This document shows positions 1 through 64,000 of a stretch of 64,000 nucleotides of DNA, piece by piece. The translations under genes and the position numbers were made by a program. Each line of letters begins with the position of its first letter. Position 1 is the first letter of the stretch. Below the pieces are notes generated by a model. The model made no database searches. It worked only from the letters and a program-made list of their open reading frames with translations, and was not told the DNA's origin. This stretch comes from Alphaproteobacteria bacterium (GTDB lineage Bacteria; Pseudomonadota; Alphaproteobacteria; RF32; CAG-239): positions 250 to 64,249 of the forward strand of contig JAZQZH010000003.1 of assembly GCA_045633945.1 (NCBI GenBank), in the 5' to 3' direction.

Positions 1-1
1 A

Positions 2-157
2 GGAGCATATATAGGGCGCTTATCTGCAAATGGGGATGTACGTGGTTTAACTAATGGAAAAATAGGATATTTAAAAAGTAATGGTTCATATGTTAATACA
101 CGTAATAAAGTTTCAGGATATGTGATAGATGAAGTTGCACAAAATCGGAGGAAGTAA
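2..157 (+). CDS. 3' end of an upstream ORF truncated by the window edge; repeat protein of the same type as the N-terminal region of the following VirB10-like gene
   Basis: Frame starting at nt 2 reads GAYIGRLSANGDVRGLTNGKIGYLKSNGSYVNTRNKVSGYVIDEVAQNRRK, with stop TAA at 155-157. It shows the same 17-residue G-x-[ILV]...G-x-[IV] periodicity as the downstream repeats. It is absent from the ORF track because it has no start codon in the window. Confidence 0.55.
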   Translation, partial: GAYIGRLSANGDVRGLTNGKIGYLKSNGSYVNTRNKVSGYVIDEVAQNRRK

Positions 158-3100
158 TTTGTATAAAAAAATATCAAATTTCATAAAATTGTATTTCATT
201 GCATTGCTTGTAGCATTTAATAGTGGTATAGCTTTTGCTTCTGATATTAGTGCACTAAATTTTTATGGAGATTTGATTGGTAAAGTAATTCCGGATGGAA
301 CCGTTGTTAATTCAGAAAATGAAGTAATCGGGCGTATGAATGCCGATGGTTATGTCATTGATACTAAGGGGGGAATTATTGGAGGTATTGTTCCTCAAGG
401 CATAGCTATTTCAAATACTAACATTAAACTCGGTAAAGTTAATAACGATGGTACAGTAACTGGTCAAAATGATGTATTAGTAGGAAAAGTATTACCTAAT
501 GGTATTGTGGTAGACGATAACTATGAAATATTAGGATCAGTTATCGCCCCTGGTCTTGTATATAATGATTTAGGAATAATTGTTGGACGAGTTTCAGGAG
601 ATGGTGTTTTCTACAATTTATCCGGAGTTAGCTCTGGTTTTGTGGCCGCTAACGGGTTTGTATTTGGTACAGATAAAGATAATAAATTAGAGCTTGTTGG
701 TAAATTAATTTCAGCTAAAATAGTGACTTCTTTTATTGGTGATATGTTAGGAGGAGTAACTCCTGATGGAAAAGTGACAGATTTAAAAAAGCAAGTTATA
801 GGAAAAATTCATGCCAATGGATATGTTTATGATTCAAACGGAAAAATCATAGGAAGTTTAGTTAAGAGTGGATATGCATTTGACTTTAATGGGAATTACA
901 TGGGAGTGATTAGCTATAATGGTCATGTAGTTAGTAATGCTACAACAGTTGGTTATGCAATTGATAGCGATAGAGTTATAGATAAAAAAGGTGATGTGGT
1001 TGGTTTTAGTATTCCTTTTGACGCAACTGCAAATACAAAAGATGGTAGAATGCTTGGTTATATTATTCCAGGTGGGGAAATTATAAAAGGAAGAGATATT
1101 ATTGGTAAAGTAAATGCATCAGCAGATGTTGTTGATAGTTCAGGTAAAAAAATAGGCTCAATAAATGGGAATGGACCAATTTTTGATTTTCAAGGAAAAA
1201 TAAGAGCAAATGTAAGTGTAAACGGTGTTGTAACCACATTAGATGGAATACCCAAAGGATATATAGAAAAAAATATAGCATATAATTATGATGGAAACGA
1301 AGAAGGTAGAATACTTTCTTCAATGTTGATATTTGATAATACCAACCAATATATTGGAGTGAGTGGTATAAATAGTTTTATAGAACAAAAGGATAAAAAA
1401 TATACTATTTCTCCATATGGATACGTTTTTGATAGTAAAGGTGATAGCGTAGGACATTGTATATATAATGCAGGAATATATACCCCAGAAGGAAATATAC
1501 TAGCAAACACTACTGTTAATGCGCAAACAAATAAAGCATCATTGAATAAAGTAGGAAGACTAGATAGTACAGGTAATTTTATTGATGAAAATAATCAAAT
1601 ATTAGGAAGAATAATTAAAGATAGATATGCAACTAACTTTATGGGAGAAAGTATTGGCTTATTGAATCAAACAAATATTATTATAAATGAAAAAAATGAA
1701 AGAATAGCAAAAATTTTGCCAATAGGTGCTGTTGTAGAACTAAATGGTAACATAAAATATGATAATAGCGCTAAAAATTCATCATTGAATATGAGTATTA
1801 ATGGTGATTATATAGGACTTACTCTTAGTGATGGTAGTGTCGTAAAAGAAAATCAAACAGTAGGTCGTGTAGTATCAAATGGATATATTATAGATAATAT
1901 GGGGGCATTATATGGTGCAACAATACCATATGCTACTGCTGTTACATCAAGCTGTATACCTTTAGGTGTTGTATCAAGTGATGGTAGTGTTAGGAACTCT
2001 AAAAATGCATTCATTGGAAGAGTGCTTCCTAATGGACAGGTAATTGGTGATGACGATGAAATTATTGGATACATAATAGAGCCAAGTTCTGTCATTGGTG
2101 AAACAGGAAATATAATCGGTACAGAAAACTCTCATGGTGTCGTTTTAAATTATAAAGAGGAAAAACTTGGATGCCAAGATGCTTATGGCTTAGTTAGAAA
2201 TGCACAAAATGAAATAATAGGTAGAAAAAGTACTTATGCTACAATTATGAATTATGATAACAAAATCATAGGCTATACAAACATAAATGGTAAAGCCATA
2301 GATGCAAGCGGTGCAGAGTTTGCTGTTTATGATGTAAATGGTGATGTTAAATCAAATAATGGAGATGTATTAGGTTTACTATTCAATTATAAATTTGCAT
2401 TTGATGAGAATAATATATACATCGGAAGAATTAATTCTCAAGGTGATATTATTTCAGATAATGGAGATAATTTAGGTGAAGTAAAATATACAGGTGAAGT
2501 TATAACAAATGATGGTAAAAAAGGTTATGCGTTATATGATTTATATGCGTATAATAATGATGGAAATACGGTAGGATATATTACCAAAAATGGAAAGGTA
2601 TATAGTTTTAATGGCAATAACTTAGGATCTATTTCTAATGGTTTTGTTATAGATAAAAGAAAGAATATATTAGCTAGAGGAAATAGAGATTATTATATTC
2701 GAAATAATCAAAATAAAGCGATTGGTCACTTAAAGCTAGATGGTAGTGTTGTAAATAATAAAAATATAAAATTAGGCGTACTATCTTCAAAAACTGGTGA
2801 AATTATAGATGACAAAAATAATGTTATAGGTAATGCACATTATTTGCAATATTATACAGATAAAGAAGGTATTGCTGATGTTACAGAAGAAATAGAAAGC
2901 ATCACAGAAGAAACAACAAAAGAAGACAAAGCAAGTAATGAAAGTAAAAAAGAACAAGTAAAAAAAATTGATAAAACAACTTCAGAGAAGGTTGAAAGTG
3001 CACCTGTTAAAGAAGACGATAGAAAAAAAATAAATACAAAATTAAAACATAAAATTATTGGTATAGCAATAACTCCAGGTGGTAAATATATTGGAGATAT

Positions 3101-4427
3101 TTACCAAAATAGACAAGTAGTAGACGAAGAAGGAAACGTTGTTGCTAGAGCTAATAATAATGGTGAAGTTATTGATGAAAATGGTAATGTTGTAGGTGTT
3201 ATTCAAAAAGTAAAAGAGCCAGAAAGTGATAAAAAGGATAATAATTGGTGGAAAAAAATAGCAGAAGGTACAACAGTTTCTGCTTGGCGTAATGATAACA
3301 ATATTACAAACGTTGGGCCAGGTGGAGGAGTGGGACCAGGCGGAAGATATAATCCTCAAAGAGCTGCTATATTAAATCAGCTACATCAAGATAGACGGCA
3401 AAGTTTGTCTGGTTCTGTGATATCAAGTAATTATAGTGCAGAACAATATACAGGATGGCAAGATGATTGGGGAATTAATAAGCAAATTTCCACTTTAAGG
3501 GTTGATATGAGTAATGTTATAACTGCCGATAAGCCAATTCCTGCAGTGCTCGCTAGATCACTTGTTTCTATTGGTGGGGCGCCAATTACCGCAATAGTTG
3601 AGAGAAATATATATGGAGATCAGGGGCGCAATGTAATTATTCCAGCTGGAAGTAGAGTAATAGGTGGTTTGCAAGAAGTTGATACAAATAGTCGTTTTGA
3701 TGGTACAACTGGTGGTGTAAAAATTGAAATAACATGGGATAGAATTATAAGACCAGATGGCATATCATTTATGATTGGTTCATCTACAACAGGTGATGCT
3801 CAAGGTCGAGGTGGTGGTGCACTTGGTTATGTCGATGAGCAACTTGTTAAAAAGTATACACTTCCTCTCGTTGGAACCATGGTTACATCTGCTATTACAT
3901 ATATGATGGCAGCAGATGAAGAAAGCACAGGAGAGGTTGAAAACTCTAAACAACAGGCCGCATCAGATGCAAGACAAATGTTTATGGAAAAAATGGATGA
4001 AATTTTACAAGAAATTATAGAAAAGAAGAAAGAAATAGAGCCAGTAACATATGTTCCAGCCGGAACCCGTATTATTATTTATCCAATGGTTGATTTATGG
4101 TTAAGAAGTACCAAAAATATTGAAAAGGGAGAGGGAGCAGAACCGCTTGTAGGTTCAAGTTCTCAATTAGTAACATCAACAGGATCAGAAGAGTCAGGTC
4201 CAACAAATGTTAGTAGCAATCAGTCGCAATCAACAGTAAACGGCAATAGCCAAAACGCCTCAGCAGGAACAAATAATCCACCGTTGGTAAGTAATGACGG
4301 TAGTCAACCACAAGGACAACAGCAAGTTGTAAGAAGAGCATTACCTCCTCCTTCTGCAGATGGGTCTAATATTATAATGCCAGAAGAAGATGAGGATGAT
4401 AGTGGCGAAATAGATTTATCATTCTAA
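129..4427 (+). CDS. virB10: Giant VirB10/TrbI-family type IV secretion protein with an N-terminal membrane anchor, a ~870-aa tandem repeat region and a C-terminal S/N/Q-rich tail
   Basis: The C-terminal core PIPAVLARSLVSIGGAPITAIVERNIYGDQGRNVIIPAGSRVIGG...KIEITWDRIIRPDGISF...GALGYVDEQL...AGTRIIIYPMVDLWL matches the VirB10/TrbI barrel pattern. The hydrophobic anchor is FIKLYFIALLVAFNSGIAFA. An alternative start is TTG at 159, 7 nt after GGAGG (147-151) and directly after the upstream stop. Confidence 0.8.
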   Translation: MKLHKIGGSNLYKKISNFIKLYFIALLVAFNSGIAFASDISALNFYGDLIGKVIPDGTVVNSENEVIGRMNADGYVIDTKGGIIGGIVPQGIAISNTNIKLGKVNNDGTVTGQNDVLVGKVLPNGIVVDDNYEILGSVIAPGLVYNDLGIIVGRVSGDGVFYNLSGVSSGFVAANGFVFGTDKDNKLELVGKLISAKIVTSFIGDMLGGVTPDGKVTDLKKQVIGKIHANGYVYDSNGKIIGSLVKSGYAFDFNGNYMGVISYNGHVVSNATTVGYAIDSDRVIDKKGDVVGFSIPFDATANTKDGRMLGYIIPGGEIIKGRDIIGKVNASADVVDSSGKKIGSINGNGPIFDFQGKIRANVSVNGVVTTLDGIPKGYIEKNIAYNYDGNEEGRILSSMLIFDNTNQYIGVSGINSFIEQKDKKYTISPYGYVFDSKGDSVGHCIYNAGIYTPEGNILANTTVNAQTNKASLNKVGRLDSTGNFIDENNQILGRIIKDRYATNFMGESIGLLNQTNIIINEKNERIAKILPIGAVVELNGNIKYDNSAKNSSLNMSINGDYIGLTLSDGSVVKENQTVGRVVSNGYIIDNMGALYGATIPYATAVTSSCIPLGVVSSDGSVRNSKNAFIGRVLPNGQVIGDDDEIIGYIIEPSSVIGETGNIIGTENSHGVVLNYKEEKLGCQDAYGLVRNAQNEIIGRKSTYATIMNYDNKIIGYTNINGKAIDASGAEFAVYDVNGDVKSNNGDVLGLLFNYKFAFDENNIYIGRINSQGDIISDNGDNLGEVKYTGEVITNDGKKGYALYDLYAYNNDGNTVGYITKNGKVYSFNGNNLGSISNGFVIDKRKNILARGNRDYYIRNNQNKAIGHLKLDGSVVNNKNIKLGVLSSKTGEIIDDKNNVIGNAHYLQYYTDKEGIADVTEEIESITEETTKEDKASNESKKEQVKKIDKTTSEKVESAPVKEDDRKKINTKLKHKIIGIAITPGGKYIGDIYQNRQVVDEEGNVVARANNNGEVIDENGNVVGVIQKVKEPESDKKDNNWWKKIAEGTTVSAWRNDNNITNVGPGGGVGPGGRYNPQRAAILNQLHQDRRQSLSGSVISSNYSAEQYTGWQDDWGINKQISTLRVDMSNVITADKPIPAVLARSLVSIGGAPITAIVERNIYGDQGRNVIIPAGSRVIGGLQEVDTNSRFDGTTGGVKIEITWDRIIRPDGISFMIGSSTTGDAQGRGGGALGYVDEQLVKKYTLPLVGTMVTSAITYMMAADEESTGEVENSKQQAASDARQMFMEKMDEILQEIIEKKKEIEPVTYVPAGTRIIIYPMVDLWLRSTKNIEKGEGAEPLVGSSSQLVTSTGSEESGPTNVSSNQSQSTVNGNSQNASAGTNNPPLVSNDGSQPQGQQQVVRRALPPPSADGSNIIMPEEDEDDSGEIDLSF
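258..2868 (+). repeat. About 50 tandem copies of a degenerate 17-residue repeat (protein level) inside the VirB10-like ORF
   Basis: Consecutive units include IGRMNADGYVIDTKGGI, IGGIVPQGIAISNTNIK, LGKVNNDGTVTGQNDVL, VGKVLPNGIVVDDNYEI, IGKIHANGYVYDSNGKI and IGSLVKSGYAFDFNGNY. Three more units lie at nt ~3050-3210. Confidence 0.7.
3480..4110 (+). other. VirB10/TrbI core (beta-barrel) domain segment of the giant ORF
   Basis: Boundaries were set by eye from the conserved VirB10-type motifs listed for the CDS. Confidence 0.65.
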
Positions 4428-4453
4428 GGGTGTCAAAATATTAATTAAGGGGA

Positions 4454-5446
4454 TTGATAGTGAAAAACGAAGATAAAGTACTCTGTTCAATTTTAAGACC
4501 ACTTGCTTATTGGTATGAACAAGAAAATATTGAAGAGGTTGCTATCAATCAACCGGGGGAAATATGGTTGCGCTTAAGAGGAAAAAGAGCTTTTCCTTGG
4601 GTTTGTTATAAAGATCCTAAACTTACATGGGAATATTTAGAAAATTTGCTTTATATTATTGCAAACCTCAATGACCAAGAGTTTGATCCAATAAATGGAG
4701 TTCCTACAGTGTATACAGATATTCCAGGGGGGCACCGTTTTACAGGTGTAACAGGTCGAAATATCAGGTATGGTTTTGAAGATAAAGAAGGTATTGCTAT
4801 TTCTATACGTTTATATTCAGAAGACATCGCATTTGGATTTGGTGACTATGGTTTAGAGCAAGGAAAACAATTAAAAGATATAAATCCTCTTAAAAATATA
4901 AAAGATCCATCTGATGCATATGAACGGTTGCTACTCGCTCTACGAAGAGGGGATCACATATTAGTAAGCGGTGGTACAGGTACAGGTAAAACAACGTTTC
5001 TAAATAATTTATTACAACTGTTAGATATACATAAAAGAGTTGTAACTTTGGAGGATACAAGAGAGTTAAAAGTTCCTCATCCTAATCGTGTCCACATTGT
5101 TCTGTCTCGTGTTAAAGGCAGTAAAAATAAAGATACGGAAGGAATGAGTGATGCTGATGCTATAGACCTTATCAAACGTATTACCCCTGATGCTATTATA
5201 GGTGGTGAGATTTCAAATAAAAATGCTGCAGCAATTTGGGCTTTAATGGGTTCTGGTCATGATAACTGTATGGCGACCATACACGCAGAAAGTCCTGATG
5301 CTGCATATGAAGCATTTATTAAGTGTATAATGGAGCAATCACCTCATATAAATGTAGAGAAAACAATGCAAGAAATGCATCGTAAACTACATGTTGTGCA
5401 AATAGTTCGAGATGGTAATATTAGAGGTATAACAGCAATAACTTAA
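4454..5446 (+). CDS. virB11: VirB11-family type IV secretion ATPase
   Basis: Walker A motif VSGGTGTGKTTFLNNLL, followed by RVVTLEDTRELKVPHPN and IGGEISNKNAAAIWALMGSGHDNCMATIHA, typical of VirB11/traffic ATPases. TTG start is preceded by AAGGGGA. It sits directly downstream of virB10. Confidence 0.85.
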   Translation: MIVKNEDKVLCSILRPLAYWYEQENIEEVAINQPGEIWLRLRGKRAFPWVCYKDPKLTWEYLENLLYIIANLNDQEFDPINGVPTVYTDIPGGHRFTGVTGRNIRYGFEDKEGIAISIRLYSEDIAFGFGDYGLEQGKQLKDINPLKNIKDPSDAYERLLLALRRGDHILVSGGTGTGKTTFLNNLLQLLDIHKRVVTLEDTRELKVPHPNRVHIVLSRVKGSKNKDTEGMSDADAIDLIKRITPDAIIGGEISNKNAAAIWALMGSGHDNCMATIHAESPDAAYEAFIKCIMEQSPHINVEKTMQEMHRKLHVVQIVRDGNIRGITAIT

Positions 5447-6075
5447 ATGAAGTCGCAAACTTCTGCTTTTATATCATCAATGCCTATATTTTTCTCAGAA
5501 CTAGTTGCTATAATTTCAACATATGCAGCAGTATGTTTTTCAATAATTGCTTTCGTATCTTTAATTATTTTATATAGAGACGATGCGCTTATTTTATCAA
5601 TCTTTGTTAGAATAATTTGATAGTTAACTGCAGCAGTATCTAACATCTCCATAATTTCTTCATCAATCTTTTTTATACCATGCCTAGAATCAATCAGTAA
5701 AAATACTCGTCTCAATGTTGCTCGACCAATAAGATATGTTTTTATAAGATGCTGCCAGTTTTTTACAATATCTTTTGGAGCTTTAGCAAAGCCATAACCA
5801 GGTAGATCTACTAAATAAACCTGATTATTCAAGTTAAAATAGTTTAACTGCTGAGTTCTACCAGGAGTTGATGAAGTTTTTGCTAGTTTACGTTGACCGA
5901 AAAGTGCATTTATCAAACTAGATTTTCCAACATTTGATCTGCCTGCAAACGCAACCTCAACTCTATCATCTAAAGGCAATTGTTTTAGAGAGGCAACGCT
6001 TAATACAAAATCACAGTGTTTATTAAAAAGATCTTTACCTCTTTTAATACGTTCTTGATAAACCTCATTATCCAT
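5443..6075 (-). CDS. engB: Ribosome biogenesis GTP-binding protein EngB/YihA
   Basis: G1 motif GRSNVGKSSLINAL, then PGRTQ and DLPGYG motifs. It lies in the conserved position downstream of yidC. Confidence 0.9.
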   Translation of the reverse strand: MDNEVYQERIKRGKDLFNKHCDFVLSVASLKQLPLDDRVEVAFAGRSNVGKSSLINALFGQRKLAKTSSTPGRTQQLNYFNLNNQVYLVDLPGYGFAKAPKDIVKNWQHLIKTYLIGRATLRRVFLLIDSRHGIKKIDEEIMEMLDTAAVNYQIILTKIDKISASSLYKIIKDTKAIIEKHTAAYVEIIATSSEKNIGIDDIKAEVCDFI

Positions 6076-7751
6076 TATTTTACTCCATTTTTATGCATGA
6101 TAACTTTTTGTTGAATAATAGATAAAAGGTTGCTTAAAGTCCAGTAAATAACCAAACCAGAAGCAAAGTGTCCTAACATAAATGTAAAGAATACAGGCAT
6201 TAATGTAAGCATTTTTGCTTGCTCATTGTTTGTTGGAGCTGGGTTAAGTTTTTGTTGTACCCACATAGTTATTCCCATGAAAATTGGCCATAAACCAATA
6301 TCTATAAAAGATGGAAGTGGGATGTGTAACATATGAGACAATGTAAGAGGATCTGGAGCTGTTAAATCTTTAATCCAACCAACAAATGGTGCATGTCTAA
6401 TTTCAATTGCAATATTTAATACCTTATATAAGGAGAAAAATACAGGTATCTGAATAAGCATAGGTAAGCAGCCTGATGCAGGATTTATTTTCTCTTTCTT
6501 ATATAGCTCCATTGTTGCTTGTTGTATTAGCATATTATTGTTGCCATACTTTTCTTTTATTTCTAAAATTTTAGGTTGTATAGCTTTCATTTTAGCCATA
6601 TTAACAAACGATTTATTTGCAACAGGGAACATTAATAAGCGCAACAATGCTGCAAATAAAAGAATTGCCCATCCCATATTTCCTAATAAACAATATAAAG
6701 CATCAAGAATATAAAAGAATGGCTTAGTTAAGAAATAATACCAACCAAAATCAACGGCCAAATCAAATTTATGAATATGATCTTTTTTAGTATATTTATC
6801 TAAAAGTTTTATTTCCTTTGCTCCTGAGAATAATTTATAGGTATAGGAAGTGGCTTCTCCATTTGCAATAATTTTGCGTTCACCCAGATAATCAATTTGA
6901 TAGTTGTTATTATTGTTATTTTTTAAGGTTATTTTATTTTTCTCACCTTTGGGCGTTATTAACGCGGAAAACCAATAGCGATCAGAAAAACCGACCCATC
7001 CCTCTTTAGTGTCAAAACTTTCACTGTCGCCGGCATCAATATCTGAATATTTAAATTCTTTGAGAGTGCTATCAATAAGAGTGCTCATGCCTTCATGTAC
7101 AACAGAGCGTGTTTGTTCTTTATTATTAATATTCCTACTAATTAAGGCATAAGGGAAAACCTCAATATCTTCACCAGATAAATTTTCAACAGTATCAGTA
7201 ATAGTAAATAAATAATTTTCATCTAAAGATATTTTTCTAATAAATTTCAACCCACTACCATTATCCCATGTCAAAACAGCTGGTTTATCATTAGATACTA
7301 AATTGTCTTTAGTTTCCCATAAGGTATCAGAAGAAGGGAGTTTTATGCTAGAATCAAGAGATAACCATCCTAATTCTGCAAAATAAGAGCTTTTAGTTTT
7401 ACCAGGGGCTAAAAGTTCTACTTTGTTTGTGTTGTTATCGATTGATTTATTATATCTTTCTAACATTAAATTATCAAAACGAGAGCCATTTAAACGAATA
7501 GTACCTGAAATAGCATCATTTTTAAAAGAGATTCTAGCGCTATTTTTTATAACATCTCTTGTTTCTTCAATAGCATCATTTTTTTCAATTACATCTACAG
7601 AAGCTTTATTGAGAGCATCTTGCGCTTGGTTTATTTTCAACTCTTGCTCAGCTAATTGTATTTTGTTAGGATTAAAAAAGTAATTTACTGTATATATTAC
7701 AACAAAAGAAAGCAAAACTGCTATTGATAAACTTCTTAAATCTTCTTTCAT
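6075..7751 (-). CDS. yidC: Membrane protein insertase YidC
   Basis: 558 aa with an N-terminal TM, a large periplasmic domain and the C-terminal 60-kDa insertase core (GWAILLFAALLRLLMFP...GCLPMLIQIPVFFSLY). Synteny is rnpA-yidD-yidC. Confidence 0.9.
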   Translation of the reverse strand: MKEDLRSLSIAVLLSFVVIYTVNYFFNPNKIQLAEQELKINQAQDALNKASVDVIEKNDAIEETRDVIKNSARISFKNDAISGTIRLNGSRFDNLMLERYNKSIDNNTNKVELLAPGKTKSSYFAELGWLSLDSSIKLPSSDTLWETKDNLVSNDKPAVLTWDNGSGLKFIRKISLDENYLFTITDTVENLSGEDIEVFPYALISRNINNKEQTRSVVHEGMSTLIDSTLKEFKYSDIDAGDSESFDTKEGWVGFSDRYWFSALITPKGEKNKITLKNNNNNNYQIDYLGERKIIANGEATSYTYKLFSGAKEIKLLDKYTKKDHIHKFDLAVDFGWYYFLTKPFFYILDALYCLLGNMGWAILLFAALLRLLMFPVANKSFVNMAKMKAIQPKILEIKEKYGNNNMLIQQATMELYKKEKINPASGCLPMLIQIPVFFSLYKVLNIAIEIRHAPFVGWIKDLTAPDPLTLSHMLHIPLPSFIDIGLWPIFMGITMWVQQKLNPAPTNNEQAKMLTLMPVFFTFMLGHFASGLVIYWTLSNLLSIIQQKVIMHKNGVK

Positions 7752-7827
7752 TTTTTATGTTACTCCCAATATTTTTCTGAATAAATAGCATTGTTTGTAT
7801 AATACAAAAAACCAATATTGTAAAGAG

Positions 7828-8097
7828 CTAAGGCTGTTTAATACTTGGTTTATTTTTCTTTGATTTAGGAACAGGATCGTATCCTGATGGGCCTAAAGGA
7901 TTACATTTGCAAATACGTATAAATCCCAAATATACCCCTTTGATAATTCCGTGTTCGTTAATGGCTTCGATCATGTATTCTGAACAACTTGGTTGAAATC
8001 TACATGCGTTAGGCAATAAAGGAGAGATATATCTTTTATACAAAAATAAAACACGTATGATGGTGCTTTTGATTATACGATAAAAAAAAGAATACAT
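7828..8097 (-). CDS. yidD: Membrane protein insertion efficiency factor YidD
   Basis: Motif YKRYISPLLPNACRFQPSCSEY...GPSGYDPVP. It lies between rnpA and yidC. Confidence 0.85.
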   Translation of the reverse strand: MYSFFYRIIKSTIIRVLFLYKRYISPLLPNACRFQPSCSEYMIEAINEHGIIKGVYLGFIRICKCNPLGPSGYDPVPKSKKNKPSIKQP

Positions 8098-8102
8098 GCT
8101 TG

Positions 8103-8480
8103 TTATTCCTGATCGCTAGATGGGGTTGTGTTATTGGAAGTGAAATTCTTATTTATGCGTTTTATTGCGTATAATGTGTCCTTTTTTAATTCCTTATAGT
8201 CGCAAGTTGCTGTAGAATTTCTAGCAATAAAAATATAATCAACATTTGGTATGGCATAAGTTTCTAAAACTTCTCTAACTACAGCCCTTAACCTTCTTTT
8301 ACTGCGTGCACGTATAACTGCGTTTCCAATCTTTTTTGTTGCAGTATATCCAACCATGATGTCTTCATGATTGCATAAACTGTGAGCCGCCTGCAATACC
8401 ATGTTGTGTGTTGCAACATGGTACTCCTTAGCGACTCTCAGAAAATCTTTCCTTTTTTTGAAAGTAAATATTTTTGTCAT
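8103..8480 (-). CDS. rnpA: Ribonuclease P protein component
   Basis: 125-aa basic protein (FLRV...GYTATKKIGNAVIRARSKRRLR) immediately downstream of rpmH. Confidence 0.85.
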   Translation of the reverse strand: MTKIFTFKKRKDFLRVAKEYHVATHNMVLQAAHSLCNHEDIMVGYTATKKIGNAVIRARSKRRLRAVVREVLETYAIPNVDYIFIARNSTATCDYKELKKDTLYAIKRINKNFTSNNTTPSSDQE

Positions 8481-8491
8481 TATGCTTCTAT

Positions 8492-8626
8492 TTAAGCAGA
8501 AAGTCTTTTGCGTCCTCTAGCACGACGTGCAGACAAAACTTTACGACCTCCAGCTGTTGCCATGCGTGTGCGAAAACCATGGCGACGAGCCCTTACCAAT
8601 TTACTTGGTTGATATGTGCGTTTCAT
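8492..8626 (-). CDS. rpmH: 50S ribosomal protein L34 (below the ORF-track size cutoff)
   Basis: The reverse strand translates to [44 protein letters not shown] (44 aa), the canonical L34 sequence. Confidence 0.92.
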
Positions 8627-8813
8627 TATAAAATCTCCGGTTATTTAATTAGTTATTTAAAAACGATAAAGTATATCGCTTCTCGGTTACATGATGTTTA
8701 TAAAATCAAATATTAAATAAGTCAATTATTTTTTTAAGTGTAATAAATTGCTTGAAAAATAAAAAAAATATGATATAAGTAAATCAGCTAACTTGGAGGT
8801 TTGTATATTTGCA

Positions 8814-9167
8814 ATGATAATAGATAGCAAAAATGAAACTCAAAAGAGTATTCTAACAAATAAATGTTTTTATCAGACTACTGTTCAAATTATGCATGAA
8901 TTTGAACGTAAGGGGTATGTTAACTCTGCTGATGAAACAGCTAAAGTTATTGCAGCATATCATAATCTTGTTCAAAAAAAATCTAAAAATACATTCAATA
9001 AAGATTATAACGAAGCATTTAAAAAAATTGATGATGCTATAAAGGGATTGGCAAATAAGGTATTTTATAGTGAGACGCAAAGTTTAGATAGTGCATATAA
9101 ATCATTTGCAAAATTCGATTATATTAAAGCAATTATCGGAAGACAAAGAGTGAAGAAAAAAAGTTAA
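8814..9167 (+). CDS. Hypothetical protein
   Basis: Open frame with GGAGG at 8794-8798. The track start at 8793 is TTG, and ATG 8814 is in frame. No recognisable motifs. Confidence 0.4.
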   Translation: MIIDSKNETQKSILTNKCFYQTTVQIMHEFERKGYVNSADETAKVIAAYHNLVQKKSKNTFNKDYNEAFKKIDDAIKGLANKVFYSETQSLDSAYKSFAKFDYIKAIIGRQRVKKKS

Positions 9168-9279
9168 TCTTTGTAAAATGAAGTGATCCCTTGTTGATTT
9201 CTTAAAAACATGGTTTGCAAAAGCATAATTTTTGTGACAATGTTTAGCCATAGTTTAAATAAATAAAAGGATGGTTACT

Positions 9280-10254
9280 ATGTCTGAGATTTCTGTTATT
9301 GGTTCTGGTCGCTGGGGGACTTTTTTAGCTTGGTATGCTGCAAATTACTGTAAGATGGATCGTGTGAAAATTTATAGCAGACCAGATGCACCAGATTTTA
9401 TAGAGCTACAACAAACACGTAAAAATCCATATTTAAGTTTGAGCGATAATATGTTTTTATATGATCATATCTCAGATGTTTTAGATAATGATTTTATCAT
9501 TATATCTATTGGATGTCAGCACTTGCGTGCACTATCAAAAGAATTAAATGAATATAACATTGCTGGTAAAACCTTTTTATTGGCAATGAAAGGACTAGAA
9601 GAGACAAATGCTACCATCTTAAGCGATGTGATGAGAGAGGAGATCTCGCAACCAATTCATATTGCAATATTAGGAGGTCCAGGCCACGTTCAAGATTATA
9701 TGAGAGGTGTACCATCGTGTGCTGTAATTGATAGTGATGAGCTAGAGACAAAAGACAGAGCTATAAAGACAATGCAAAGTGATTTAATTCGTTTTTACTA
9801 TGGAGCAGATTTTGTAGGTAATCAGATTGGAGCAGCTCTAAAAAATGTTATAGGAATTGCAGCTGGTATTTTAGATGGGTTGGAATGGTATGGTTTGAAA
9901 GGTGCGTTGATGGCAAGAGCTCCAATAGAAGTTGGTCGTTTTATTAAACACTTTGGAGGTAATCCACTTACTGCATATGGTCTATCACATCTTGGTGATT
10001 ATGAGGCGACGCTATTCTCAAAACATAGTCATAACCGTACATTTGGTGAAATGTTTGCTAAAGGTGAAAAATTTGGTAAATTAGCAGAAGGTTATTATAC
10101 ATTAAAGGCTGTAAAGAATATTGCTGATAAAGAGGATATTAGTATGCCAATCTGTCAAGCTTTATATAAGGCAATTTATGAGGGGGCAGATATTAAAGAG
10201 ACTATACGCTCTATGTTTGAAAGAGACTTAAAGCAAGAATTTGAACATTTCTAA
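9280..10254 (+). CDS. gpsA: NAD(P)H-dependent glycerol-3-phosphate dehydrogenase
   Basis: N-terminal Rossmann motif VIGSGRWGTFLA and the GAALKNVIGIAAGI motif. ATG 9280 has better RBS spacing than the track start at 9271. Confidence 0.85.
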   Translation: MSEISVIGSGRWGTFLAWYAANYCKMDRVKIYSRPDAPDFIELQQTRKNPYLSLSDNMFLYDHISDVLDNDFIIISIGCQHLRALSKELNEYNIAGKTFLLAMKGLEETNATILSDVMREEISQPIHIAILGGPGHVQDYMRGVPSCAVIDSDELETKDRAIKTMQSDLIRFYYGADFVGNQIGAALKNVIGIAAGILDGLEWYGLKGALMARAPIEVGRFIKHFGGNPLTAYGLSHLGDYEATLFSKHSHNRTFGEMFAKGEKFGKLAEGYYTLKAVKNIADKEDISMPICQALYKAIYEGADIKETIRSMFERDLKQEFEHF

Positions 10255-10255
10255 T

Positions 10256-10286
10256 AAAAAAAAGCCACCATTTTGGTGGTTTTTTA
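10256..10286. terminator. Bidirectional rho-independent terminator between gpsA and recF
   Basis: An A-run, then stem GCCACCA / TGGTGGT with a TTT loop, then a T-run. Confidence 0.7.
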
Positions 10287-11516
10287 GATAAAAGTTTCTT
10301 TTACAGTATTGTTGCTTACTTCAAAAAAATGAGAATAATCTTTGATGCTCGTAAATTCAAACATGTTTGTCGTTGTTAAAAATACTTGGGTGTTTAATGA
10401 CTGTAATTTAGATAAAAGTGCATCTTTTTTTGTTTCATCTAGGTGGGCAGCAATTTCATCAAGTAACATGATTGGAGGTATATTGTTATAATTAATAAGG
10501 CTTCTTGCTTGAGCGAGTATAATACTTAGAAGCATAGATTTTTGCTCGCCAGTAGAGCATAGATTCGCGGGGATATTTTTCTTTTTATAAATTGCTTTCA
10601 CATCAGTTTTATTTATGCCGAAGGATTCGTTATTATACAAAATTGATCTGCGTTGATTTAATAGCGATTCTCTATAAAAATCTTCAACATATATTGCCGG
10701 TTTTTCATCTAGTAGTTTCTCTATAGTTCCGTCAAGCATAAGCGTTGCTTCAGGGAAAATGTCATCAGGATTCTTTTCCATGAAATTATTAAGCTGTTCG
10801 ATTTGTTCTTTGCGAGCACAGGCAATAGCAACACCAATACATGCTATTTGTTCTTCAAGTGATACTAGCCAACGATTATTTATATTTCCTGATTTGAGTA
10901 TTTGTAGCCACTGTCTATATACATTGTCAAAACTAGAAAGTCTTTTGGAGTGATTGTTGTCGAATGAACAAACGATTCTATCTATGAAATTGCGTCTATT
11001 TTGAGAGCTTGACTGGAATAATCGATCCATTTGAGGGGTAACCCAAACTAAAGATAGATAATTTCCTAGTTCGCTTTGTGATGTTAATTTTTGATTATTT
11101 ACTTGCACAATTCTGCGTTCTATTTCTTTAGTTTTTTGATAATCTAATTCTTTTACTAGGCTCTCGACTGCTGTTCCTATTTGGTATTCTTCGCCAGCTT
11201 GCTGAATTGTGCCCGATACCGCCCATCCATTATTGTTTATGAAAACGGGAGATGGTTGTCGCTCAGCTAGGAAATCGTAAGTTTTAATCTCAGAAAGTTT
11301 TGCTCCGCGCAAACCTTTGCCTTGTGATAAAAAAGAAATTGCTTCCAATATATTTGTCTTGCCGCTTCCGTTTTCACCGTATAAAACGATAAATGGTTTT
11401 TCAAAGTTTAGGCGAAGATATTTATAGTTTCTAAAATTAACTAAGGTCAGGCGCCTTAATTGGGGCCGGACCTTAGTTGTAAAATTGAAATTATCAATAC
11501 AAATAGCGCTATCCAC
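10284..11516 (-). CDS. recF: DNA replication and repair protein RecF
   Basis: Walker A LYGENGSGKTNILEAISFL and the C-terminal signature LLDEIAAHLD. Synteny is dnaA-dnaN-recF. Confidence 0.9.
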   Translation of the reverse strand: MDSAICIDNFNFTTKVRPQLRRLTLVNFRNYKYLRLNFEKPFIVLYGENGSGKTNILEAISFLSQGKGLRGAKLSEIKTYDFLAERQPSPVFINNNGWAVSGTIQQAGEEYQIGTAVESLVKELDYQKTKEIERRIVQVNNQKLTSQSELGNYLSLVWVTPQMDRLFQSSSQNRRNFIDRIVCSFDNNHSKRLSSFDNVYRQWLQILKSGNINNRWLVSLEEQIACIGVAIACARKEQIEQLNNFMEKNPDDIFPEATLMLDGTIEKLLDEKPAIYVEDFYRESLLNQRRSILYNNESFGINKTDVKAIYKKKNIPANLCSTGEQKSMLLSIILAQARSLINYNNIPPIMLLDEIAAHLDETKKDALLSKLQSLNTQVFLTTTNMFEFTSIKDYSHFFEVSNNTVKETFI

Positions 11517-12635
11517 TTAAATTCTCATAGGCATTAAAACATAAATTGCGCTATTATCAGAAGTGTCATTTATTACAGTTGCGGCAGAATTGCCAGATAA
11601 ACTAAAACGTACTTCTTCTCCTTTTATTTGAGCTAAAATATCCAATAAATAACGGAAATTATATCCTGTATCCATTGTTTCTTTGTCATATTTAGCTTCT
11701 AACTCTTCTGTTGCATTTCCAAGTTCAGCATTTGAGGCAACAATTGTAACATGGTTTGTGTTTGCAATCAATCTTATGCCCCTGCTTCTTTCTGTAACAA
11801 CTGAAACACGGTCAACTGCAGCAGCAAGTTCTTTTACATTAACTTCTAAAATCTTGTCATTATCTGTTGGGATAACGCGCTCATAATCAGGAAATGTGCC
11901 GTCAATAAGTTTTGAAGTCAATGTTATGTCATCAAAAGAAATGCGCACTTTGTTTTCAGATAAAGACATTTGAACATTTTCAATGGAAGCATCATCTAGA
12001 AGCTTTCTTATTTCTAATACTGACTTTCTTGGGATGATAACACCTTCAAGTTTTTCTGCTCCTTGAGGTAAGGGCGATTCGGCGCATGCAAGTCTATGGC
12101 CGTCAGTTGCAACCACTCTTAAAACATTTGTTTCACCTTCTGTTTTTGCATGAACATACAAACCATTGAGGTAATAACGAGCTTCTTCAACAGATGCAGA
12201 GAATTGTGTGCGATCAATTAAAGTCTTTAATTCGTCTTTATTTATCTCAAAATTAATAGGAAGGTTGTCTCCAGAAATAACAGGAAAATCTTCAACGCCA
12301 ATAGTAGACAAAGAAAATTTAGAACGACCCGAGGAAATTCTTAGTAAACCTTTTTCATCTGGGTAAGTGATTTCAATGTCTGAACCATCAGAAAGTTTTC
12401 TAACAATGTCGTAAAGCATGTGTGCTGGAGCAGTAGTTGCTCCTTCTTCAGCAATATTTGCTTCAACAATCTCAGTTATTTCAATATCCATATCTGTTGC
12501 TTTAAAACTGATTACAGAATCTTTTGCTTCGATTCTAACGTTTGAAAGAACAGGTATAGTGTTTCTTTTCTCAACAATGCTCTGTACATGGCTGAGAGTC
12601 TTTAAAAAATGTGCGCGTTCTATTGTAAATTTCAT
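11517..12635 (-). CDS. dnaN: DNA polymerase III beta sliding clamp
   Basis: MKFTIERAHFLKTLSHVQSIVEKRNTIPVLSNV... is a typical DnaN N-terminus. The track ORF extends 17 codons further upstream to 12686. Confidence 0.9.
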   Translation of the reverse strand: MKFTIERAHFLKTLSHVQSIVEKRNTIPVLSNVRIEAKDSVISFKATDMDIEITEIVEANIAEEGATTAPAHMLYDIVRKLSDGSDIEITYPDEKGLLRISSGRSKFSLSTIGVEDFPVISGDNLPINFEINKDELKTLIDRTQFSASVEEARYYLNGLYVHAKTEGETNVLRVVATDGHRLACAESPLPQGAEKLEGVIIPRKSVLEIRKLLDDASIENVQMSLSENKVRISFDDITLTSKLIDGTFPDYERVIPTDNDKILEVNVKELAAAVDRVSVVTERSRGIRLIANTNHVTIVASNAELGNATEELEAKYDKETMDTGYNFRYLLDILAQIKGEEVRFSLSGNSAATVINDTSDNSAIYVLMPMRI

Positions 12636-12746
12636 TATTTTTATCCTAAAAAAAAGACTTATTTTTTTCTTCCTACACTTTATCATAAATCAATAAAATC
12701 AGAAGATAAAAAATAAGTCTTCAACAAGTTTTTTTTGTTTAAGAAG

Positions 12747-14201
12747 TTAGTTTTCTAGAGTCCTTCTTAAGATTTCAATATTCTCTGCCAAAGATTGATC
12801 TTCAACTATCAATTCTTCGACTTTTCTTACTGCGTGCATAACTGTTGTGTGGTCTCTGTCGAACTTGCGTCCGATTTCTGGTAATGAACGAGATGTAAGC
12901 TGTTTTGCAAGATACATAGCCACTTGACGAGGTCTTGCTACAGTGCGTGCACGACGTGAAGATTGTAGCTCTTTAACCGATATATTAAAGTGTTCGGCAA
13001 CTTTCTTCTGTATTTCATCGATAGTTGTTTTTCTATCAATAGAGCGAAGCATGTCTTTTAATACATCTTGTGTCATATCAAGAGTGATTTCTTTTCCTGA
13101 AAGCAGTAAAGAGTGAGCGGCTACAACCCTTGTTAAAGATCCTTCTAATTCTCTAATATTTGAAGTTATTTTTTGCGCTAAAAACTCAGCAACTTTTGTT
13201 GGTAGGTTGATGTCTAGTAATTCTGCCTTTTTCTTTAAGATTCCCATTCTTAAGTCAAAGTCTGTTGGTTTGATGTCAACAACAAGGCCACCAACGAGTC
13301 TGGATTTTAATCTTTCTTCGATTCCTTCTAAATCTGTAGGTGATTTGTCTGCAGCGATAATTACTTGCTTGCCTTCTCCAACAAGAGAGCTAAATGTGTG
13401 GAAGAATTCTTCTTGAGTTGTTCCTTTGTTGCCCATAAATTGGAAGTCATCAACCATTAAAACGTCAACTGAACGGAATTGCTCTTTGAATGCTGTCGTG
13501 TCTTTATATCTTAAGGCTTTTACGAATTTGTAAACAAACTGTTCAGCGGTTAAATAAACAACGTTACGTTCAGGATTATTTTTCTTAATATGCCAAATTA
13601 TTGAGTGCATTAAGTGTGTTTTCCCGAGGCCAACGCTAGAATATAAAAACAAAGGATTGAAAGAGATAGATTTAGATTCTGCAACTTTTTTTGCTACTGC
13701 AAAAGCAAATTCATTTGTATTTCCTACAACAAAGTTTTCAAATGTATAATTTGGGTTTGGAAAGGCTGTGTTATTTGCTGCTTTTGGGGTTTCGTTTACA
13801 ACGCTTGGACCACTAACAAGACCAAAAGAACTGCTGTTAATATTGCCGCCATAAATATTTTGCGGTGTTGGTGTTGTTGATATCTTTTTTAATAAAGAAG
13901 TATCAGAGCTGCGTCTGTTGTTAAATCCAGCGTGAACAACAAAGTTAATTTTCTTTACTTCAGGATTTTGTTGTTCCCAAATTTTGTTAATTCTTTCAGA
14001 ATAGTGAGTAACAACCCAGTTCTTCATAAAAGCGGTTGGAGCGCAAATGTTCATAATGCCTTCGTTAAAATCTCCAACGGTAAGTGGTTTTAGCCAACTA
14101 TCGAATGCAGTTTCACCAAACTCCATTTTTAATTGACTGCAAATCTGTTCCCATTGTAAATCAATTGAACGATTTTCACTTACTAAAGCTTCTTCTGTCA
14201 T
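12747..14201 (-). CDS. dnaA: Chromosomal replication initiator protein DnaA
   Basis: AAA+ Walker A YSSVGLGKTHLMHSI, followed by VLMVDDFQF and the C-terminal DNA-binding helix RDHTTVMHAVRKV. ATG 14201 is preceded by GGGAGA; the track start is 14240. Confidence 0.9.
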   Translation of the reverse strand: MTEEALVSENRSIDLQWEQICSQLKMEFGETAFDSWLKPLTVGDFNEGIMNICAPTAFMKNWVVTHYSERINKIWEQQNPEVKKINFVVHAGFNNRRSSDTSLLKKISTTPTPQNIYGGNINSSSFGLVSGPSVVNETPKAANNTAFPNPNYTFENFVVGNTNEFAFAVAKKVAESKSISFNPLFLYSSVGLGKTHLMHSIIWHIKKNNPERNVVYLTAEQFVYKFVKALRYKDTTAFKEQFRSVDVLMVDDFQFMGNKGTTQEEFFHTFSSLVGEGKQVIIAADKSPTDLEGIEERLKSRLVGGLVVDIKPTDFDLRMGILKKKAELLDINLPTKVAEFLAQKITSNIRELEGSLTRVVAAHSLLLSGKEITLDMTQDVLKDMLRSIDRKTTIDEIQKKVAEHFNISVKELQSSRRARTVARPRQVAMYLAKQLTSRSLPEIGRKFDRDHTTVMHAVRKVEELIVEDQSLAENIEILRRTLEN

Positions 14202-14610
14202 ATATCCATCTCCCACATTAGATATTTTACATAAAATCATAGTTTTTTTATTAATAAAGAATACGTCAAACGAGATGTAAGAAATTTGTATTTATTGATA
14301 AATGCTATTGTCTTATAGATGATTCGTTTTTCGTATATCTTTGTTAATTATAATCAAAATAATTATTTAAACCATCAATGCGATAATTAAAATGCTGCAA
14401 ACATTTTTAACCATTGACTAGAACTCCAGGTTCATCTTTAGTAAAAACACATAAAAACAGAATATTTAACGTTTGAACGTTTTTATATGTAATAACTTTC
14501 TCCCTCTGAGTTGGAATAAGTTAAACAAGTAGTTTTTGATTTCTTAAAGCAATCTTGCTTCTATTTATCTTTATACTTGTTTTGTAACTTGATTGAACCA
14601 TATTAGTGAT

Positions 14611-14619
14611 TGTGGATAA
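14611..14619 (-). promoter_or_regulatory. Consensus DnaA box (TTATCCACA on the minus strand)
   Basis: The plus strand reads TGTGGATAA exactly. Confidence 0.5.
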
Positions 14620-14705
14620 ATACAAACATTTTTTTTAACTATTTTTAAATAAAATCGCTTGACATAGATTCTTGAATAGATTCGAGATAACTGGTTGAAA
14701 AATAA

Positions 14706-14745
14706 AGAAAAAAACGCAAACGCCACCTCTTAGTGAACGTTTGCG
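14706..14745 (-). terminator. Rho-independent terminator downstream of rpsT
   Basis: Stem CGCAAACG (14715-14722) pairs with CGTTTGCG (14738-14745). A U-run follows on the minus strand. Confidence 0.6.
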
Positions 14746-14770
14746 CTCGATTAAGAAAAAAACAATAAAA

Positions 14771-15031
14771 TTAGAGAGCTTTTACTTTTTGATTTAAACG
14801 AGAGATTGTACGAGATGCTTTGTTTTTATGGAAAACACCTTTTTGCGCAGCTCTCATCATTTCGCTTTCTGCAACTTTAAGAGCGGAAACCGCTAACTCT
14901 TTATCACCCGCTAATACGGCAGCAATAACTTTCTTAACGAAAGTTCTAACTCTACTTCTGCGAGCACCGTTGATGATGCTTCTTTTATTGTTTCTGTTTA
15001 TTCTTGTTTTTGCCGATTTATGATTGGCCAT
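14771..15031 (-). CDS. rpsT: 30S ribosomal protein S20
   Basis: MANHKSAKTRINRNNKRSIINGARRSRVRTFVKKV... is the canonical S20 N-terminus. The track ORF starts 11 codons upstream. Confidence 0.9.
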   Translation of the reverse strand: MANHKSAKTRINRNNKRSIINGARRSRVRTFVKKVIAAVLAGDKELAVSALKVAESEMMRAAQKGVFHKNKASRTISRLNQKVKAL

Positions 15032-15134
15032 ATTTTTAATCCTGTCAAAATTTAAGTTAAACACAAATAAAATTCTGAAACACTTATACTCTATAATCTG
15101 TGATAGTCAACTAATTTTTTAAAAAAAAATGAAA

Positions 15135-15503
15135 TTAATTCCTATTTTTTAAGCTGATAGTGATTTTTAGAGGTTTTTGACCAGTGTTTTGAAACTCAAG
15201 AATGTTGTTTTCTCTATAAAAAATGAGCTTATTATTGGTATTTTTGTGTAGATTCCATCCAAATTGAGGAAGAGTCTCTAAATAAAATTTTTTAAATTCT
15301 TCAAAATTTAGTTTCTTTTTTGCGTGGAGATTTGTTTCAATATATCCTGTTTCTTCATTATTAAAAGTTATGTCGTTATCAATTGATTGATACATGTTAC
15401 TATGTAGCGGAATATCTTCAAATCCTTCTATGAATTGGAAGTTGTTAGCTAGAGTGTTGCTTGATATGATGAGTGAAAAAACAAAAATATAATACTTAAA
15501 CAT
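15135..15503 (-). CDS. Small secreted protein, weak paralogue of the lipoprotein at 63443-63901
   Basis: Signal peptide MFKYYIFVFSLIISSNTLA. It shares the pattern F-x-DIP...F-x(2)-[FY]Y...P-x(2)-GW with the other protein. Confidence 0.5.
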   Translation of the reverse strand: MFKYYIFVFSLIISSNTLANNFQFIEGFEDIPLHSNMYQSIDNDITFNNEETGYIETNLHAKKKLNFEEFKKFYLETLPQFGWNLHKNTNNKLIFYRENNILEFQNTGQKPLKITISLKNRN

Positions 15504-15510
15504 TGTGGCC

Positions 15511-16350
15511 TCATTTTTGTAGAGTTTTACAATAAAACGTGGAACGTCCTCCTTGAGAGGTTTTGGCGATTCCTTTTGTTTTATTTAAGTTGCAAACACA
15601 GTCTGGACAGGGTTTACCTGTTTTGTTGTAAACACAATGCTGGTTTTGAAAATATCCTGTTGAGCCATCTGGTTTTCTATAATCTCTAAGAGTTGAACCA
15701 CCTGCTTTAATAGCTTTTTTGAGAGTTTTTATTATAGCTTCAATTAATTTTGATATCTCATCATAGGATAAAGATGAGCTTTCTCTGAAAGGAGAAATAC
15801 GAGCATCGTATAGTGCTTCTGAAGCATAAATATTTCCAATGCCTGTTATTATTGATTGATCTAATAATGCTATTTTTATAGGTGTTTTTTTATTTTTTAG
15901 CTTTTCTATTAAATACTCTGATGTTAGATTCGTGTTAAAGGGGTCGATTCCCATATGATTAAATAAATGATGAGTAGAAATTTCATCTGTTTTTGCGTAT
16001 GTTAATAGGCCAAAACGTCTAGCGTCATTGTATACAATCTCTTTATTTGATAGCTTGAAAATTACATGGTCATGTTTTTCATATATATTAGTTGGATTCT
16101 CTATGAATTTAACTTTGCCACTCATGCCAAAGTGCCAAATAATACTATACCCATTATTTAAATCCATAATAACGTATTTCGCTAATCGCCATATTTTAAG
16201 TATAGTTGTATTTTTTATAATATTTTCGAAATCTGAAGGTATTTCTTCTCTAAAGCTGCGATTCTTAACTGTGATATCATCAACTTTAGTGTTTAAAACA
16301 GCTTTTTTTAATGCTTCTTTTATAGTTTCGACTTCTGGTAATTCTGGCAT
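15511..16350 (-). CDS. mutM: Formamidopyrimidine-DNA glycosylase
   Basis: N-terminal MPELPEVETI and a C-terminal zinc finger CPDCVCNL...YCKTLQ. Confidence 0.9.
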   Translation of the reverse strand: MPELPEVETIKEALKKAVLNTKVDDITVKNRSFREEIPSDFENIIKNTTILKIWRLAKYVIMDLNNGYSIIWHFGMSGKVKFIENPTNIYEKHDHVIFKLSNKEIVYNDARRFGLLTYAKTDEISTHHLFNHMGIDPFNTNLTSEYLIEKLKNKKTPIKIALLDQSIITGIGNIYASEALYDARISPFRESSSLSYDEISKLIEAIIKTLKKAIKAGGSTLRDYRKPDGSTGYFQNQHCVYNKTGKPCPDCVCNLNKTKGIAKTSQGGRSTFYCKTLQK

Positions 16351-16425
16351 AAAATCCTCACAATCATATTAATAAGATAAATGAAAAATATTTTATGAGA
16401 ATATAAAGTTTGTCTTATGCACTAA

Positions 16426-16671
16426 TTATTTATTTGTATGGTCTTTAGCTTCTTTTAAAGCATCTTCCAAATTAATGTTTAGGCAAGATGATAACATAAA
16501 AAGAGATCTAAGCGTAGGACTGTTTTGACCGTTCTCAATAAGAGTTATTGCAGTTCTACTCATCCCTGTTTTTTGTGATATTTCTAATTTAGATATACCA
16601 AGCTCTATCCTCTTATACTTAAGGATATTGACGATTTTTTGTGATAAAATTTCAGCTTCTTCTCTATTCAT
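16426..16671 (-). CDS. XRE-family helix-turn-helix transcriptional regulator (81 aa)
   Basis: HTH_3 pattern LKYKRIELGISKLEISQKTGMSRTAITLIENGQNSPTLRSLFMLSSCLNINL. Confidence 0.8.
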   Translation of the reverse strand: MNREEAEILSQKIVNILKYKRIELGISKLEISQKTGMSRTAITLIENGQNSPTLRSLFMLSSCLNINLEDALKEAKDHTNK

Positions 16672-16687
16672 ACTTTTAGAATATGAG

Positions 16688-16723
16688 TTGACAATTTTAT
16701 TTTAAATGTAATTATAATTACAT
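16688..16723 (+). promoter_or_regulatory. Candidate sigma70 promoter (TTGACA, 19-nt spacer, TATAAT) with an overlapping perfect 18-bp palindromic operator
   Basis: TTGACA at 16688-16693 and TATAAT at 16713-16718. The palindrome ATGTAATTATAATTACAT at 16706-16723 lies in the 72-bp divergent intergenic region. Confidence 0.45.
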
Positions 16724-16743
16724 CAAAATTAAAGGGAGCGCTA

Positions 16744-17313
16744 ATGAACTATTCGATTCTTAATGTGTCAAAGTTTGTATCTAAAGGTTCAACAAGGATA
16801 TGCTTTGAACATCCTAATAATGAAACATTATGTGTTAAAGTTGTTTCTCGTTTTAAAGATGAATATATGCTATCTAAAGAGCTAAATACTTATAAAGAAA
16901 TAAAGTATGCCCTAAAAGATTATCTTGTAAAATATGAAGAAAAATTAGTAGATACAAATTTAGGAAAAGGAATTGTTTGTAATCTATTAAGAGATGATGA
17001 TAATAGTTATTCAAAGAGTTTGAGTTTTTATAAAGATAAACTGGATGAAGAAATAATAAAGCAATTATGGCATTTTGCATATAAGTTAATAGATAATGAT
17101 ATATTCTTTTATGATTTTAATTTAGATAACTTTATCATTCAAATTAAACATAAAAAAAAGAAGTTATATTATACAGATATAAAGAGCTTTAATCATTATA
17201 AGCCTTTTGTTTATCTAAGATTGGAGCGGTTTATTCCTTTTATTGCAAGGAGTATAATGATAAGGCGTTTGAAAAGATTATTTAAAAATCTTGGGATAGA
17301 TAATTTAAAATAA
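16744..17313 (+). CDS. YrbL-family (PhoP regulatory network, kinase-like fold) protein
   Basis: VSKGSTRICFEHPNNETLCVKVV...KELNTYKEI is colinear with E. coli YrbL (LGTGRHRKCYAHPEDAQRCIKIV...RELKYYAHL), recalled from memory. Confidence 0.55.
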   Translation: MNYSILNVSKFVSKGSTRICFEHPNNETLCVKVVSRFKDEYMLSKELNTYKEIKYALKDYLVKYEEKLVDTNLGKGIVCNLLRDDDNSYSKSLSFYKDKLDEEIIKQLWHFAYKLIDNDIFFYDFNLDNFIIQIKHKKKKLYYTDIKSFNHYKPFVYLRLERFIPFIARSIMIRRLKRLFKNLGIDNLK

Positions 17314-17337
17314 AATATTGTTTGACGAGGGGGATTT

Positions 17338-17946
17338 TTGCTATATAATCACCCAGATTATAATTTTTTAATCTGGGAAAATATAGTGATAAAAACAACA
17401 TCAACCAAAAGAGCTCGTAAATATTTTGCACCTCAAAATGAGGGGGTTGAACATGTTTGCAATCATCCTGGGTGTAATAAAAAAGGAGAGTTTAAGGCTC
17501 CTAAAGATAGAAATTTAAAAGAATATTATTGGTTCTGCCTAGAGCATGTTCAAGAATATAATTCTAAGTGGAATTATTATATGAACAATAATGAAGAACA
17601 AGAGGATGAGCACGAAGCTTTTCGTAAAAAGGCAAGATTTAGTAGTTTCCATTCAAGGATTAAGTATAAATTTGGATGTGATCTTAATGAAGAACTAGAA
17701 TTTTTACGTGGATTTAATAATTATAAAAATGCTGCAGATGAAGTGCGTTTTTCAAAAAATGATAGAAAAAAAATGCAAGAGCTAAGTATTAGTATTGATG
17801 ATTTTAGTGTCGAAAATTTGAAAAAACAATATAAGAAACTTGCTAAAACATGTCATCCAGATCTTCATCCAGATGATAAGGAAGCTGAAGAGAAATTCAA
17901 GAGACTAACTATTGCGTACAAAGAGCTTTTAGAAAAATTATCCTAA
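17338..17946 (+). CDS. J-domain protein with an N-terminal Cys/His cluster
   Basis: C-terminal J domain [38 protein letters not shown] (HPD motif). The N-terminal part carries [12 protein letters not shown]...FCLEH. Confidence 0.75.
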
Positions 17947-20900
17947 AGGCTTAATTCATACAGTTTTAATATGTATTTTTTTATAATTTCAAGACGATTA
18001 GCATAGTTGGATAAATCTCTATCAATAAATAATCTTTGATCTGGTCTTACTTTTACAACTCCACATTGTTTTGTTATAAAGTCCATTAATCTTTCCACGT
18101 TTTTAAATGTATTATTATGAAGAGTAATTAAAAATCCTTTTGCTCCTGCATCAATTTTTTCGATATTAGCAATAGCAGCAAGTTGTTTGATTTCTACCGT
18201 TTTTAATAGGTTTTCTACTTCCTGAGGTATTGCGCCAAACCTATCAATTAGTTCTTCTCGCATATCTTGTATTTCATTATTAGTTTTTAAAGAGCCGATT
18301 CTTTTATACAAACCCAGTCTAACACCAAGATCTGCAATGTAAGATTCTGGAATGATAATTGGAACACCGGTCAAAATTTGTACACTCCAATCTCTATTAT
18401 TTGTACAATTTGGTTTGGATACATCAGTTATATCATTATTTCTTATTCTATTTATTTCTTCTTCTAATAAATGATGGTATAGAGCCACACCAACATCTTT
18501 TATGTGTCCGGATTGTTCTATGCCTAAAATGTTTCCAGCTCCTCTTATATCTAAGTCGTGATTGGCAAGAGAAAAACCAGCTCCTAATTGATTTAGAGCT
18601 TGTAATATGTCTAATCTTTTCTGCGCAATAGGAGTTAACACTTTTTGATTAGGAATAGCAAAGTAACAATAACCACGTTTTTTAGATCGACCAATTCTTC
18701 CTCTCAATTGATATAATTGAGCAAGTCCAAACATGTCTGAACGATAAATAATCATCGTATTAACATTTGGCATATCTATTCCAGATTCGATTATCGTTGT
18801 AGATAATAAAATATCTGCTTTTCCTTCTGCAAAATCACTCATAACCTCTTCTAAATGATTGGGTGACATTTGACCATGAGCAATAGCAATTTTTACATCC
18901 GGTGCAATTTCTTTTAGCTTGGGCTCTATTTGAATGATATCTGAAACTCTTGGACATACAAAAAACACTTGTCCACCTCGATATTTTTCACGATATATAG
19001 CTTCTCTTATTATCATTTTATCAAAAGGAGTGACAAACGTTCTTGCAGCAAGCCTATCAATAGGAGGCGTTGCAATAATACTCAACTGCTTAACACCGGT
19101 TAGCGAAAGTTGAAGAGTTCTAGGAATCGGAGTCGCACTTAATGTTAAAATATGAACATCAGATTTTAGTTGTTTTAGTTTTTCTTTATGTTGAACTCCA
19201 AAGTGTTGCTCTTCGTCAACAATTAAAAGGCCAAGATTACAAAATTCAATGTCTTTTGCTAAAAGGGCATGTGTTCCTATTATAATTTCTAGGCTGCCGT
19301 CTTTTAACTCTGATTTAATTTCTTTTGCCTCTTTGGAGCTTACAAGTCTAGATAACATTTTAACTTTAATTGGAAATCCTTTAAATCTTTCTTTGAAGCT
19401 AAGATAGTGCTGTCTTGCAAGAAGGGTTGTTGGTACAATAAGTGCAACCTGAGCTCCTCCCATTGCAACAGTGAAAGCTGCTCTAATGGCAACTTCTGTT
19501 TTGCCAAATCCAACATCACCACAAATTAGCCTGTCCATAGGCATGCCTAAAGATAAATCTTTTATAACATCATTTATCGCATTTATTTGATCGTCCGTTT
19601 CACTATATAAAAAGCGTGTGCAAAATTCTTCATACAGCCCCCTTTCTGGTACGAATATTTCAGCCTTTTTCATTTTTCTTTCTGCTGCAATTTTGATGAG
19701 TTTTTCTGCAATATCTTTGATTTTTTCTTTTACTTTTGCTTTTTTAGCTTCCCATGCTGTTCCACCAAGAATATCAAGGGTGACATCGCTATCTTCTGCG
19801 CCATATCTGCTAATTACATCAATATTTTCAACAGGGACATAAAGCTTATCACCTTTTGCATATATTAATTTTAGGCAATCATGGGCAATTCCATCTGTTA
19901 CTATGTTTTCAAGCCCTTCAAATCTTGCAATACCGTGCTCAATATGAACAACATATTCTCCAACATTGAGAGATGAAATATCGGCAATAAGATTTTCTGC
20001 ACTAATTTTTTTAGTTACTCTTACGTTTTTTCTTTCGCCCCATATATCCTGTTCGCTTACAATAAAAAATTCATCATTACTAAAACCATGTTGTATATCC
20101 ATTAACGTCAACACGATTTTTCCTTTTTCTGCCATTTTTATGGCATCAAGAAAAGATGGCGATATATGTAAATTTTTAATTTTATTTTCAACTAAAAGGT
20201 TGTGCATCCTATCCATAGAGCCATCAGTATAACAACATATAATTTTTTTCTTGTTTTTATTTAATTCAAATTCATGAGCTAAATCTTGATACACACTAGA
20301 GCTATTTATGTTTTTTAGGGTGGCAAAAAATTTCTGTGGAATAGCTCCATAACTTATGGTGTTATCATCCTCAGGTAATGACATATTAGAAATAGAAACA
20401 AAGTTGCGATTTTTTACAGATGATAAAAAACTATCTTTTGATAAAAACATTAAATCTGGAGCAATAGGTCTATATCTATCAATTTCTGATGTGTCATTAA
20501 TTTGTAATGCTTCAATGCGAGCATTATAATGATCCATAATTGCATCTACTTTTGCATTTAATGCATTTTCAACATCAATACCTAAAACAACATTAGCTCC
20601 TGGAAGATAGTCAAACAATGAAAGAAGAGATTCCTCATAGAAAAAAGGTAGCCAATTTTCCATGCCTATATATTTTTTACCTTCAGAAATACTTTCATAA
20701 ATTTCATCTTTTAAGCCAATAGCACCAAAGGCTTCTCTATATTTTGAGCGAAAACATTTTATAGAGTTTTTATCTAATGTTACTTCATTTGCACTATCAA
20801 AATTATAAAACTTGAGTTCACCTATACTACGTTGAGTTTCAACTTCAAAAATTCTTATGCGCTCAATCTCATCATCAAATAAATCAATTCTTATTGGTTT

Positions 20901-21434
20901 ATTACCGCCACTAGGAAATATATCAATAATATCTCCCCTTACAGCATATTCTCCTGCCTCCATTACTTGTTCTACACGTAGGTAACCATTGATTGATACA
21001 TAATGAATAAACTCATCAAAATTAAGTTTATCTCCAATTTTTATGTTTTTTCTAGCGTTGAAGAAAATATTTTTAGGAGGAAGTTTTTGTAAGCATGCGC
21101 CAATACTTGTTAGTAAAATACGTCTATTCTTTGTGCTAGTCTCTAGTGAAATTTTTGAAAGTGTTTCAATTCTTTTGGAGACAATGTTCGTGTTAGGAGA
21201 AACTCTATCATAAGGAACAGTGTCCCAGTTAGGAAACACTAATATATCAAATCTAGGTTCAATATAAGACAATACATCATAAACCTGCCTAACACTAATG
21301 CCATCACTTAAAATACACAACAAATCTTTGTCGCTAGAGTAAAATAAATCATGTATAGCAAAAGCTTCAGCCCCCTTTGCAACTGATGATAATGTTTTTT
21401 TTATACAATCTTTAAATTTAATAGACATTTTCAC
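17943..21434 (-). CDS. mfd: Transcription-repair coupling factor Mfd
   Basis: 1163 aa. It has a UvrB-like N-terminus and the superfamily-2 helicase motifs [28 protein letters not shown] and [16 protein letters not shown]-terminal domain follows. Confidence 0.92.
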
Positions 21435-21496
21435 TCTTTTTTGTTATATAAAATCATATGTAATTTAAAACACATAAAAAGTAAAGAGCTTAAAAT

Positions 21497-23578
21497 ATGC
21501 GTCCAAGTATTTTATATTCACTTTTTTCTTCTATCGATTCGTTGAAAGGAGTTGGCACAAAGTATCGGAAATTGATAAAAAATTTGTGTGGAGATAAAGT
21601 AATAGATGTCTTGTTTCATTTGCCATATAATGTGGTTGATAGAACATATACATCATATCTATCTAATGCTATAAATAATAAAATATGGACAGGGGTTGTA
21701 ACAATAACAGAGCATATTCCTCCTCAGACTAAAAAGCACCCATATAAAGTATATTGTACAGATGGAACAAATGAGCTCGTTCTTATATTTTTCAAGGTAT
21801 ATAAAGATTCCATAGAAAAAAATTATCCAATAGGTGAAAAAAAAGCCATAAGCGGAAAGTTAGAATATTTTAATGGGATGTGGCAGATGACACATCCAGA
21901 TTTTGCTTTGCCAGAAAATAGAATAAATGAAATTTTATGTTTAGAGGCAGTTTATCCTTTAACAGCTGGTATAACTAATAAAATGATGGTAAAAGTTATA
22001 AAAGATGCTCTATATAGATTACCAAATATGGAGGAGTGGCTCTCAAAAGATAGTTTTAATAACTTAGAATATATAAGTTTTAATGATGCAATAAAAAAGA
22101 TACACCTCCCTAAGACGCAAGAAGATTTGTTGCCGAATTCTGTTGCTCGAAGACGACTTGCATATGATGAGATTTTATCCAATCAGTTGGCACTCGCATT
22201 TATCCGCAAAAAAGTAAGCTCACAACAAGGTCGTTCTTTTGTTAAAAAAGGTGATTTGTATCAAAAAATAATATCCAAACTTCCTTTTTCTTTAACATCT
22301 GCGCAAGAGAGAGTCTTAGATGAAATATCTAATGATCAACAAAAGCCATATAAAATGCTAAGACTACTTCAAGGAGATGTTGGTTCTGGTAAAACGATCG
22401 TTGCTTTTTTAAGTATGTTAAAAGTTATAGAAAATGGAGCACAAGCAAGTCTTATGGCTCCAACAGAAATTTTAGCAAAACAACATTATGATACAATTAG
22501 TAAGTTATGTAAAAATACAAATATAACAGTTGAACTATTAACAGGAAAGCTAAGACCGAAACAAAAAAAAGAAATATACAGTAAGCTATCTAACGGAGAT
22601 ATAAATATTTTAATAGGAACACATGCTTTATTTACAGAAGCGGTTGTATTTAAAGATTTGGGTTATGTTGTTATAGATGAACAGCATCGTTTTGGAGTTA
22701 ATCAACGTTTATCTTTGTCAGCCAAAGGAAAAATGTGTGATGTGTTAGTTATGACCGCAACCCCGATTCCAAGAAGTTTACTTTTAACCGCATATGGAGA
22801 TATGGATTATTCTAAAATAGATGAACTTCCTAGAGGTAGAAAGCCTACTAAAACAGTTATAATAAATATCGATAAAATTCCAGATATTGTATCTAGATTA
22901 AAAACTAAATTAGAAAACAATGAAAGGGTTTATTGGGTTTGTCCGCTTGTTGAGGAAAGTGAAAAGCAAGACCTATCTGCAGCAACAGAAAGGTTTGAAA
23001 TGCTAAAAAAATATTTTGGTGATAAGGTTGCTCTTATTCATGGAAAAATGAAAGAGAAGGAAAAAGATGCAGTTGTGGAGGAATTTAAAAAAGGTATCAA
23101 AACTCTTCTTGTTGCAACAACAGTAATTGAGGTTGGTGTTAATGTGCCAGAGGCAACATTGATGATTATAGAGCATGCTGAACGATTTGGTTTAGCTCAA
23201 TTACATCAATTAAGAGGGCGCATAAAAAGAGGAAACAAAGAGGGTGTTTGTATTTTAATGTATTCTTATCCAATTAGCAATATTTCAAAAGAACGTTTAA
23301 ATATTATGAAGCAAACAGAAGACGGTTTTTATATTGCAGAAAAAGATTTAGAGCTTAGAGGGGGTGGTGAAATTTTAGGAACTCGACAATCTGGATTTAC
23401 CGAGTTTAGTCTTGCTGATATGTCATATCATCAAGACTTATTAATAAAGGCTAGAGATGAGGTTGCAGATATAATAAAAAAAGATCCTAAATTGGAAAGT
23501 AAGAGGGGAAAGGCTTTAAAAGTGTTGTTATATTTGTTTGAACAAAATGATGCTGTTAAAACTTATTTAGCAGGGTAA
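21497..23578 (+). CDS. recG: ATP-dependent DNA helicase RecG
   Basis: Helicase motifs LLQGDVGSGKTIVAFL, VVIDEQHRFG, MTATPIPRSL and QLHQLRGRIKRG. Confidence 0.92.
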   Translation: MRPSILYSLFSSIDSLKGVGTKYRKLIKNLCGDKVIDVLFHLPYNVVDRTYTSYLSNAINNKIWTGVVTITEHIPPQTKKHPYKVYCTDGTNELVLIFFKVYKDSIEKNYPIGEKKAISGKLEYFNGMWQMTHPDFALPENRINEILCLEAVYPLTAGITNKMMVKVIKDALYRLPNMEEWLSKDSFNNLEYISFNDAIKKIHLPKTQEDLLPNSVARRRLAYDEILSNQLALAFIRKKVSSQQGRSFVKKGDLYQKIISKLPFSLTSAQERVLDEISNDQQKPYKMLRLLQGDVGSGKTIVAFLSMLKVIENGAQASLMAPTEILAKQHYDTISKLCKNTNITVELLTGKLRPKQKKEIYSKLSNGDINILIGTHALFTEAVVFKDLGYVVIDEQHRFGVNQRLSLSAKGKMCDVLVMTATPIPRSLLLTAYGDMDYSKIDELPRGRKPTKTVIINIDKIPDIVSRLKTKLENNERVYWVCPLVEESEKQDLSAATERFEMLKKYFGDKVALIHGKMKEKEKDAVVEEFKKGIKTLLVATTVIEVGVNVPEATLMIIEHAERFGLAQLHQLRGRIKRGNKEGVCILMYSYPISNISKERLNIMKQTEDGFYIAEKDLELRGGGEILGTRQSGFTEFSLADMSYHQDLLIKARDEVADIIKKDPKLESKRGKALKVLLYLFEQNDAVKTYLAG

Positions 23579-23685
23579 TTATATGTTAAAAAGTATTTTG
23601 TAATCAGTTAACAGGGCGCTTTTTTATTTGTAGATTTTTAATTATAACTTTTTATAATAAAATACATAATATAGGGAGAATAAAA

Positions 23686-24723
23686 ATGGCGTGCTATCTC
23701 ATTACTGGTGGGGCTGGTTTCTTTGGCTCTATTTTGAAAAAGTATTTTTTAGATAAAGGTGCAAAGTGTGTTAGTATAGATTTAGAACACGATGACTTTA
23801 AGCATGAACAATTTGTTTCTTATCAAGGCGATATAAATGATAACGCATTAATGAGTGAGGTTTTTTCTAAATATAAATTTGATGCTATATTCCATTGTGC
23901 TGCATTATTAGCTCATGTGAAAAAAGATTTGAAAAAACTATGGCATGCTAATGTAGATGGTACTCAAAATGTATGTAAGTACGCTATCAAAAATAATATA
24001 AATAAAATAGTTTTTATTTCTAGTAATTGTTTATGGGCTGAAAATTTTGAAGCTCTTGTTACAGAAAAAGAGGATCCAAAACCTGTAGAAATATATGGTA
24101 AATCAAAGTTAGAGGCTGAAAAGATTCTCTTATCGTATAAAGATAAGATAAATAGCATAATCTTTCGTTCTCCAACTATTATGGATGAGGGGCGCTTAGG
24201 GTTGCTAGGGATATTATTTGAGTTTATAGATGAAAATAGAAAACTACCAATGGTAGGAGATGGTAAAAATAAATATCAATTTATTTATGCAAAAGACATG
24301 GTAAAAGCATTTGAGTTATCACTAAAGGCAGATTACACCGAAATTTTTAATATTGGCTCAGATGATGTGAAGAGCTTTAATGAAGTATATGAATATGTTA
24401 TAAAATATTCTGGTTCTAAATCACAACTCTTGCATTTTCCTAAAATGCCAATGATTTTGGCTATGAAGATATGTTTTTGGCTTGGGCTTTCTCCACTTGG
24501 TCCATATCAATATAAAATGATAGCCTCATCATTTGTGTTTGATACGCAAAAAATAAAAGAAAAGTTAGGATTCGTTCCAACGTTAAAAAATGAAGAGATG
24601 CTATTGCGAGCTTATGATTTTTACCACAAAAATAAAGTAGAAATATTAAATCGTAAAGGAGTATCAGCTCACAATAGTGTCGCTAAAATGGGAATAATTA
24701 AATTGCTAAAATGGCTTATGTGA
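23686..24723 (+). CDS. NAD-dependent epimerase/dehydratase family protein
   Basis: ITGGAGFFGS Rossmann motif and the YGKSK catalytic motif. Confidence 0.8.
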   Translation: MACYLITGGAGFFGSILKKYFLDKGAKCVSIDLEHDDFKHEQFVSYQGDINDNALMSEVFSKYKFDAIFHCAALLAHVKKDLKKLWHANVDGTQNVCKYAIKNNINKIVFISSNCLWAENFEALVTEKEDPKPVEIYGKSKLEAEKILLSYKDKINSIIFRSPTIMDEGRLGLLGILFEFIDENRKLPMVGDGKNKYQFIYAKDMVKAFELSLKADYTEIFNIGSDDVKSFNEVYEYVIKYSGSKSQLLHFPKMPMILAMKICFWLGLSPLGPYQYKMIASSFVFDTQKIKEKLGFVPTLKNEEMLLRAYDFYHKNKVEILNRKGVSAHNSVAKMGIIKLLKWLM

Positions 24724-25261
24724 TATTTTCTATAGTATAGTCTAATACATCTTTAGCAACGTCAAAGTCAAAACCTGCTCTAATAAGCGTAGCTAGATCT
24801 TTTTGCTTATATTTTAATCGTTTTTCTTCCGATTCTCTATAAGGTCCGATTTTCTTTTTTTTAGCAAAAGATAGTGCAACATCTAGTTCATTGTATTCTA
24901 TTTCTTCAAATATTTGAGCTGTTGTTTGTTCAGAAATGCCTTTTTGCTTTAATTTTTGTTCAATATAACGTTTTGGTTTTCCAGATCTAAGGTAAGAGGT
25001 AATTTTAAATTCTGAAAACCTTTCGTCATTAACAAAATTTTTCTCGCTAAATTCTTCAATAATTTCATCAATAAAAGAGTATGCTATTGTTTTATCGAAT
25101 TCTTTTTCAAAAATGGCGTATTTATCAACTCTGCGTTTTAGTACGGTGCGCAAGTTGTCTTTACTAGTTTCAAATCGTTTAAGATAGTATAGAGCAATAT
25201 TTTTTAATCTTGCTTTTGTTGGAATTTTAGGTGCTCTTTTTTTTGTTTTTTCACTAAACAC
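24716..25261 (-). CDS. recX: Regulatory protein RecX
   Basis: Size and repeated three-helix pattern fit RecX (ALYYLKRFETSKDNLRTVLKRR...FVNDERFSEF...KLKQKGISEQ...LIRAGFDFDV). Confidence 0.65.
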   Translation of the reverse strand: MFSEKTKKRAPKIPTKARLKNIALYYLKRFETSKDNLRTVLKRRVDKYAIFEKEFDKTIAYSFIDEIIEEFSEKNFVNDERFSEFKITSYLRSGKPKRYIEQKLKQKGISEQTTAQIFEEIEYNELDVALSFAKKKKIGPYRESEEKRLKYKQKDLATLIRAGFDFDVAKDVLDYTIENIT

Positions 25262-25329
25262 TTGAAATTTACCTTTAAATACATTAAGTTGCCATTATTA
25301 ATTTTTAATTATATTAAAGGAATAAAAAA

Positions 25330-26253
25330 TTGGCTAATAAAAACTTTGATGAATGTACATCTTTTTTGATTGATAATGGCTTATTTGTTGGAAGAATTTG
25401 TCGTTTAGATAATGTATTAAAAACAATTATAAACAAACATGGTTATATGAAAAATGTTTCATCCTCATTGGCAGAAACAACAGCATTAGGAGTGTTGCTT
25501 GCAAATGCATTAAAGTTTGAAGGTTTGTTTACTTTGCAACTACAAGGCAATGGTCCTGTTTCAACAATAGTTGTAGATGTTACATCAGATGGTAAGGTGC
25601 GAGCTTGTGCAAATTACGATAAAGAGCGTTTAGAAAAAGCATTTGCGCTTCGTAAAAATGAAGGGGAAATAGAAGCCACTCCTCATCTTTTAGGTAATGG
25701 TACTCTTGCTTTTACTTTAGATGATGGAGTGTCTAATTATCATCAAGGTGTGGTTGAGCTTCAAGGTAAAACGCTGGAAGAATGTGCTTTGCGTTATTTT
25801 AGAAAGTCTGAACAAATAGAAACAATGTTAAAGCTATTTATTGATATTCCTGATGATGAAGAAGGTGAGTGGAAAGCTGGTGGTATAATATTGCAAAGAG
25901 TTCCTGAATTTGGTGGTAAAGAGGTTGATATTAAGGATTTGCCAGAGTTGAGAAATGAGGCAGAAATTTTAATGAATTCCCTTACAAAAGAAGAACTTTT
26001 TGATGAAAATCTTAGTCTTAATGATATTCTCTATAGGCTATATCACGCTAATAATGTTAGTGTTACTAAAATAAATAAGTATGAGTTTAGTTGTCGTTGT
26101 AGTAGAGAGAAATTATTAAAAACATTGCGCGGTTTTTCTGAAGAAGATTTATCTACAATGGTTGATGAAAGTAATAAAATAACAGCTAAATGTGGTTTTT
26201 GTTCAGAGAATTATGAGTTTACTATTCCTGAAATAATACAAAAACTCAATTAA
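25330..26253 (+). CDS. hslO: Hsp33-family redox-regulated chaperone
   Basis: C-terminal zinc centre CRCS...CGFC and the typical Hsp33 length. TTG start. Confidence 0.85.
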   Translation: MANKNFDECTSFLIDNGLFVGRICRLDNVLKTIINKHGYMKNVSSSLAETTALGVLLANALKFEGLFTLQLQGNGPVSTIVVDVTSDGKVRACANYDKERLEKAFALRKNEGEIEATPHLLGNGTLAFTLDDGVSNYHQGVVELQGKTLEECALRYFRKSEQIETMLKLFIDIPDDEEGEWKAGGIILQRVPEFGGKEVDIKDLPELRNEAEILMNSLTKEELFDENLSLNDILYRLYHANNVSVTKINKYEFSCRCSREKLLKTLRGFSEEDLSTMVDESNKITAKCGFCSENYEFTIPEIIQKLN

Positions 26254-26346
26254 CATTAAATAAGTATTAAACATTCTTGTATATACTAATAGGCAAGGAT
26301 TAAATTGCCTATTATGTTATGGACTATTAAAAAAAAGGATTGCTTA

Positions 26347-26964
26347 ATGAGTAAATTAAAAAATTTAGTGCTAGTATTTTTTAGCTTATTTTTAGTATCA
26401 TGTTCAACAACATCAGATACAGATGCTGTACCTCTAAAGTATAGTGAGCCACGTTTTCGTACAACAGCTCCAATAGAGTTAAATGTTGAAAAGATTAATG
26501 TTGTTTCTGAATTTATACCATCATTTACTCGTCCAAATGTTGAGCATTTATTCCCTGTTTCAATTGAAAAATCTGCAAAAATGTGGGCAGAAGATAGATT
26601 GAAGGCTGATGGTTTTTCTTCAAATCGTGTTGCAGAATATATCATAAAAGATGCATCAGTAACAGAAGAAGTTGAGAAATCGGAGGAGTTTTTGCAAAAA
26701 GATAGGCTTAAGTATCGAGCTAATTTATCTGTTGTATTAAAAGTTACAGATACAACAAATTTATCTGCAGCAGAAACAACTATAAATGCTTGGCGAGAGC
26801 TTCGTATGCCGGTAGATACAAAAATCGCAGAAAAAGAAAAGTATTGGAATGATATGGTTCACAAATTATTTGACGAATTCAATCGCAGAATGGAGCAAAA
26901 TATCAACGAGTACTTAAATGTTTATGTGAAGAATAATTATTCTATAAAAGAGTATAAAGACTAA
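26347..26964 (+). CDS. Lipoprotein of unknown function
   Basis: MSKLKNLVLVFFSLFLVSCS carries a lipobox, and AAGGA lies 8 nt upstream of ATG 26347. The track start at 26305 is less likely. Confidence 0.55.
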   Translation: MSKLKNLVLVFFSLFLVSCSTTSDTDAVPLKYSEPRFRTTAPIELNVEKINVVSEFIPSFTRPNVEHLFPVSIEKSAKMWAEDRLKADGFSSNRVAEYIIKDASVTEEVEKSEEFLQKDRLKYRANLSVVLKVTDTTNLSAAETTINAWRELRMPVDTKIAEKEKYWNDMVHKLFDEFNRRMEQNINEYLNVYVKNNYSIKEYKD

Positions 26965-26966
26965 TT

Positions 26967-26996
26967 AAAAAAAGCCCCAGTAAATGGGGTTTTTTA
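26967..26996. terminator. Bidirectional rho-independent terminator
   Basis: An A-run, then GCCCCA, a GTAAA loop and TGGGGT, then a T-run. It lies between convergent genes. Confidence 0.7.
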
Positions 26997-27386
26997 ATTT
27001 AAGAAATTATCATTTGCAATAAGAGACATTATAGGTAGTTCTATTTTTTTTATTTTATTGCCGATTCTAATTGTGCAAAAGCCTTTTAATACAGCATTTG
27101 TTTTAGACGTTACATAACCATCATCTTCAAAATTGTCGCCAGGAACTAATTCTGGTAATTGACCTCTGAAACCATCGAAATCAACAGATGTCATCTTGCC
27201 TTTTGCATCAATAATAGAAAGATTTTTGCCAAGAAGAACAATCTCATCATTGGAATTATTTTCAAATCTTAAAAAATAGTCCCAACAAAAACTGCCATCA
27301 ATGACAACATCATCTGATGGTTTTAAGTATGCAGATACTAAAACATCATTATCTATATTTGTTGCGTATTGTTCGTCTATATACAT
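26994..27386 (-). CDS. apaG: ApaG-domain protein
   Basis: 130 aa with a pattern typical of ApaG (DUF525): ...FENNSNDEIVLLGKNLSIIDAKGKMTSVDFDGFRGQLPELVPGDNFED. Confidence 0.65.
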   Translation of the reverse strand: MYIDEQYATNIDNDVLVSAYLKPSDDVVIDGSFCWDYFLRFENNSNDEIVLLGKNLSIIDAKGKMTSVDFDGFRGQLPELVPGDNFEDDGYVTSKTNAVLKGFCTIRIGNKIKKIELPIMSLIANDNFLN

Positions 27387-27475
27387 AAAAAATCCTCAAA
27401 ACTAATTTATTAAAAAATAATTAAATTTTGAGGATATGTAAAAATGAATCTGTATTTTTTCAACAACTTTAGATT

Positions 27476-27844
27476 CTATTTTGTTCTGCCATAGCTGTCT
27501 TCAAAACGGATGATATCTTCTTCATCAAGAGTATCGCCTGTCTGTACTTCTATAAATACTAACTCTTTTTCTTTTGATGCATTTTTTATTCTGTGTTTTG
27601 TTTTTTGAGGTATGTAGATTGAATCATTTTGTTTTCTGAATAGTGTATCGTCACCGAGAACAACCATAGCTTCACCTTTAGTTATAATCCAATGTTCAGC
27701 TCTAAAATTATGCATTTGTAAAGAAAGAATAGCATCAGGGTTAACGGTAATTTTTTTTACACAAAATTTTTCATCAGATTCTAAAACTTCCCATGTTCCC
27801 CATGGTCTTGTGTCGTAATCTCCCTTTTTGTAATTAGTAGTCAT
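27476..27844 (-). CDS. Stand-alone cupin resembling the mannose-6-phosphate isomerase type II C-terminal domain
   Basis: RPWGTWEVL...VKKITVNPDAILSLQMHNFRAEHWIITKGEA...IYIPQKTKHRIKN...FIEVQTGDTLDEEDIIRFEDSYGR matches the conserved cupin of ManC/XanB-type enzymes. Confidence 0.75.
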   Translation of the reverse strand: MTTNYKKGDYDTRPWGTWEVLESDEKFCVKKITVNPDAILSLQMHNFRAEHWIITKGEAMVVLGDDTLFRKQNDSIYIPQKTKHRIKNASKEKELVFIEVQTGDTLDEEDIIRFEDSYGRTK

Positions 27845-27941
27845 AATATTTTATCCTTTTCATAAAAAATAAACTAGAATAAAAGAATAATACGTGATAT
27901 AGATAAAAAAACAAGTTCATTTTGCAACCCTGAGGGAAACG

Positions 27942-30146
27942 ATGAAAGATATTAGCAAAAATATAGCTCTTAATATTATTAAACGCATTCATAAAGAACA
28001 ATCTGTTGAAAATATATCAGACAAGTTTCTTGCAATTATGAAAATCATTTCTGAAGAAACATCTGCAAAATCAGTTGATCTATACGTTAAGGTTGATGAT
28101 GTATCATTAGAAGGGATTGCAAGTTTTCCTATTTCGGAAGATGCTAAGTCTATTCGAATTGGTGATGGTGTTGTCGGTAAAGTTGGCGGTGATAATCAAA
28201 CATCTTTCGCTGCTAGTAAAAAAAGCTTTCAAATGGCGCTGCCAATTAAAAGATGGTCCAAAACCATAGGTGTTTTATCTTTAGAGTATAAAAAGTCTCA
28301 TGAATATAATGAGGAAGAGATCGAGTCGTTAGAAACTGTTTGTATGTTCTTAAGTGAATATATTTCATCAGAAGATATTTCTTTATACATTAAAAAACTT
28401 ATAAAAAGCAGAGGTATTATTTCTAAAGATAAGTTAAAAGGAGTAGTTATAAACCCTGGTTATGGAATAGGTAATGTTGTTGTGCATAGGCGCAGAAGAG
28501 CCGTTGCAGAGGTTTTTGCAAAAGATAAAGACAAAGAAATTGAAAAATTAGAAGATGCAAGACAAAAAATGAACAAAGATCTTGAGCAAAAATTTAATCA
28601 AGAAAAGTTAAATAATACAGAGCAAGTCGAGATACTTGATGCTTACCGTATGATAGCGAATGATAAAGGCTGGTATAAGCGCATAACAAATCACATAAAT
28701 TCTGGTCTAACTGCAGAAGCTGCAGTTGAGCAAGCATATACAGAGATGTGGAATAGATTATCAGGGGCAACAGATGCATACTTGAAAGAAAGATTGCATG
28801 ATTTGCGAGATATAGCTGATAGATTGCGCTTATATTTAAGTGGTGAAGATTGTAATGTTGATACCAATAAATACGAAGAGATTATCATTGTTGCCACATC
28901 CATGGGGCCTGCAGACCTTATGGATTACGATTACAAAAAGATAAGAGGTCTAATAATAGAAGAGTGTACACCTACAATGCACGTATCAATCGTTGCAAAA
29001 ACTCTTAATGTGCCTGTTATTTCTGGTATTGATGGTTTATTTAAAGAAGTTAAAGAAGGGAGTATAATTTCAATCGATGGAAGAGAAGGAGTCGTTGTTG
29101 TAAATCCATCTCAATCTGTAATTGATAAAATCTCTAAAAAAATAGAAGCAAAATTAAATGAACAAAAACAAATAGAAAAATTAAAAAACTTAAAAAGTAA
29201 GACTAAAGACAAAGAGCGTGTTAATCTTTATATCAATATTGGTATGGATTTTGATTTTGATAATATTATAAAAACAAATTGTGATGGTGTGGGTTTATAT
29301 AGAACTGAAATACCTTTTATGTCCTCAGAAAAAATGCCTGATATTGATAAACAAGTAGATTGCTATAAACGTCTTTATGAAGCATCAGCTGGTAAAAAGA
29401 TTATTTTTAGAAGCCTTGATGTTGGCTCAGATAAATTGTTGCCATATTGGAATAGTATAACAGAAGAAAATCCTGCTATTGGATGGCGTTCGATTCGTAT
29501 AACTCTTGATCGAAGGGCAATTTTAAGAAAACAAATGCGTGCATTTATACGAGCAGCTGCAGGTAAAGAGTTGAATGTTATGTTTCCGATGATTTCTAAC
29601 TTAGATGAGTTTTTAGAGGCAAGAGAAACATTTATGTTCGCATATGAGCATGAGAAAAAGATGGGGTCTTCACTGCCATTAAAAGTAAATTTAGGAATGA
29701 TGATAGAGGTTCCATCTGTGGTATTTCAATTACGTGAAATCTTAAAATATTGTGATTTTATTTCTGTTGGAACAAATGATTTATATCAATTTTTCTTTGC
29801 ATGTGATAGAGGAAATCCTCGGCTTGATGGAAGATATGATGTTTTATCGGCTCCATTTTTAAATTTAATGAGAAAAATTATAAAAGAAGCTAACATGGCT
29901 AATGTTCCATGCTCAGTATGTGGCGAAATGGCGAGTTCCCCAATTGACGCAATGGCATTAATTGGTCTAGGGTTTAGAAATTTATCAGTATCAAGTGCTT
30001 CATACGGTAAGGTGAAAGCTATGATAAGATCTTTATCAGCAAAAGGTATAGAAGACTACTTAAATAATATATTGTCATCATCTCGCAAGACACTGCGCCC
30101 GCAATTAAAGTCGTATGCAGTTGATCACGCTATTGAAATCTATTAA
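27942..30146 (+). CDS. ptsP: Phosphoenolpyruvate-protein phosphotransferase PtsP (EI-Ntr, with an N-terminal GAF domain)
   Basis: 734 aa with a GAF-like N-terminus, the phospho-histidine region ECTPTMHVSIVAKTLNVPV, and PEP-utilising C-terminal motifs GLYRTEIPF and SVGTNDLYQF. Confidence 0.85.
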   Translation: MKDISKNIALNIIKRIHKEQSVENISDKFLAIMKIISEETSAKSVDLYVKVDDVSLEGIASFPISEDAKSIRIGDGVVGKVGGDNQTSFAASKKSFQMALPIKRWSKTIGVLSLEYKKSHEYNEEEIESLETVCMFLSEYISSEDISLYIKKLIKSRGIISKDKLKGVVINPGYGIGNVVVHRRRRAVAEVFAKDKDKEIEKLEDARQKMNKDLEQKFNQEKLNNTEQVEILDAYRMIANDKGWYKRITNHINSGLTAEAAVEQAYTEMWNRLSGATDAYLKERLHDLRDIADRLRLYLSGEDCNVDTNKYEEIIIVATSMGPADLMDYDYKKIRGLIIEECTPTMHVSIVAKTLNVPVISGIDGLFKEVKEGSIISIDGREGVVVVNPSQSVIDKISKKIEAKLNEQKQIEKLKNLKSKTKDKERVNLYINIGMDFDFDNIIKTNCDGVGLYRTEIPFMSSEKMPDIDKQVDCYKRLYEASAGKKIIFRSLDVGSDKLLPYWNSITEENPAIGWRSIRITLDRRAILRKQMRAFIRAAAGKELNVMFPMISNLDEFLEARETFMFAYEHEKKMGSSLPLKVNLGMMIEVPSVVFQLREILKYCDFISVGTNDLYQFFFACDRGNPRLDGRYDVLSAPFLNLMRKIIKEANMANVPCSVCGEMASSPIDAMALIGLGFRNLSVSSASYGKVKAMIRSLSAKGIEDYLNNILSSSRKTLRPQLKSYAVDHAIEIY

Positions 30147-30178
30147 ATTTTATGTTTTAATACTTAAAATAAATTTTA

Positions 30179-31015
30179 ATGAAAGTTGTAACAATGGAAA
30201 ATACAGAAGATTTAGAAATAGATATAGACGATATAGGAGCAATTCTTAAAAGCAGTCGTCTTAAAAATAAAAAAAGTTTAGAAGATGTGTCTTCAGAACT
30301 TTGCATTCGAAAAATATATTTATCAGCAATAGAAGAGGGGGATTATGAAACATTGCCACCTGTTCCATATGGTATAGGATATGTTAGAACATATGCAAAT
30401 TACCTTGGTTTGAGTTCAGAAAGAGCCGTAAGGCTATATAAAGCTGCGGCACTGTTGGTTGAAGAGCAAAATAAAGTAGAAGAAGAGGTTGTTGTTCAAG
30501 AGGCAAAAAAAGGTAATCGCAAACATTTTGTGTATGGTTTAATAGCTTTGCTTATGCTTTATTTGTGTTGGGGAATGTTAAGTAGCAATAAGAAGCTACA
30601 TATAGATGATGATAAAGTTTCTGAAGTTGTAGTAAAAGAAGAAGCTGATATTAACGAAGGTGTTGAAACTTATGAAGAAAACAAAACTCAAGAAGATATT
30701 CTAATAAAAGAAGAAGAGATAAAAGTAGAGGTTGTTGCTAAAACAGATGACGAAGAATTAAAAAAAGAGAACTTAAACGATAATAAAGTTAGAGTAATTT
30801 TTAACGGAGAAAGCTGGGTGGAATTAAAAAGAAAAGGTAAAGTTTATTTTCAAGGAGTTTTCCACGAAGGTGATGTAAAAGAAATAGATTATATAGATAA
30901 TTTATTTGTATCTATTGGACGCCCTAAAAATGTAGAAATTTATGTTAATGGCATAAAAAAGGATCATCTAGCTAAAAGACGCAAAACAAATATACCAGTT
31001 GATTCGTTGGAATAA
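30179..31015 (+). CDS. RodZ-like protein (HTH, TM segment, C-terminal DUF4115-like domain)
   Basis: N-terminal HTH LKSSRLKNKKSLEDVSSELCIRKIYLSAIEEG, TM segment FVYGLIALLMLYLCWGML, and a C-terminal beta domain VRVIFNGESWVELK... Confidence 0.6.
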   Translation: MKVVTMENTEDLEIDIDDIGAILKSSRLKNKKSLEDVSSELCIRKIYLSAIEEGDYETLPPVPYGIGYVRTYANYLGLSSERAVRLYKAAALLVEEQNKVEEEVVVQEAKKGNRKHFVYGLIALLMLYLCWGMLSSNKKLHIDDDKVSEVVVKEEADINEGVETYEENKTQEDILIKEEEIKVEVVAKTDDEELKKENLNDNKVRVIFNGESWVELKRKGKVYFQGVFHEGDVKEIDYIDNLFVSIGRPKNVEIYVNGIKKDHLAKRRKTNIPVDSLE

Positions 31016-31081
31016 AAATAAGTTGCAAAATTAAAAAAAACTGGTAGAAAGCAGAAAAAATAATCAAAAGGAAGTGTTTTA

Positions 31082-32155
31082 ATGAATTTTCAAGAAAAGT
31101 TATCTGGTGTTGTTAGTCGTTTTGAAGAAGTACAAGCATTACTTTCAATGCCTAACGTTGCATCAGAAGAGCTAGTTAAATTAAATAAAGAAATAGCTAA
31201 TTTAGAGCCAATTGTAGAGGCTATTAATAATTATCAACGTATCGAAACAAGTTTTGAAGACGCTAAAGAAATGAAGGATGATACTTCATTAGATAAAGAG
31301 ATGCGTGAACTTGCAGAAACGGAATATTATGAGCTAAAAGATAAGTTGCCAGAATTAGAAAGAGAAATAAAAGTGCTTTTACTTCCTAAGGAAGAAGATG
31401 ATGAAAAAAATGCGATTCTTGAGGTGAGAGCTGGAACTGGTGGAGATGAGGCAGCGCTTTTTGCTGCAGTTTTATTTGAAATGTATCAACGCTATTCACA
31501 AAAACAAGGTTGGCGTTTTGAGATTTTAGATGCTAATGAGAATGGTATAGGTGGATATAAAGAGGCTTCTGCAAAAATTACAGGTAAAGATGTTTTTGCT
31601 AAATTAAAATTTGAATCAGGGGCTCATCGTGTGCAACGTGTCCCAGTAACAGAATCTCAAGGAAGAGTGCATACATCAGCAGCAACAGTTGCGGTATTAC
31701 CTGAAATTGAAGAGGTGGATTTATATATCAATCCTGCAGATTTAAAAATTGATGTGTATAGAGCATCAGGTGCTGGTGGGCAGCACGTTAACAGAACGGA
31801 GTCTGCTGTTCGTATTACGCATATTCCAACCGGTATTATTGTTCAATGCCAAGATGATAGATCACAATTTAAAAATAAAGAGAAAGCAATGAACCATTTG
31901 CGTGCCAAACTGTATGATACTCAAAAAGCAAGCATTGATGCAACATATTCTGAAAAGCGTAAATTGCAAGTGGGATCTGGTGATAGAAGCGAGAGAATTA
32001 GAACATATAACTATCCGCAAGGTCGTGTAACAGATCACCGCATCAATTTAACATTATATAAATTAGATGATGTAGTAAATGGTGAGTGTTTAGATGAAAT
32101 TATTGATGCTCTAATAACAGAAGATCAGGCAGAGCGTTTAGCTGAGATTGATTAA
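31082..32155 (+). CDS. prfA: Peptide chain release factor 1
   Basis: GGQ motif SGAGGQHVNRTESAVRITH and the RF1-type PVT tripeptide in RVQRVPVTESQGRVHTS. Confidence 0.92.
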   Translation: MNFQEKLSGVVSRFEEVQALLSMPNVASEELVKLNKEIANLEPIVEAINNYQRIETSFEDAKEMKDDTSLDKEMRELAETEYYELKDKLPELEREIKVLLLPKEEDDEKNAILEVRAGTGGDEAALFAAVLFEMYQRYSQKQGWRFEILDANENGIGGYKEASAKITGKDVFAKLKFESGAHRVQRVPVTESQGRVHTSAATVAVLPEIEEVDLYINPADLKIDVYRASGAGGQHVNRTESAVRITHIPTGIIVQCQDDRSQFKNKEKAMNHLRAKLYDTQKASIDATYSEKRKLQVGSGDRSERIRTYNYPQGRVTDHRINLTLYKLDDVVNGECLDEIIDALITEDQAERLAEID

Positions 32156-32171
32156 GTTTTTGTCATAAAGG

Positions 32172-32200
32172 TTGACATGCTTTGAAATTTATGATATAAA
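32172..32200 (+). promoter_or_regulatory. Near-consensus sigma70 promoter (TTGACA, 17-nt spacer, TATAAA)
   Basis: TTGACA at 32172-32177 and TATAAA at 32195-32200, 33 nt upstream of ATG 32233. Confidence 0.45.
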
Positions 32201-32232
32201 AGACAGAGAAATAAATTAAAAATATATTAGTT

Positions 32233-32520
32233 ATGGCTGAATTATTGGCAAGAAAGAGCTGGTCAAACGCATCAGCTTTCATTGAGATGAACGTTGAAAC
32301 AGGTGATGTTCGAGTTTATGGTAAGTTCTATAGTTATGACGGATATCGTCGAGTTAGCTGTGATGGTCCTCGCACCAATTGGTTTAAGAGAGTGCCTCAA
32401 GAGCTTATGGATGAAGCGAAAAAAGTAAGTTGGTGTGACGAGAAGTCTCAAGAACTCGAGGATTTCTGTAATGAGGTATGGCAAGAAGCAAAACAGCTTG
32501 AGCCATGGTTTGAATACTAG
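32233..32520 (+). CDS. Small hypothetical protein (95 aa, Trp/Cys-containing)
   Basis: A monocistronic unit with its own promoter and terminator. No recognisable motif. Confidence 0.5.
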   Translation: MAELLARKSWSNASAFIEMNVETGDVRVYGKFYSYDGYRRVSCDGPRTNWFKRVPQELMDEAKKVSWCDEKSQELEDFCNEVWQEAKQLEPWFEY

Positions 32521-32543
32521 AACATCTCAAATGTAACACTAAA

Positions 32544-32571
32544 GGCTCTACCATATGGTAGAGCTTTTTTG
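32544..32571 (+). terminator. Rho-independent terminator
   Basis: GCTCTACC, an ATAT loop and GGTAGAGC, followed by TTTTTT. Confidence 0.75.
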
Positions 32572-32722
32572 TTATTAAATATAAAAAAAATCACGCAATA
32601 TAATTTAAATGTAATGTATATTCAATGTGTTAGTTTTGTAACAAAATGTAACATCTTTTTAAAAGATTTTTTTAAAAAATATGTTATATAGGCAGTAAAT
32701 GACGATTTTAAAGGGGTTTAAT

Positions 32723-33751
32723 ATGTCAAATTTACTTAAAGTAGCCGTAATTGGCGCAGGAATGATGGGACGTAACCATCTAAAAACATATAAAACATTA
32801 CAAGGTGTTGAGCTTGTTGGTGTATATGATATTTTTTCAGAAAATGCAATTAAAGCAGCAGAAATGTTTGGGATAAAAGCATTTAATTCATTAGAAGAAG
32901 TTGCTCATAATGTTGATGCTGTAAGCGTTGTAACAACATCTGTTGCTCACTGTGAAGTTGGTGAGTTTTTCTTAAATAAAGGTATTCACTGTATGATAGA
33001 AAAGCCACTAGCAACAACTGAAGAAGAGTGTATGCGTTTAATAAATGCAGCAAAAAATAACAACGCAACATTGCTTGTTGGTCACATTGAGCGTTTTAAT
33101 CCTGCTGTTGAGCAAATGGGTAAAATTTTATCAGATACTAATAAAATACGTTCATTAACTGCTCAACGTATGTCTGCTGCTTCAGGTCGTATTACAGACG
33201 TTGATGTTGCTATGGATTTGATGATACATGACGTTGAAGTTATCCAATCTTTGGTTAAATCAGATGTTGTAAATGTTCTAGCGTCTTCAGTTAGAACACC
33301 AGGACACGAGAGTGGTAAAGATTATATTACGGCTGTTTTAGAGTTTGAAAATGGCGCAACTGCTAATATTACAGCAAGCCGTATAACACAAGCTCGTGTT
33401 AGAACTTTAACAGTTACAACAGATACAAACTATATTGATATGGATTTTATCAATCAAAGCATCAACGTGCATTCACAAGGACGTATGCCTTATATTAATC
33501 AAGAGGAAATTCCTGAATGGATGAATTATGGATTAAAAGGTAGTGTTGAGCAATTATTCATTCCAACAAACCAACCATTGCAAGCAGAATTGTCTCACTT
33601 TGTTGATTGTATAAATGGAAAGGCAACACCAAGAATTAGTGGAGAGAATGCACTTTCAGCTCTTCGTGTTGTTTGGAAAATTCAAGATGCACTTGGCTTT
33701 ACTCGTACAATTTCAACAAATAATGAATTTGAAGTTAGAAAAGCTGCATAA
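32723..33751 (+). CDS. Gfo/Idh/MocA-family oxidoreductase
   Basis: LKVAVIGAGMMGRNH Rossmann motif and the EKPLA motif. ATG 32723 is preceded by AAGGGG; the track start is 32699. Confidence 0.8.
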   Translation: MSNLLKVAVIGAGMMGRNHLKTYKTLQGVELVGVYDIFSENAIKAAEMFGIKAFNSLEEVAHNVDAVSVVTTSVAHCEVGEFFLNKGIHCMIEKPLATTEEECMRLINAAKNNNATLLVGHIERFNPAVEQMGKILSDTNKIRSLTAQRMSAASGRITDVDVAMDLMIHDVEVIQSLVKSDVVNVLASSVRTPGHESGKDYITAVLEFENGATANITASRITQARVRTLTVTTDTNYIDMDFINQSINVHSQGRMPYINQEEIPEWMNYGLKGSVEQLFIPTNQPLQAELSHFVDCINGKATPRISGENALSALRVVWKIQDALGFTRTISTNNEFEVRKAA

Positions 33752-33754
33752 TAT

Positions 33755-34495
33755 ATGCGATATAAAATAACGATAGAATATGAAGGCACTAACCTCTTGG
33801 GCTGGCAAAAGCAAAAAGAAGGGGTTAGTGCTCAATATTATTTAGAAGAAGCTATTTTAGGATTTTCTCATCAAAATGTTGAGGTGATTGCAGCAGGGCG
33901 CACAGACGCAGGAGTTCATGCAACAGGGCAGGTTGCTCATTTCGATCTAGATACGTCTATGGATTTGTTTCATTTAAGAGAGGCAATCAACGCAAGATTG
34001 AGAATATTAGAGGCGCCTGTTTCTGTTATTGAAGCAGAGGAAGTTAGCAATGAATTTCATGCAAGATTTTCAGCAATAGGAAGAGGGTATATATATAGAG
34101 TGCTAAATAGGCGTGCTCCTTCTGTATTATTAAAAAATAGGGTATGGTCTGTTGGATATCCGTTAGATGTTGAAAAAATGCGTGAAGGTGCAAAATATTT
34201 ATTAGGAAATCATGATTTCTCATCATTTAGAGGCGCTGGATGCCAGGCTAAATCTCCTGTAAAAACTCTAGATAAATTGGATATTGTTGTAAATAAAGAT
34301 GAAATAGATTTTATTGTTGAAGCTCGCTCCTTCATATATCATCAAGTGCGAAACATGGTTGGTACATTAAAATGTGTTGGAGAAGGAAAGATTTCCCCTG
34401 AAGATGTTAAAATAATATTAGAGAAAAAAGATAGAAAATACGCAGGACCAACTGCGCCAGCTTGCGGACTTTATCTAAATAAAGTAATGTACTAA
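33755..34495 (+). CDS. truA: tRNA pseudouridine(38-40) synthase
   Basis: MRYKITIEYEGTNLLGWQKQ...AAGRTDAGVHATGQVAHFD is the canonical TruA sequence. Confidence 0.92.
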   Translation: MRYKITIEYEGTNLLGWQKQKEGVSAQYYLEEAILGFSHQNVEVIAAGRTDAGVHATGQVAHFDLDTSMDLFHLREAINARLRILEAPVSVIEAEEVSNEFHARFSAIGRGYIYRVLNRRAPSVLLKNRVWSVGYPLDVEKMREGAKYLLGNHDFSSFRGAGCQAKSPVKTLDKLDIVVNKDEIDFIVEARSFIYHQVRNMVGTLKCVGEGKISPEDVKIILEKKDRKYAGPTAPACGLYLNKVMY

Positions 34496-34899
34496 TATGT
34501 CTTATTGTGAGTAAATGCGTTTTCGATTCTTTTTATGGAAAATGGAAGTTTCACAAAAAAGACATCAAATTGTATATGATAAGAACTATATTTTTTATGG
34601 TGTTTTATAAAGAAAGAGCTGCTGTTAACGATTCTTTTTTGCTGGTTTGTTGTAATTGCTGAAAGAAAATCTTTATCGCTGCGTCTTTTTTTTACTTCAC
34701 AAAAAAATAATCTTTTATTTTTTAGAGCAATAAAATCAATTTCTCCATAAGGAGTCTTTTTTCCTGTGCCACATCTATAATTTTTTTCAATAATCGAATA
34801 ACCTTTAAGTCTCATATACATGCGACAAATAAATTCGGCAATATGCCCTGATTTATTAGGGTTTATTTTTAATTTCCAAAGCTTTGTCATATACGTCAC
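34492..34899 (-). CDS. yraN: YraN-family (UPF0102) endonuclease-like protein
   Basis: GEIDFIALKNKRLFFCEVKKR core. It lies downstream of rsmI as in many proteobacteria. The start is uncertain because the ORF overlaps the rsmI 3' end. Confidence 0.7.
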   Translation of the reverse strand: MTYMTKLWKLKINPNKSGHIAEFICRMYMRLKGYSIIEKNYRCGTGKKTPYGEIDFIALKNKRLFFCEVKKRRSDKDFLSAITTNQQKRIVNSSSFFIKHHKKYSSYHIQFDVFFVKLPFSIKRIENAFTHNKTY

Positions 34900-35692
34900 T
34901 TTTTTTTATTTTATACATTTCAGAAATTTTCTTTACTGCATCTTTTAGTGATGAGTTCTTAAGTTCTTCCTCTAGAAGAACATTCCATTCAATAAAAGAT
35001 GTATCTTCTTTACAAGGAGGTGCTATTACTAAAACAATTTCTCCTTTTATTGGATTTTCTAATATTCTATTTTTTACTTCTAAAATTGAACCTGTTATAC
35101 ATTCTTCATACATTTTAGTTATTTCTCGAATGACAGATATTTCTCGATTCTTCATAATCGCCTCAATGGCTTCAAGTGTTTTATCGAGTCTATTGGCTGT
35201 TTCATAAAGAACAAGAGTTGAGTTTATATTGTTAAGTTCTTCAATAAAGTCTTTTCTAGCCTTATCTTTGTTCGGAACAAATCCAGCAAACATAAATCTA
35301 TTAGTTGGTAATCCTGATAACTGTAAGGCTGAAATTACTGCGCAACAACCAGGAACAGTCGTTACCTTGATGTTTTGTTTTCTGCATTCTTTCACAAGTT
35401 TATATCCTGGATCAGATATTAAAGGAGAGCCTGCATCGCTAACTAATGCAACACTATTTCCAGATTGTAAAATACTTATTATAAAATCAACCTTTTCTTG
35501 TTCAAAATGATCTTCATAAGCTATAAATTTTTTCTTTAATGAGATACCGCAAAGTGTAAATAATTTTTTAGTATTTCTGGTGTCTTCAGCTGCTACAAAA
35601 TCAACAGTATTTAATACTTCTTTTGCTCTTATAGATAAATCTGCTAAGTTGCCAATTGGTGTAGCAACAATATATAAACATGCATTAGTCAT
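34856..35692 (-). CDS. rsmI: 16S rRNA (cytidine1402-2'-O)-methyltransferase
   Basis: LYIVATPIGNLADLSIRAKEVL...AAEDTR... and SDAGSPLISDPG motifs. Confidence 0.88.
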   Translation of the reverse strand: MTNACLYIVATPIGNLADLSIRAKEVLNTVDFVAAEDTRNTKKLFTLCGISLKKKFIAYEDHFEQEKVDFIISILQSGNSVALVSDAGSPLISDPGYKLVKECRKQNIKVTTVPGCCAVISALQLSGLPTNRFMFAGFVPNKDKARKDFIEELNNINSTLVLYETANRLDKTLEAIEAIMKNREISVIREITKMYEECITGSILEVKNRILENPIKGEIVLVIAPPCKEDTSFIEWNVLLEEELKNSSLKDAVKKISEMYKIKKSDVYDKALEIKNKP

Positions 35693-35766
35693 CTTATACT
35701 CTTTACAAAAAATCTTTTTTGTTTTAATTGTTTCTTAATTGTTAAATATTTTAGGAATAAAAGCAA

Positions 35767-37020
35767 GTGTTAAAAAAACTAACTATATTTTTTCTTGTAT
35801 TAGGGCTTTGGAGCTGTAAAAGTCGTCTTACTGATAATAGAATAGAGATATCTGATCATAAATATGATATAATTGATCTAGATGCTGTTAGTCGTGAAAT
35901 GGAAAAGTCAGATTCGCTAAAAGTAGGTGTTTTGCTTCCTCTTAGTGGTAATTTTAAAAGTGTTGGAGCAGGTATGCAAAACGCAATGTTTATGGCATTA
36001 GATGATTTGCAGAATGATAAGTTGGTTTTAGCTTTTTATGATACAGGAAGCACCGGAGTTGGTGCAAAAAAAGCTATACATAAAGCTATAAAAGAAGGAG
36101 CTGAAATAATATTAGGCCCTCTTACAAGTGAAGAGGTTGAGGCTGTTGCTCCGATTGCTGTGTCAGAAAACATACCTGTTGTATCTTTTACAACATCTCC
36201 TCAAGTGTTGCAAAAAGGTGTTTATAGTATTGGTTTGCTTAATGGCGAGCAAATAGAACGAGTGTTAGACTATGCAAATAAACAGGGGAGAAAAAATATT
36301 GCATTGTTGGTTCCTGATAATAATAGTGGACTGAATGTTGTTAAATCAACTATCATGTCAACACAAGGTAAGGATATAGCGTTATCAAAAGTTGGCTTTT
36401 ATAATCCATCAAGTCTTGATTTTACATCTCTTGTAAATAGTATATCTGAAGATAAAGATTTTGACGTTGTTTTAGTGGCAGATGGTGGAAATAGATTAAA
36501 GTCAATAGTTTCAATGTTTGCATATAATGATATAATGTATCCTGATGTTTTATTTATAGGAACTTCTGCTTGGGATAATACCAACCTTAGTAAAGAAACA
36601 ATTCTTTATCATGGTGTTTATCCAATGGTGTCAAAGAGTTATGGAGGATATTTTACTAATAAATATAAAGATATTTTTAGCGAGCAACCAAGAAATATAT
36701 ATCCTATAGCATACGATGGTGTTTTGTTAGCATCAGTTTTATCTAATAAATTTAATCAAAGTTTAGAAGAAAGCTTAACGTCTTCCAAAGGTTTTATTGG
36801 TGTTAATGGATATTTTAAGATATTACCAACAGGACAAAGTCGTCACAGTTTAGAAATATATGAGGTGACCGCAAATGGTCCTAAGGTTGTATCTAAAGGT
36901 GATAAAAATATTGATTATACAGAAAGTGATTTGGATATTCGTTATGTGCCATATAGCTCATTGCCTAAAATTTATGGTAAAAACACCTCAGATGTTTTAT
37001 CATGGTTATATAATAATTAG
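35767..37020 (+). CDS. Lipoprotein with a periplasmic-binding-protein fold; LpoA-like penicillin-binding protein activator candidate
   Basis: Lipobox LGLWSC and a type-1 PBP-like pattern (LKVGVLLPLSGNFKSVGAGMQNA). It is divergent from rsmI, as lpoA is in other proteobacteria. Confidence 0.55.
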   Translation: MLKKLTIFFLVLGLWSCKSRLTDNRIEISDHKYDIIDLDAVSREMEKSDSLKVGVLLPLSGNFKSVGAGMQNAMFMALDDLQNDKLVLAFYDTGSTGVGAKKAIHKAIKEGAEIILGPLTSEEVEAVAPIAVSENIPVVSFTTSPQVLQKGVYSIGLLNGEQIERVLDYANKQGRKNIALLVPDNNSGLNVVKSTIMSTQGKDIALSKVGFYNPSSLDFTSLVNSISEDKDFDVVLVADGGNRLKSIVSMFAYNDIMYPDVLFIGTSAWDNTNLSKETILYHGVYPMVSKSYGGYFTNKYKDIFSEQPRNIYPIAYDGVLLASVLSNKFNQSLEESLTSSKGFIGVNGYFKILPTGQSRHSLEIYEVTANGPKVVSKGDKNIDYTESDLDIRYVPYSSLPKIYGKNTSDVLSWLYNN

Positions 37021-37077
37021 AGTAATCTATATTTTAAACTTGCAAATTAGTATAATTTGAGCAATAAAGTAATTGTA

Positions 37078-37172
37078 ATATGAAGGGTGCAGGGTTGATT
37101 TGCTGCCAACCCGGTCAGGTTCGGAAGAAAGCAGCCGTAACAGTTAAATTGAGGTCTGTATCCCTTCTCCTC
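37078..37172 (+). ncRNA. ffs: Signal recognition particle RNA (small/4.5S type)
   Basis: The conserved domain IV core CCCGGUCAGGUUCGGAAGAAAGCAGCC matches the E. coli CCAGGUCAGGUCCGGAAGGAAGCAGCC. The closing helix pairs AAGGG (37083-37087) with CCCTT (37162-37166). It has the canonical position upstream of dnaX; ends are +/-5 nt. Confidence 0.8.
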
Positions 37173-37177
37173 TAAAG

Positions 37178-38875
37178 TTGATGAAGATGGTTGAAGATAA
37201 TAAAGAAAATCAGTATGTTGTTTTAGCAAGAAAGTATCGTCCTCAAAATTTTGAAGATTTATTGGGGCAAGATGCTTTGGTTCAAACATTAACTAATGCT
37301 ATTAAAAATAATAGATTGCATCATGCTTATATTTTAACAGGTATAAGAGGAGTTGGCAAAACTACAACAGCAAGGTTAATTGCTAGAGCATTAAATTGTA
37401 TTGGAGAAAATGGTCAGGGTGGTCCAACAATTCAACCATGCGGAGTGTGTGATAATTGCAAATCTATAGCATCAGGTAGGCATATGGACGTCATGGAGCT
37501 AGATGCTGCATCGCACACGGGGGTTGATGATGTTAGAGAATTATTAGACAGTGCTAAATATGCTCCAACAAATGCTCGTTATAAAGTATATATAATTGAC
37601 GAGGTGCATATGTTATCAAAGGGTGCATTCAATGCATTGTTAAAGACATTAGAAGAGCCCCCAGCACATGTGAAGTTTATATTTGCAACAACAGAAATAA
37701 GAAAAGTGCCAGTTACAATACTTTCTAGATGCCAACGTTTTGATTTACAACGTCTAAGTGTTGCAACATTAAAAGAGTTATTTGTTAAAATACTAACAAA
37801 AGAAAATATTCCATCAGAAGATGAAGCTTTGGAAGTCATTGCAAAAGCTGCAGATGGTTCTGCGCGAGATGGCTTATCTCTTCTTGATCAATCAATAGTT
37901 CTTAGTAATGGTGATATAAAAACAGATGTTGTAAAAAAAATGTTGGGACTTGCAGATCGTAGTCAAACATTAAATCTTTTTGCAAATCTTATAAATGGTG
38001 ATATGGAAAATGTGCTAAATAATGTTACGGAACAATATACAAATGGTGCAACATCTCTAATTGTTTTGCAAGATTTAATAAATATAACTCATGATTTAGC
38101 CAAAGTGAAAATAATTCCTCAAATATTGAACTCAACAAGTTTAAGTGAAGTAGAAAAACAGATATTTACAGATTTGAGTCAAAAGACATCATTAGCTATT
38201 TTATCAAAAGTTTGGCAAATGCTTATAAAAGGTGTTGGAGAAATAAATATGGCTCCATCTTCAGTTGAGGCTTTAGAGATGATATTGCTGAGAGTTGCAT
38301 ATTCAGCTTCATTGCCTACACCTTATGAAATTTTAAATGAAGTAAAAAAAAAATCTAATTTAGCCCCAGATTCTCAAACAGGATTGCCTGAAATAGAAAA
38401 AAAAAATAATAAAATAGAGCCTGAAAATGTAAGAGAAAAGCTTATATTTGATAATGTAGAAGATTTTATACAATATCTTGAAAAATCAAGAAAGGTGATT
38501 ATTGAGTATTCTGTAAAAAATGATATAAGTTTTGAAGAGTTTGAGCACGGAAAAATAAAAATACGTATTTCCGAGAATATAAAACAAGATTTTATAATGG
38601 AATTGCATAAGGTTTTTCAAGATGCAACAGGAATAAAATGGCAAATAGAAATTATAAAAGGTGATTTGGGTGAAACAATTGCGGATAAAGAACAATCAAC
38701 CGTTGATGCAAAGAAAAAAAATGTGGCAGAATACCCATTAGTGAAAAAAATTTTGGAAGAATTTAAAGGTGCTAGAATAGAGACAATCATTCGTAAGAAT
38801 TTATCTGAACTCGAAAAAGAGGAAAGAGATATCTCTATTGATATGGTATCAACATATTTTGAAGAAGAGGAGTAA
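37178..38875 (+). CDS. dnaX: DNA polymerase III subunit tau/gamma
   Basis: ARKYRPQNFEDLLGQ, Walker A LTGIRGVGKTTTARLIA, zinc module CGVCDNC, YIIDEVHML and SRCQRF. Possible starts are TTG 37178, ATG 37181 and ATG 37187. Confidence 0.92.
   Translation: MMKMVEDNKENQYVVLARKYRPQNFEDLLGQDALVQTLTNAIKNNRLHHAYILTGIRGVGKTTTARLIARALNCIGENGQGGPTIQPCGVCDNCKSIASGRHMDVMELDAASHTGVDDVRELLDSAKYAPTNARYKVYIIDEVHMLSKGAFNALLKTLEEPPAHVKFIFATTEIRKVPVTILSRCQRFDLQRLSVATLKELFVKILTKENIPSEDEALEVIAKAADGSARDGLSLLDQSIVLSNGDIKTDVVKKMLGLADRSQTLNLFANLINGDMENVLNNVTEQYTNGATSLIVLQDLINITHDLAKVKIIPQILNSTSLSEVEKQIFTDLSQKTSLAILSKVWQMLIKGVGEINMAPSSVEALEMILLRVAYSASLPTPYEILNEVKKKSNLAPDSQTGLPEIEKKNNKIEPENVREKLIFDNVEDFIQYLEKSRKVIIEYSVKNDISFEEFEHGKIKIRISENIKQDFIMELHKVFQDATGIKWQIEIIKGDLGETIADKEQSTVDAKKKNVAEYPLVKKILEEFKGARIETIIRKNLSELEKEERDISIDMVSTYFEEEE
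38344..38358 (+). other. A10 run inside dnaX followed by an immediate -1-frame stop; candidate slippage/recoding site
   Basis: Zero frame reads GTA AAA AAA AAA TCT AAT. The -1 frame reads AAA AAA AAA ATC TAA. The +1 frame reads AAT CTA ATT TAG. Confidence 0.3.
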
Positions 38876-38877
38876 AC

Positions 38878-39195
38878 ATGTTAAATATACAAGGATTAAT
38901 GAAACAAGCTCAAGTAATGCAAAAAAAGATGCAAGAAGCACAAGAAAAACTAGCACAAACAGAGGTTACAGGAAGTGCTGCAAATGGTTTATTATCTATT
39001 ACATTAAATGGTAAATCTGAAATGAAAAAAATTTCAATCGATAAATCTTTAGCATCAGATGATATTGAAATGCTAGAGGATTTAATTATGGTTGCATATA
39101 ATGATGCTCATATTAAAGTTGAAAACATGGCAGAAGAGAGTATGAAATCTGCAACTGGTGGTGTAAATTTAGGTGGGTTAAAATTACCATTCTAA
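38878..39195 (+). CDS. ybaB: Nucleoid-associated protein YbaB/EbfC
   Basis: 105 aa beginning MKQAQVMQKKMQEAQEKLA... It lies between dnaX and recR. Confidence 0.88.
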   Translation: MLNIQGLMKQAQVMQKKMQEAQEKLAQTEVTGSAANGLLSITLNGKSEMKKISIDKSLASDDIEMLEDLIMVAYNDAHIKVENMAEESMKSATGGVNLGGLKLPF

Positions 39196-39204
39196 GAGAT
39201 AAAT

Positions 39205-39798
39205 ATGTCTGAAAATTATATAGAACAGCTCATTAAAATAATATCAAAACTACCTTCATTAGGGACACGTTCTGCGCGTCGTATTGTGCTTTATCTGCTA
39301 AAACGAAAAGAAAATATTATTCCGCAGCTAATAAATGCATTACAAGAAGTTTATGATAATATTAAAGTGTGCGAAACATGTGGTAATTATGATACATCTA
39401 CCCCATGCTCTATTTGTCGTTCAGAAATACGCGATAACAATATATTGTGTATTGTGCAGGATATAAGCGATTTGTGGGCCTTAGAAAGAGGTGGTCTATA
39501 TAAAGGAAAATATCATATTTTAGGTGGAGTGTTATCTGCAATAGAGGGGGTAACACCTGATGACTTAAATATAGATAAACTATTAAACCGCATCAACATC
39601 GAAAAGATAACAGAGGTGATTTTAGCTCTACCTGCAACTGTTGATGGGCAGATAACAATGCATTATATATCATCACTATTAAAGGACTATAATATTAAAA
39701 TATCTACACTAGCACAAGGAATTCCCGTTGGAGGGGAATTAGATTATATGGATGATGGAACCATAAAGCTAGCATTAGATATGCGAAAAGAACTCTAA
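39205..39798 (+). CDS. recR: Recombination protein RecR
   Basis: LPSLGTRSARRIVLYLL, a C4 zinc finger CETCGNY...CSIC and a Toprim segment. Confidence 0.92.
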   Translation: MSENYIEQLIKIISKLPSLGTRSARRIVLYLLKRKENIIPQLINALQEVYDNIKVCETCGNYDTSTPCSICRSEIRDNNILCIVQDISDLWALERGGLYKGKYHILGGVLSAIEGVTPDDLNIDKLLNRINIEKITEVILALPATVDGQITMHYISSLLKDYNIKISTLAQGIPVGGELDYMDDGTIKLALDMRKEL

Positions 39799-39807
39799 AA
39801 AACACTT

Positions 39808-40509
39808 TTAGCTTTCATTATCTACATCAGAACTATCTATAGAGTAGCCATTTGCTCTAACTGTTCTAATATAATCAGGACCAAACTTATTTAAGGAACT
39901 TCTTAAACGTCTAATATGCACATCTACTGTTCTTGATTCTACATATATGTTTTCACCCCAAACAGATTTTAATAATACTTCACGCGAAAATACTTTTCCA
40001 GGCTCTTTAACCAACATTTTTAATAAACGAAATTCTGTTGGGCTAAGGTGGATATAGTTTTCGCCTCTTTTAACCTTACGTTCAACTAAGTCAATATGTA
40101 TATCTTCAAAAATTAAAAACTTCTCTTTTTCTTCGAATAGAGGAGCTCTTCTCATATTTGTTTTAACTCTAGCAATAAGTTCAGGGATAGAAAAAGGTTT
40201 TGTTACATAGTCATCAGCACCAGCTCCAAGTCCTTTAATTTTATCTTCTTCTTGCCCTTTAGCTGTAAGCATGATAATTGGTATCATTTTAATATCTGGT
40301 TTTGAACGAACTAGTTTACAAATTTCTACACCAGAAATTTCAGGTAACATCCAATCTAAAAGAATAACAGATGGACTATTTTTTTCTATTTCACTAATTG
40401 CATTTAATCCATTATTTACAACCATAACCTTGTAACCTTCTTTTTCAAGATTATAACTTAAAAGTGTAGCAATAGCTTCTTCATCTTCAATTATCATAAC
40501 CAAACTCAT
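39808..40509 (-). CDS. OmpR/PhoB-family response regulator
   Basis: Receiver domain (IIEDEE...ILLDWMLPEISG...TAKG...KPF) plus a winged-helix output domain (LSPTEFRLLKML...VDVHIRRLR). It looks PhoB-like, but the subfamily is not certain. Confidence 0.85.
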   Translation of the reverse strand: MSLVMIIEDEEAIATLLSYNLEKEGYKVMVVNNGLNAISEIEKNSPSVILLDWMLPEISGVEICKLVRSKPDIKMIPIIMLTAKGQEEDKIKGLGAGADDYVTKPFSIPELIARVKTNMRRAPLFEEKEKFLIFEDIHIDLVERKVKRGENYIHLSPTEFRLLKMLVKEPGKVFSREVLLKSVWGENIYVESRTVDVHIRRLRSSLNKFGPDYIRTVRANGYSIDSSDVDNES

Positions 40510-40510
40510 A

Positions 40511-41152
40511 TTATTCTCCTTTTATTTCTTTTATATTATCAGCATAATTATTATTTTTAAATATAGCACTACCAGCCACAATGATATCAACTCCAGCATC
40601 AATACATAGCTTTGCGGTATTTGGATTAATACCACCATCTACTTCAATAAGAATGTCCCTTTTTTCTATCATATTTCTTAAATTGCTAATTTTATCAACA
40701 CTATTTATATTAAATGTTTGGCCACCAAACCCAGGATTTACCGACATTATTAATACTAGATCAATATCATTAATAAATGGCTTTAAAACACTTATATCTG
40801 TTTGAGGTTTAATTGATATACCAACTTTTATTCCAAGTTTTTTTATAAGTTCTATTTCATTAGCAGGATTTGAAGTAGCTTCAAAATGAAACGTTATAAT
40901 ATTAGCTCCAGCTTTTGCATACCAAGGAATAAACTTTGCTGGATTATTTACCATTAAATGAACATCAAAAGGCAAAGAGGAACATTTTTTTGCTTGCTCT
41001 AATATCATCGGACCAAAAGTGATATTGTCGACAAAGTGTCCATCCATAACATCAAAATGAATATAGTCTGCTCCAGCTTCTTTAAGTTGCGTTAGCTCAT
41101 TTTTTAAACACATAAAATCAGCAGACAAGATGCTAGGTGCTATTTTTACCAT
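40511..41152 (-). CDS. rpe: Ribulose-phosphate 3-epimerase
   Basis: IAPSILSADF...HFDVMDGHFV...HLMV...MSVNPGFGGQ. Confidence 0.92.
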   Translation of the reverse strand: MVKIAPSILSADFMCLKNELTQLKEAGADYIHFDVMDGHFVDNITFGPMILEQAKKCSSLPFDVHLMVNNPAKFIPWYAKAGANIITFHFEATSNPANEIELIKKLGIKVGISIKPQTDISVLKPFINDIDLVLIMSVNPGFGGQTFNINSVDKISNLRNMIEKRDILIEVDGGINPNTAKLCIDAGVDIIVAGSAIFKNNNYADNIKEIKGE

Positions 41153-41285
41153 AATATTCTCCTACATAATCTACAATATATAATAAATAAAAAGTTTTAA
41201 CTTATCGTAAATATGGAAATACATCATTGATTTCTACGTTGTAATTATTATCTAATATAAGATTTTTTTAACAAAGGAGGTAAAA

Positions 41286-41771
41286 ATGGCTCAAATGGCT
41301 CAACGAATATCAAAAAATGATAGAAATGAATTAATCAGTTTATTGCAAAGCGCATATGCAGAAGAGTGGTTAGCATATTATCAATATTGGATTGGTGCAA
41401 AAGTGGCTGAAGGTATTGAGAGGCCAAAAATTGTAGAGGAATTTGAAGAACATGCAAATGATGAGTTAAAACATGCAACTTGGCTTGCTCAAAGGATAAT
41501 AGAATTAGGAGAAGCACCAATAATTGATCCTACTCAATGGAGTGAATATGCGAAATGTAAGTATGATGCGCCAACAAATCCAGATACAAAAGTTCTTGTT
41601 AATCAAAATTTGGTTGCAGAACGTTGTGCTATTGGTCGTTATCAAAATATATGTGAGTTATGCCAAGGAAAAGATTATACGACATTTAATGTTGTTAGAA
41701 AGATATTAAAAGAAGAAATAGAACATGAACAGGAAATGGAGGATTTTCAAAAAGATTTTGAATATTATTAA
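41286..41771 (+). CDS. Ferritin-like (bacterioferritin/Dps superfamily) protein
   Basis: Four-helix-bundle di-iron ligand pattern: AEEW...EEFEEHANDELKHA...EEIEHEQEM. Confidence 0.7.
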   Translation: MAQMAQRISKNDRNELISLLQSAYAEEWLAYYQYWIGAKVAEGIERPKIVEEFEEHANDELKHATWLAQRIIELGEAPIIDPTQWSEYAKCKYDAPTNPDTKVLVNQNLVAERCAIGRYQNICELCQGKDYTTFNVVRKILKEEIEHEQEMEDFQKDFEYY

Positions 41772-41794
41772 ATTATAAAATATAACCCTTTCTT

Positions 41795-41828
41795 AACATC
41801 TTGGTGCTAAATTATAGACCAAGATGTT
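41795..41828 (+). terminator. Perfect 11-bp stem hairpin between the ferritin-like gene and the recombinase gene (terminator or attenuator)
   Basis: AACATCTTGGT, a 12-nt loop and ACCAAGATGTT. The trailing T-tract is weak (TTATTT). Confidence 0.45.
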
Positions 41829-41844
41829 TATTTAAGGGAAGCAA

Positions 41845-42747
41845 ATGCCAAACGAAGAGCTAAAGCAAATAATAAAAAAATGGCAAGATTGTCTAACAAT
41901 CCAACATAATTATTCTCAAAACACTGTTCAAAGTTATTTAAGTGATATTGAAATATTTTTAAATTATATATCAAAAAAAATTGTATCTGTCCAAGACTTA
42001 AACGAATTTAGTTTAAGAGATTTTAGAAATTTTTTTAGTTCAAGATCTAGAAATAAAATAAGTAAAGCCAGTATAGCAAGAGAAGAATCTGCTATTAAAA
42101 ATTTTTTTAGATATTTAAATGAAAACGATATTATAACTAACACTTCAATATTTCAAATTTCTACTCCAAAGTTGCCAAAGTTATTGCCTAAGGCTATTGA
42201 GGTAAATTCAATTTTTGAAATTATAGATGAAGCTAAAAATGATTGTAAAGAACCATGGATAGGGCTTAGGGATACAGCAATATTCATTTTATTATATGGT
42301 TGCGGGCTAAGAATATCAGAAGCTTTATCGTTAAATGTTGGAGATATAAATCAAGCTGATTTTATAAAAATTAAAGGAAAAGGAAATAAAGAAAGATATG
42401 TTCCAATTTTACCAATAATTACAGATAGTATTAATAAGTATAAAGAGGCTTGTCCGTATAACTTACATCAAGAAGATGCATTATTTCTTGGAGCAAGAGG
42501 GGAGAGGTTGAAGGCTCGTATTATTCAAAGAAAATTACAACAAATAAGAGCGAAATTAAATCTTCCTGATAGTGCAACTCCGCATGCTTTAAGACACTCT
42601 TTTGCAACACATCTTTTGGCTCAAGATTCTGATCTGCGTTCAATACAAGAGTTGATGGGGCATTCGTCGTTAAGTTCAACGCAGCGATACACAGAAGTTG
42701 ATTTTATTAAAATTAAAAAAGAATATGAAAAGGCTTTTCCCGAATAA
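41845..42747 (+). CDS. Tyrosine recombinase, XerC/XerD type
   Basis: 300 aa with LLYGCGLRISEAL...KGKGNKERYVP...HALRHSFATHLL...LMGHSSLSSTQRYT (R-H-R-Y catalytic pattern). Confidence 0.8.
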   Translation: MPNEELKQIIKKWQDCLTIQHNYSQNTVQSYLSDIEIFLNYISKKIVSVQDLNEFSLRDFRNFFSSRSRNKISKASIAREESAIKNFFRYLNENDIITNTSIFQISTPKLPKLLPKAIEVNSIFEIIDEAKNDCKEPWIGLRDTAIFILLYGCGLRISEALSLNVGDINQADFIKIKGKGNKERYVPILPIITDSINKYKEACPYNLHQEDALFLGARGERLKARIIQRKLQQIRAKLNLPDSATPHALRHSFATHLLAQDSDLRSIQELMGHSSLSSTQRYTEVDFIKIKKEYEKAFPE

Positions 42748-42757
42748 AATAATGCAC

Positions 42758-42786
42758 AAAAAAAACACCCTTTCGGGCGTTTTTCT
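42758..42786. terminator. Probable bidirectional terminator between the xer-like gene and rpmG
   Basis: An A-run, then ACACCC, a TTTC loop and GGGCGT (one mismatch), then TTTT. Confidence 0.5.
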
Positions 42787-42800
42787 TAAACCGTAAAAAC

Positions 42801-42968
42801 TTACTTTAATTTCTTTTCTACGAATTCTTCGTGTTTCTTAGATTTTTTATCATACTTTTTCATAACCAATTTCTCAGGATGAGTTCTTGGATTTTTTTCA
42901 GCAAGATAAAAAGTACCTGTACCAGCACTGCTCTCTAATTTCACTTTAACTTTAACTGCTTTTGCCAT
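42801..42968 (-). CDS. rpmG: 50S ribosomal protein L33 (below the ORF-track size cutoff)
   Basis: The reverse strand translates to MAKAVKVKVKLESSAGTGTFYLAEKNPRTHPEKLVMKKYDKKSKKHEEFVEKKLK (55 aa), the L33 pattern. Confidence 0.85.
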   Translation of the reverse strand: MAKAVKVKVKLESSAGTGTFYLAEKNPRTHPEKLVMKKYDKKSKKHEEFVEKKLK

Positions 42969-43051
42969 TATTTTACTCTTACAAATTTAAGGTTAAACAC
43001 AAAAAACTTTACTGCACTATACATTTATTATCAGTAATGTCAACAAAATTT

Positions 43052-44068
43052 TTATCCTAATTTATTTTTTATGAGGTTTATTGCTGTTATAAGGTCTTTT
43101 TTATGATTATTTTTATCTGAAATAACACAGCTATTATGGATTCCTGTACAAATCTGAGGCATTACTCCAATTTTATCAATTTTGTTACCTGATGGAGAGA
43201 ATATATGTCCACTTGTTACATATAGCTTATAATTATCGACATTATAAACGGATTGAATACTGCCTTTACCAAAGGTTTTAGTACCAACAATAATTGCTCT
43301 ACTTTGCTCTCCAAGAGAAGCCGCAACTAATTCAGCAGCAGAAGCTGTTTTGTCATTAACAAGTATAACTATTTTTTTGTCATTCAAAATATCACCAGCA
43401 GATGATGTATAATAATGTGTCTTTTCTCCTTCAGTGCTATATGTAATCAAAGCATTATCCAAAAATAAGTCAGATAAAGAAATTGCTTCATTAAAATTGC
43501 CGCCTCTGTTATTTTTAAAATCGAAAATTATGCCATAAATATTTGTATTATCGTTGATAATTTTTTTTACATCTTCAGTGTATCCTGAATAAAAAACATT
43601 AGATTTTATATAAAGAATATTATCATCAACTGTATACTCTAGTTTTTCTTTTTTATTAGAAGATGTTTCCAGTCTAGAAAATGTATCAATATTTTTTGCT
43701 ATTTGATTAACAAGATATAATTCTGTTTTGTCTGTGTTGTTTTCTATATCTGAATAAGTATCCAATATTTCTGCTAACACATTTTTCCATGCACAAGGTT
43801 GATTGTTATTTGGAAAAATAAAAGATTTTACAAGATTGTTTTCATAATAAAGGAAAGCTTTAGAGTCGCTATGATGGAGTCTAATTTTTTTATTATACTG
43901 ATTAAGAGAGCTAATTCCTAAAAGAGAAATTTTTCTAAAGTCAATTTGTTGATTGTGTTTAGATTCTAATGTTGAATAAAGGTTATTTAGATTACTATAT
44001 TCATAAGCAAAAGCCTTTGGCATAATTGCTCCTAAACATAAAATAAAATAAACCAAAAATTTTTTCAT
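43052..44068 (-). CDS. S41-family (C-terminal processing) peptidase-like secreted protein
   Basis: Signal peptide, then IIFDFKNNRGGNFNEA and VILVNDKTASAAELVAASL...GTKTFGKGSIQ (Ser/Lys dyad context). No obvious PDZ segment by eye. Confidence 0.7.
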   Translation of the reverse strand: MKKFLVYFILCLGAIMPKAFAYEYSNLNNLYSTLESKHNQQIDFRKISLLGISSLNQYNKKIRLHHSDSKAFLYYENNLVKSFIFPNNNQPCAWKNVLAEILDTYSDIENNTDKTELYLVNQIAKNIDTFSRLETSSNKKEKLEYTVDDNILYIKSNVFYSGYTEDVKKIINDNTNIYGIIFDFKNNRGGNFNEAISLSDLFLDNALITYSTEGEKTHYYTSSAGDILNDKKIVILVNDKTASAAELVAASLGEQSRAIIVGTKTFGKGSIQSVYNVDNYKLYVTSGHIFSPSGNKIDKIGVMPQICTGIHNSCVISDKNNHKKDLITAINLIKNKLG

Positions 44069-44070
44069 TT

Positions 44071-44865
44071 TTAATCCTCAAGTTCAATCACTAAAGCAGT
44101 ATGATCTGATGGGCGATCCATTTGTCTTAATGATTTATCAACATAAACTTTAGTTAATCTATCTGCAAAAAAAGACGAAACTAACATATAGTCTATTCTT
44201 AAACCTAAATTAGTTACAAAAGAGTTAGCAGTGTAGTCCCAAAATGTATATCCTTCAGTATTAGGATGTTTTAATCTAAATGAATCATAGAGACCTAAGT
44301 ATTTTAAAGCTGTAATTTTATCTCGTACTTCTTTTAAATATAGGGGGCTATTCTTAAAACGAGAGGCATCAAAAACGTCAATTTCTTCCATCATAACATT
44401 GAAGTCTCCGCCTAAAATAATAGAACATCCTTCCTTTTTTAGTGCAGAAATATGGTCATATAATTTATCAAACCAGTTTAATTTATATGACAATTTTTCT
44501 TGCTCAATAATCTTATCATTTGAGCAACCATTAGGTGCATAAACAGAAGCTATATAAAATTTTTGATCTTTATTTTTAATTAAAACTTCTAAATACCTTG
44601 CTGCATTATCATCTGTAAAGTTTGGAAGATTGCGATTCGTTATTTCAAAATTATATTTGCTTAAAATTGCAACACCATTATAACTTTTTTGTCCTAAAGC
44701 AATAGTTTTATACCCTAAACTTTCAAATTCGAAATATAAAAAATTTTCAGTTTCACACTTTATTTCTTGTAATAATACAATATCAGGATCGTTATCTTTT
44801 AACCAATTCAATAAATTTTGAGCTCTTGCTTTTACTGAGTTTACATTATATGTTGCTATTTTCAT
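44071..44865 (-). CDS. xthA: Exodeoxyribonuclease III
   Basis: MKIATYNVNS...LLQEIK...GDFNV...RIDYMLVS...SDHTALV are the EEP nuclease motifs. Confidence 0.9.
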   Translation of the reverse strand: MKIATYNVNSVKARAQNLLNWLKDNDPDIVLLQEIKCETENFLYFEFESLGYKTIALGQKSYNGVAILSKYNFEITNRNLPNFTDDNAARYLEVLIKNKDQKFYIASVYAPNGCSNDKIIEQEKLSYKLNWFDKLYDHISALKKEGCSIILGGDFNVMMEEIDVFDASRFKNSPLYLKEVRDKITALKYLGLYDSFRLKHPNTEGYTFWDYTANSFVTNLGLRIDYMLVSSFFADRLTKVYVDKSLRQMDRPSDHTALVIELED

Positions 44866-44975
44866 ATCAAACCTACCATTTTAAATTTAAAAATAGTTTA
44901 TCCAATATATATTAAAGGATTGTAAATATATTTTGAGTTAGAATAACTCTAAATGTAAAAAATAAGAGGGCATAG

Positions 44976-45905
44976 ATGTTGTACGATTTTAACAATAATA
45001 GAGATGGTATTAGTGATTTTCATCAACGTGTAGCTGACCGTAATATACAAAGCATAGATGATAGACAAGAAGAACTAAGGCAAGCCAAAAATGGTTTTAT
45101 AGGCATGCTTGCTGGTATATTAGTTGGTGGATTAGTAGGATGGATATTTTTAAGCCCTTCTGATAATAATATTCAAAAACAAATACCGGTCATAAGAAGA
45201 CAGGTTACACCATTTAAAGTACAGCCCAATGATCCAGGAGGTATGGAGATTGATAACCAAGACAGAGAAATATATCATATCGTTGATAACAAACCTAAAG
45301 AAGTAAAAGAAGTAAAAATACGCCCAGTTCCTGATCAACCAAAATTAGTAGTAGAAAGTTCTGTTAATAAGATAGACGACATTGGAAGTCTTGTAGAAAG
45401 TATTGATGAAGAGATGAAAGTTGATGTATCAAAAGAAGATATAGCAATACAAGATAATACAGTTAAAGTTGCTCAAAATGAATTAGTTGGAGTTAATACA
45501 AATAGTGGAGATAAGATTGTTATTCCGCAAAAAATAGAGCAAATAGATGTAAAAGTACAAGATAGTATTAACCAAGAAAGTGCTAATGTATCCACTACTA
45601 AAAAAGAAATAGTAGCTTCTAAAGAGGTTGTTAAACAAGAGGTGAAAAAGAGTGTAAAAGGTACTTGGTATACTCAGATAATAGCATCATCAAGTAAAAG
45701 CGCAGTAGAAAGATTATGGTTAAATTTATCAAAAAAATATTCTTTCTTAAATAGCTATCCTCACGAAGTTGAAGAGATAACATCTGCAACTGGTAGCACT
45801 CTTTATCGCTTAAAAGTTGGTAGTTTTGATACAAGAAAACAAGCCGAAACATTATATTCTAAATTAAAGCAAAATAATGTTAGTTGCATAATTAAGCAAA
45901 ACTAG
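44976..45905 (+). CDS. SPOR-domain membrane protein
   Basis: TM segment FIGMLAGILVGGLVGWIFL and a C-terminal SPOR-like domain WYTQIIASSSKSAVERLW...YRLKVGSFDTRKQAETLYSKLK. Confidence 0.7.
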   Translation: MLYDFNNNRDGISDFHQRVADRNIQSIDDRQEELRQAKNGFIGMLAGILVGGLVGWIFLSPSDNNIQKQIPVIRRQVTPFKVQPNDPGGMEIDNQDREIYHIVDNKPKEVKEVKIRPVPDQPKLVVESSVNKIDDIGSLVESIDEEMKVDVSKEDIAIQDNTVKVAQNELVGVNTNSGDKIVIPQKIEQIDVKVQDSINQESANVSTTKKEIVASKEVVKQEVKKSVKGTWYTQIIASSSKSAVERLWLNLSKKYSFLNSYPHEVEEITSATGSTLYRLKVGSFDTRKQAETLYSKLKQNNVSCIIKQN

Positions 45906-45913
45906 GAAAACAA

Positions 45914-46981
45914 ATGGAAAGACCAATACTCGCTGCAATGCTTTCATGTGAAGGAACTTCTTTAACTGATGATGAAAAGTATTTATTTTCGCAATATAAT
46001 CCATTAGGTATAACACTGTTTACAAGAAATATAGTAAGCAAAGTGCAAGCAAAAAAGCTAATAAACGAGATAAAAAATACTATTAATAGAAACGATGTTT
46101 TAATTGCTGTTGATGAAGAAGGTGGAAGAGTATCACGATTACAACATATTAGTGATTTTAAGTATGTATCTGCAGAAGAATTAGGAAAGGTTGATAAGTA
46201 TTTTTCTAAAATTCATGCTCAGCTAATTTCAGAAGAACTAAGTGAACTGGGTATAAATGTTAATTATTCGCCTGTTATTGATAAAAAAATAAATAGTAAA
46301 AGCAAAGTGCTAGAAAAAAGATGTTTTAGCAGTAAAGATGAAGATATTGTGTTACACGCTTTAAGTATGGCCGATGCATATATTGATATGGGTATATGCC
46401 CTTGTATTAAACATATACCTGGGCATTTTTCTTTAGAAAAAGATCCTCATTTAGATGTGATAGAAACAGATTTGTCTCTTAGTGAAATAGAAAAGAATAT
46501 ACAGTATTTGAAAAGCTTTAGTAAGTATCCAATGGCTATGACCGCTCACATCAAAATAAAGTCAATAGATGATGAAAATCCTGTTACAACATCAAAAACT
46601 ATAATAAATAAGATATTGCGTAAAATGCTGCAATTTAATGGGCTAATTATTAGCGATGCAATAGATATGCATGCTCTAGGAGGTAGTATTATTGAAAAAA
46701 ATAATTCAGTAATTGATGCCGGAGTAGATGTTATTTGCTATTGCTCTGGTAAATACCAAGATATGTATTCTATTTGCAGTGAAAAAAGATTTATGAGTGA
46801 AAAATCATTAAATAGATTTGCAAATATAAAAAAAATCATAAATAATAAGCCAAAACATATTGATATTGTAGAGTGTCAAAAAGTTTATAGAGAAAAATTT
46901 CAAGATAGTTTTGATCAAAAATATTCTTATGATGCAACAGAAACATTGCATCAAATGCAAAAGAAAGGAGACAACAGATGA
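45914..46981 (+). CDS. nagZ: Beta-N-acetylhexosaminidase (GH3, NagZ-like)
   Basis: IAVDEEGGRVSRL and KHIPGH motifs, then LIISDAIDM. Confidence 0.8.
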   Translation: MERPILAAMLSCEGTSLTDDEKYLFSQYNPLGITLFTRNIVSKVQAKKLINEIKNTINRNDVLIAVDEEGGRVSRLQHISDFKYVSAEELGKVDKYFSKIHAQLISEELSELGINVNYSPVIDKKINSKSKVLEKRCFSSKDEDIVLHALSMADAYIDMGICPCIKHIPGHFSLEKDPHLDVIETDLSLSEIEKNIQYLKSFSKYPMAMTAHIKIKSIDDENPVTTSKTIINKILRKMLQFNGLIISDAIDMHALGGSIIEKNNSVIDAGVDVICYCSGKYQDMYSICSEKRFMSEKSLNRFANIKKIINNKPKHIDIVECQKVYREKFQDSFDQKYSYDATETLHQMQKKGDNR

Positions 46982-47184
46982 TTTGGTTTTTAGTTATAGT
47001 TGTGGTTATAGCGATATATAATGCAGAGCGTTTGCCTGAAGTGGCAAATAAGTTAAAAAAAGAAGTTCCTCATATTGTTGATGCTGGAAAAAAAGTTTCA
47101 CATGAGTTAAAAGAAAAAGCTCAAAGCGTACAAGCTAAAGCTACAAGTAAAAAAAATACATCAAAAGAAGAAAATAAAGAATAA
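46978..47184 (+). CDS. Small membrane protein, possibly a TatA/TatB-family translocase subunit
   Basis: An N-terminal TM followed by YNAERLPEVANKLKKEV, resembling the F-G-x(2)-K-LP hinge and amphipathic helix of Tat proteins. The hinge Gly is replaced. Confidence 0.4.
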   Translation: MIWFLVIVVVIAIYNAERLPEVANKLKKEVPHIVDAGKKVSHELKEKAQSVQAKATSKKNTSKEENKE

Positions 47185-47191
47185 AAGCACG

Positions 47192-47221
47192 AAAAAAAGC
47201 ACCGTAAAAGGTGCTTTCTTT
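47192..47221. terminator. Bidirectional rho-independent terminator marking the downstream end of the minus-strand accessory block
   Basis: An A-run, then AGCACC, a GTAAAA loop and GGTGCT, then a T-rich tract. On the minus strand it is followed by UUUUUUU. Confidence 0.75.
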
Positions 47222-47939
47222 ATTTTAAAGCCGGAATATTTAATTGTGCGAAATGCCCTGGTTTTATTTTTACAGTTGCATAACGAAGATTGTCTGTTTC
47301 TATCATATATTCTTCACGTCCTGTAAGTTGAGCCGCTAGTTTATAAAAATCACGACCATTAAGCTCTTGTTTATACCAATTCATAAGATAAAAAACACAA
47401 GCTTGACTTTTATCTGTCAACCCACATCTAGGTCTTCCTGATGGTACATCTTCGTTTGCAACAACACCCTCTAAACCATGTTTTTCTACTTTACTAGATG
47501 AAAATACTGATTTTCCTATAAATAAACCAATAAGCAAACAAACGGCAGATACAGCAATAAATAGATTCTTTTTTACATAATCAGAATTTATAAAAGCAAT
47601 ATTATCAATAGGAGATAAATCATAATCAGGAGGCAGAGCTCCAACCTCATATGGAGGTCTTAAGTTTGCATCTGGAGTATCAACATCTTTAAGAGAAACT
47701 ATATAATTAGTTTTATTTTCTGATTTATCTTCATCAGCTTCTAATGATTGTTTTATAGATGTGGGTATCTCTTTTTGAGGAGCTTGAGGAATGTCAGAAA
47801 CCACTCTAACTTTAGGTCTTTTTATTTTTCTTAATTTAGGACGCGCCATATTTTGTTCATTAGATGTAGCAGCTGTATTTTTATCCTGAGAATTCTGTAA
47901 ATTCTCTTCAACAAAACTATCTAAAGAATTATTATCCAT
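47220..47939 (-). CDS. Bitopic membrane protein of unknown function (last gene of the secretin-like operon)
   Basis: A ~120-aa polar/Pro-rich N-terminus, a single TM LFIAVSAVCLLIGLFIGKSVF, and a ~90-aa C-terminal domain with two Cys. Confidence 0.5.
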   Translation of the reverse strand: MDNNSLDSFVEENLQNSQDKNTAATSNEQNMARPKLRKIKRPKVRVVSDIPQAPQKEIPTSIKQSLEADEDKSENKTNYIVSLKDVDTPDANLRPPYEVGALPPDYDLSPIDNIAFINSDYVKKNLFIAVSAVCLLIGLFIGKSVFSSSKVEKHGLEGVVANEDVPSGRPRCGLTDKSQACVFYLMNWYKQELNGRDFYKLAAQLTGREEYMIETDNLRYATVKIKPGHFAQLNIPALK

Positions 47940-47948
47940 AATATCTCC

Positions 47949-49238
47949 TTAAATTTTATTTTTTATTTTTTCATCTGTTTTCAACATTCTAACTAAACGA
48001 GGAACAATAAACACAATAGTTTCGGTTCCTTGCTGTGCCTCTCCAAAAATTTCACTAGGAAGCCCAATAATTAAAAAGTTCTCTCCTAATTGATTTCTAA
48101 CTTTAAATTTTGTTATTTCTCCATCAGTTGTATCTAAAGTTATTTCAGAGAATATTTTACGACTTTTTTCAATATTAGCCTTAGCCAAAATAGATAAAGG
48201 ATACTCCATGTCATTTATCTTTCCGCATCGACCAACATCAAAGCGTGAGAACCATTCAGTTGGAACAATAAAACGTCCTTCAGAAATTTCCTCGATAGTA
48301 GCATATTTGCTAACAAATTCTTTTAATTTTGCAATTGATATATCATTAGTAACAGTAAGCATTCTACCAATTACACCAGTTTGTGTAGTTGCGATACTAC
48401 CAAAGTCAAAATCTTTTAATAAATCATTCCAAACAATACCACAGGTTTCTTTTCCCTTAGCTCTAAAAATATTAACATCATACATAACCATAGTAGGATT
48501 ATTTTCAAAGTCTCTTACCAAACTTTTTATTTTATCAAATGTTTCTAGATTAGTCTCAAATGAAACAGAGTAATCTCGCCAGTTTGTAACCATATCTGTA
48601 ATACCTGCGCCTCGTAATACATCTAAAAATCCTAACATTAGAGTTCTAGAGCTTGGAATATACAAAGTAAAGCTAGCTCTTCTGCTTAAAATTAAAGAGT
48701 TCATCTTCTTATCATAGCGATAAAATAAATCTGATGATTTTGTTATTTTTTCAACAATATCTTTAAAGCTTCCTGATAAGTTTTTACCATATAACTTAGG
48801 GTATGGAGCATCTTTAGCAACTAATATAATGCCAGCTTCTTCTGTTAATTTTAATAACGCTTGTTCCGTAGGTATATTATCAAAAGTGAAATTTCTTACT
48901 TCAAACTCAGGTAGTGCATCATTAATATCATTTCTTTCAAATCTAAAAGAAACATTGTTATGAGGAAGAATTTGCACCATTTCTTGTGTTTTCCAATTTA
49001 CATTGCAACGAAGAGGGGTTTCCAAATCTAAATCATTTGCCCTAAATGTTGTTCTTAGCATATATGGATCTTGAGGAGGTAAAACAACAAAGTTATCAGC
49101 CTTAAAATTCATCTCAGCATTGTTAGTCAAAACAGTCTCATCGTAGTTGTTATATGCACTACATGCTACAACTGTAATTAGTGAAAATAATAAAAACAGA
49201 TGATTACGTTTTTTAAAAAATCTAGACATCTTCATCAC
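47949..49238 (-). CDS. Outer-membrane lipoprotein with secretin-like organisation (N0-like, N1-like and a short secretin core)
   Basis: Lipobox LITVVAC. The N0-like segment is FTFDNIPTEQALLKLTEEAGIILVAKD...LFYRYDKKMNSLILS. The secretin-core-like segment is MVMYDVNIFRAKGKETCGIVWNDL...FIVPTEWFSRFDVG...NFLIIGLPSEI...TETIVFIVPRLVR. Confidence 0.5.
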   Translation of the reverse strand: MMKMSRFFKKRNHLFLLFSLITVVACSAYNNYDETVLTNNAEMNFKADNFVVLPPQDPYMLRTTFRANDLDLETPLRCNVNWKTQEMVQILPHNNVSFRFERNDINDALPEFEVRNFTFDNIPTEQALLKLTEEAGIILVAKDAPYPKLYGKNLSGSFKDIVEKITKSSDLFYRYDKKMNSLILSRRASFTLYIPSSRTLMLGFLDVLRGAGITDMVTNWRDYSVSFETNLETFDKIKSLVRDFENNPTMVMYDVNIFRAKGKETCGIVWNDLLKDFDFGSIATTQTGVIGRMLTVTNDISIAKLKEFVSKYATIEEISEGRFIVPTEWFSRFDVGRCGKINDMEYPLSILAKANIEKSRKIFSEITLDTTDGEITKFKVRNQLGENFLIIGLPSEIFGEAQQGTETIVFIVPRLVRMLKTDEKIKNKI

Positions 49239-49239
49239 A

Positions 49240-49764
49240 TTATTCTTCCGTTTCTGTAAGTTTATTTTGTTCGCTCATAAGTTTTGCAACCACATCATCA
49301 ATACTTTGTCCAGCACCATTTGTTGGAGCATTAGACTGATTAATAAATCCGCTAAATGCGTCTTTCACCACACTCAAATCAGCATCTTTTTTAGCGCTCA
49401 TATCTACTGTAGAGTTTTTCTCTAATTCTTCTTTATATAATCTTAAATTCTCTTTTAGAGCAACAACTCCTCCTTTAATTTTCTTTTCAATATATGGATG
49501 TAAATCTTTATTAGAAATAATATAATTCCCAGTTTCGCATAACTCATCTAAAACATCAATAATATATGGATAAAAAGGATAGTCCTCAACTGCCATATTT
49601 CCTTTTCTTATACAACGAGCAGCAATTCTAGATACCGTACGATCATAATAGTCTCTAATTAGTACATAATTATCAATGTACCAAAGAGCTTCTTTGGTTA
49701 CTTTGATTACATTATTTTCCTCATTTACATTATTTTCTTCTGACATCTCATAACTCCCTTGCAA
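49240..49764 (-). CDS. Hypothetical cytoplasmic protein (174 aa)
   Basis: No signal peptide or TM. It is tightly packed in the operon, with a 1-nt gap to the next gene. Confidence 0.5.
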   Translation of the reverse strand: MQGSYEMSEENNVNEENNVIKVTKEALWYIDNYVLIRDYYDRTVSRIAARCIRKGNMAVEDYPFYPYIIDVLDELCETGNYIISNKDLHPYIEKKIKGGVVALKENLRLYKEELEKNSTVDMSAKKDADLSVVKDAFSGFINQSNAPTNGAGQSIDDVVAKLMSEQNKLTETEE

Positions 49765-49803
49765 TATAGACTAAAACAAACAACATTTTTTGTAAATATT
49801 TTA

Positions 49804-51819
49804 TTATTTTTTATTATCGTTATTGTTTTCTTCTAATTCTTCTTCAACATACTCCCATTCCCAATCTTGGTCTTCATTATCTTCTATCGGATTCCCATTT
49901 TCATCAACATATTCATACTCCCATTCTTCGTCTATTGCTTCTTGAACACTCGATTCTGTATTGAGTATATCTCCGCCTGCTTCATCTGTATCGTCTACAA
50001 CATACTCATATTCCCATTCATCACTATCTTCTTCTTCAGGAATATTCTCATCATCATTGTAATCATCCAAAGAAATAGGCTCATCAATAGATGATATGTC
50101 GATATTATCAGATGTTAGCGCTGCCCTAATTTTATCTAACTCTGCACTGTATAGACTTTGAGGTCTGCTTTGAGACGCTTTGTCAACATCATCATCTTCT
50201 TCTGATGGCTCAGAAAAAAGATTGTCTATAGTTTCATAGTTATCTTCTAAAACCTCACTCTCTTGAGAGTTCTCTAAATTAAATTCTTCTAAGGGTAATT
50301 TATCAAATTCAGCCTCAAAAGTTGGTGCCTCAAAAGTATCTAATTCGTCGCTTTCTGCACTAAAATTATCTAAAGATAATTCGCTAGATTCTGTCTCAAA
50401 AGTTGGTGCCTCAAAAGTATCTAATTCGTTACTTTCTGCACTAAAATCATCTAAAGATAATTCGCTAGATTCTTCCTCAGATGTGGATCGCTCAAAAGTA
50501 TTATCTTGTTCAGGCAAAACAAAGTCTAATCCATCATCAAAATCATCTTCGAAATCATTATCGAAGCTATCTACAAGAATATCGTTATTGGGTTTAATTT
50601 CGTCTTGAAAATCAACACGTTGTTCAAGTTTTTCTTGTAACTCTAGTGGTGGTTCATTTAAGTCGACATTATCAAATGTATCATTGTGTTTAAATGCTTC
50701 ATTTCTAATAATACCATTGATTCCTAACGCACTAGTTGATGAACTAAAGGTATTTAACTTCTGTTCAGTATTATTAATAGAGTTATTTTTATTTTTTTTC
50801 TTCTTCTTCTTTTTATGAGTAGAAAATTTATCGGATGTTTCACTATATACATTTACTGCTTGATTACTGTTTTCATCATCTTCTATATCATTTTTATCAT
50901 AATTTACTCGACTATAGTCCTGCTCAACCACAACATTAATTGGTTTGGTTTGTAGCGACATCAAAGTGTTAGTATAATCAGTAAACATTTCTTGAATTTT
51001 GCTCAAAGACTGCTCAAACTCAGTCCTCATTTCATTTTTAAATGCTTTTAATTTACTTTCAATATTCAAGTAATCAGATATTTCATTGTTCTTTTGAATG
51101 TTAGCAGAATATAGTCCTTCTAAAAGTTTGGTTATTGAAGTTTGAGAGGCGATAATTCTATTATTTAAATCCGCCGTGCCAATATTATCTTTTGTTCTTG
51201 ATGATAAAATACCTTCTAAAATTCTAGAAATAGAAACTTGTGATGCAATCACTGAATCTGTAATACTTTTTGTTTCGCGCAAAACATCCAATAACGATGC
51301 TCTAGATGTTCTAATCTCTTCTGCTATAACGTCAAAAGTATTACCAAAATCAAGAGTTGTGCTACCAGTTACACCCGCAGAAACAGTCGCTTGCATAGGG
51401 TTTTGCTTGAATGCAGAAGCCATGGAATTTGCAAGAGCTTCCGCAAAAGAGGCGTCAACAGTTATACTGCCCCCAACAATAGGAGTAATGGCTCCTCCAG
51501 TTGCTTGCGCTGGTTGAGAAGATTCTCCCATTCCACTTCCTTCTGCAAAGTCATCTTTATTTGATTTTACAAAAGATATACCGCGTTCTGTTTTAACTTC
51601 TTCAATATGTTCAACTAATAGTCTGCCACCAGGCATTCGTTTAAAGAAGTTTGTAATAACAGGAGGTAAAGCCAATAACTCGTCATCAAATTGATCACGT
51701 TTTGCTTTATTAAAAATGTGTACTTGTCTAAAAATATTCAAATAGCGTTGAGCCACCAAAATAGGGGCTTCTTCAGTACTTTTATTACTACCGAACTCTG
51801 CATCATTTAAATTTTCCAC
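49804..51819 (-). CDS. 671-aa highly acidic repeat protein (first gene of the secretin-like operon)
   Basis: GTG start. The N-terminal ~330 aa hold the internal repeat IASQ[VT]SI[ST][RK][IL]LEG[IL]. A K-run follows, then an acidic C-terminal half with 27-aa tandem repeats and three [DE]W-E-[YW]-E-Y-V motifs. Confidence 0.6.
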   Translation of the reverse strand: MENLNDAEFGSNKSTEEAPILVAQRYLNIFRQVHIFNKAKRDQFDDELLALPPVITNFFKRMPGGRLLVEHIEEVKTERGISFVKSNKDDFAEGSGMGESSQPAQATGGAITPIVGGSITVDASFAEALANSMASAFKQNPMQATVSAGVTGSTTLDFGNTFDVIAEEIRTSRASLLDVLRETKSITDSVIASQVSISRILEGILSSRTKDNIGTADLNNRIIASQTSITKLLEGLYSANIQKNNEISDYLNIESKLKAFKNEMRTEFEQSLSKIQEMFTDYTNTLMSLQTKPINVVVEQDYSRVNYDKNDIEDDENSNQAVNVYSETSDKFSTHKKKKKKKNKNNSINNTEQKLNTFSSSTSALGINGIIRNEAFKHNDTFDNVDLNEPPLELQEKLEQRVDFQDEIKPNNDILVDSFDNDFEDDFDDGLDFVLPEQDNTFERSTSEEESSELSLDDFSAESNELDTFEAPTFETESSELSLDNFSAESDELDTFEAPTFEAEFDKLPLEEFNLENSQESEVLEDNYETIDNLFSEPSEEDDDVDKASQSRPQSLYSAELDKIRAALTSDNIDISSIDEPISLDDYNDDENIPEEEDSDEWEYEYVVDDTDEAGGDILNTESSVQEAIDEEWEYEYVDENGNPIEDNEDQDWEWEYVEEELEENNNDNKK
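50314..50473 (-). repeat. Two tandem copies of an 81-bp (27-aa) unit, about 96% identical
   Basis: Nt 50314-50392 versus 50395-50473 differ at 3 positions. They encode SSELSLD[DN]FSAES[ND]ELDTFEAPTFE[TA]E. Confidence 0.85.
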
Positions 51820-51879
51820 GAGCTTTACCTTTTACATAAAATTACAATAAACAACTTAACAATAATAACCTAATAAATG

Positions 51880-52851
51880 TTATAATGCTATATCAACAAC
51901 CTTGTGAATTCTATTAAAGTCATCGTTATCAAAGTGGATTCTTTCATCAGGATTCCACATTAAACCGTACAATTTACCTTGCTCATCTTCTCTAACGCTA
52001 ACAACATAAGCTTCTTGCTCATTTCTGTAATAAAGAGCAATATCACCAACACTGGCAACCTCGGTTGGGTCAACAAACATGACAGCTCTATTAGATAAAA
52101 TAGAACCAAGTCTTCTTGTGCAAAGGTTAACACCATAAACATCTCTTTTTTCAAAAAGATTTGCAGGTTTTACAGCCTCTTTAGAATATGCCGATTTATC
52201 AATAATGATAGCGCCATCTGTTCCAGATAATCCAAATACTGGAACTTTCAAAGCTTCCATATCAACATAACTACTTTGTTCTGTAATCATTCTTGTCATG
52301 TTGTTAACTTTGTACTTAGTGTCATTATGTGTAATAATTTCTTCTAAAGCACCAGCTTCATCTAATCTTTTTATTTCAGATTTTAAAACATCAAGCTCCA
52401 TATTTAATGCGCGAGCAATGTTATTATATTCTTTATCAGATACCTCACGTTGTCCCATTTCTATACGATGATACACCGATAAAGTCATATCTGCACGCTC
52501 AGCAACTTCAATCAATGTTAAAGATTTATCATTTCTGATATATCTAAGAGCAGCTCCCAATACTTTTAGACCACTACTTTTGTTTATTTCTTGTCTACGT
52601 TCTTGTTCTTTTTTCCAAGCAAGAACAACTTCTTGTTGAGAATTCTGTTCGTTAACATATAAATCTTGTAAAGAACAATCCAAAATTTCTGCAACAGAAA
52701 TAAGTTGTTCTTGATTAAGGCGTCTATAACCTTTTTCTATCTTAGAAATTGCAGAAAGACTAATACTAAGTTTATCTGCTAAATCTTGCATTGAAACACC
52801 ACGCATTTTGCGGTTAATTCTAATTTGATTAGGAAATACAATTTCTTCCAT
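51880..52851 (-). CDS. Transcriptional regulator with two XRE-type HTH domains and a C-terminal LexA/CI (S24)-like domain
   Basis: HTH 1 is RKMRGVSMQDLADKLSISLSAISKIEKG and HTH 2 is IRNDKSLTLIEVAERADMTLSVYHRIEMG. The C-terminus VPVFGLSGTDGA...VGDIALYY...LMWNPDE is colinear with the LexA C-terminal domain. Confidence 0.7.
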   Translation of the reverse strand: MEEIVFPNQIRINRKMRGVSMQDLADKLSISLSAISKIEKGYRRLNQEQLISVAEILDCSLQDLYVNEQNSQQEVVLAWKKEQERRQEINKSSGLKVLGAALRYIRNDKSLTLIEVAERADMTLSVYHRIEMGQREVSDKEYNNIARALNMELDVLKSEIKRLDEAGALEEIITHNDTKYKVNNMTRMITEQSSYVDMEALKVPVFGLSGTDGAIIIDKSAYSKEAVKPANLFEKRDVYGVNLCTRRLGSILSNRAVMFVDPTEVASVGDIALYYRNEQEAYVVSVREDEQGKLYGLMWNPDERIHFDNDDFNRIHKVVDIAL

Positions 52852-53007
52852 AATATATCACCTCTATTTAAAAACAAACTTTATAATATAATAAGGTCGC
52901 TATACAAAAAGGCAAGTCAAAAAGATAAAAATTTTTTTAAATCTGTATAACTTTTGTCAATGTGATATTTTTTTTAAATTGTTATTTATAAACGCAATTA
53001 TTGTATT

Positions 53008-53038
53008 AAAAAAAAGGCTTAAATTTAAGCCTTTTTTG
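53008..53038. terminator. Bidirectional terminator downstream of the VirB6-like array
   Basis: AAAAAAAA, GGCTTAAATTTAAGCC, TTTTTT. Confidence 0.75.
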
Positions 53039-53128
53039 TTTTATGATAAGTTAATTCCAACTTATACAGATAATTATTCATTTAGTATCAGATTTGTTAT
53101 TTGAGTTTCAGCTTTTAGGTCATTTCCT

Positions 53129-56100
53129 TTATCTAAGCTCTATGCCTTGTTCTTCTGCTAATTGCTGTGCTAATTCTGGATTTTCAATTTTAAGCTGTTG
53201 TAATAGATTCTTTTTACCTCTTTCTCTATTACGTTGAATATATTTGTCACTCATATGTCCATCATATGTTCCACTATCAATACGCTCAAAATACTCATTA
53301 GCCTCTTGACGGATTAATCTTTCTTTTTCTGTGTCAGAAATAGATTCATCTTTTCTAATGGCATTCATTACATTTGTAGTTGTATCAGTATCAAGGGCTC
53401 TTCGTTTTGATTGCATACTATTATGTACAGCTTCATCTATTCTTTGTTGTGCTTCCTCATTTTTAGCTGTGATAATAGCTCTACCACCACCATTACGTAC
53501 ATCAACATCATCCTCATGAGACATTGCATAACTTTCTATAGCATCTTGCTCAACTCCAGCAAAATCATATACCCCACCAGGATGTTGGCGTACAAGTTCA
53601 GCGGCAGCCCTAGCTTCTTCATAACTAAGATTACCATCTTTCAATTGTTGATTTGTTTCATAAACTTGGCTATTACTAGATGTGTCTACATCTATATTAT
53701 ATCTTTCCTCTCTTTCTTTGTCAAAATTATGCTCCTCTTTAGGCTCTTCTTCTCTAGGCTCCTCTTTAGGCTCTTCTTCTCTAGGCTCATCTTGAACTAT
53801 CGGAGTTTCTTGATTTTCCTCTGGTATAGTATCATCTTTATTATCTTCTTCCCTAGTATCTTCTTCTTCAACGATTGGAGTTTGAGAGTCATCATCTCCA
53901 TCATCGTTATCATCATTATCTTCTTCCTCTTCTTGGTCCTCTCTTTTATCCTCTCTTTCATCTTCGTCTTGGATAATTGGGATTTCTTCCTCAAATTCCT
54001 GTGTAGGATTCTCTTCTTGCTCATCCCAAGTGCAACTCATGATGTCATAGTCTAGAGAGGTTGAACCTCTTCTTGTTCCTTCTGCTAAAATTTTACTGCT
54101 TAAGATATCTTTTGAGTGTCCAGCTTGAACATTTGCAACATCTTCCAGTGCATCTATACCATATAATAGGCCATTTTTATGGAAGTCACTTCCAACTAGA
54201 TCAGAAGCAATTATACCATTTGCATCAACAACATCACCAATACTCGCTCTTCCTTCCATAACCCCGTCAGAATATTTAAAGTCAGTACCAGAAACACCCC
54301 ATCTACGGTAGCTGTTGATTTCTACGCTACCATTATCAAAATAAAGTCGTCTATCGTCTGTGGTACCATATCTGTTAGATATAATATGTTCATTATAGTA
54401 CGAAAGTATTGGCTGTCCATTAAATGGATTAATTTCCATAGATGCATTTATGATCTGACCATCAGAATTTACTTGTTTAATGAGAACTTTGTTTGGATTT
54501 TTAGGATCAATAATAACATCTCTAGATTTATAATTATCGCTAAATGTACATCCTCTCTTCTTAAGAGCATCTGTGGCTATCGCATCCATTATTTTTCCGC
54601 GATATTTTGGATCACGTGCAATGCTAGAATTTAGAACTTTGCGAGCAGCATCTCCATTTATTTTACCATTCTCATCAACAAAATCCTGCATTCTATATGT
54701 ATTTTCTAGCAAACTAGTACTTAATCTATTTGTTTTATTTCTAGCACCATTAGCTAAAATTTCTTTAACAACATATTCTTTAGCATCTAAACCAACAGGT
54801 ACTACACCTAAATCGCTGAGCGCATCCATACCAAACATAAGATCTTTTTCTTTAGCTCCACCTTGATTAGGATCCAAATCTTTAGCAATTTTACCATTGC
54901 TATCAACAATTTTTCCATCCTCTCGTTTATCAGAAAAATGACGATGATTCTTTTGTGCTTCTTCAGAATATTTATATGTAGTTACTTCTTCTCCATTAGA
55001 TTTTCTGCGTGTTGATATTTCAACCATACCATTGTTAATGTAAGATGATGCTTCACCATTTTTATGTTGTGTCATATGTGCAATAGAAGTACGTCCTGTT
55101 TTAGGATCAATTTCCATAGAAAATCTAGTAATTCTACCATTATGGTCAACCTGCTCAACCGTGATTTTATTAGGATTTTTAGGATCTGTTATAATTTTTC
55201 TAGAATTATAGTTTTTGCCTACTTTTATACCTTTCTTTTCTAGCGCCATGGTCGCAAATTTAGCCATCATCATTTCGCGATATTTAGGATTTTGAGCAAG
55301 CGGAGAATTCATAATATGATCCATTGCACCTTGGTTTATATTACCCTTTTCATCAAACATATGATCATTAACAAAGCTATGTCTAAATTTAACATCACTG
55401 CTAATAACATTTCCATTTTTATCTGTAACTTCTTTAATTGTAGAGTATCTATCATAAGTCGCAGAATGGGTTCTACCATTTATAGGGTTAGTCCAAGTAC
55501 GTTTAAGAAGCGTTTTACCAGTATTGGGATCAACATCTGTCTCAAAGCTTAAGTTACCAATTTTAATTCTTTTTCCACCACTGCCGTTGTCTTTACCAAA
55601 TGTATTTACAATTTTGCCCATACCAACTCTAGCAATATTTCTAGTACCATTTTTAGCTCCTCTATATACTGCCCCAGCGCCTTTTGCAGCAGCTGTACCC
55701 ATCTTATCTGCAAGTTTTCCAGAAACTTCATCCATTTTACTAGATATTGCCTGACCAATCTTAGCACCAGCAGCCATCCCAGAACCTCCAGCAAAGAACT
55801 TCGCTAGTTCAGAGACAATTGGCATATATGTCATTCCTAGAATAAGAACAAATATAAGCATGAACATATTTGGTCCCCAAAAAGCAAGACCTCTATTTCC
55901 ATCATAAAACACTTTACTCGCGCTAACATTAGAAGTCGCATTTATTAAAATACTCTCAATATATCCTAATATGCAATTGAGTAAAATCGCCATAAACATA
56001 AATACAAACAATGTATTAAGTATCCAATCCCATATTTTACTCAAATATCCTTTTGTACCATTGAAGGCATAACCACAAACAGCAAAGGGTAGTAATGTCA

Positions 56101-56920
56101 TTGCAATGCCTAATTGGAATACAGCATCAGCCATAACCCAAGGATATGTCATCATAAAGAATACGCCAGCAACGTATAATATTATACCGTCTACAATTGC
56201 AATAATACGAGGAATCAAGAATAATATTCTATCAGGTCCGGTACCACGACAAATTGCCCATTCACCATATTCAAATAAAAGGTTTATTTTGTTTTCGATA
56301 CTTTGTACACAACAAACAATCATCTTACCTACACTAATAGGTATTCCGCCTCGGCTTGAGCCGGAAAAAACATCACCAAAACCAATAATTCCACCAGAGT
56401 TAGAGCAGCTAACCATTGATTGAGGATCATTATTAGTTGAAATAAAACTCATAACTGTTTCAAATACAGGCACTAGTGTTAGTGTTAAAATTTCATAGTA
56501 GTTTTTTGTTATAATCATATATATAACAATAACTACAAACACTTTTCTTAAAATATCATTCATCATAGAGCCATAATCTTTAGCGCTCATTGATGCTAAT
56601 TGTTTTAATACCATTAAACTAAGAGAAACACCCAAAAAGACTAATAGAACCTCTGCTAAACTAGATGAAAATACATTATAAGCTCTTCCAGCCATTAAGC
56701 TTCCAGCATTAAAGATAGCCTTAAACATAGGGCAGAATAAGCAAAATGATTTATCTACATATGGGGTAGAGCAAGAGATGTCTGTATCAATACCCATGGC
56801 ATTAAGAGTGAGTTCGAATAAATCCATAAGCAAACCAGCATGAGCTATTGTTGGCATTATTAGCGCAAAGCAACCAATAATAATTGGCAAATACATTTTA
56901 TTTTTAATAAATTTCATCAT
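53129..56920 (-). CDS. virB6: VirB6/TrbL-like polytopic membrane protein with an ~830-aa soluble C-terminal extension (1263 aa)
   Basis: The N-terminal ~375 aa are colinear with the upstream paralogues: CLFCPMF, ASMSAKD, and the core motif VMADAVFQLGIAMTLLPFAVCGYAF. Downstream lie a duplicated ~215-aa module, an acidic region and a helical C-terminal domain. Confidence 0.7.
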   Translation of the reverse strand: MMKFIKNKMYLPIIIGCFALIMPTIAHAGLLMDLFELTLNAMGIDTDISCSTPYVDKSFCLFCPMFKAIFNAGSLMAGRAYNVFSSSLAEVLLVFLGVSLSLMVLKQLASMSAKDYGSMMNDILRKVFVVIVIYMIITKNYYEILTLTLVPVFETVMSFISTNNDPQSMVSCSNSGGIIGFGDVFSGSSRGGIPISVGKMIVCCVQSIENKINLLFEYGEWAICRGTGPDRILFLIPRIIAIVDGIILYVAGVFFMMTYPWVMADAVFQLGIAMTLLPFAVCGYAFNGTKGYLSKIWDWILNTLFVFMFMAILLNCILGYIESILINATSNVSASKVFYDGNRGLAFWGPNMFMLIFVLILGMTYMPIVSELAKFFAGGSGMAAGAKIGQAISSKMDEVSGKLADKMGTAAAKGAGAVYRGAKNGTRNIARVGMGKIVNTFGKDNGSGGKRIKIGNLSFETDVDPNTGKTLLKRTWTNPINGRTHSATYDRYSTIKEVTDKNGNVISSDVKFRHSFVNDHMFDEKGNINQGAMDHIMNSPLAQNPKYREMMMAKFATMALEKKGIKVGKNYNSRKIITDPKNPNKITVEQVDHNGRITRFSMEIDPKTGRTSIAHMTQHKNGEASSYINNGMVEISTRRKSNGEEVTTYKYSEEAQKNHRHFSDKREDGKIVDSNGKIAKDLDPNQGGAKEKDLMFGMDALSDLGVVPVGLDAKEYVVKEILANGARNKTNRLSTSLLENTYRMQDFVDENGKINGDAARKVLNSSIARDPKYRGKIMDAIATDALKKRGCTFSDNYKSRDVIIDPKNPNKVLIKQVNSDGQIINASMEINPFNGQPILSYYNEHIISNRYGTTDDRRLYFDNGSVEINSYRRWGVSGTDFKYSDGVMEGRASIGDVVDANGIIASDLVGSDFHKNGLLYGIDALEDVANVQAGHSKDILSSKILAEGTRRGSTSLDYDIMSCTWDEQEENPTQEFEEEIPIIQDEDEREDKREDQEEEEDNDDNDDGDDDSQTPIVEEEDTREEDNKDDTIPEENQETPIVQDEPREEEPKEEPREEEPKEEHNFDKEREERYNIDVDTSSNSQVYETNQQLKDGNLSYEEARAAAELVRQHPGGVYDFAGVEQDAIESYAMSHEDDVDVRNGGGRAIITAKNEEAQQRIDEAVHNSMQSKRRALDTDTTTNVMNAIRKDESISDTEKERLIRQEANEYFERIDSGTYDGHMSDKYIQRNRERGKKNLLQQLKIENPELAQQLAEEQGIELR
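53731..53784 (-). repeat. Perfect 27-bp tandem duplication encoding PREEEPKEE x2 in the acidic linker
   Basis: GCTCCTCTTTAGGCTCTTCTTCTCTAG occurs twice back to back, at 53731-53757 and 53758-53784. Confidence 0.85.
54041..55363 (-). repeat. Internal duplication of a ~215-aa module within the VirB6-like extension (protein-level similarity)
   Basis: Module A (aa ~520-740) reads DEKGNINQGAMDHIMNSPLAQNPKYREMMMAKFATMALEKKG...IITDPKNPNKITVEQV...GMDALSDLG. Module B (aa ~745-960) reads DENGKINGDAARKVLNSSIARDPKYRGKIMDAIATDALKKRG...VIIDPKNPNKVLIKQV...GIDALEDVA. Confidence 0.75.
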
Positions 56921-57888
56921 TATTTGCCTCCCTCCGGTTTTTTGGTTTTAGCCATACTTTTACCCATATTATAAGCTATTCTTTGTAGAGCATTACCATC
57001 TTTATTCCCCATTTTCTGAAGTTTCTTGCCAGCCTGATGTTTCGCTACGTCTTTAGCATATTTTGTTGCTTTACCTATTGTTTTTTTCTTCAAATCGCCA
57101 AGTGCTTTTGTGAGTTTTTCATTTAAAGGATTACCAGCAAGAGCAGAACCAAAGAAGTGTCCACAAAATTCTACGGCTAACAAAGGAATCACCTTAAATG
57201 CTACAATATAGCTCAAAAGAACTTTTAAGAAAGATAAAGTAAATAGAGATAATTTATCTTCTATCAAATCTGATCTATCATTAGCAAAGGCATCTTCAAG
57301 AACTTTTGCACCACCAAATACATCTGCAAGTACAGAAATAACAATACTATTAGCAATCAATATACCCAAAGGCAAAAAGATAAATACACCAACATAGTAA
57401 ACTATACTACTAAGAATCTTTTTCAGCTTGTCTTTAGTCCAACCAAATGGCCACAGAGCAATACCTAGGGGGAGTAAACAGATTCCAAGTGATAAATTAA
57501 ATGCAATATCAAATAAATAAAATGCAGAAGCTAGCGATACTAAAAATCCAACAATAATTAATAATACTGATGCAAACCATAAACCCAAATGTATAATACG
57601 TTCACTAAACACAGTCATACCCAATACTTCATAAGTCCAGTCTGCAGCTTTTCCATGCAAAGAACTACAAAATAGCATATCACCAAACTTTAGCATTTGA
57701 GAAGAGGCAGTGTTTATACTTTTTGCTAAATCATATATTGTATCAGAAAGTTTCTGCATAGAACTTCCACCAGATAGTGCGCCATATTCTATTCTAGGTG
57801 TTTCTATAGCCGCATGTGTCTCAATAGGGCTAAATAGAATGCCAAGACAAAAAACAAATATAAAACTAAAATATCTCATCTCCAGCAC
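56920..57888 (-). CDS. VirB6/TrbL-like protein corresponding to the central and C-terminal part only (322 aa) with its own signal peptide
   Basis: Core motif YLFDIAFNLSLGICLLPLGIALWPFGWTKD and a basic K/A-rich tail. The likely start is ATG 57879 (MRYFSFIFVFCLGILFSPIETHAA) after GGAG; the track start is GTG 57888. Confidence 0.6.
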   Translation of the reverse strand: MLEMRYFSFIFVFCLGILFSPIETHAAIETPRIEYGALSGGSSMQKLSDTIYDLAKSINTASSQMLKFGDMLFCSSLHGKAADWTYEVLGMTVFSERIIHLGLWFASVLLIIVGFLVSLASAFYLFDIAFNLSLGICLLPLGIALWPFGWTKDKLKKILSSIVYYVGVFIFLPLGILIANSIVISVLADVFGGAKVLEDAFANDRSDLIEDKLSLFTLSFLKVLLSYIVAFKVIPLLAVEFCGHFFGSALAGNPLNEKLTKALGDLKKKTIGKATKYAKDVAKHQAGKKLQKMGNKDGNALQRIAYNMGKSMAKTKKPEGGK

Positions 57889-57890
57889 TC

Positions 57891-58415
57891 CTATAGTATA
57901 TTCGCATTTTGATTAAACCCAATGCCGATTGAATATCCAATATCAAGCAAAGGTGCTACAACAAATTCTACGATTGTGTCGATTCCTGTATAGATTAAAA
58001 CATAGCACAACGCCCACTTGAAAAAGAAAGTAAGAAGCGTATCCATTGTTTTAGATGTATCTTGTGCTGTAAAAGAACCAAAGCTTTTAATAAAGAATGC
58101 AGCAACCCAAATAGCACCAAAATATAATAGAGCAGTTAAACTCACCTCTCTTAATGCAACATATATATCTTCAACTGTTTTAGTCATACTTTGCATTAAG
58201 CTTAAAACTACATTACAAGACCAGCAATCTGCTTCTTCATATTTTCTTCTAAATATTTCTGCAGAGCAATATGCCAAATATTCTCTATCAGCTCCTGCAA
58301 GAGATGTTTTTGCAAAAAGTATTGTTGCACAACCTAACACTCCACTAAATAATTTATTAGGGAGCATTTTTATAATAAGCAAATTCTGCTTTATTTTATT
58401 CATCATCGTCATCAT
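57891..58415 (-). CDS. Membrane protein matching only the N-terminal module of the VirB6-like paralogues (174 aa)
   Basis: DCWSCNVVLSLMQ...TALLYFGAIWVAAFFIKSFGSFTAQD... is colinear with NCLLCILFDTL...TLYATAILIVFNSLKLMGSFGKLD of the 445-aa paralogue. Confidence 0.5.
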   Translation of the reverse strand: MMTMMNKIKQNLLIIKMLPNKLFSGVLGCATILFAKTSLAGADREYLAYCSAEIFRRKYEEADCWSCNVVLSLMQSMTKTVEDIYVALREVSLTALLYFGAIWVAAFFIKSFGSFTAQDTSKTMDTLLTFFFKWALCYVLIYTGIDTIVEFVVAPLLDIGYSIGIGFNQNANIL

Positions 58416-59700
58416 TGTTATACCCCGCTAATTTATTTAGTTTTTCACTAATATTAGATTTAACCTGCTTAATTGTATCCATTTTATCTCTGAAAAATTC
58501 ATATTTTTCTAAAGCTTCGGTTAAACTTTCAGTTGCTTCATCAGTTAAAGCATTTAACGCTGTTGCAGCAATCTTCTTAGCTACTCTCATTACAAACTTT
58601 GATATTTTCTTTTCAAAGTCTAATCCTTGACCGCCTCCAATAAATTTATTAGCAAGCGTAACACCCAGCCCAGGTATGTTTAGTAATAATAATGATATTA
58701 AGAACATCGCCATAAGTGACGGACCAACACCATTTAAATCTCCTTTACCCATATTTTGCATGCCATTAATAATGTGTTGTAATGAGCCAACTGCAAGTGC
58801 TACAAGCAGACCTATAAAGAACATTATTCCAGATGAGTTAATAAACATTTCATAGCAGTATTTTACCCATTTTCTTGTAAATTTGAATGGAATTCCCATC
58901 ATCATCAACGGAATAAGAATAACCGCAAAATTTAATCTAAATAAAGAGTCTACAAGATATAGCACAAAACCGAACTTAGCACAAGTAAAGAACAAAAGGA
59001 TAGAAATACCTACAAGAGATGAAGCAAAACCACTACCTAAAAGAGCAATACCAATTCTAATACCCGAACCTAATCTTGAACTGATTAAACAAACAATGCA
59101 GTTTGTCATAGGCATTATTCCAGCTTTTATATTTGTCATTTGAGTAAATGTGCTTTCACACTGAATATTTGGGCTAGAAAATGTTATATTACCAAGCCAT
59201 CCTAATTTTGCAGTAAGAGTGAAATTTATTGGTTCAAGAATGCGTGAAGTTAACTCCAAAAATGTTTGATAAATAGGTATAACAAATGTTTCAATACCCC
59301 ATCTAATATCGCCAATTGAGCTAACCATCCATGCACAAAAAGCACACAAGAATAATTGTTGACCAATTTCAGTCCATACTTCGCCTAAGCTCTCAGCTTT
59401 AAATGAGGGCATTATTTTTATCATCTTAAATGCCATCCAAACAGCAAAACCCATCATAATTACAGTTGGACCACCATCAACCACTTTTTGCGCAGAAGAA
59501 ACAAATAATTGATCAATTATTTTAAGTACCGCTGATACAATATATGTTTGCCAACAGTCTGTCTGTTTGTTAGCATTTTCACCACTACCGGCCCCCGGAT
59601 TCTCTTTACCGCAAGCGCACAAAACAAGTATAATAGCAAACAAGGCAACCTTACTAAGTACATTAAAAGAGAGATATTTTTTCCAATTTATTTTTAACAT
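58396..59700 (-). CDS. virB6: VirB6/TrbL-like polytopic membrane protein (434 aa)
   Basis: Signal/lipobox-like LVLCACG, then MPSFKAES and the core motif YLVDSLFRLNFAVILIPLMMMGIPFKFTRK. Multiple TMs. Confidence 0.7.
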   Translation of the reverse strand: MLKINWKKYLSFNVLSKVALFAIILVLCACGKENPGAGSGENANKQTDCWQTYIVSAVLKIIDQLFVSSAQKVVDGGPTVIMMGFAVWMAFKMIKIMPSFKAESLGEVWTEIGQQLFLCAFCAWMVSSIGDIRWGIETFVIPIYQTFLELTSRILEPINFTLTAKLGWLGNITFSSPNIQCESTFTQMTNIKAGIMPMTNCIVCLISSRLGSGIRIGIALLGSGFASSLVGISILLFFTCAKFGFVLYLVDSLFRLNFAVILIPLMMMGIPFKFTRKWVKYCYEMFINSSGIMFFIGLLVALAVGSLQHIINGMQNMGKGDLNGVGPSLMAMFLISLLLLNIPGLGVTLANKFIGGGQGLDFEKKISKFVMRVAKKIAATALNALTDEATESLTEALEKYEFFRDKMDTIKQVKSNISEKLNKLAGYNNDDDDE

Positions 59701-59715
59701 ATCAAGTCCCCCCTT

Positions 59716-61053
59716 TTAATTTCGCCACCAAGCTTTATAACCTTGACTGCCGGTTCCTGTTAAGACACCTCTTACAGTTGTCATTTTTTCTTTTGCAAAC
59801 TTACCAGCTTTATCTAAGCGTGTAATTCGAGCCAGTGCATGTCCACCTTCTTTAGCAACTTTTTTAGCCACATGTTTAACAGGAGCCGAAGCAGCTTTAG
59901 CAAGAGGTTTAGTTGCTTCAGCTCCAGTTTTAGAGCCGGCACTAGAAACAGGGGATACACCGGAAATATTGCTTACAAGCGGTTTTAAGTTATCCAATAC
60001 TTTAGCAAGCAAAGCAAAACAAACAATTGTTAACAATAAAGAACCAGAACTCCATAATCTTTCTGATGCAGCATCTATATTATTTCTATCAAGTAGTTTT
60101 CTAATATTACCGCCAAAAGAATTTGAAGCGACAACACCATTTTCATCAGCCTCACCCAAGCATAATAACATTAATTGAATAGAAAGGCCTAATAGTACTC
60201 CAAGCATAACAAATCCAAAGAATACACCTATGAATTTTTCCCATATCTTTTTACCATGACCACTTGTTTTATCAGATATCATAAAGGCAATACCTAAAGG
60301 TAAAAGCATTGCAGCAAATGCTAAATCAAACATTAAATCTATAATATAAAAGCAAGTAGCTACAAGAAGTGACCATCCAAATACAAAGAAAATAATACCA
60401 TAGCAAAGCATTAGCCATTTCCAAAATAATATAAAGTCATCAGTAGCGTTGCACATCATTGCTTTTCCAATAGCAACAACATTATATAACTCATCATTAT
60501 ACGCTCTAGCTCCTTCGTTTACCAAACTAAACAAAGCAGGCCATCCACTACCGCTAAAACTCCAGTTGAATTTTACATTTCCAGCTATTAGGCTTTGTCC
60601 AATCACTAATCCAGAGTGCATAATCGGTATAAGTATTGAGTTTATTATAAACAAATCTTTATCTGTTAACAACAAATAGATTACAGCCATTTTAAATCCT
60701 AAAAATAGCATGCCTTTTTTATCTGCAGTTAGATATGTTGGTACATCAAGTTTACCAAAAGATCCCATAAGTTTTAAGCTGTTAAACACAATTAAAATTG
60801 CTGTTGCATATAATGTAACCATAGCAAGAGGTTTTGCAAACATATTCCACGTTCTTGTAGCAGCATCAGAAGAGGCTTCTGTTAAAGTATCAAATAAAAT
60901 ACATAATAAACAATTTTTTCCAATGCCATCATTTAAATATCCTTGGAAAGTATCACATCCGCCACAAGCATTGAGAAACAGAACTAAGAATAGAGATATA
61001 AAGAGTTTTTTAGCTCTTTTTATCTTTTCATAAATGTTGCTAAAAATAATCAT
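59716..61053 (-). CDS. virB6: VirB6/TrbL-like polytopic membrane protein (445 aa)
   Basis: LFLNACGGC, then CLLCILF and GSFGKLD. The core YIIDLMFDLAFAAMLLPLGIAFMISDKT is colinear with A. tumefaciens VirB6 (YDAVGILTKVLLAIGPLILVGYIFDRT), recalled from memory. Confidence 0.72.
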   Translation of the reverse strand: MIIFSNIYEKIKRAKKLFISLFLVLFLNACGGCDTFQGYLNDGIGKNCLLCILFDTLTEASSDAATRTWNMFAKPLAMVTLYATAILIVFNSLKLMGSFGKLDVPTYLTADKKGMLFLGFKMAVIYLLLTDKDLFIINSILIPIMHSGLVIGQSLIAGNVKFNWSFSGSGWPALFSLVNEGARAYNDELYNVVAIGKAMMCNATDDFILFWKWLMLCYGIIFFVFGWSLLVATCFYIIDLMFDLAFAAMLLPLGIAFMISDKTSGHGKKIWEKFIGVFFGFVMLGVLLGLSIQLMLLCLGEADENGVVASNSFGGNIRKLLDRNNIDAASERLWSSGSLLLTIVCFALLAKVLDNLKPLVSNISGVSPVSSAGSKTGAEATKPLAKAASAPVKHVAKKVAKEGGHALARITRLDKAGKFAKEKMTTVRGVLTGTGSQGYKAWWRN

Positions 61054-61064
61054 ATCAACTCTCC

Positions 61065-62357
61065 CTAATCCTTAATCCTGAAGAAATTCTTCACGCTTTG
61101 TCTAAAAGCAAGTTTGGCATCATCATATTTATCAGCTGCATTTTCTAATGCTTTTCCTAATCTAGTTTTCTTAAAGTCATCTTTAGCTGTTTTGGCAACA
61201 CCTTTTGCAAGGTGTTGCCCAACTGTTTTAGCAGGTTGAGCCACAGCTTTCATTGCTTCAGCCCCCATTTTTTGTCCCGTTTTACCAACAGAACCAGATT
61301 GTCCCGAAATTCCATCAACAGTTGCTTCAATCTCTGTAAATACTCTAAAAATTAACATACAGCATAGAGATGTTAATATAAATCCTTTAGGTGATAAGTT
61401 ATTAACTAAACGGTCAACTTGTGGTATTGTTAGAACAGCATTACCCGTTAGATATTTCATAGTGTCACCATTGCCTCCGATAGCTTTTTCTAACATTCTA
61501 ATAGAAAGATTCATAGCAAGTCCTAACACAATAAAGTTAAAGCTTACATTGACAAATAGAGCCCATGCTTTACCCGTGTATTCAACCGTAAATTTAGACG
61601 CCATACACGCAATAGCCATTGGTAATAAGATACAACCAACAGCGAGTCTAAATAAAACATCTAATAAATAAAATGCAATGCCTATACAAATTAACCATCC
61701 CATAATGTATACAACAAAACCAAAAGGTAATAAGCTCCAATACGTATCAAAAAAACTATCTGGTAAAAAGGCTAAACAAACAAGTTCACGCCCCATAGCA
61801 ACAATCGTATAGCTAGATTCGTTGAAGTCTTGTATCTTCTTTACAACGCCTGTTAACAAACTTCTAACATTAGTAGCATCACTAAAATCAGCACTCATTG
61901 CAGTTGGTGAAAAAGCAGTACCCATATTCATAGATGTTGCAATAACCGGTGAAATTACATTTTGATATATAAATGTGTTTCCATCATTAGTCAAAAGTAT
62001 CATAATAAAAGCCATTTTGGCCATAAGTGGAATAACACCTTTCTTTTCGTTAGAAAGATAAGCAAAAGTATCTTGTCCAGAGAAGGAACTGATATTTTTT
62101 AAAGTATAAACTGCTATATATATAGACGAACCAATAGCTATAACTACTTGAAGAGGTAATGCAAATACACGCCATGAAGTCTCAGCAACAGAAGAACAAG
62201 CATCTACAATGGTTCTAAAAACAGGCAATAAAATGAAGTTTTCACCAACACCATCATTAATATAGTCACCTAACGTAGGACAGCTAGCACTAGCAGGAAA
62301 TACTACGAATAGTATGAAAAACAATATATATGTAATGCATGATTTGATTTTATTCAT
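61065..62357 (-). CDS. virB6: VirB6/TrbL-like polytopic membrane protein (430 aa)
   Basis: Signal peptide, then SSFSGQD and the core YLLDVLFRLAVGCILLPMAIACMASKFT. It has a K/A-rich tail and is a clear paralogue of the 445-aa protein. Confidence 0.72.
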   Translation of the reverse strand: MNKIKSCITYILFFILFVVFPASASCPTLGDYINDGVGENFILLPVFRTIVDACSSVAETSWRVFALPLQVVIAIGSSIYIAVYTLKNISSFSGQDTFAYLSNEKKGVIPLMAKMAFIMILLTNDGNTFIYQNVISPVIATSMNMGTAFSPTAMSADFSDATNVRSLLTGVVKKIQDFNESSYTIVAMGRELVCLAFLPDSFFDTYWSLLPFGFVVYIMGWLICIGIAFYLLDVLFRLAVGCILLPMAIACMASKFTVEYTGKAWALFVNVSFNFIVLGLAMNLSIRMLEKAIGGNGDTMKYLTGNAVLTIPQVDRLVNNLSPKGFILTSLCCMLIFRVFTEIEATVDGISGQSGSVGKTGQKMGAEAMKAVAQPAKTVGQHLAKGVAKTAKDDFKKTRLGKALENAADKYDDAKLAFRQSVKNFFRIKD

Positions 62358-62541
62358 TTTTGCCTCCTTTTTTCTTCTTTGAAGGCACCCCTAATACAAA
62401 AACCGCTATTAGTAGCATTATAGCTACCATAATAAGAGATAATGTAAACATCCACGACTGAGCAAAAAGATTGAATACATCTAAATATAAGATGATACCC
62501 ACTCCTGCAAAAACCACAATCATACCAATAACAGACTTCAT
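62350..62541 (-). CDS. 63-aa two-TM membrane protein, translationally coupled to the first VirB6-like gene
   Basis: Two hydrophobic helices and a KKKKGGKNE tail. Its stop overlaps the next start (ATGAATAA). Confidence 0.5.
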   Translation of the reverse strand: MKSVIGMIVVFAGVGIILYLDVFNLFAQSWMFTLSLIMVAIMLLIAVFVLGVPSKKKKGGKNE

Positions 62542-62613
62542 ATTCGCCTCGGGAAAGTTCCTTAAACTAATTTAGTATAACACAAAAAAACGTTAACAAA
62601 TGTTACAATATCG

Positions 62614-63489
62614 TTAAATTTTTCCGTTGTTGATGAATTTCACAATATTATTTAACACACTAATATTTGTCATAACATTAAAATAATGTTTTTTTAGATG
62701 AATAATATTTTTTCCTTTATATTCTTTTTCATTTACGGGGAAATGACATATTTTCAACAACTTGTCGATAATAATGCTAGTGTTAGATTTAGAAAATAGC
62801 ATCAGGTTATTTACATCATTGGATATACCTGGTAATGATTTCAAACCATTTTCTGTCATGTCATATATCATCGGTCCTAAAAGAACGTTAAATATTTTAT
62901 ATTTACTTAGTATCTCACACAATAAATTACCTTTTAAAACAGGGTTGACTTCAACAATATTGCGGATTCTCGTGTTGTTTCGAAATGTTTGCATTTCAGG
63001 CGGCAAGTTTAGTGTTTTTCGCAAAACTAAGTTACCACATCCTTTGGTAACAAAAGATAATTCTTCAATATTTTCCATATGATTGAGAAAAAATAACAGC
63101 TGATGAGCGCTTGCCATAGAGTTTCTAAACAATGAAGGGTAATTAATTGCTGCAACAGTCATATTTGTTAATGTTAATTTTCGCCATAAAGGCTTAAATA
63201 TATTTTTTCCATCCATATAACCATGAAGCAAAATAACCATACGATTCGATTGTTTGGGAATTTCATAGCACTCTATATATTTAATAAAGGCTTTTTGGCA
63301 GGCATCAAAAGTCCCGCTGGCCCTTCTGATATCCCAAGAGTCCAAAAGGCGATATTTTTTAGAAAAACAGTGACGTTGAATGCGCCATTTTTGGTAGAAA
63401 AAAACATCTTCCCAAAATAAAGAGCCCCCAAATGTAAAAAAATTAAAACTCATTGGATGTATTCCTACTAGATTCGTTATTATGAACAA
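62614..63489 (-). CDS. Alpha/beta-hydrolase-fold-like protein with a degenerate nucleophile elbow
   Basis: MVILLHGYMDG oxyanion-type motif, but FVTKGCGNLV where G-x-S-x-G is expected. An alternative start is M13 (nt 63453). Confidence 0.4.
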   Translation of the reverse strand: MFIITNLVGIHPMSFNFFTFGGSLFWEDVFFYQKWRIQRHCFSKKYRLLDSWDIRRASGTFDACQKAFIKYIECYEIPKQSNRMVILLHGYMDGKNIFKPLWRKLTLTNMTVAAINYPSLFRNSMASAHQLLFFLNHMENIEELSFVTKGCGNLVLRKTLNLPPEMQTFRNNTRIRNIVEVNPVLKGNLLCEILSKYKIFNVLLGPMIYDMTENGLKSLPGISNDVNNLMLFSKSNTSIIIDKLLKICHFPVNEKEYKGKNIIHLKKHYFNVMTNISVLNNIVKFINNGKI

Positions 63490-63901
63490 CGTTAGCTTGA
63501 TTCGGTACAGCTGTAACCGTTATAAAAGAAGAGTTCTTCCCCTCCATTTGTATTAAAATTTGTACAGCTTTGCCTTTTTTAACGTATGTCATTTGTGATA
63601 TTTCAGATCTAACGATAGCTATTTCTACCCATCCTTTCTTTGGCATTTCTGCAGCATAAAAGTCAAAAACACGTCCAGCATTAAAATCAGCGTTAAAGCA
63701 AAGGCTTCCAATCCAGTTATCTCCATTTCCAAGAGTTTTAGAGTCTTCTAGCAATAAGTAAGATTTATCTGGAAAAGGAATGTCTGGAAAATTTTGGAAA
63801 ACCACAGGAATTTCTCTTCCGTTTGTTCCATACAAGACAGATTCTTTTGGCGCGCAAGCTGATAAAAGCGCTAATATAAGCAATATTCGAATAGCTTTCA
63901 T
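63443..63901 (-). CDS. Small lipoprotein (152 aa)
   Basis: Lipobox LALLSAC. It shares the FPDIPFP...FYAAEMPKKGW pattern with the 122-aa protein at 15135-15503. Confidence 0.55.
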   Translation of the reverse strand: MKAIRILLILALLSACAPKESVLYGTNGREIPVVFQNFPDIPFPDKSYLLLEDSKTLGNGDNWIGSLCFNADFNAGRVFDFYAAEMPKKGWVEIAIVRSEISQMTYVKKGKAVQILIQMEGKNSSFITVTAVPNQANVVHNNESSRNTSNEF

Positions 63902-64000
63902 TTTATTATCTCCATTTTATTTTCATATATAATAAAGAGAAGTTAATAAATGGAAAACATTTGTAATAAATATTACATAAAGTAAGTAGGAGTCCTTTAA

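Follow-up and report, generated by a model that had tools for sequence, protein, structure and literature searches.

VirB10 is the cell-envelope-spanning subunit of type IV secretion systems (T4SSs). Canonical members of the VirB10/TrbI/ComB10 family, such as Agrobacterium VirB10, pKM101 TraF, R388 TrwE and H. pylori ComB10, are about 380-500 aa long and consist of a cytoplasmic tail, one membrane helix, a proline-rich stretch and a C-terminal barrel. In the solved structures (pKM101 TraF and ComB10), the side N-terminal to the barrel faces the periplasm. To our knowledge, repeat-enlarged VirB10 proteins are known only as CagY of Helicobacter and DotG/IcmE of the Legionella Dot/Icm T4BSS. In DotG, which retains an N-terminal membrane anchor, the VirB10 barrel follows a long repeat-rich middle domain. 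CagY, which belongs to a T4SS of the 'expanded', effector-translocating type, is a very large VirB10 homologue with a long repeat region N-terminal to its C-terminal barrel. The CagY repeats are described as α-helical (PMC2581425), and three further papers describe near-identical DNA repeats that recombine in frame and thereby tune CagY function (PMC2194252, PMC3585145, PMC5954226). [quoted passage not shown]

The window, i.e. the whole 64,000-nt stretch of DNA that was analysed, carries an uninterrupted ORF of 1432 aa on the forward strand (nt 129-4427), which the sequence-only reading had described as a giant protein ending in a VirB10/TrbI core. Profile searches agreed with this description. 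Pfam TrbI (PF03743) matched aa 1130-1325 (nt 3516-4103) over the whole profile (positions 1-188) with E 9.8e-29 and 101 bits (cut-off 35), 2bhv, a structure of H. pylori ComB10, was matched with E 8e-19, and the C-terminal barrel domain, homologous to that of the canonical proteins, was assigned to nt 3480-4118 (aa 1118-1330). Weaker structure-sequence matches of the barrel were to CagY (C-terminal fragment 8cb2, E 4e-4), TrwE and Xanthomonas VirB10. The NCBIfam ComB10 and VirB10 models also matched the ORF (E 2.6e-34 and 2.2e-25, respectively), with scores below their equivalog cut-offs (118.5 vs 300 bits and 89.4 vs 220 bits). As judged by these scores, the window VirB10 is a divergent family member, and the assignment of the ORF product as a VirB10 homologue carrying a very large repeat insertion is supported. 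Within its own family the barrel shows 72% mean identity and a dN/dS of 0.05. The product has 1432 aa when read from the ATG at nt 129. The TTG at nt 159, with GGAGG 7 nt before it and the TAA of the upstream gene (nt 155-157) 2 nt before it, is the likelier start and gives 1422 aa, in agreement with the form held at NCBI (P0001).

Most of the remaining length is taken up by a body of 872 aa (nt 264-2879, aa 46-917), in which the approximately fifty 17-residue repeats noted earlier were recovered as ~51 units. BLOSUM autocorrelation over aa 46-917 gave its top peak at lag 17 (z 13.9-14.3), followed by lags 34, 51 and 68, with z < 4 at the lags adjacent to 17, and no 4- or 5-hairpin super-period (68 or 85 residues) stood out by this method. 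Pfam matches on the body were to Bflower_2 (E 1.5e-40, 138 bits against a cut-off of 38, in seven stretches), Bflower (E 3.4e-13, 50.4 bits against a cut-off of 25) and DUF3659 (E 1.8e-7), and on these profile matches the repeats belong to the β-flower families PF21785 and PF21784 (clan CL0395). The earlier proposal that the repeats are β-hairpins was likewise borne out by AlphaFold2, which modelled aa 1-1110 with pLDDT ~93 and pTM 0.77, and aa 608-905 alone with pLDDT 95 and pTM 0.89. The model contains 101 strands before aa 920, i.e. ~50 hairpins, with strands of ~5 and ~3 residues alternating every 17 residues, and aa 40-905 are all-β except for a single 6-residue helix. The ~51 β-hairpins are thus confidently predicted to make up a single rigid all-β body.

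Described β-flowers are small single domains of 8-12 strands and ~96 residues, in which a hairpin 'petal' has a [DNEQ]xxG tip (Durairaj et al. 2023, PMC10584680). Their hairpins close up into shallow barrels of 4-, 5- or 6-fold symmetry. The same tip is found in units of the window body, e.g. IGRMNADGYVIDTKGGI. In contrast to the described domains, ~101 strands are predicted here in one rigid body that is fused to a secretion-system subunit. So far seen in predictions only and in small orphan domains, the β-flower fold is thereby extended to a module of ~900 residues whose cellular context is clear.

No solved structure matches the body globally: Foldseek searches, with the whole model against the PDB and with a 298-aa piece against both the PDB and BFVD, gave no more than local similarity between hairpins (TM ≤0.2). 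The best E-values (9e-19 to 1e-8) were to Rhs cocoons, teneurins and Tc toxin BC components, and these, together with the rigid single body of the model and summed weak Pfam RHS_repeat scores in the partner proteins considered below, would be expected if the body were a Rhs/YD-type shell enclosing cargo or part of the secretion channel. However, superposition of the whole body gave TM 0.05-0.11 and RMSD ~29 Å, the 298-aa piece being no better; no Pfam RHS_repeat match to the window VirB10 was obtained at E ≤ 0.01; no Rhs core or plug motif was seen when the sequence was read by eye; and the period here is 17 residues, whereas YD repeats are longer. Membership of the Rhs cocoons was rejected on the RHS_repeat and TM results despite the low E-values, and a cocoon-like shell is considered highly improbable.

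At the DNA level, Tandem Repeats Finder reported nothing relevant in the repeat region, no exact direct repeat in the region exceeded 14 nt, a maximum also reached in a codon-shuffled control, and the best identity of 102-nt windows averaged 0.53 against 0.48 after shuffling. In 89 orthologous proteins with identities down to 36%, the body measures 861-869 aa and aligns without gaps, and its dN/dS of 0.14 indicates purifying selection. The degeneracy of the repeats in DNA, seen earlier by eye, therefore holds, and so does the preference for a structural element, since a CagY-type recombination switch was rejected on the lack of DNA-level repeats, the fixed body length and the low dN/dS. CagY had also been named as the precedent for this protein, and that comparison stands insofar as both are large repeat-bearing VirB10 homologues. 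It does not extend to the repeats themselves, which are α-helical and recombining in CagY, whereas those of the window protein are β-hairpins with degenerate DNA, a fixed copy number and conservation at each position; neither near-identical DNA repeats nor α-helical modules were found in the window protein, and body length is almost invariant among the 89 orthologues. Hence, 'CagY-style' is an analogy only, and DotG is a second precedent of the same general kind. No sequence relation was seen between the DotG repeats and those of the window protein, and the window system is type IVA/rvh-like (VirB8, VirB9, VirB11).

The architecture is present in at least 256 species-level genomes, nearly all of them labelled as uncultured gut or rumen Alphaproteobacteria and mostly not Rickettsiales, and more than 100 full-length database proteins share both the architecture and the length of the window VirB10. 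The hairpin VirB10 is therefore a family trait and not a one-off, and by these labels the host clade is one of uncultured gut/rumen Alphaproteobacteria MAGs rather than classical Rickettsiales or Holosporales. That the repeat region might be an assembly artefact or a pseudogene was considered because three family members (L084, L085 and L087) are broken by scaffold gaps or split ORFs. Given an uninterrupted ORF, an architecture and length that recur in 256 independent genomes as well as in the full-length proteins, purifying selection, and no DNA repeats that could mislead an assembler, this explanation has a negligible probability. Among 1.84 billion representative proteins, a collinear body was found in only ~13 representatives of VirB10 length, while ~20 proteins of 1.9-2.4 kaa matched the body in multiple stretches and are taken, by their length and match pattern, to be of the partner type. 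Matches of 430-520 aa and ~50% identity were considered as normal-length sisters and rejected, as they proved to be fragments of giant genes produced by scaffold gaps and split ORFs. Genuine short VirB10 relatives (~35% identity) differ in architecture, with an ASH and a TrbI domain, which in distant VirB10s of 512 aa lie within a single chain.

Between the body and the barrel, the K/E-rich linker noted earlier was confirmed at nt 2880-3053 (aa 918-975; 24% K, 19% E) and is predicted to be disordered (AlphaFold2 pLDDT ~30). It occupies the variable slot of the family, which measures 34-402 aa across the 89 orthologues, contains 6-16 extra hairpins in a distant subclade and has a dN/dS of 0.57. 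The three repeats reported after the linker were found as three further hairpins (nt 3054-3209, aa 976-1027; six strands, pLDDT 85-91). The hinge region follows (nt 3210-3479, aa 1028-1117), with the previously noted GPGGGVGPGG at aa 1063-1072 (nt 3315-3344) and a conserved helix, RYNPQRAAILNQLHQDRRQ (nt 3345-3401), for which AlphaFold2 predicts helical structure at aa 1076-1093; residues G1063, G1066, G1069, R1073, P1076, R1078, R1089 and R1090 are invariant in the family. The body is thus connected to the barrel through the flexible linker, whose length varies, then the three hairpins, and finally the Gly/Pro hinge and helix, both of them conserved. The proline-rich periplasmic linker of the VirB10 family is absent from the window protein, and the hairpin body, K/E linker and hinge are found in its place. 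The barrel is followed by a low-complexity tail of 102 aa (nt 4119-4424, aa 1331-1432) rich in S/G/E/P/Q/N, with the last residues EEDEDDSGEIDLSF and a conserved end, PPP...ADG...E.SG.I.L(S)F, in which P1406-P1408 and L1430 hardly vary.

Some relatives carry young tandem repeats of 51 nt in the linker slot; these are near-identical to one another, and their number could vary. Such variation would suit a surface-exposed adhesin or fibre that binds target cells or glycans, as would the surface display once proposed for the CagY repeats and the local Foldseek similarity of the body to Rhs/teneurin YD repeats, clostridial toxin CROPs, and adenovirus and phage fibres. However, the body lies N-terminal to the barrel, i.e. 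on the side that faces the periplasm in the solved VirB10 structures, its length is fixed, it is subject to purifying selection and shows no diversification, and an RMSD of 45-71 Å to extended fibres does not suggest a fibre shape. A role at the cell surface is thus unlikely.

The N-terminus (nt 129-239, aa 1-37) had been taken for a hydrophobic anchor. It consists of a basic n-region, ~10-14 uncharged residues and A-F-A before S38. Across the 89 orthologues the uncharged stretch has a median length of 14 aa, 81 sequences have A or V at position -3 and 86 have A at position -1, and a conserved ADISALDFNGD follows this A/V-x-A site. Given the short uncharged stretch and the conserved site, a signal peptide fits better than an anchor, and throughout the family the VirB10 N-terminus resembles a Sec signal peptide that could be cleaved at an A-x-A site. 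In this the protein would differ from canonical VirB10, as it does in having an 872-aa hairpin body and a Gly/Pro hinge where a proline-rich stretch would be.

The gene upstream of virB10 is cut by the contig start, and the window holds only its last 51 codons and TAA (nt 2-157, forward strand), with the translation GAYIGRLSANGDVRGLTNGKIGYLKSNGSYVNTRNKVSGYVIDEVAQNRRK*. This is nearly identical to the C-terminus of a 1990-aa protein of the closest relative, L004, where its gene lies between virB9 and virB10. The L004 protein matches Pfam Bflower_2 with E 4.5e-132. The stop of this partner gene and the start of virB10 abut, and the Shine-Dalgarno sequence lies within the 3' end of the partner gene. 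In the translations from relatives, the partner begins with a basic stretch followed by ~23 hydrophobic residues, and its hairpin period is pronounced (z = 25). The VirB10 body aligns collinearly to the partner array (E 1e-57), and the L004 partner contains two such modules. On this evidence the partner is a further giant protein of the same hairpins, with a membrane helix at its N-terminus that is not cleaved. A candidate Ig-like domain is indicated by weak but reproducible ASH/Ig-like matches of partner orthologues (E 4e-4, 1.3e-3 and 4.8e-3). Two pairwise ASH tests of the partner N-terminus against the short VirB10s gave E 6e-5 in one and E 0.62 in the other. Homology between the two is suggestive only, the link being weak and Ig-like domains common.

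Downstream, a VirB11 ATPase gene (nt 4454-5446, forward strand; TIGR02788 E 5.3e-43, Pfam T2SSE E 1.5e-23) starts 27 nt after the virB10 stop. In relatives the gene order is VirB8-VirB8-VirB9-partner-VirB10-VirB11, which recalls the canonical virB9 ... virB10-virB11, and VirB8 is duplicated upstream of VirB9 in L001, L004, L084, L085 and L087. VirB9 in relatives ends in a SPOR domain, which binds peptidoglycan (24-28 bits, cut-off 21). Were the body a periplasmic array that anchors the machine in the cell wall by binding peptidoglycan or glycans, it would find a parallel in other proteins, where choline or carbohydrates are bound by hairpin repeats of comparable length. Yet the cell-wall function is already represented in the same operon of relatives by VirB9, and nearly every invariant residue of the body is a glycine, not an aromatic residue of the ligand-binding kind, which leaves such an array quite unlikely. 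The flanking genes are housekeeping genes (engB, yidC, rnpA, recF, dnaN and dnaA), and in a 78%-identical relative the downstream neighbours match in size and order. This fits a core chromosomal system.

Taken with the body length, its constraint and the partner gene, these data indicate that the ORF probably encodes the VirB10, a subunit of the outer-membrane core, of a chromosomal, vertically inherited, rvh-like T4SS, whose hairpin body would build an enlarged periplasmic scaffold together with the partner. Cleavage of the VirB10 signal peptide would leave the hairpin body as a soluble module in the periplasm, suspended from the barrel in the outer membrane. Within the core complex, a multimer, the VirB10 bodies would sit beside the hairpin arrays of the inner-membrane-anchored partner, and both could form an enlarged ring or 'collar' that links the inner and outer membranes, with stoichiometry and location borrowed from other T4SSs. 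The scaffold would stand in for the N-terminal half of canonical VirB10, which is proline-rich and membrane-anchored, in analogy to what has been proposed for the CagY and DotG repeat domains. The partner and VirB10 genes may descend from a single VirB10 of anchor-Ig-repeat-barrel type that was split in two.

A bolder version of this proposal, offered tentatively, is that a widespread clade of gut Alphaproteobacteria independently invented a third enlarged T4SS core, in which the VirB10 anchor was lost and a module of ~51 hairpins bridges the membranes together with the partner. The hairpin module would then occur once in VirB10 and once or twice in the split-off, membrane-anchored partner, forming a periplasmic superstructure with a fold arrangement that has no solved counterpart. 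In the literature, no description of a hairpin-repeat VirB10 was found, nor of type IV secretion in RF32, in keeping with the earlier view that the architecture is undescribed. The protein is a real, apparently undescribed third kind of repeat-enlarged VirB10 after CagY and DotG, an unrelated version, and its repeats, unlike those of DotG, are confidently predicted by AlphaFold2. As these repeats are fixed and non-variable, they lend themselves to studying the purpose that an enlarged VirB10 domain serves in the periplasm. The carriers are common, uncultured members of the gut and rumen microbiota, and a conserved rvh-like system in them hints at undescribed interactions with the host or with neighbouring cells.

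The system resembles the Rickettsiales rvh T4SS in the alphaproteobacterial host, in the duplicated VirB8 of relatives and in the location of its T4SS genes in separate chromosomal islands. Further hallmarks of rvh systems are duplicated VirB4 and VirB9 genes and the absence of VirB5. Giant hairpin proteins are not known to us from any rvh system, and a paper on rvh hallmarks makes no mention of RvhB10 or VirB10. VirB4, VirD4 and VirB2 were not seen within the 64,000 nt. On the reverse strand, nt 53129-62357 encode tandem multi-pass membrane paralogues, one with a long hydrophilic extension. Their TrbL/VirB6 matches are weak (E 0.006, 0.33 and 0.6), and such tandem paralogues may be a further point of likeness to rvh systems, which have multicopy VirB6-like genes.

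The giant virB10 ORF (129..4427, + strand; 1432 aa) proved uninterrupted in the window sequence, in agreement with the sequence-only reading. A TTG at nt 159, with GGAGG 7 nt upstream, is the likelier start codon, and the resulting form of 1422 aa is 100% identical to an NCBI protein entry (P0001). Upstream, the contig begins inside another gene, of which just the 3' end (2-157, + strand) is present; it specifies the final 51 residues of a second giant hairpin-repeat protein, hereafter the partner. The TTG sits 2 nt past the TAA of this gene (155-157), an arrangement that suggests translational coupling; the alternative ATG start at 129 would produce a 29-nt overlap.

The C-terminal barrel (aa 1130-1325) covered the whole Pfam TrbI profile (E 9.8e-29). 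NCBIfam models for ComB10 (E 2.6e-34) and VirB10 (E 2.2e-25) were also matched, both under the equivalog cut-offs, as was the solved structure of H. pylori ComB10 (2bhv, E 8e-19), with weaker structural matches to CagY, TrwE and Xanthomonas VirB10. The next gene (4454..5446, + strand) is virB11 by profile matches. Barrel and gene context thus identify the protein as a member of the VirB10/TrbI family, and the TrbI, NCBIfam and 2bhv matches bear out the VirB10/TrbI core proposed earlier. The tail (window 4119-4424) is of low complexity and has a family-wide conserved end, PPP, then ADG, then E.SG.I.L(S)F. The last residue of this motif is Phe, and a terminal aromatic residue recalls the sorting signals of outer-membrane proteins.

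The 17-residue periodicity read from the sequence proved real, as judged by autocorrelation over the repeat body (aa 46-917; z ~14 at lag 17 and 8-11 at lags 34, 51 and 68), and the linker, three extra repeats, GPGGGVGPGG hinge and acidic C-terminal end all agreed in position with their first description. Tandem Repeats Finder returned nothing relevant from the virB10 DNA, and the longest exact direct repeat, 14 nt, was equal to that of a codon-shuffled control; both results uphold the claim that the repeats are degenerate in DNA, leaving no usable repeats. Pfam profiles Bflower_2 (E 1.5e-40, seven stretches), Bflower (E 3.4e-13) and DUF3659 matched the body, and on these matches the repeats are assigned to the beta-flower families. 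The beta-flower fold, first described in 2023 on the basis of AlphaFold models, is a shallow barrel built of 8-12 short strands, with hairpin 'petals' bearing a [DNEQ]xxG tip, and has no PDB counterpart (PMC10584680).

With an alignment of 89 family members as input, AlphaFold2 modelled aa 1-1110 at a mean pLDDT of 85.7 (~93 for residues 46-910) and a pTM of 0.77. The model has 101 strands and ~50 hairpins, with strand lengths alternating between ~5 and ~3 residues, and a disordered linker (aa 914-965) followed by six more strands; aa 608-905 gave a pLDDT of 95 and a pTM of 0.89. Because pTM is so high for so long a chain, the body is predicted to be one rigid object rather than beads on a string. 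Foldseek searches of the PDB gave low E-values to Rhs/YD cocoons, teneurins, Tc toxin BC subunits and clostridial CROPs, with TM-scores of just 0.05-0.18, and the picture was alike against a viral library (local similarity, poor TM-scores). Since the low E-values come with low TM-scores, the modelled hairpins would resemble Rhs/YD-type repeats locally, in an overall arrangement that has no solved equivalent. An Rhs-like shell, which the E-values favour and the TM-scores do not, is not better supported than a structural role in the periplasm.

At least 444 relatives were identified by protein search, of which the best 120 all have 1370-1770 aa and an identical domain set, and 256 genomes proved to hold a relative in a scan that took a single genome for each species. 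Nearly all record titles of the carriers refer to uncultured Alphaproteobacteria from human, mouse or ruminant gut; 'Acetobacter sp.' and 'Azospirillum sp.' are among the placeholder names that some carrier genomes bear, and these names presumably correspond to GTDB order RF32. Judged from these sequences, the giant hairpin VirB10 is a family trait, and the uninterrupted ORF leaves an artefact not better supported as its explanation. When the body was compared with 1.84 billion representative proteins, 239 matched at E <= 0.001 and 49 at E <= 1e-30, with collinear full-length matches only in ~13 representatives of VirB10 length; ~20 library representatives of 1.9-2.4 kaa look partner-type by length and match pattern. 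Normal-length VirB10s at ~50% identity were rejected as pieces of giant genes.

Over 89 proteins with identities as low as 36%, the body stays essentially gap-free (861-869 aa), and the linker slot between the body and the three extra hairpins varies from 34 to 402 aa. Against a 78%-identical orthologue, at a dS (~0.9) near saturation, dN/dS was lowest in the barrel (0.05), intermediate in the body and the tail (0.14 each) and highest in the linker (0.57). The slot holds a plain K/E linker in the window, 6-16 additional hairpins in a distant subclade, and in one distant relative (L085, 9425-9953) a 51-nt tandem array of ~90% DNA identity, which is broken by a scaffold gap, so that gene callers report a false VirB10 of 479 aa. 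Recombinational variation in the family, if any, could lie in copy number at the linker slot, not in the main body.

Across the family, the VirB10 N-terminus consists of a basic stretch, ~14 uncharged residues and an A/V-x-A site (A or V at position -3 in 81/89, A at -1 in 86/89), and a conserved ADISALDFNGD directly follows the -1 Ala. A Sec signal peptide that is cleaved off would have this pattern, and the segment seems too short to anchor the protein in a membrane; from the pattern we infer cleavage. The hydrophobic segment of the sequence-only reading stands, and its role as an anchor appears unlikely. Canonical VirB10, by contrast, has an inner-membrane anchor, and its N-terminal half is absent from the giant protein. 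If the N-terminus is cleaved, the anchor function would pass to the partner.

In relatives, the partner gene lies between virB9 and virB10 and encodes 1102-1990 aa. As read from translations, the product begins with a short basic stretch and ~23 hydrophobic residues, followed by a weak yet reproducible match to an ASH/Ig-like domain. Its hairpin period is pronounced (z = 25), and Bflower_2 matched at E 4.5e-132 in the closest relative (L004) and 5.3e-66 in a second (L001). In L001 the VirB10 body is collinear with the whole partner array (E 1e-57); in L004 it aligns twice along the partner, a protein of 1990 aa with two ~51-hairpin modules, a membrane helix and the Ig-like domain. Because the body aligns once to the former and twice to the latter, the ~51-hairpin block looks like a unit.

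Two distant VirB10s of ~512 aa (P0188 and P0194) join, in a single chain, an N-terminus resembling that of a lipoprotein (..AC|D) to an ASH/Ig-like domain and a TrbI barrel (~35% identical), by domain content another non-canonical VirB10 architecture. Pairwise comparison of their ASH domains with partner N-termini gave E 6e-5 in one and 0.62 in the other. Since ASH and TrbI share one chain there and one comparison is significant, it is weakly suggested that the VirB10-partner pair arose by splitting of an anchor-Ig-repeat-barrel VirB10.

On the best reading, the hairpin body would have a structural role in the periplasm, as a module of an enlarged core complex in which body and membrane-anchored partner would together form a ring or collar joining both membranes. 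The analyses show the identity, fold class, conservation and gene neighbourhood of the protein and the rigidity of its predicted body; location, partner contact and stoichiometry are what we infer here. A comparable periplasmic role has been proposed for the DotG and CagY repeat domains (bioRxiv 10.1101/2023.03.22.533729). The protein is like CagY and DotG only broadly, as a VirB10 enlarged by repeats, and showed none of the CagY-specific features tested; the CagY-style label first applied is an analogy. A surface adhesin is not better supported than the ring or collar. VirB9 of the relatives is CagX-like and, at 479-629 aa, enlarged, with a SPOR peptidoglycan-binding domain at its C-terminal end (L001 6200-6559, L004 5529-5888 and L087 3926-4285; 24-28 bits, cut-off 21); for the hairpin body itself, cell-wall or glycan binding is not better supported than the periplasmic module. 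Family proteins are already in public databases as 'TrbI/VirB10 family protein' or hypothetical. Literature searches found no description of the VirB9-SPOR fusion, the hairpin VirB10 architecture, its partner or this T4SS, as had been supposed for the architecture.

Together with duplicated VirB8 in the relatives, a candidate VirB6 array in the window gives the system a resemblance to the published hallmarks of rvh (PMC11077975). The candidate array comprises six tandem genes for multi-pass membrane paralogues (53129-62357, - strand; 430, 445, 434, 174, 322 and 1263 aa), the last with a long hydrophilic, acidic C-terminal extension; three gave weak TrbL/VirB6 matches (E 0.006, 0.33 and 0.6), and the whole looks like an rvh-style VirB6 array. 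Adjoining it is a five-gene module (47220-52851, - strand; 239, 429, 174, 671 and 323 aa). Its 429-aa protein, a possible lipoprotein, has a signal-peptide-like N-terminus with Cys, the 671-aa protein is highly acidic, and the 323-aa protein is a double-HTH_3 regulator. Genes of similar sizes and order directly adjoin virB11 in L001, with a partly similar set in L085, and the module probably belongs to this secretion system or encodes effectors of it. Among all ORFs >=500 aa in the 64-kb window, none was found for a relaxase, VirD4 or VirB4. The downstream neighbours match those of the closest relative in size and order, and housekeeping genes surround the locus (engB, yidC, rnpA, gpsA, recF, dnaN, dnaA, mfd and recG). 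As recF, dnaN and dnaA (10284-14240, - strand) all lie <10 kb from the T4SS genes, the locus probably adjoins the chromosomal replication origin region.

Follow-up and report, generated by a model that had tools for sequence, protein, structure and literature searches.

Organization and Conservation of the Locus

The window (the whole 64-kb stretch of DNA analyzed here) carries four co-directional ORFs on the minus strand, encoding protein A (671 aa; 51819..49804, start codon GTG), protein B (174 aa; 49764..49240, TTG), protein C (429 aa; 49238..47949, GTG), and protein D (239 aa; 47939..47220, ATG). They are separated by 39, 1, and 9 nt, respectively. An intrinsic-terminator-like hairpin with a 12-bp stem and a T-run closes the module on the same strand (47192..47221); it is bidirectional and also serves a convergent tatA-like gene. 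A preliminary description had proposed a four-gene operon with a terminator, and its ORFs, gaps, and hairpin were all confirmed. Comparison with a 92%-identical relative (L002) gave dN/dS values of 0.15, 0.13, 0.05, and 0.24 for A, B, C, and D, and 0.02 for the XRE gene found upstream. All four proteins are subject to purifying selection. The four ORFs of the preliminary description are real, but the conserved unit has five genes rather than four, since an XRE gene with a strongly conserved promoter precedes the others. The region is a conserved five-gene envelope module with the order XRE-A-B-C-D, and it was found solely in uncultured, mostly gut Alphaproteobacteria, a deeply diverged and abundant group of the gut and rumen.

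The XRE-family regulator (323 aa; 51880..52851, minus strand, Pfam HTH_3) is the first gene of the unit and ends 60 nt upstream of A with no terminator between them. It contains two HTH_3 stretches (Pfam E = 1.6e-23) and a C-terminal domain, matches repressor families of PHROGs, including over residues 91-321, and shares 77 to 95% identity with its counterparts in close relatives and 41 to 43% in the deep lineages L060, L064, and L069. The conserved promoter region of the module (52888..52960, minus strand) consists of the box TTGACAAAAGTTATACAGATTT at 52960..52939, followed by TTGACT and TATTAT with a spacer of approximately 18 nt between them (about 52915..52888). The promoter scan matched at 52960 and 52915, and the box occurs once in the window where 0 occurrences are expected. 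This element is near-identical in about 30 close-clade species while the flanking DNA varies; inverted repeats occupy the same position in more distant clades. The box was not repeated upstream of any type IV secretion system (T4SS) gene in the 64-kb window. A palindromic hairpin with A- and T-run flanks (53010..53037), located by terminator scan and in the sequence, lies between the module and a VirB6-like operon and sets the XRE gene apart from the latter.

Protein C, a Divergent Secretin

Protein C has no match among Pfam, NCBIfam, or PDB sequence models (direct hmmscan finds nothing), and all database copies of its family are labeled as hypothetical protein. It carries a lipobox (VVAC) with Ser at position +2, and the lipobox Cys26 is invariant in 54 homologues. 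This residue is followed by a conserved N-terminal segment (about residues 55-97), N0-like and N3-like domains, and then a shortened pore domain (about residues 249-423). The AF2 monomer model had a pLDDT of 69.7, residues 22-78, which overlap the conserved N-terminal segment, being modeled below 50. Using Foldseek, it matched 34 solved chains at E ≤ 0.001, all of which are secretins or secretin N-domains. BfpB was the best match (9u5s_A, E = 3.9e-11), followed by PilQ (E = 2.1e-10), InvG, GspD, and RcpA, while the N-domains of XcpQ, GspD, and EscC were also matched at ranks 36-49. Alignment of the C family profile with 28 canonical PF00263 proteins using hhalign (99.8% probability, E = 2.8e-30) extended over residues 97-423, taking in the N0-like and N3-like regions as well as the whole pore domain.

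The homologue set comprised 196 representatives grading from C into canonical secretins. These canonical relatives carry Pfam Secretin, STN (weak matches), and TcpQ domains, score best on the MshL and PilN models of NCBIfam, and have BfpB as their best solved match (E = 7e-32). The lipobox Cys is near-invariant in them too, and the pore domain of C is approximately 75 residues shorter than theirs through three deletions. Secretins typically form gated outer-membrane channels of 12-15 subunits that resist heat and SDS. Judging from its profile and modeled fold, protein C is a genuine, very divergent secretin, with a pore domain homologous to PF00263 and periplasmic N-domains ahead of it, and it presumably forms a multimeric pore in the outer membrane. 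Like the secretins of type IVb pili, it is a lipoprotein; it falls within that branch of the superfamily (BfpB/PilN-like) and has a pared-down pore domain. The preliminary identification of a secretin, made from sequence alone, was borne out by both the profile comparison and the structure search.

BfpB of the bundle-forming pilus of EPEC, TcpC, R64 PilN, and MshL-like proteins are likewise lipoprotein secretins, and BfpB and its relatives present the same order of N0-like, N3-like, and secretin domains. Unlike BfpB, protein C escapes the Pfam and NCBIfam secretin models in addition to its shorter pore. Its neighborhood lacks a BfpG/TcpQ-like partner, an ATPase, a platform, and a prepilin peptidase, and the proteins with which it shares an operon (A, B, and D) bear no detectable relation to known pilus components. 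RcpA, the compact solved secretin of the Tad pilus, was also matched by the C model (8odn_A, E = 9.1e-5), but less well than BfpB or PilQ, and neither a TadD-like pilotin nor cpa/tad genes were found near C. DotD of the Dot/Icm (type IVB) system shares with C a lipid anchor, an N0-like secretin domain, and a T4SS setting, and had been suggested as a partial precedent. This precedent does not apply: DotD consists of the N0 domain only (approximately 160 aa, no pore domain), whereas C has a complete if compact pore domain, which rules out a DotD-like identity, and DotD was absent from the structure matches.

Partner Proteins A, B, and D

Protein A is highly acidic (pI 4.05, 157 Asp and Glu residues) and lacks a signal peptide or transmembrane segment according to sequence analysis. 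It is encoded first of the four and is present in every copy of the module. It starts with a conserved N-terminal domain of approximately 70 aa, has a poly-Lys stretch at about residues 332-345, and ends in a variable, acidic tail bearing WEYEY/WEWEY repeats; the gene contains an 81-nt tandem repeat (2.4 copies) at 50307-50501. Conservation in the homologue alignments is limited to the first 70 or so residues, and this N-domain is recognizable in L060, L064, L067, and L069. No relatives of A were found in Pfam, NCBIfam, or PDB. With a conserved N-domain and a variable tail, an adaptor fits protein A better than a cargo.

Protein B has no signal peptide, transmembrane, or hydrophobic segment and no match in Pfam, NCBIfam, or PDB. 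Its alignment revealed a conserved domain of approximately 90 aa (W28...G99) and a PTxGAG motif, and homologues of this domain were found in L060 (501 aa), L064 (405 aa), L069 (365 aa), and L063 (234 aa). In other lineages, protein B gains an acidic insert or a basic C-terminal tail, and in L060 it is B, not A, that carries the acidic tail. Protein D is a bitopic inner-membrane protein with a single transmembrane helix (about residues 119-146), a cytoplasmic N-tail containing the motif RPKLRKIKRP (residues 33-42), and a periplasmic domain of approximately 90 aa in which Cys172 and Cys181 are invariant. This C-terminal domain is 37 to 45% identical in the deep lineages L060, L063, L064, and L069. 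The AF2 model of D (pLDDT 61) had no significant fold or family match. None of A, B, and D has detectable similarity to PilM/N/O/P, GspC/L/M, BfpG, or TcpQ.

A resemblance to PilMNOP-PilQ of type IVa pili is seen in the layout, as both sets combine one or more cytoplasmic proteins, a bitopic protein with a short cytoplasmic N-terminal motif, and a secretin in one operon away from the motor. However, neither sequence nor fold links the two, their genes are not the same in number or order, and C is a lipoprotein of the type IVb kind.

Association With T4SS Genes

Directly upstream of the module, the minus strand encodes an array of polytopic membrane proteins resembling VirB6/TrbL (430, 445, 434, 174, 322, and 1263 aa; 53129..62357); Pfam TrbL matched five of nine paralogues or orthologues (best E = 5.8e-7). 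On the plus strand, at 129..5446, the window also encodes VirB10, here a giant protein of 1432 aa with beta-flower repeats and a TrbI domain, and the 330-aa VirB11, identified with Pfam (TrbI, E = 9.8e-29; Bflower_2, E = 1.5e-40; T2SSE, E = 1.5e-23). The window starts 128 nt before virB10, within another repeat-protein ORF. Both here and in L057, the gene immediately 5' of virB10 encodes a beta-flower repeat protein and no recognizable VirB9.

The VirB6 array and the XRE gene were found directly upstream of the module in 42 of the 44 species loci with at least 8 kb of upstream sequence. Adjacency to the VirB6 array was also observed in two deep lineages, L060 and L064/L065, where C is only 23 to 27% identical; DnaA, measured for L060 only, is 45% identical there. 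On the downstream side, conservation of the flank is limited to the close clade (32/33 loci, against 0/17 in the distant clade). In the other two species, L053 and L057, the module directly follows virB10-virB11 on the same strand instead of the VirB6 array, and the L057 orthologues of the VirB10 and VirB11 of the window are 35 and 64% identical. A T4SS neighbor was not seen in two deep lineages, L069 (a 7.5-kb contig) and L067 (no VirB6 array within 8 kb). The link with T4SS genes is stronger than was known to the preliminary description, the module following the VirB6 array in nearly all the species loci and in two deep lineages, and virB10-virB11 in the remaining two species. Proteins A to D have no VirB-family match in Pfam or NCBIfam, and the structure matches of C are secretins only; what we found is a conserved genomic association with T4SS genes, not homology to VirB1-VirB11 or VirD4. 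Genomic adjacency to a T4SS does not equal function.

Pilin-Like Genes and the Search for a Filament Motor

The preliminary description had reported no pilus, T2SS, T3SS, or phage partners. This holds in the 64-kb window, for which every ORF of at least 120 aa (six without a family match) was considered, along with prepilin-motif and pilin tblastn scans, but not in some relatives. Type IV pilin-like ORFs of approximately 200 aa, with the class-III signal G|RSM[IV]EMLGVLAI[IV]G, directly follow D in L057 and L010, starting 101 and 225 nt after it, respectively. A third pilin-like ORF lies 5 kb from the module in L026/L071, and three large prepilin-like ORFs were observed near it in L067. Pilin adjacency is sporadic (two loci directly after D and one more nearby), and in the genome of the window no pilin gene occurs within the 64 kb, the syntenic pilin slot beside xerD being empty.

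We also searched the window and about 70 related loci (up to 21 kb), the latter by tblastn with the Rhodoferax ATPase and GspF together with precomputed Pfam annotations, and found no PilB/GspE-type ATPase besides VirB11, no GspF/PilC platform, and no prepilin peptidase. A type IVb cluster, in which these three occur together, was not present in the loci searched. The canonical secretins nearest to C belong to type IVb pilus clusters carried by conjugative plasmids. Among plasmid homologues of these canonical relatives, the best is on Rhodoferax ferrireducens plasmid NC_007901, a conjugative plasmid typed MPF_T, where it adjoins genes for a T2SS/T4P ATPase and a GspF-like platform as well as pilin-like ORFs. 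In this cluster and in the R64 (IncI1) thin pilus (PilN secretin and the pil genes), as here, a type IVb-type secretin is genetically associated with a T4SS, and the R64 thin pilus serves its T4SS indirectly, as a contact pilus. For a secretin with such an indirect role in a T4SS, these clusters are the best precedent. They are complete and plasmid-borne, with ATPase, GspF-like platform, and pilins beside the secretin, whereas the present arrangement is chromosomal and split, involves a Rickettsiales-type (rvh-like) T4SS with an array of VirB6 paralogues, and has no motor genes in sight.

Proposed Role of the Module and Alternatives

Secretins are thought always to serve T2SSs, T3SSs, type IV or Tad pili, or filamentous phages. 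Conversely, T4SSs are thought never to use secretins, and we know of none that has one. The reading we favor, at a probability of roughly 0.45, is that the module is a pared-down portal of the type IVb-pilus type that is genetically coupled to an rvh-like T4SS. It would be either a remnant of a type IV-filament portal or the core of one, descended from thin-pilus-type clusters that travel with conjugative T4SSs and coupled to the rvh-like T4SS in these gut Alphaproteobacteria. Protein D would be the inner-membrane tether of C, its periplasmic domain, probably disulfide-bonded, contacting either the conserved N-terminal segment or the N0 domain of C. On the cytoplasmic side, A, B, or both may hold the basic motif of D, as PilM holds the N-terminus of PilN, and the XRE protein would control the operon from the conserved promoter. 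A fiber based on a type IV pilin could then pass the outer membrane via C and support T4SS-mediated contact. The ATPase, platform, and prepilin peptidase would be encoded elsewhere in the genome or, more speculatively, be replaced by T4SS components such as VirB11. A pore domain as short as that of C could also mean that a fiber is no longer conducted.

Protein C may instead be a structural part of the T4SS itself, an alternative or additional outer-membrane conduit replacing or supplementing VirB7/VirB9 with no pilin fiber involved. The two different arrangements of the module beside T4SS genes would suit such a conduit, as would the beta-flower repeat protein in place of a recognizable VirB9 and the lack of a filament motor nearby. 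We consider it unlikely, given that a secretin would be without parallel in any described T4SS, that VirB10 keeps a normal TrbI domain, and that the pilin-like genes of L057 and L010 together with the type IVb affinity of the closest secretins make a pilus portal attached to the T4SS the more likely of the two.

About equally improbable is that the module supplies the outer-membrane portion of a conventional machine (type IV pilus, Tad, or T2SS-like) with its remaining genes elsewhere, the position beside the T4SS being historical or regulatory only. Secretin genes often lie apart from their motors (pilMNOPQ vs. pilBCD), pilin-like genes do exist in the lineage, L067 has prepilin-like ORFs and no VirB6 array within 8 kb, and no operator common to the module and the T4SS genes was found in the window. 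However, type IVb clusters are normally compact, with ATPase and platform genes adjoining the secretin, which is the case in the Rhodoferax relative, and the operon partners here are not PilMNOP-like. T4SS adjacency moreover persists at 45% DnaA identity while the other flank changes, and in L053 and L057 it has arisen anew beside another T4SS operon.

Somewhat more doubtful still is a chimeric machine, in which the type IVb-type secretin with its lineage-specific partners A, B, and D would, together with a type IV pilin, have been captured by the rvh-like T4SS with no PilB/PilC motor of their own, and would be docked to or powered by VirB11 or the VirB6 paralogues.

A self-contained exporter of protein A, as once envisaged for this operon, is very unlikely. 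The invariable presence of A at the head of the four would agree with it, but A has neither a signal peptide nor a transmembrane segment, the module encodes no inner-membrane translocase or energy source, and conservation is confined to the N-domain of A, while the tail is variable and found on B in L060. The least probable origin is a remnant of a filamentous phage or other mobile element that brought a CI-like repressor together with a pIV-like secretin. In its favor, the XRE protein is similar to repressors of phages, and phage pIV-type secretins match the C model weakly (f1 pIV, E = 2.9e-4). However, bacterial pilus secretins match it far better, A to D have only two weak PHROGs matches (families of unknown function, E = 1.6e-4 and 0.0097), neither the Zot-like (pI) ATPase nor the coat genes of an inovirus pIV export module were found with the secretin, no plasmid homologue of the module was found, and the module, under strong purifying selection, keeps one chromosomal position across more than 40 species.

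Significance

The locus reveals an unannotated secretin family that is kept with three uncharacterized partners and a dedicated regulator beside T4SS genes. In practical terms, it provides a profile with which secretins of this kind can be detected, a compact representative (pore domain of about 175 residues) for structural work, and three new protein families (A, B, and D) as candidate secretin partners. The chimeric machine, if true, would be the first T4SS bearing a secretin or the first case of a type IV pilin fiber assembled by a T4SS. If the coupling of a pilus portal to the T4SS is functional, it would show how uncultured bacteria of this group assemble their machinery for contact and secretion, and that a different secretion system can take over a pilus portal in reduced form.

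A five-gene module under selection

The preliminary description recognized an operon of four genes, led by one for an acidic repeat protein and followed by genes for a cytoplasmic protein, a secretin-like lipoprotein and a bitopic membrane protein. All four ORFs were recovered on the minus strand, encoding A (671 aa, 51819..49804), B (174 aa, 49764..49240), C (429 aa, 49238..47949) and D (239 aa, 47939..47220), with gaps of 39, 1 and 9 nt and, at the 3' end, a hairpin with a 12-bp stem and a T-run that is common to a convergent tatA-like gene. Their assigned characters also held: A has a pI of 4.05, 157 D+E residues and an 81-nt tandem repeat, B lacks any hydrophobic segment and D has a single transmembrane helix. 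The dN/dS ratios against the closest species-level relative (locus L002) were 0.15 for A, 0.13 for B, 0.05 for C and 0.24 for D, indicating that all four are real genes under selection. Only the size of the unit had to be revised. A gene for an XRE regulator of 323 aa carrying two HTH domains (52851..51880) lies 60 nt upstream of A with no terminator between them, and is itself preceded by a promoter-like region and by a hairpin that closes the VirB6-like operon; hence, the conserved unit comprises five genes rather than four. XRE-A-B-C-D is an old, selected module.

The XRE promoter region (52888-52960, minus strand) consists of TTGACAAAAGTTATACA followed by TTGACT, a spacer of about 18 nt and TATTAT, and is near-invariant across about 30 species of the close clade (the nearer group of module-bearing relatives), while the flanking DNA varies. 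In more distant clades, inverted repeats occupy this position (TGCACAAAA-N10-TTTTGTGCA, TAGACAA-N15-TTGTCTA), which suggests that XRE would regulate its own expression. The TTGACAAAAGTTATACA box did not recur elsewhere in the window, including near the genes of the rvh-like type IV secretion system (T4SS), so there is no sequence evidence for an operator shared with the T4SS operons visible there.

The window, with a G+C content of approximately 31%, encodes VirB11 and a giant VirB10 that combines a TrbI domain with beta-flower repeats (both within 129-5446), together with the module and an array of polytopic VirB6/TrbL-like proteins. Genes of the origin region (yidC, rnpA, dnaN and dnaA) are also present, as are housekeeping genes spanning about 30 kb, among them fpg, mfd, recG, ptsI, prfA, truA, dnaX, recR and xerD. 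A bacterial small SRP RNA (Rfam RF00169, 58.8 bits) is located upstream of dnaX at 37079-37173. No tRNA genes were found in the 64 kb.

C is a secretin of the type IVb-pilus branch

Direct searches of Pfam, NCBIfam, PHROGs and PDB sequences gave nothing usable for C, nor for A, B or D. The AlphaFold model of C (pLDDT 69.7 overall, 80-90 across residues 100-260) matched 34 solved chains at E ≤ 0.001, every one a secretin or a secretin N-domain, with BfpB as the top match (E 3.9e-11) followed by PilQ, InvG, GspD, XcpQ and RcpA. An exhaustive profile search with C recovered 196 cluster representatives, grading from orthologues into proteins of 436-845 aa with Pfam Secretin, STN and sometimes TcpQ domains, which scored best, below threshold, on the NCBIfam MshL and PilN (type IVb) models. 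When the C family was compared with 28 of these canonical secretins, profile-profile alignment gave a probability of 99.8% (E 2.8e-30) over residues 97-423, a span that takes in the N0-like and N3-like domains and the entire pore domain, and the canonical bridging family itself matched BfpB (E 7e-32). The fold, the sequence continuum and the profile comparison are three independent lines of evidence that C is a genuine secretin, in agreement with its preliminary designation as secretin-like, and the bridging match to BfpB places it among the lipoprotein secretins of the type IVb-pilus branch.

The lipobox cysteine (Cys26) was invariant in 54 homologues. The pore domain is about 75 residues shorter than in canonical secretins through three deletions, which, on our reading of the alignment, probably sit in hairpin loops between conserved strands. 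The N-terminal segment (residues ~55-97) is very conserved and includes an invariant 'RC' motif; the model is of low confidence in this part of the protein (pLDDT <50 over residues 22-78). Two secretins of high-GC, termite-gut-type relatives (P0179 and P0183, loci L062/L063) have no N0-like domain, keep the 'RC' segment and gain a Pro-rich C-terminal tail, and several far orthologues have ordinary signal peptides in place of the lipobox.

Homologues of C came solely from uncultured Alphaproteobacteria, those of the close clades from gut samples of human, ruminant and other origin, and no plasmid homologue was found. The MAGs that carry them, under names such as 'Acetobacter sp. 46_36', 'Azospirillum sp. 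51_20' and 'uncultured Rickettsiales bacterium UMGS1453', presumably belong to the GTDB order RF32. Every named database copy was labelled 'hypothetical protein'.

Partner proteins A, B and D

D combines a conserved basic cytoplasmic motif (RPKLRKIKRP / RPKLKKVKRP; residues 33-42, window 47814-47843) with its transmembrane helix and a periplasmic domain of about 90 residues containing two invariant cysteines. Foldseek searches with its low-confidence predicted structure (pLDDT 61) returned only insignificant matches, the best being of LysM type (CEBiP, E 0.77), and Pfam LysM matched no member of the D family; a LysM-like peptidoglycan anchor would thus be a weak lead. Two other candidate relationships were rejected: D is unrelated to the ORF found after the secretin gene of a Rhodoferax plasmid, and visual comparison showed no resemblance to the TcpQ tails that two canonical relatives of C carry.

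B has a conserved domain of about 90 residues with no relatives in the libraries searched. In other lineages it gains either a long acidic insert or a basic tail (RKVVKIKRP, RKLSFSLKRPKP) resembling the D motif; this C-terminal motif was seen in loci L035, L054, L058 and L059 as well as in L064 and L069. Conservation in A is limited to the first ~70 residues, a poly-Lys tract and acidic repeats of the WEWEY type. The basic motifs of D and B and the poly-Lys tract of A may be peptides that dock onto the acidic WEWEY repeats or onto some other partner. The most divergent module copy, that of L067, has an unrelated zinc-ribbon bitopic protein in place of D, and its B seems to be fused to C (574 aa).

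Physical linkage to T4SS genes

To examine the genomic context, we surveyed 58 species-representative loci, of which 44 extend 8 kb or more upstream of the module. In 42 of these 44 the VirB6-like array is followed by XRE and then A, B, C and D, an order also found in the much deeper lineages L060 and L064/L065, where C is 23-27% identical and XRE 43% (DnaA, measured for L060, 45%). The downstream flank (tatA, nagZ, SPOR, xth, S41), on the other hand, was kept in 32/33 close-clade loci vs 0/17 distant-clade loci. The VirB6-like array is the nearest machinery, as first proposed, with virB10-virB11 taking that place in the two exceptions, L053 and L057. There, A-B-C-D directly follows genes for a beta-flower repeat protein, VirB10 (35% identical over the full length) and VirB11 (64%) on the same strand, with no XRE gene; an L057 ORF of 322 aa, a candidate XRE gene by its size, encodes VirB11. 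No T4SS neighbour was visible in L067 or on the 7.5-kb contig of L069, where tsaB and rimI lie upstream of the module. Overall, physical linkage between the module and T4SS genes is established.

VirB10 reaches giant size, 1432-1521 aa, and in it a normal TrbI domain is preceded by many beta-flower (lectin-like) repeats (window 129-4427). The gene just upstream (window 1-154, running off the window start) overlaps the virB10 start by about 26 nt and encodes another protein built of the same beta-flower repeats, not a recognisable VirB9; in L057 the corresponding region is 96-6048. Look-ups found no exact copies of the window VirB10 and EngB proteins, and a metagenome scan with the window VirB10 found no relative. 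The last VirB6-like protein (1263 aa, window 53129-56920) recalls the extended VirB6 paralogues of Rickettsiales: its long hydrophilic C-terminal half includes segments of ~300 aa that are duplicated, and an acidic tail rich in repeats (tandem repeats at 53727-53793). Upstream of the array are two unassigned ORFs (62614-63901), one for a predicted lipoprotein of 152 aa (LLSAC) and the other for a protein of 291 aa; Pfam gave no match for either, nor did PDB sequences for the lipoprotein. The 152-aa protein could be a VirB7-like component.

Pilin-like genes and filament machinery

We relaxed the prepilin scan by allowing a charged residue after the glycine, which caught pilins of the GRSM type. 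Type IV pilin-like ORFs of ~200 aa, with the class-III signal G|RSM[IV]EMLGVLAI[IV]G and C-terminal cysteines, were thereby found: in L057 one starts 101 nt downstream of D, in the close-clade species L010 one starts 225 nt downstream of D, and in L026/L071 one lies 5 kb from the module, beside xerD. None was found in the 64-kb window. In L071, which is syntenic with the window, the pilin-like gene lies between rpmG and xerD (L071 10001-10606); the equivalent slot in the window (42748-43051) holds rpmG alone (42801-42968) and a 53-nt spacer, the pilin copy being missing. In L067, three consecutive large ORFs (460, 434 and 476 aa; L067 1-3413, minus strand) have N-termini resembling those of prepilins (G, E at +5 and a following hydrophobic helix) and lie 4-8 kb from the module. 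The initial view that the operon lacks pilus partners is thus correct for the window and wrong for some of its relatives: type IV pilin-like genes exist in this lineage and can share an operon with the module.

No PilB/GspE-type ATPase besides VirB11 and no GspF-like platform was found in any module locus searched. In contrast, the canonical relatives have their best plasmid homologue on an MPF_T conjugative plasmid of Rhodoferax, where the secretin gene lies directly beside genes for a T2SS/T4P ATPase and a GspF-family protein and pilin-like ORFs.

Possible origin and role of the module

The thin pilus of R64 is the classical pilus cluster accompanying a conjugative T4SS. Our preferred reading, to which we give a probability of about 45%, is that the module was inherited from pilus clusters that travel with conjugative T4SSs and now forms a pared-down outer-membrane portal. 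C would be its outer-membrane pore, D an inner-membrane tether, and A and B cytoplasmic adaptors, all under the control of the XRE regulator; the portal would serve a pilin fibre supporting T4SS-mediated contact.

The preliminary description had proposed, as one hypothesis, an envelope module coupled to a derived T4SS, in which C supplies or supplements the outer-membrane conduit. The secretin and its T4SS linkage were both borne out; that C is itself a direct T4SS conduit we consider unlikely. Similarly unlikely is that the module belongs to an unrelated filament machine encoded elsewhere, T4SS adjacency being merely historical: the module stands beside T4SS genes in two different arrangements, which is hard to explain by inheritance alone. 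It is quite doubtful that the module is a motor-less chimera using VirB11 and VirB6. Self-contained export of A, the product of the first of the four genes, is very improbable since neither A nor B has a signal peptide, and their small conserved domains with interchangeable charged tails fit cytoplasmic adaptors better than secreted cargo. A phage remnant, given that phage pIV matches the C model more weakly, can nearly be dismissed.

We found no description in the literature of the module or of the secretion genes of this lineage. What is new here is a compact, unannotated secretin family which, with its novel partners, makes up a conserved T4SS-linked module. Inherited from conjugative pilus clusters, as we tentatively propose, it may aid T4SS contact in these uncultured bacteria.

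Follow-up and report, generated by a model that had tools for sequence, protein, structure and literature searches.

A gate-less family of lipoproteins within the secretin superfamily, conserved in uncultured gut Alphaproteobacteria

A gene on the minus strand of the stretch of DNA analyzed here (64,000 nucleotides, referred to throughout as the window) encodes a true but highly divergent relative of the pilus secretins. The family to which it belongs is a new, unannotated, gate-less variant within the secretin superfamily and descends from lipoprotein type IV pilus secretins, its nearest kin being an unnamed MshL/PilN/BfpB-like group. The layout of the protein was shown to be that of BfpB, with a linker predicted to be lipidated, N0, N3 and secretin core. 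It was also shown to have lost, cleanly and permanently, the hairpins of gate 1 and gate 2 and the stretch which stands where secretins have the amphipathic helical loop (AHL). Taken as a whole, we favor, at a probability of roughly 0.6, the reading that this gate-less lipoprotein secretin works as a lineage-specific envelope-spanning scaffold or conduit which operates without a pilus machine.

The open reading frame proposed from the sequence alone was recovered, and its strand, which that proposal had left unnamed, is the minus strand.

47949-49238, minus strand: coding sequence of the secretin-like lipoprotein, from the ORF list and its translation

Read from its GTG codon the frame encodes 429 amino acids, and from an ATG one codon in (49235) it encodes 428. 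As 428 amino acids is also the length of homologues P0001 (99% identical) and P0002 (92% identical), the ATG is probably the true start. In all, 832 homologues of the protein were detected, and dN/dS values of 0.05-0.11 demonstrated strong purifying selection on the gene. Among the 832 sequences listed so far, every entry was either "hypothetical" or nameless and none carried a precomputed Pfam domain, so that surveys of secretins based on Pfam or TIGRFAM would miss the whole family. When the literature was searched for secretins in the source clade, nothing but work on the hormone of that name came up. The gene is real, functional and conserved in uncultured gut Alphaproteobacteria.

With respect to curated models, the protein gave no match to Pfam Secretin, Secretin_N or STN or to the NCBIfam secretin and PilN models even at E<=1 (the PilN model being TIGR02520), and Pfam Secretin matched none of 28 diverse family members. 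A PDB sequence search and Pfam and NCBIfam scans returned nothing relevant, either with the single protein or with a 40-sequence profile. Profile-profile comparison by hhalign of the family alignment (A2) with Pfam-positive lipoprotein pilus secretins (A3) gave a probability of 100% and an E value of 2.8e-41 over 335 columns, and the core alone (residues 249-429) gave E 2.5e-15, as compared with E 0.5-0.8 for five column-shuffled controls and one reversed control. All four motif pairings which had been proposed from the sequence were reproduced by hhalign (MVMYDVNIFRA...GIVW, ATIEEISEGRFIVPTEWFSRFDVG, NFLIIGL and TETIVFIVPRLVR). When the family HMM was used for searching, the distant matches were Pfam Secretin-positive lipoproteins of 460-845 aa, some with a fused TcpQ domain, and these were MshL/PilN-like by NCBIfam at scores below the cut-off. 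The bridging secretins matched TIGR02520 at E 1e-7 to 1e-20, also below the cut-off. The best match of the A3 secretin profile among PDB sequences was BfpB (E 5.9e-34), and tblastn against plasmids produced one marginal secretin match. The sequence-only reading had named two observations which together would speak against its proposal, the lack of any secretin profile match and an unrelated predicted fold; no significant match to Secretin, Secretin_N, STN or PilN was found, and the fold is secretin-like. Its central proposal of a lipidated secretin homologue with a shortened core, either a minimal secretin or a secretin-derived protein with a new function, is supported, the homology being shown by profile-profile comparison, fold search and HMM search.

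Ahead of the core, four segments were delimited.

49161-49238, minus strand: signal peptide with lipobox VVAC, residues 1-26, with Cys26 as the predicted lipidated residue (sequence and conservation)
48945-49160, minus strand: linker corresponding to the LG region of BfpB, residues 27-98 (pLDDT profile and invariant columns)
48684-48944, minus strand: N0 (STN-like) domain, residues ~99-185 (AF2 pLDDT >90 and Foldseek)
48498-48683, minus strand: N3-type ring-building domain, residues ~186-247 (model elements and alignment to the A3 secretins and BfpB)

The N-terminus consists of a basic n-region, a hydrophobic h-region and the motif VVAC ending in Cys26. This cysteine did not vary among 40 close homologues, and in a set of 87 diverse ones its conservation was 90% or more; the lipobox described from sequence is borne out. 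The protein shares with the type IVb lipoprotein secretins a lipobox followed by a linker (residues 27-98) ahead of N0, and it is predicted to be lipidated and of the outer-membrane lipoprotein type. Within the linker, residues 30-55 were disordered as judged by the pLDDT profile, and residues 56-98 were highly conserved (ETPLRC...Q89) and contained the invariant Cys78. Another invariant cysteine, Cys338, lies in the gate-1 stump, and a Cys78-Cys338 disulfide may form.

While AF2 prediction with close homologues only produced a poor core (pLDDT 57.6), a more diverse alignment cured the core and gave a monomer model with a pLDDT of 85 and a pTM of 0.74. When this model was compared with the PDB by Foldseek, all 33 of the 33 matches at E<=1e-3 were secretins, the top matches being BfpB (6e-10) and VcPilQ (7e-10); comparison with viral models added pIV-like matches, with no better superposition. 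The N0 domain matched the N0 domains of PilQ, EscC, InvG, MxiD and XcpQ in Foldseek and was weakly matched by Pfam STN in 4 of 28 family members. The N3-type domain has beta-alpha-beta-beta-alpha elements in the AF2 model and aligned with the domain preceding the core in the A3 secretins and BfpB. What had been described as N0-like and N1-like segments therefore proved to be two alpha/beta domains (~99-185 and 187-247; pLDDT ~90) with matches to secretin N0/N1 crystal structures, the "N1-like" domain being N3 in BfpB nomenclature. Global TM-scores of the model against secretin protomers were low (0.15-0.29), and the modelled protomer may for this reason pack unlike a canonical ring subunit.

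The remainder of the protein is a shortened core which carries three stumps.

47979-48497, minus strand: shortened secretin core, residues 248-420 (hhalign core E 2.5e-15 and modelled secondary structure)
48195-48236, minus strand: gate-1 stump, residues 335-348, with invariant Cys338 (alignment and anchor distances)
48123-48128, minus strand: gate-2 stump, residues 371-372, a tight turn (alignment and anchor distances)
48027-48056, minus strand: stump at the AHL position, residues 395-404 (alignment and anchor distances)

Strands were assigned to the barrel walls by transferring the BfpB barrel map (PMC12114550) through the alignment. Residues 249-262, 282-296, 387-394 and 405-420 are equivalent to outer-wall strands and residues 313-334, 349-356, 361-370 and 373-383 to inner-wall strands, so that on this mapping the wall strands of both barrels are retained. 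The distance between the anchor columns which flank gate 1 was 10 residues in 87 family members and 29 in 37 secretins (~19 missing). In the same two sets the distances were 14 and 34 residues for gate 2 (~21 missing) and 13 and 32 residues at the AHL position (~19 missing). The deletions were sized from hhalign and counts of anchor columns; hmmalign onto the secretin HMM left the C-terminal half unaligned and was discarded. In BfpB, gate 1 comprises residues 406-430 and gate 2 residues 461-479 (PMC12114550), and the deletions map onto these two hairpins and onto residues 504-526. Each of the 87 family members examined had the same three deletions. The most striking feature of the protein, which did not figure in the sequence-only reading, is that the two gate hairpins have been lost cleanly.

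As the result of these three internal deletions the core comprises ~170 aa. The description of the protein as a very short secretin holds for this core, but total length is ordinary when set against the f1 pIV chain of 7ofh (414 aa) and the 419 positions of the NCBIfam HofQ model. The motif VPxLGDIPxLGxLF is absent at the AHL position, where at most a vestige (GLPSEIFG, a 4-residue helix in the model) is found; the absence of the VPxLGDIPxxGxLF stretch that had been pointed out was confirmed, with 13 residues, as against 32 in secretins, between the flanking anchors. Two gate hairpins are common to published secretin structures, and the AHL has been called a signature of the family (PMC7545093, PMC8134430). 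Since insertion into the membrane is said to depend on the AHL (PMC8134430) and the segment at its position is missing, a true outer-membrane pore is doubtful.

The gene was shown to lie in a tight, conserved operon whose other genes code for an Xre-type regulator, two acidic proteins of the cytoplasm and a bitopic protein of the inner membrane.

47192-47221, minus strand: terminator-like hairpin with a stem of 12 bp and a run of T behind it, immediately past the d239 stop codon
47220-47939, minus strand: d239, downstream partner, separated from the secretin-like gene by a 9-nt gap
49240-49764, minus strand: u174, upstream partner, acidic and with no signal peptide, its stop codon 1 nt from the start of the secretin-like gene
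49804-51819, minus strand: u671, acidic, repeat-rich cytoplasmic protein (neighbor comparison)
51880-52851, minus strand: gene with which the conserved module begins, encoding a regulator with a pair of Xre-type HTH domains (Pfam HTH_3)
53010-53037, no strand assigned: symmetric hairpin with runs of A and T on its flanks, between the VirB6-like array and the regulator gene
53129-62357, minus strand: array of genes for paralogous polytopic membrane proteins that resemble VirB6/TrbL (1263, 322, 174, 434, 445 and 430 aa)

The most constant neighbor was u174, found in 72 of 81 loci; the helical domain of u671 is also present in long forms of u174. The regulator was matched by Pfam HTH_3 in two stretches (E 1.6e-23) and was present in 54 loci, and a promoter-like site lies ahead of its gene at 52960-52931. 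The hairpin following d239 probably marks the end of the operon. In the d239 protein a disordered N-terminus in the cytoplasm is followed by a single transmembrane helix and a periplasmic domain of 85 aa in which two cysteines are invariant (alignment A8); genes like it occurred in 51 of 81 loci, the most distant ones included, with members only 23% identical. Its periplasmic domain matched nothing in Pfam or the PDB, and in a database of 5.8 billion proteins it retrieved hypothetical fragments only. When compared by hhalign with the C-termini of the bridging secretins, among which are two with Pfam TcpQ, it was found to be unrelated (probability 0.04%). In a distant subgroup of loci the secretin-like gene is followed by LolCE and LolD and d239 is absent; this adjacency is probably one of synteny only and not a link to lipoprotein sorting.

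Neither the scanned ORFs of the window nor those family loci whose gene lists carry Pfam annotation yielded genes of a pilus, Tad, type II secretion, type III secretion or filamentous-phage machine; most other family loci were compared with the window proteins only. Pfam matches to TcpQ or pilus families were likewise absent from the neighbors of the gene, and a small N0-like partner of the BfpG/TcpQ kind was not found in the operon. Because no pilus genes were seen nearby, the secretin has probably been reused for a new role in the envelope. The protein would probably oligomerize into a ring through N3 and the barrel strands, and gating of the secretin type would be impossible in such a ring. 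Its N0 domain would probably dock the small, disulfide-bonded periplasmic domain of d239, in a manner resembling the docking of GspC or PilP to secretin N0. As the d239 domain resembles nothing known, this step is proposed by analogy only; any cargo of the conduit is likewise conjectural. Counting against a role as conduit are the silence of the curated secretin models, the low TM-scores (0.15-0.29) and the absence of d239 in the subgroup with LolCE and LolD. A more specific and distinctly tentative form of the idea is that the protein forms the outer ring of an unrecognized envelope-spanning apparatus in host-associated Alphaproteobacteria, as an ungated, lipid-tethered, secretin-derived barrel coupled through the inner-membrane protein d239. 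One version of it has the ring as the outer-membrane portal of the neighboring rvh-type type IV secretion system (T4SS), and the other has it as a stand-alone conduit free of any pilus.

The position of the operon brings the T4SS into consideration. A VirB6/TrbL-like array lies immediately upstream of it in the window, as is the case in 33 of 81 loci, among them those of the divergent lineages L040, L042 and L079, and a giant VirB10 and a VirB11 are encoded in the same 64 kb. The array is regarded as VirB6-like because Pfam TrbL matched 10 of 28 array members (best E 3.5e-9); the window copy was matched weakly (E 0.006), and a profile of the array found nothing among PDB sequences. If the protein were a component of an rvh-like T4SS, a secretin-derived ring at the outer membrane or in the periplasm would act together with the VirB6 paralogues, VirB10 and VirB11, and would supplement or partly replace the VirB7/VirB9 core. 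N0-like lipoproteins do occur in type IV secretion cores, as is illustrated by a weak Foldseek match (E 0.04) to 7mud_Ad, a chain of the Legionella Dot/Icm outer-membrane complex. However, a hairpin with the features of a terminator parts the array from the operon and is followed by the promoter-like site, in the subgroup adjacent to LolCE the 10 kb upstream are free of polytopic VirB6-like genes, and no T4SS is known to use a secretin-domain protein. We therefore hold membership of a T4SS to be unlikely. Similarly doubtful is a repurposed lipoprotein which forms no ring and no channel and serves as a monomeric or low-order periplasmic adaptor or as a structural protein of the envelope. The compact and confident monomer model (pTM 0.74), the low TM-scores against ring protomers and the missing membrane-insertion loop would all fit such a protein, and the N-terminal segment could be held by Cys78 and Cys338 against the place which the gate once occupied. 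Yet the wall strands of both barrels and the ring-driving N3 domain are retained and conserved, and strands 249-262 and 405-420, at 14-16 residues, are more like those of a barrel wall than of a small globular fold.

That the protein is an ordinary orphan secretin, odd only through sequence divergence and belonging to a machine (type IV pilus, Tad, competence or type II secretion) whose genes lie at another place in the genome, would agree with its clear homology to pilus secretins, its BfpB-like domain order and the general knowledge that secretin genes can sit apart from their own systems. It is nevertheless improbable given that all 87 members lack the two gate hairpins and the segment at the AHL position, that the operon with its non-pilus genes is conserved across deep divergence, and that P0209, the closest canonical secretin, adjoins a pilus platform gene and no such gene was found beside the present family. 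The lack of curated-family matches might be cited in favor of a pseudogene in decay, or of an ORF arisen by chance whose resemblance in motifs is an accident. This reading was rejected on the conservation and selection data and has next to no probability in view of the 832 homologues, the dN/dS of 0.05-0.11, deletion lengths identical across 87 sequences, and hhalign E values of 1e-41 as against ~0.6 for controls.

Secretins are defined by a gated double barrel which opens for a pilus, a needle, a phage or a folded protein. The present family keeps the barrel walls and the ring-building domains, discards both gates and the insertion loop, and, in the loci with annotated gene lists, travels without filament machinery. 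If a ring is still formed, it would show what the secretin scaffold is capable of without gating, and the family may be the sign of a new envelope system in gut and rumen Alphaproteobacteria of a clade that is abundant but uncultured. Should the version with a T4SS portal be true, it would, as far as known, be the first T4SS with a secretin-domain protein.

Among known proteins, the closest relatives in sequence are the unnamed lipoprotein pilus secretins P0209-P0270 (hhalign E 2.8e-41), which share with the family the "D-x-L-P" strand ahead of N0, the N0 and N3 domains and the core and are mostly lipoproteins. They differ in passing Pfam Secretin and in having full-length gates and AHL-position segment, and one of them, P0209, lies beside a T2SSF platform gene. 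The f1 pIV protein (PDB 7ofh) is similar in total length (~410-430 aa), in its Foldseek and profile matches, and has the minimal set of N domains, N0 and N3; in contrast to the present protein it is phage-encoded, has both gates and the AHL, and is not lipidated. The 7mud_Ad chain, which we take to be DotD, would resemble the protein in being a lipoprotein with a secretin-N0-like domain in a T4SS core, the match being one of fold only; DotD has an N0-like domain alone and no secretin core.

BfpB of the EPEC bundle-forming pilus (PDB 9u5s), together with TcpC and PilN, has the same domain order. BfpB itself consists of a lipidated N-terminal linker (the LG domain), N0, N3 and the secretin core, with no N1 or N2 (PMC12531336). 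It was the best Foldseek match, and its wall strands of both barrels align with those of the present protein. Missing from the latter are both gates, the counterpart of BfpB 504-526 and, as judged by eye in the alignment, the extended N3 hairpin. Unlike with BfpB, TcpC and PilN, no gene for a BfpG/TcpQ partner, pilin, ATPase or platform protein was seen near its own. A precedent for a heavily reduced secretin kept for a specialized system is the mitochondrial GspD of the miT2SS, which has given up its N domains together with the front part of the core and has kept the AHL (PMC8134430). The reduction there is opposite to the one described here, where the N domains and barrel walls are kept and the gates and the AHL are lost.

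The gene for the secretin-like lipoprotein was found where the sequence-only reading had placed it, as a minus-strand open reading frame of 429 aa starting from GTG. An ATG at 49235, one codon past the GTG, gives a protein of 428 aa, and since this is the length of the close homologues P0001 (99% identical) and P0002 (92% identical), the ATG is probably the true start. The lipobox noticed by eye was borne out, the N-terminus being a textbook lipoprotein signal made up of a KKR n-region, then a hydrophobic core, then VVAC; no variation was seen at Cys26 in 40 close homologues, and across 87 members reaching down to 22% identity it is at least 90% conserved. Values of dN/dS against four homologues were 0.05-0.11, and the gene is not decaying. 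A pseudogene or chance open reading frame was considered and refuted. A database search returned 832 relatives; among the 120 listed, all were named 'hypothetical' or carried no name, and none had a precomputed Pfam domain.

Curated models did not recognize the protein. Neither the Pfam nor the NCBIfam check proposed with the sequence-only reading gave a match at E<=1, whereas the secretin assignment itself stood, by Foldseek and by profile-profile comparison. A PDB sequence search returned nothing for the target alone or for a 40-sequence profile, and among 28 diverse family members none matched Pfam Secretin, with weak matches to STN in four and to Secretin_N in one. A family HMM searched against 1.84 billion representative proteins recovered 198 proteins, of which the distant matches were 460-845 aa long and covered query positions about 97-336. 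Pfam Secretin was present in all ten distant matches tested, two of which also carried a fused TcpQ domain, and in NCBIfam the distant secretins were nearest to MshL and PilN, under the cut-offs. When the alignment of 28 family members was compared with that of 37 of these distant lipoprotein pilus secretins, the match had 100% probability (E 2.8e-41, 335 columns) and was colinear from before N0 through the last strand; all four motif pairings drawn by eye were given by hhalign. The core only (residues 249-429) matched the secretins at E 2.5e-15, against E 0.5-0.8 for six controls, five with shuffled columns and one reversed. An AlphaFold2 model built from a diverse 87-sequence alignment was confident (mean pLDDT 85, pTM 0.74), and all 33 Foldseek matches to the PDB at E<=1e-3 were secretins, with BfpB (6e-10) at the top, V. 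cholerae PilQ (7e-10) next, and then InvG, GspD, P. aeruginosa PilQ and RcpA. By methods more sensitive than the curated models, secretin homology is unambiguous, and the protein is a conserved secretin-superfamily lipoprotein closest to the lipoprotein pilus secretins.

Domain layout of the target in the AlphaFold2 model
Residues 1-26: signal peptide and lipobox
Residues 27-98: linker, disordered over 30-55 and strongly conserved from there on; invariant Cys78 lies in ETPLRC
Residues about 99-185: N0
Residues 187-247: second alpha/beta domain (N3)
Residues 248-420: beta-rich core

BfpB consists of an LG linker, N0, N3 and the secretin domain, without N1 or N2 (PMC12531336), and the target has the same layout. 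The N0-like segment described earlier stands as N0, and the segment called N1-like therefore becomes N3 in BfpB nomenclature.

The secretin profile was aligned to BfpB residue by residue (PDB chain index + 17 = precursor numbering), the offset being checked against the published N3/secretin boundary, R306/T309. In BfpB the outer barrel comprises 307-392 and 495-545, the inner barrel 393-405, 431-460 and 480-492, gate 1 406-430 and gate 2 461-479 (PMC12114550). With this map carried over by hhalign, every wall segment is retained in the target family, the equivalent model strands being 249-262, 313-334, 349-356, 361-370, 373-383, 387-394 and 405-420. At gate 1, 19 residues are missing exactly at the gate position, after RFDVGRCGK, and at gate 2, 21 residues are missing, again exactly at the gate position, where the model has LDT|DGE in a tight turn. 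A further ~19 residues are missing at BfpB 504-526, the position held in GspD by VPLLGDIPVLGYLF. This GspD motif we take to form the amphipathic helical loop (AHL). The AHL is a secretin family signature, lies between the two transmembrane strands and is essential for membrane insertion; the source backs this role, not the exact motif assignment (PMC8134430). Thus N0, N3 and the barrel walls are intact, and both gates and the segment at the AHL position are deleted.

Spacing in residues from one conserved anchor column to the next (87 family members; 37 secretins)
Gate 1: family 10 (range 8-10); secretins 29 (range 28-37)
Gate 2: family 14 (range 13-15); secretins 34
AHL position: family 13 (range 7-20); secretins 32 (range 26-35, bar one truncated sequence)

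These distances are alike across the 87 members, which indicates that the three deletions are ancient, uniform and maintained. The total length, which had been thought very short, is ordinary, being near that of the f1 pIV chain (414 aa) and the HofQ model (419 positions); it is the core, also read as shortened, that is unusual in being excised. Cys338 in the gate-1 stump (nt about 48225-48227) and Cys78 in the conserved N-terminal segment (nt about 49005-49007) are invariant in 87/87 family sequences. A disulfide between them is plausible and, if formed, would pin the N-terminal segment onto the former gate site.

The DNA of the window is chromosomal, comes from an alphaproteobacterium of low GC content (~31%) and carries dnaA, dnaN, recF, yidC, recG, mfd and dnaX; the target is the fourth gene of a tightly packed minus-strand unit.

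Features of the operon and of the virB-like genes
129-5446, plus strand: giant VirB10 and VirB11
After a 9-nt gap 3' of the target, minus strand: d239, 239 aa, last gene of the unit
47221-47192, minus strand: terminator-like hairpin immediately 3' of d239
47949-49238, minus strand: target
49240-49764, minus strand: u174, 174-aa acidic protein, stop codon 1 nt from the target start
49804-51819, minus strand: u671, 671-aa acidic repeat protein, second gene of the unit
51880-52851, minus strand: Xre-type regulator with two HTH domains, first gene of the unit
53010-53037: symmetric hairpin between the VirB6-like array and the operon, with a promoter-like site
53129-62357, minus strand: VirB6/TrbL-like polytopic paralogue array, five or six in tandem, upstream of the operon

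In d239 a disordered N-terminus is followed by a single transmembrane helix and a periplasmic domain of 85 aa, in which two cysteines are invariant. No relatives of known function were detectable for u174, u671 or d239, and u174 and u671 have neither signal peptides nor known homologues. In the window and four related loci (L043, L071, L078, L080) the latter two are built of shuffled modules, an N-terminal 'RYLNxFxQxHV', a helical 'ALxxW...FGDxG' common to both and a C-terminal 'ARCxxxG...YPxYG', spaced by long tandem repeats, acidic and rich in proline, whose length varies greatly. The GC skew changes sign, from positive to negative, at about 47-48 kb, at the cumulative skew peak (window about 46000-48000); this is exactly where the genes converge next to d239, on its downstream side, and dnaA lies at 12.7-14.2 kb. 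The flip may mark a replication landmark or merely the change of coding strand.

Scanning a single genome for each species gave 73 related loci, nearly all from uncultured Alphaproteobacteria of gut, rumen or termite, with hydrothermal or spring sites as the source of a few; a few of the records are titled under other groups, e.g. Bacteroidales, Lactobacillales and Clostridia. With iterated HMMs over 81 loci, neighbours resembling u174 were found at 72, u671 at 61, the regulator at 54, d239 at 51 and VirB6-like arrays at 33, the arrays occurring in the window's lineage plus L040, L042 and L079. Neighbours of the u174 and d239 types are kept even in the most distant members, 23-28% identical (L078-L081). 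A large divergent subgroup (L044-L074) has no d239 and carries a LolCE-like permease (FtsX + MacB_PCD) and an ABC ATPase directly after the target homologue (e.g. L071 11262-13326; L064 11169-13133), with no polytopic genes within 10 kb upstream. This placement of a lipoprotein gene beside a transporter that probably sorts lipoproteins could be meaningful or could be plain synteny. Unlike the target-family loci, P0209, the canonical secretin nearest to the family, adjoins a T2SSF pilus-platform gene. The window ORFs scanned included no genes for a pilus, Tad or type II secretion; the target sits in a conserved operon with non-pilus genes. In P0215 and P0265, which are among the nearest canonical lipoprotein secretins, the TcpQ partner domain is fused at the C-terminus, an arrangement which to our knowledge has not been described for type IVb pilus secretins.

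Of 28 array proteins encoded in the window or in related loci, 10 matched Pfam TrbL (best E 3.5e-9, in orthologues); the window copies matched weakly (E 0.006 and 0.6). One paralogue, of 1263 aa, is extended at its C-terminus by a long tail that is highly acidic and rich in repeats. The VirB10-like protein is at least 1432 aa long, with a frame still open where the window starts, and has about ten 'beta-flower' repeat stretches (PF21785) inserted upstream of its TrbI domain (residues 1130-1325); the VirB11 ATPase follows, and the pair lies ~43 kb from the array. Rickettsiales rvh systems have a similarly scattered virB layout, in which virB3 and virB4 precede the VirB6 array. Both are absent directly upstream of the window's array; a 152-aa predicted lipoprotein with a signal ending LLSAC (63443-63901, minus) and a 291-aa protein carrying 'LLHGY', a hydrolase-like motif (62614-63489, minus), are found upstream.

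Taken with the homology, deletions and operon, our preferred reading, to which we give a probability of about 60%, is that the protein would be delivered to the outer membrane and anchored there by its lipid, would oligomerise into a ring unable to gate like a secretin and possibly not penetrating the membrane, and, by analogy with GspC or PilP, might dock the periplasmic domain of d239 through N0. That it belongs to the rvh-like type IV secretion system encoded next to it would be a more specific form of this reading, not an exclusive alternative, and we regard it as unlikely. A repurposed lipoprotein that forms no ring would agree with the compact, confident monomer model and with the low TM-scores to ring protomers (0.15-0.29), and seems similarly doubtful to us. 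Less probable still is an ordinary orphan secretin serving a pilus system encoded elsewhere, against which stand the missing gates and AHL and the conservation of a non-pilus operon.

Among known systems, the protein would work most like the BfpB/PilN/MshL-type lipoprotein secretins, from which it descends. Three features that define a canonical secretin are missing from it, namely a match to the Pfam model, both gate hairpins and the AHL, and it is therefore filed as a new variant inside the secretin superfamily but outside every named family. A precedent for a reduced secretin is the truncated mitochondrial GspD, although that protein is reduced in the opposite way, with the AHL kept (PMC8134430).
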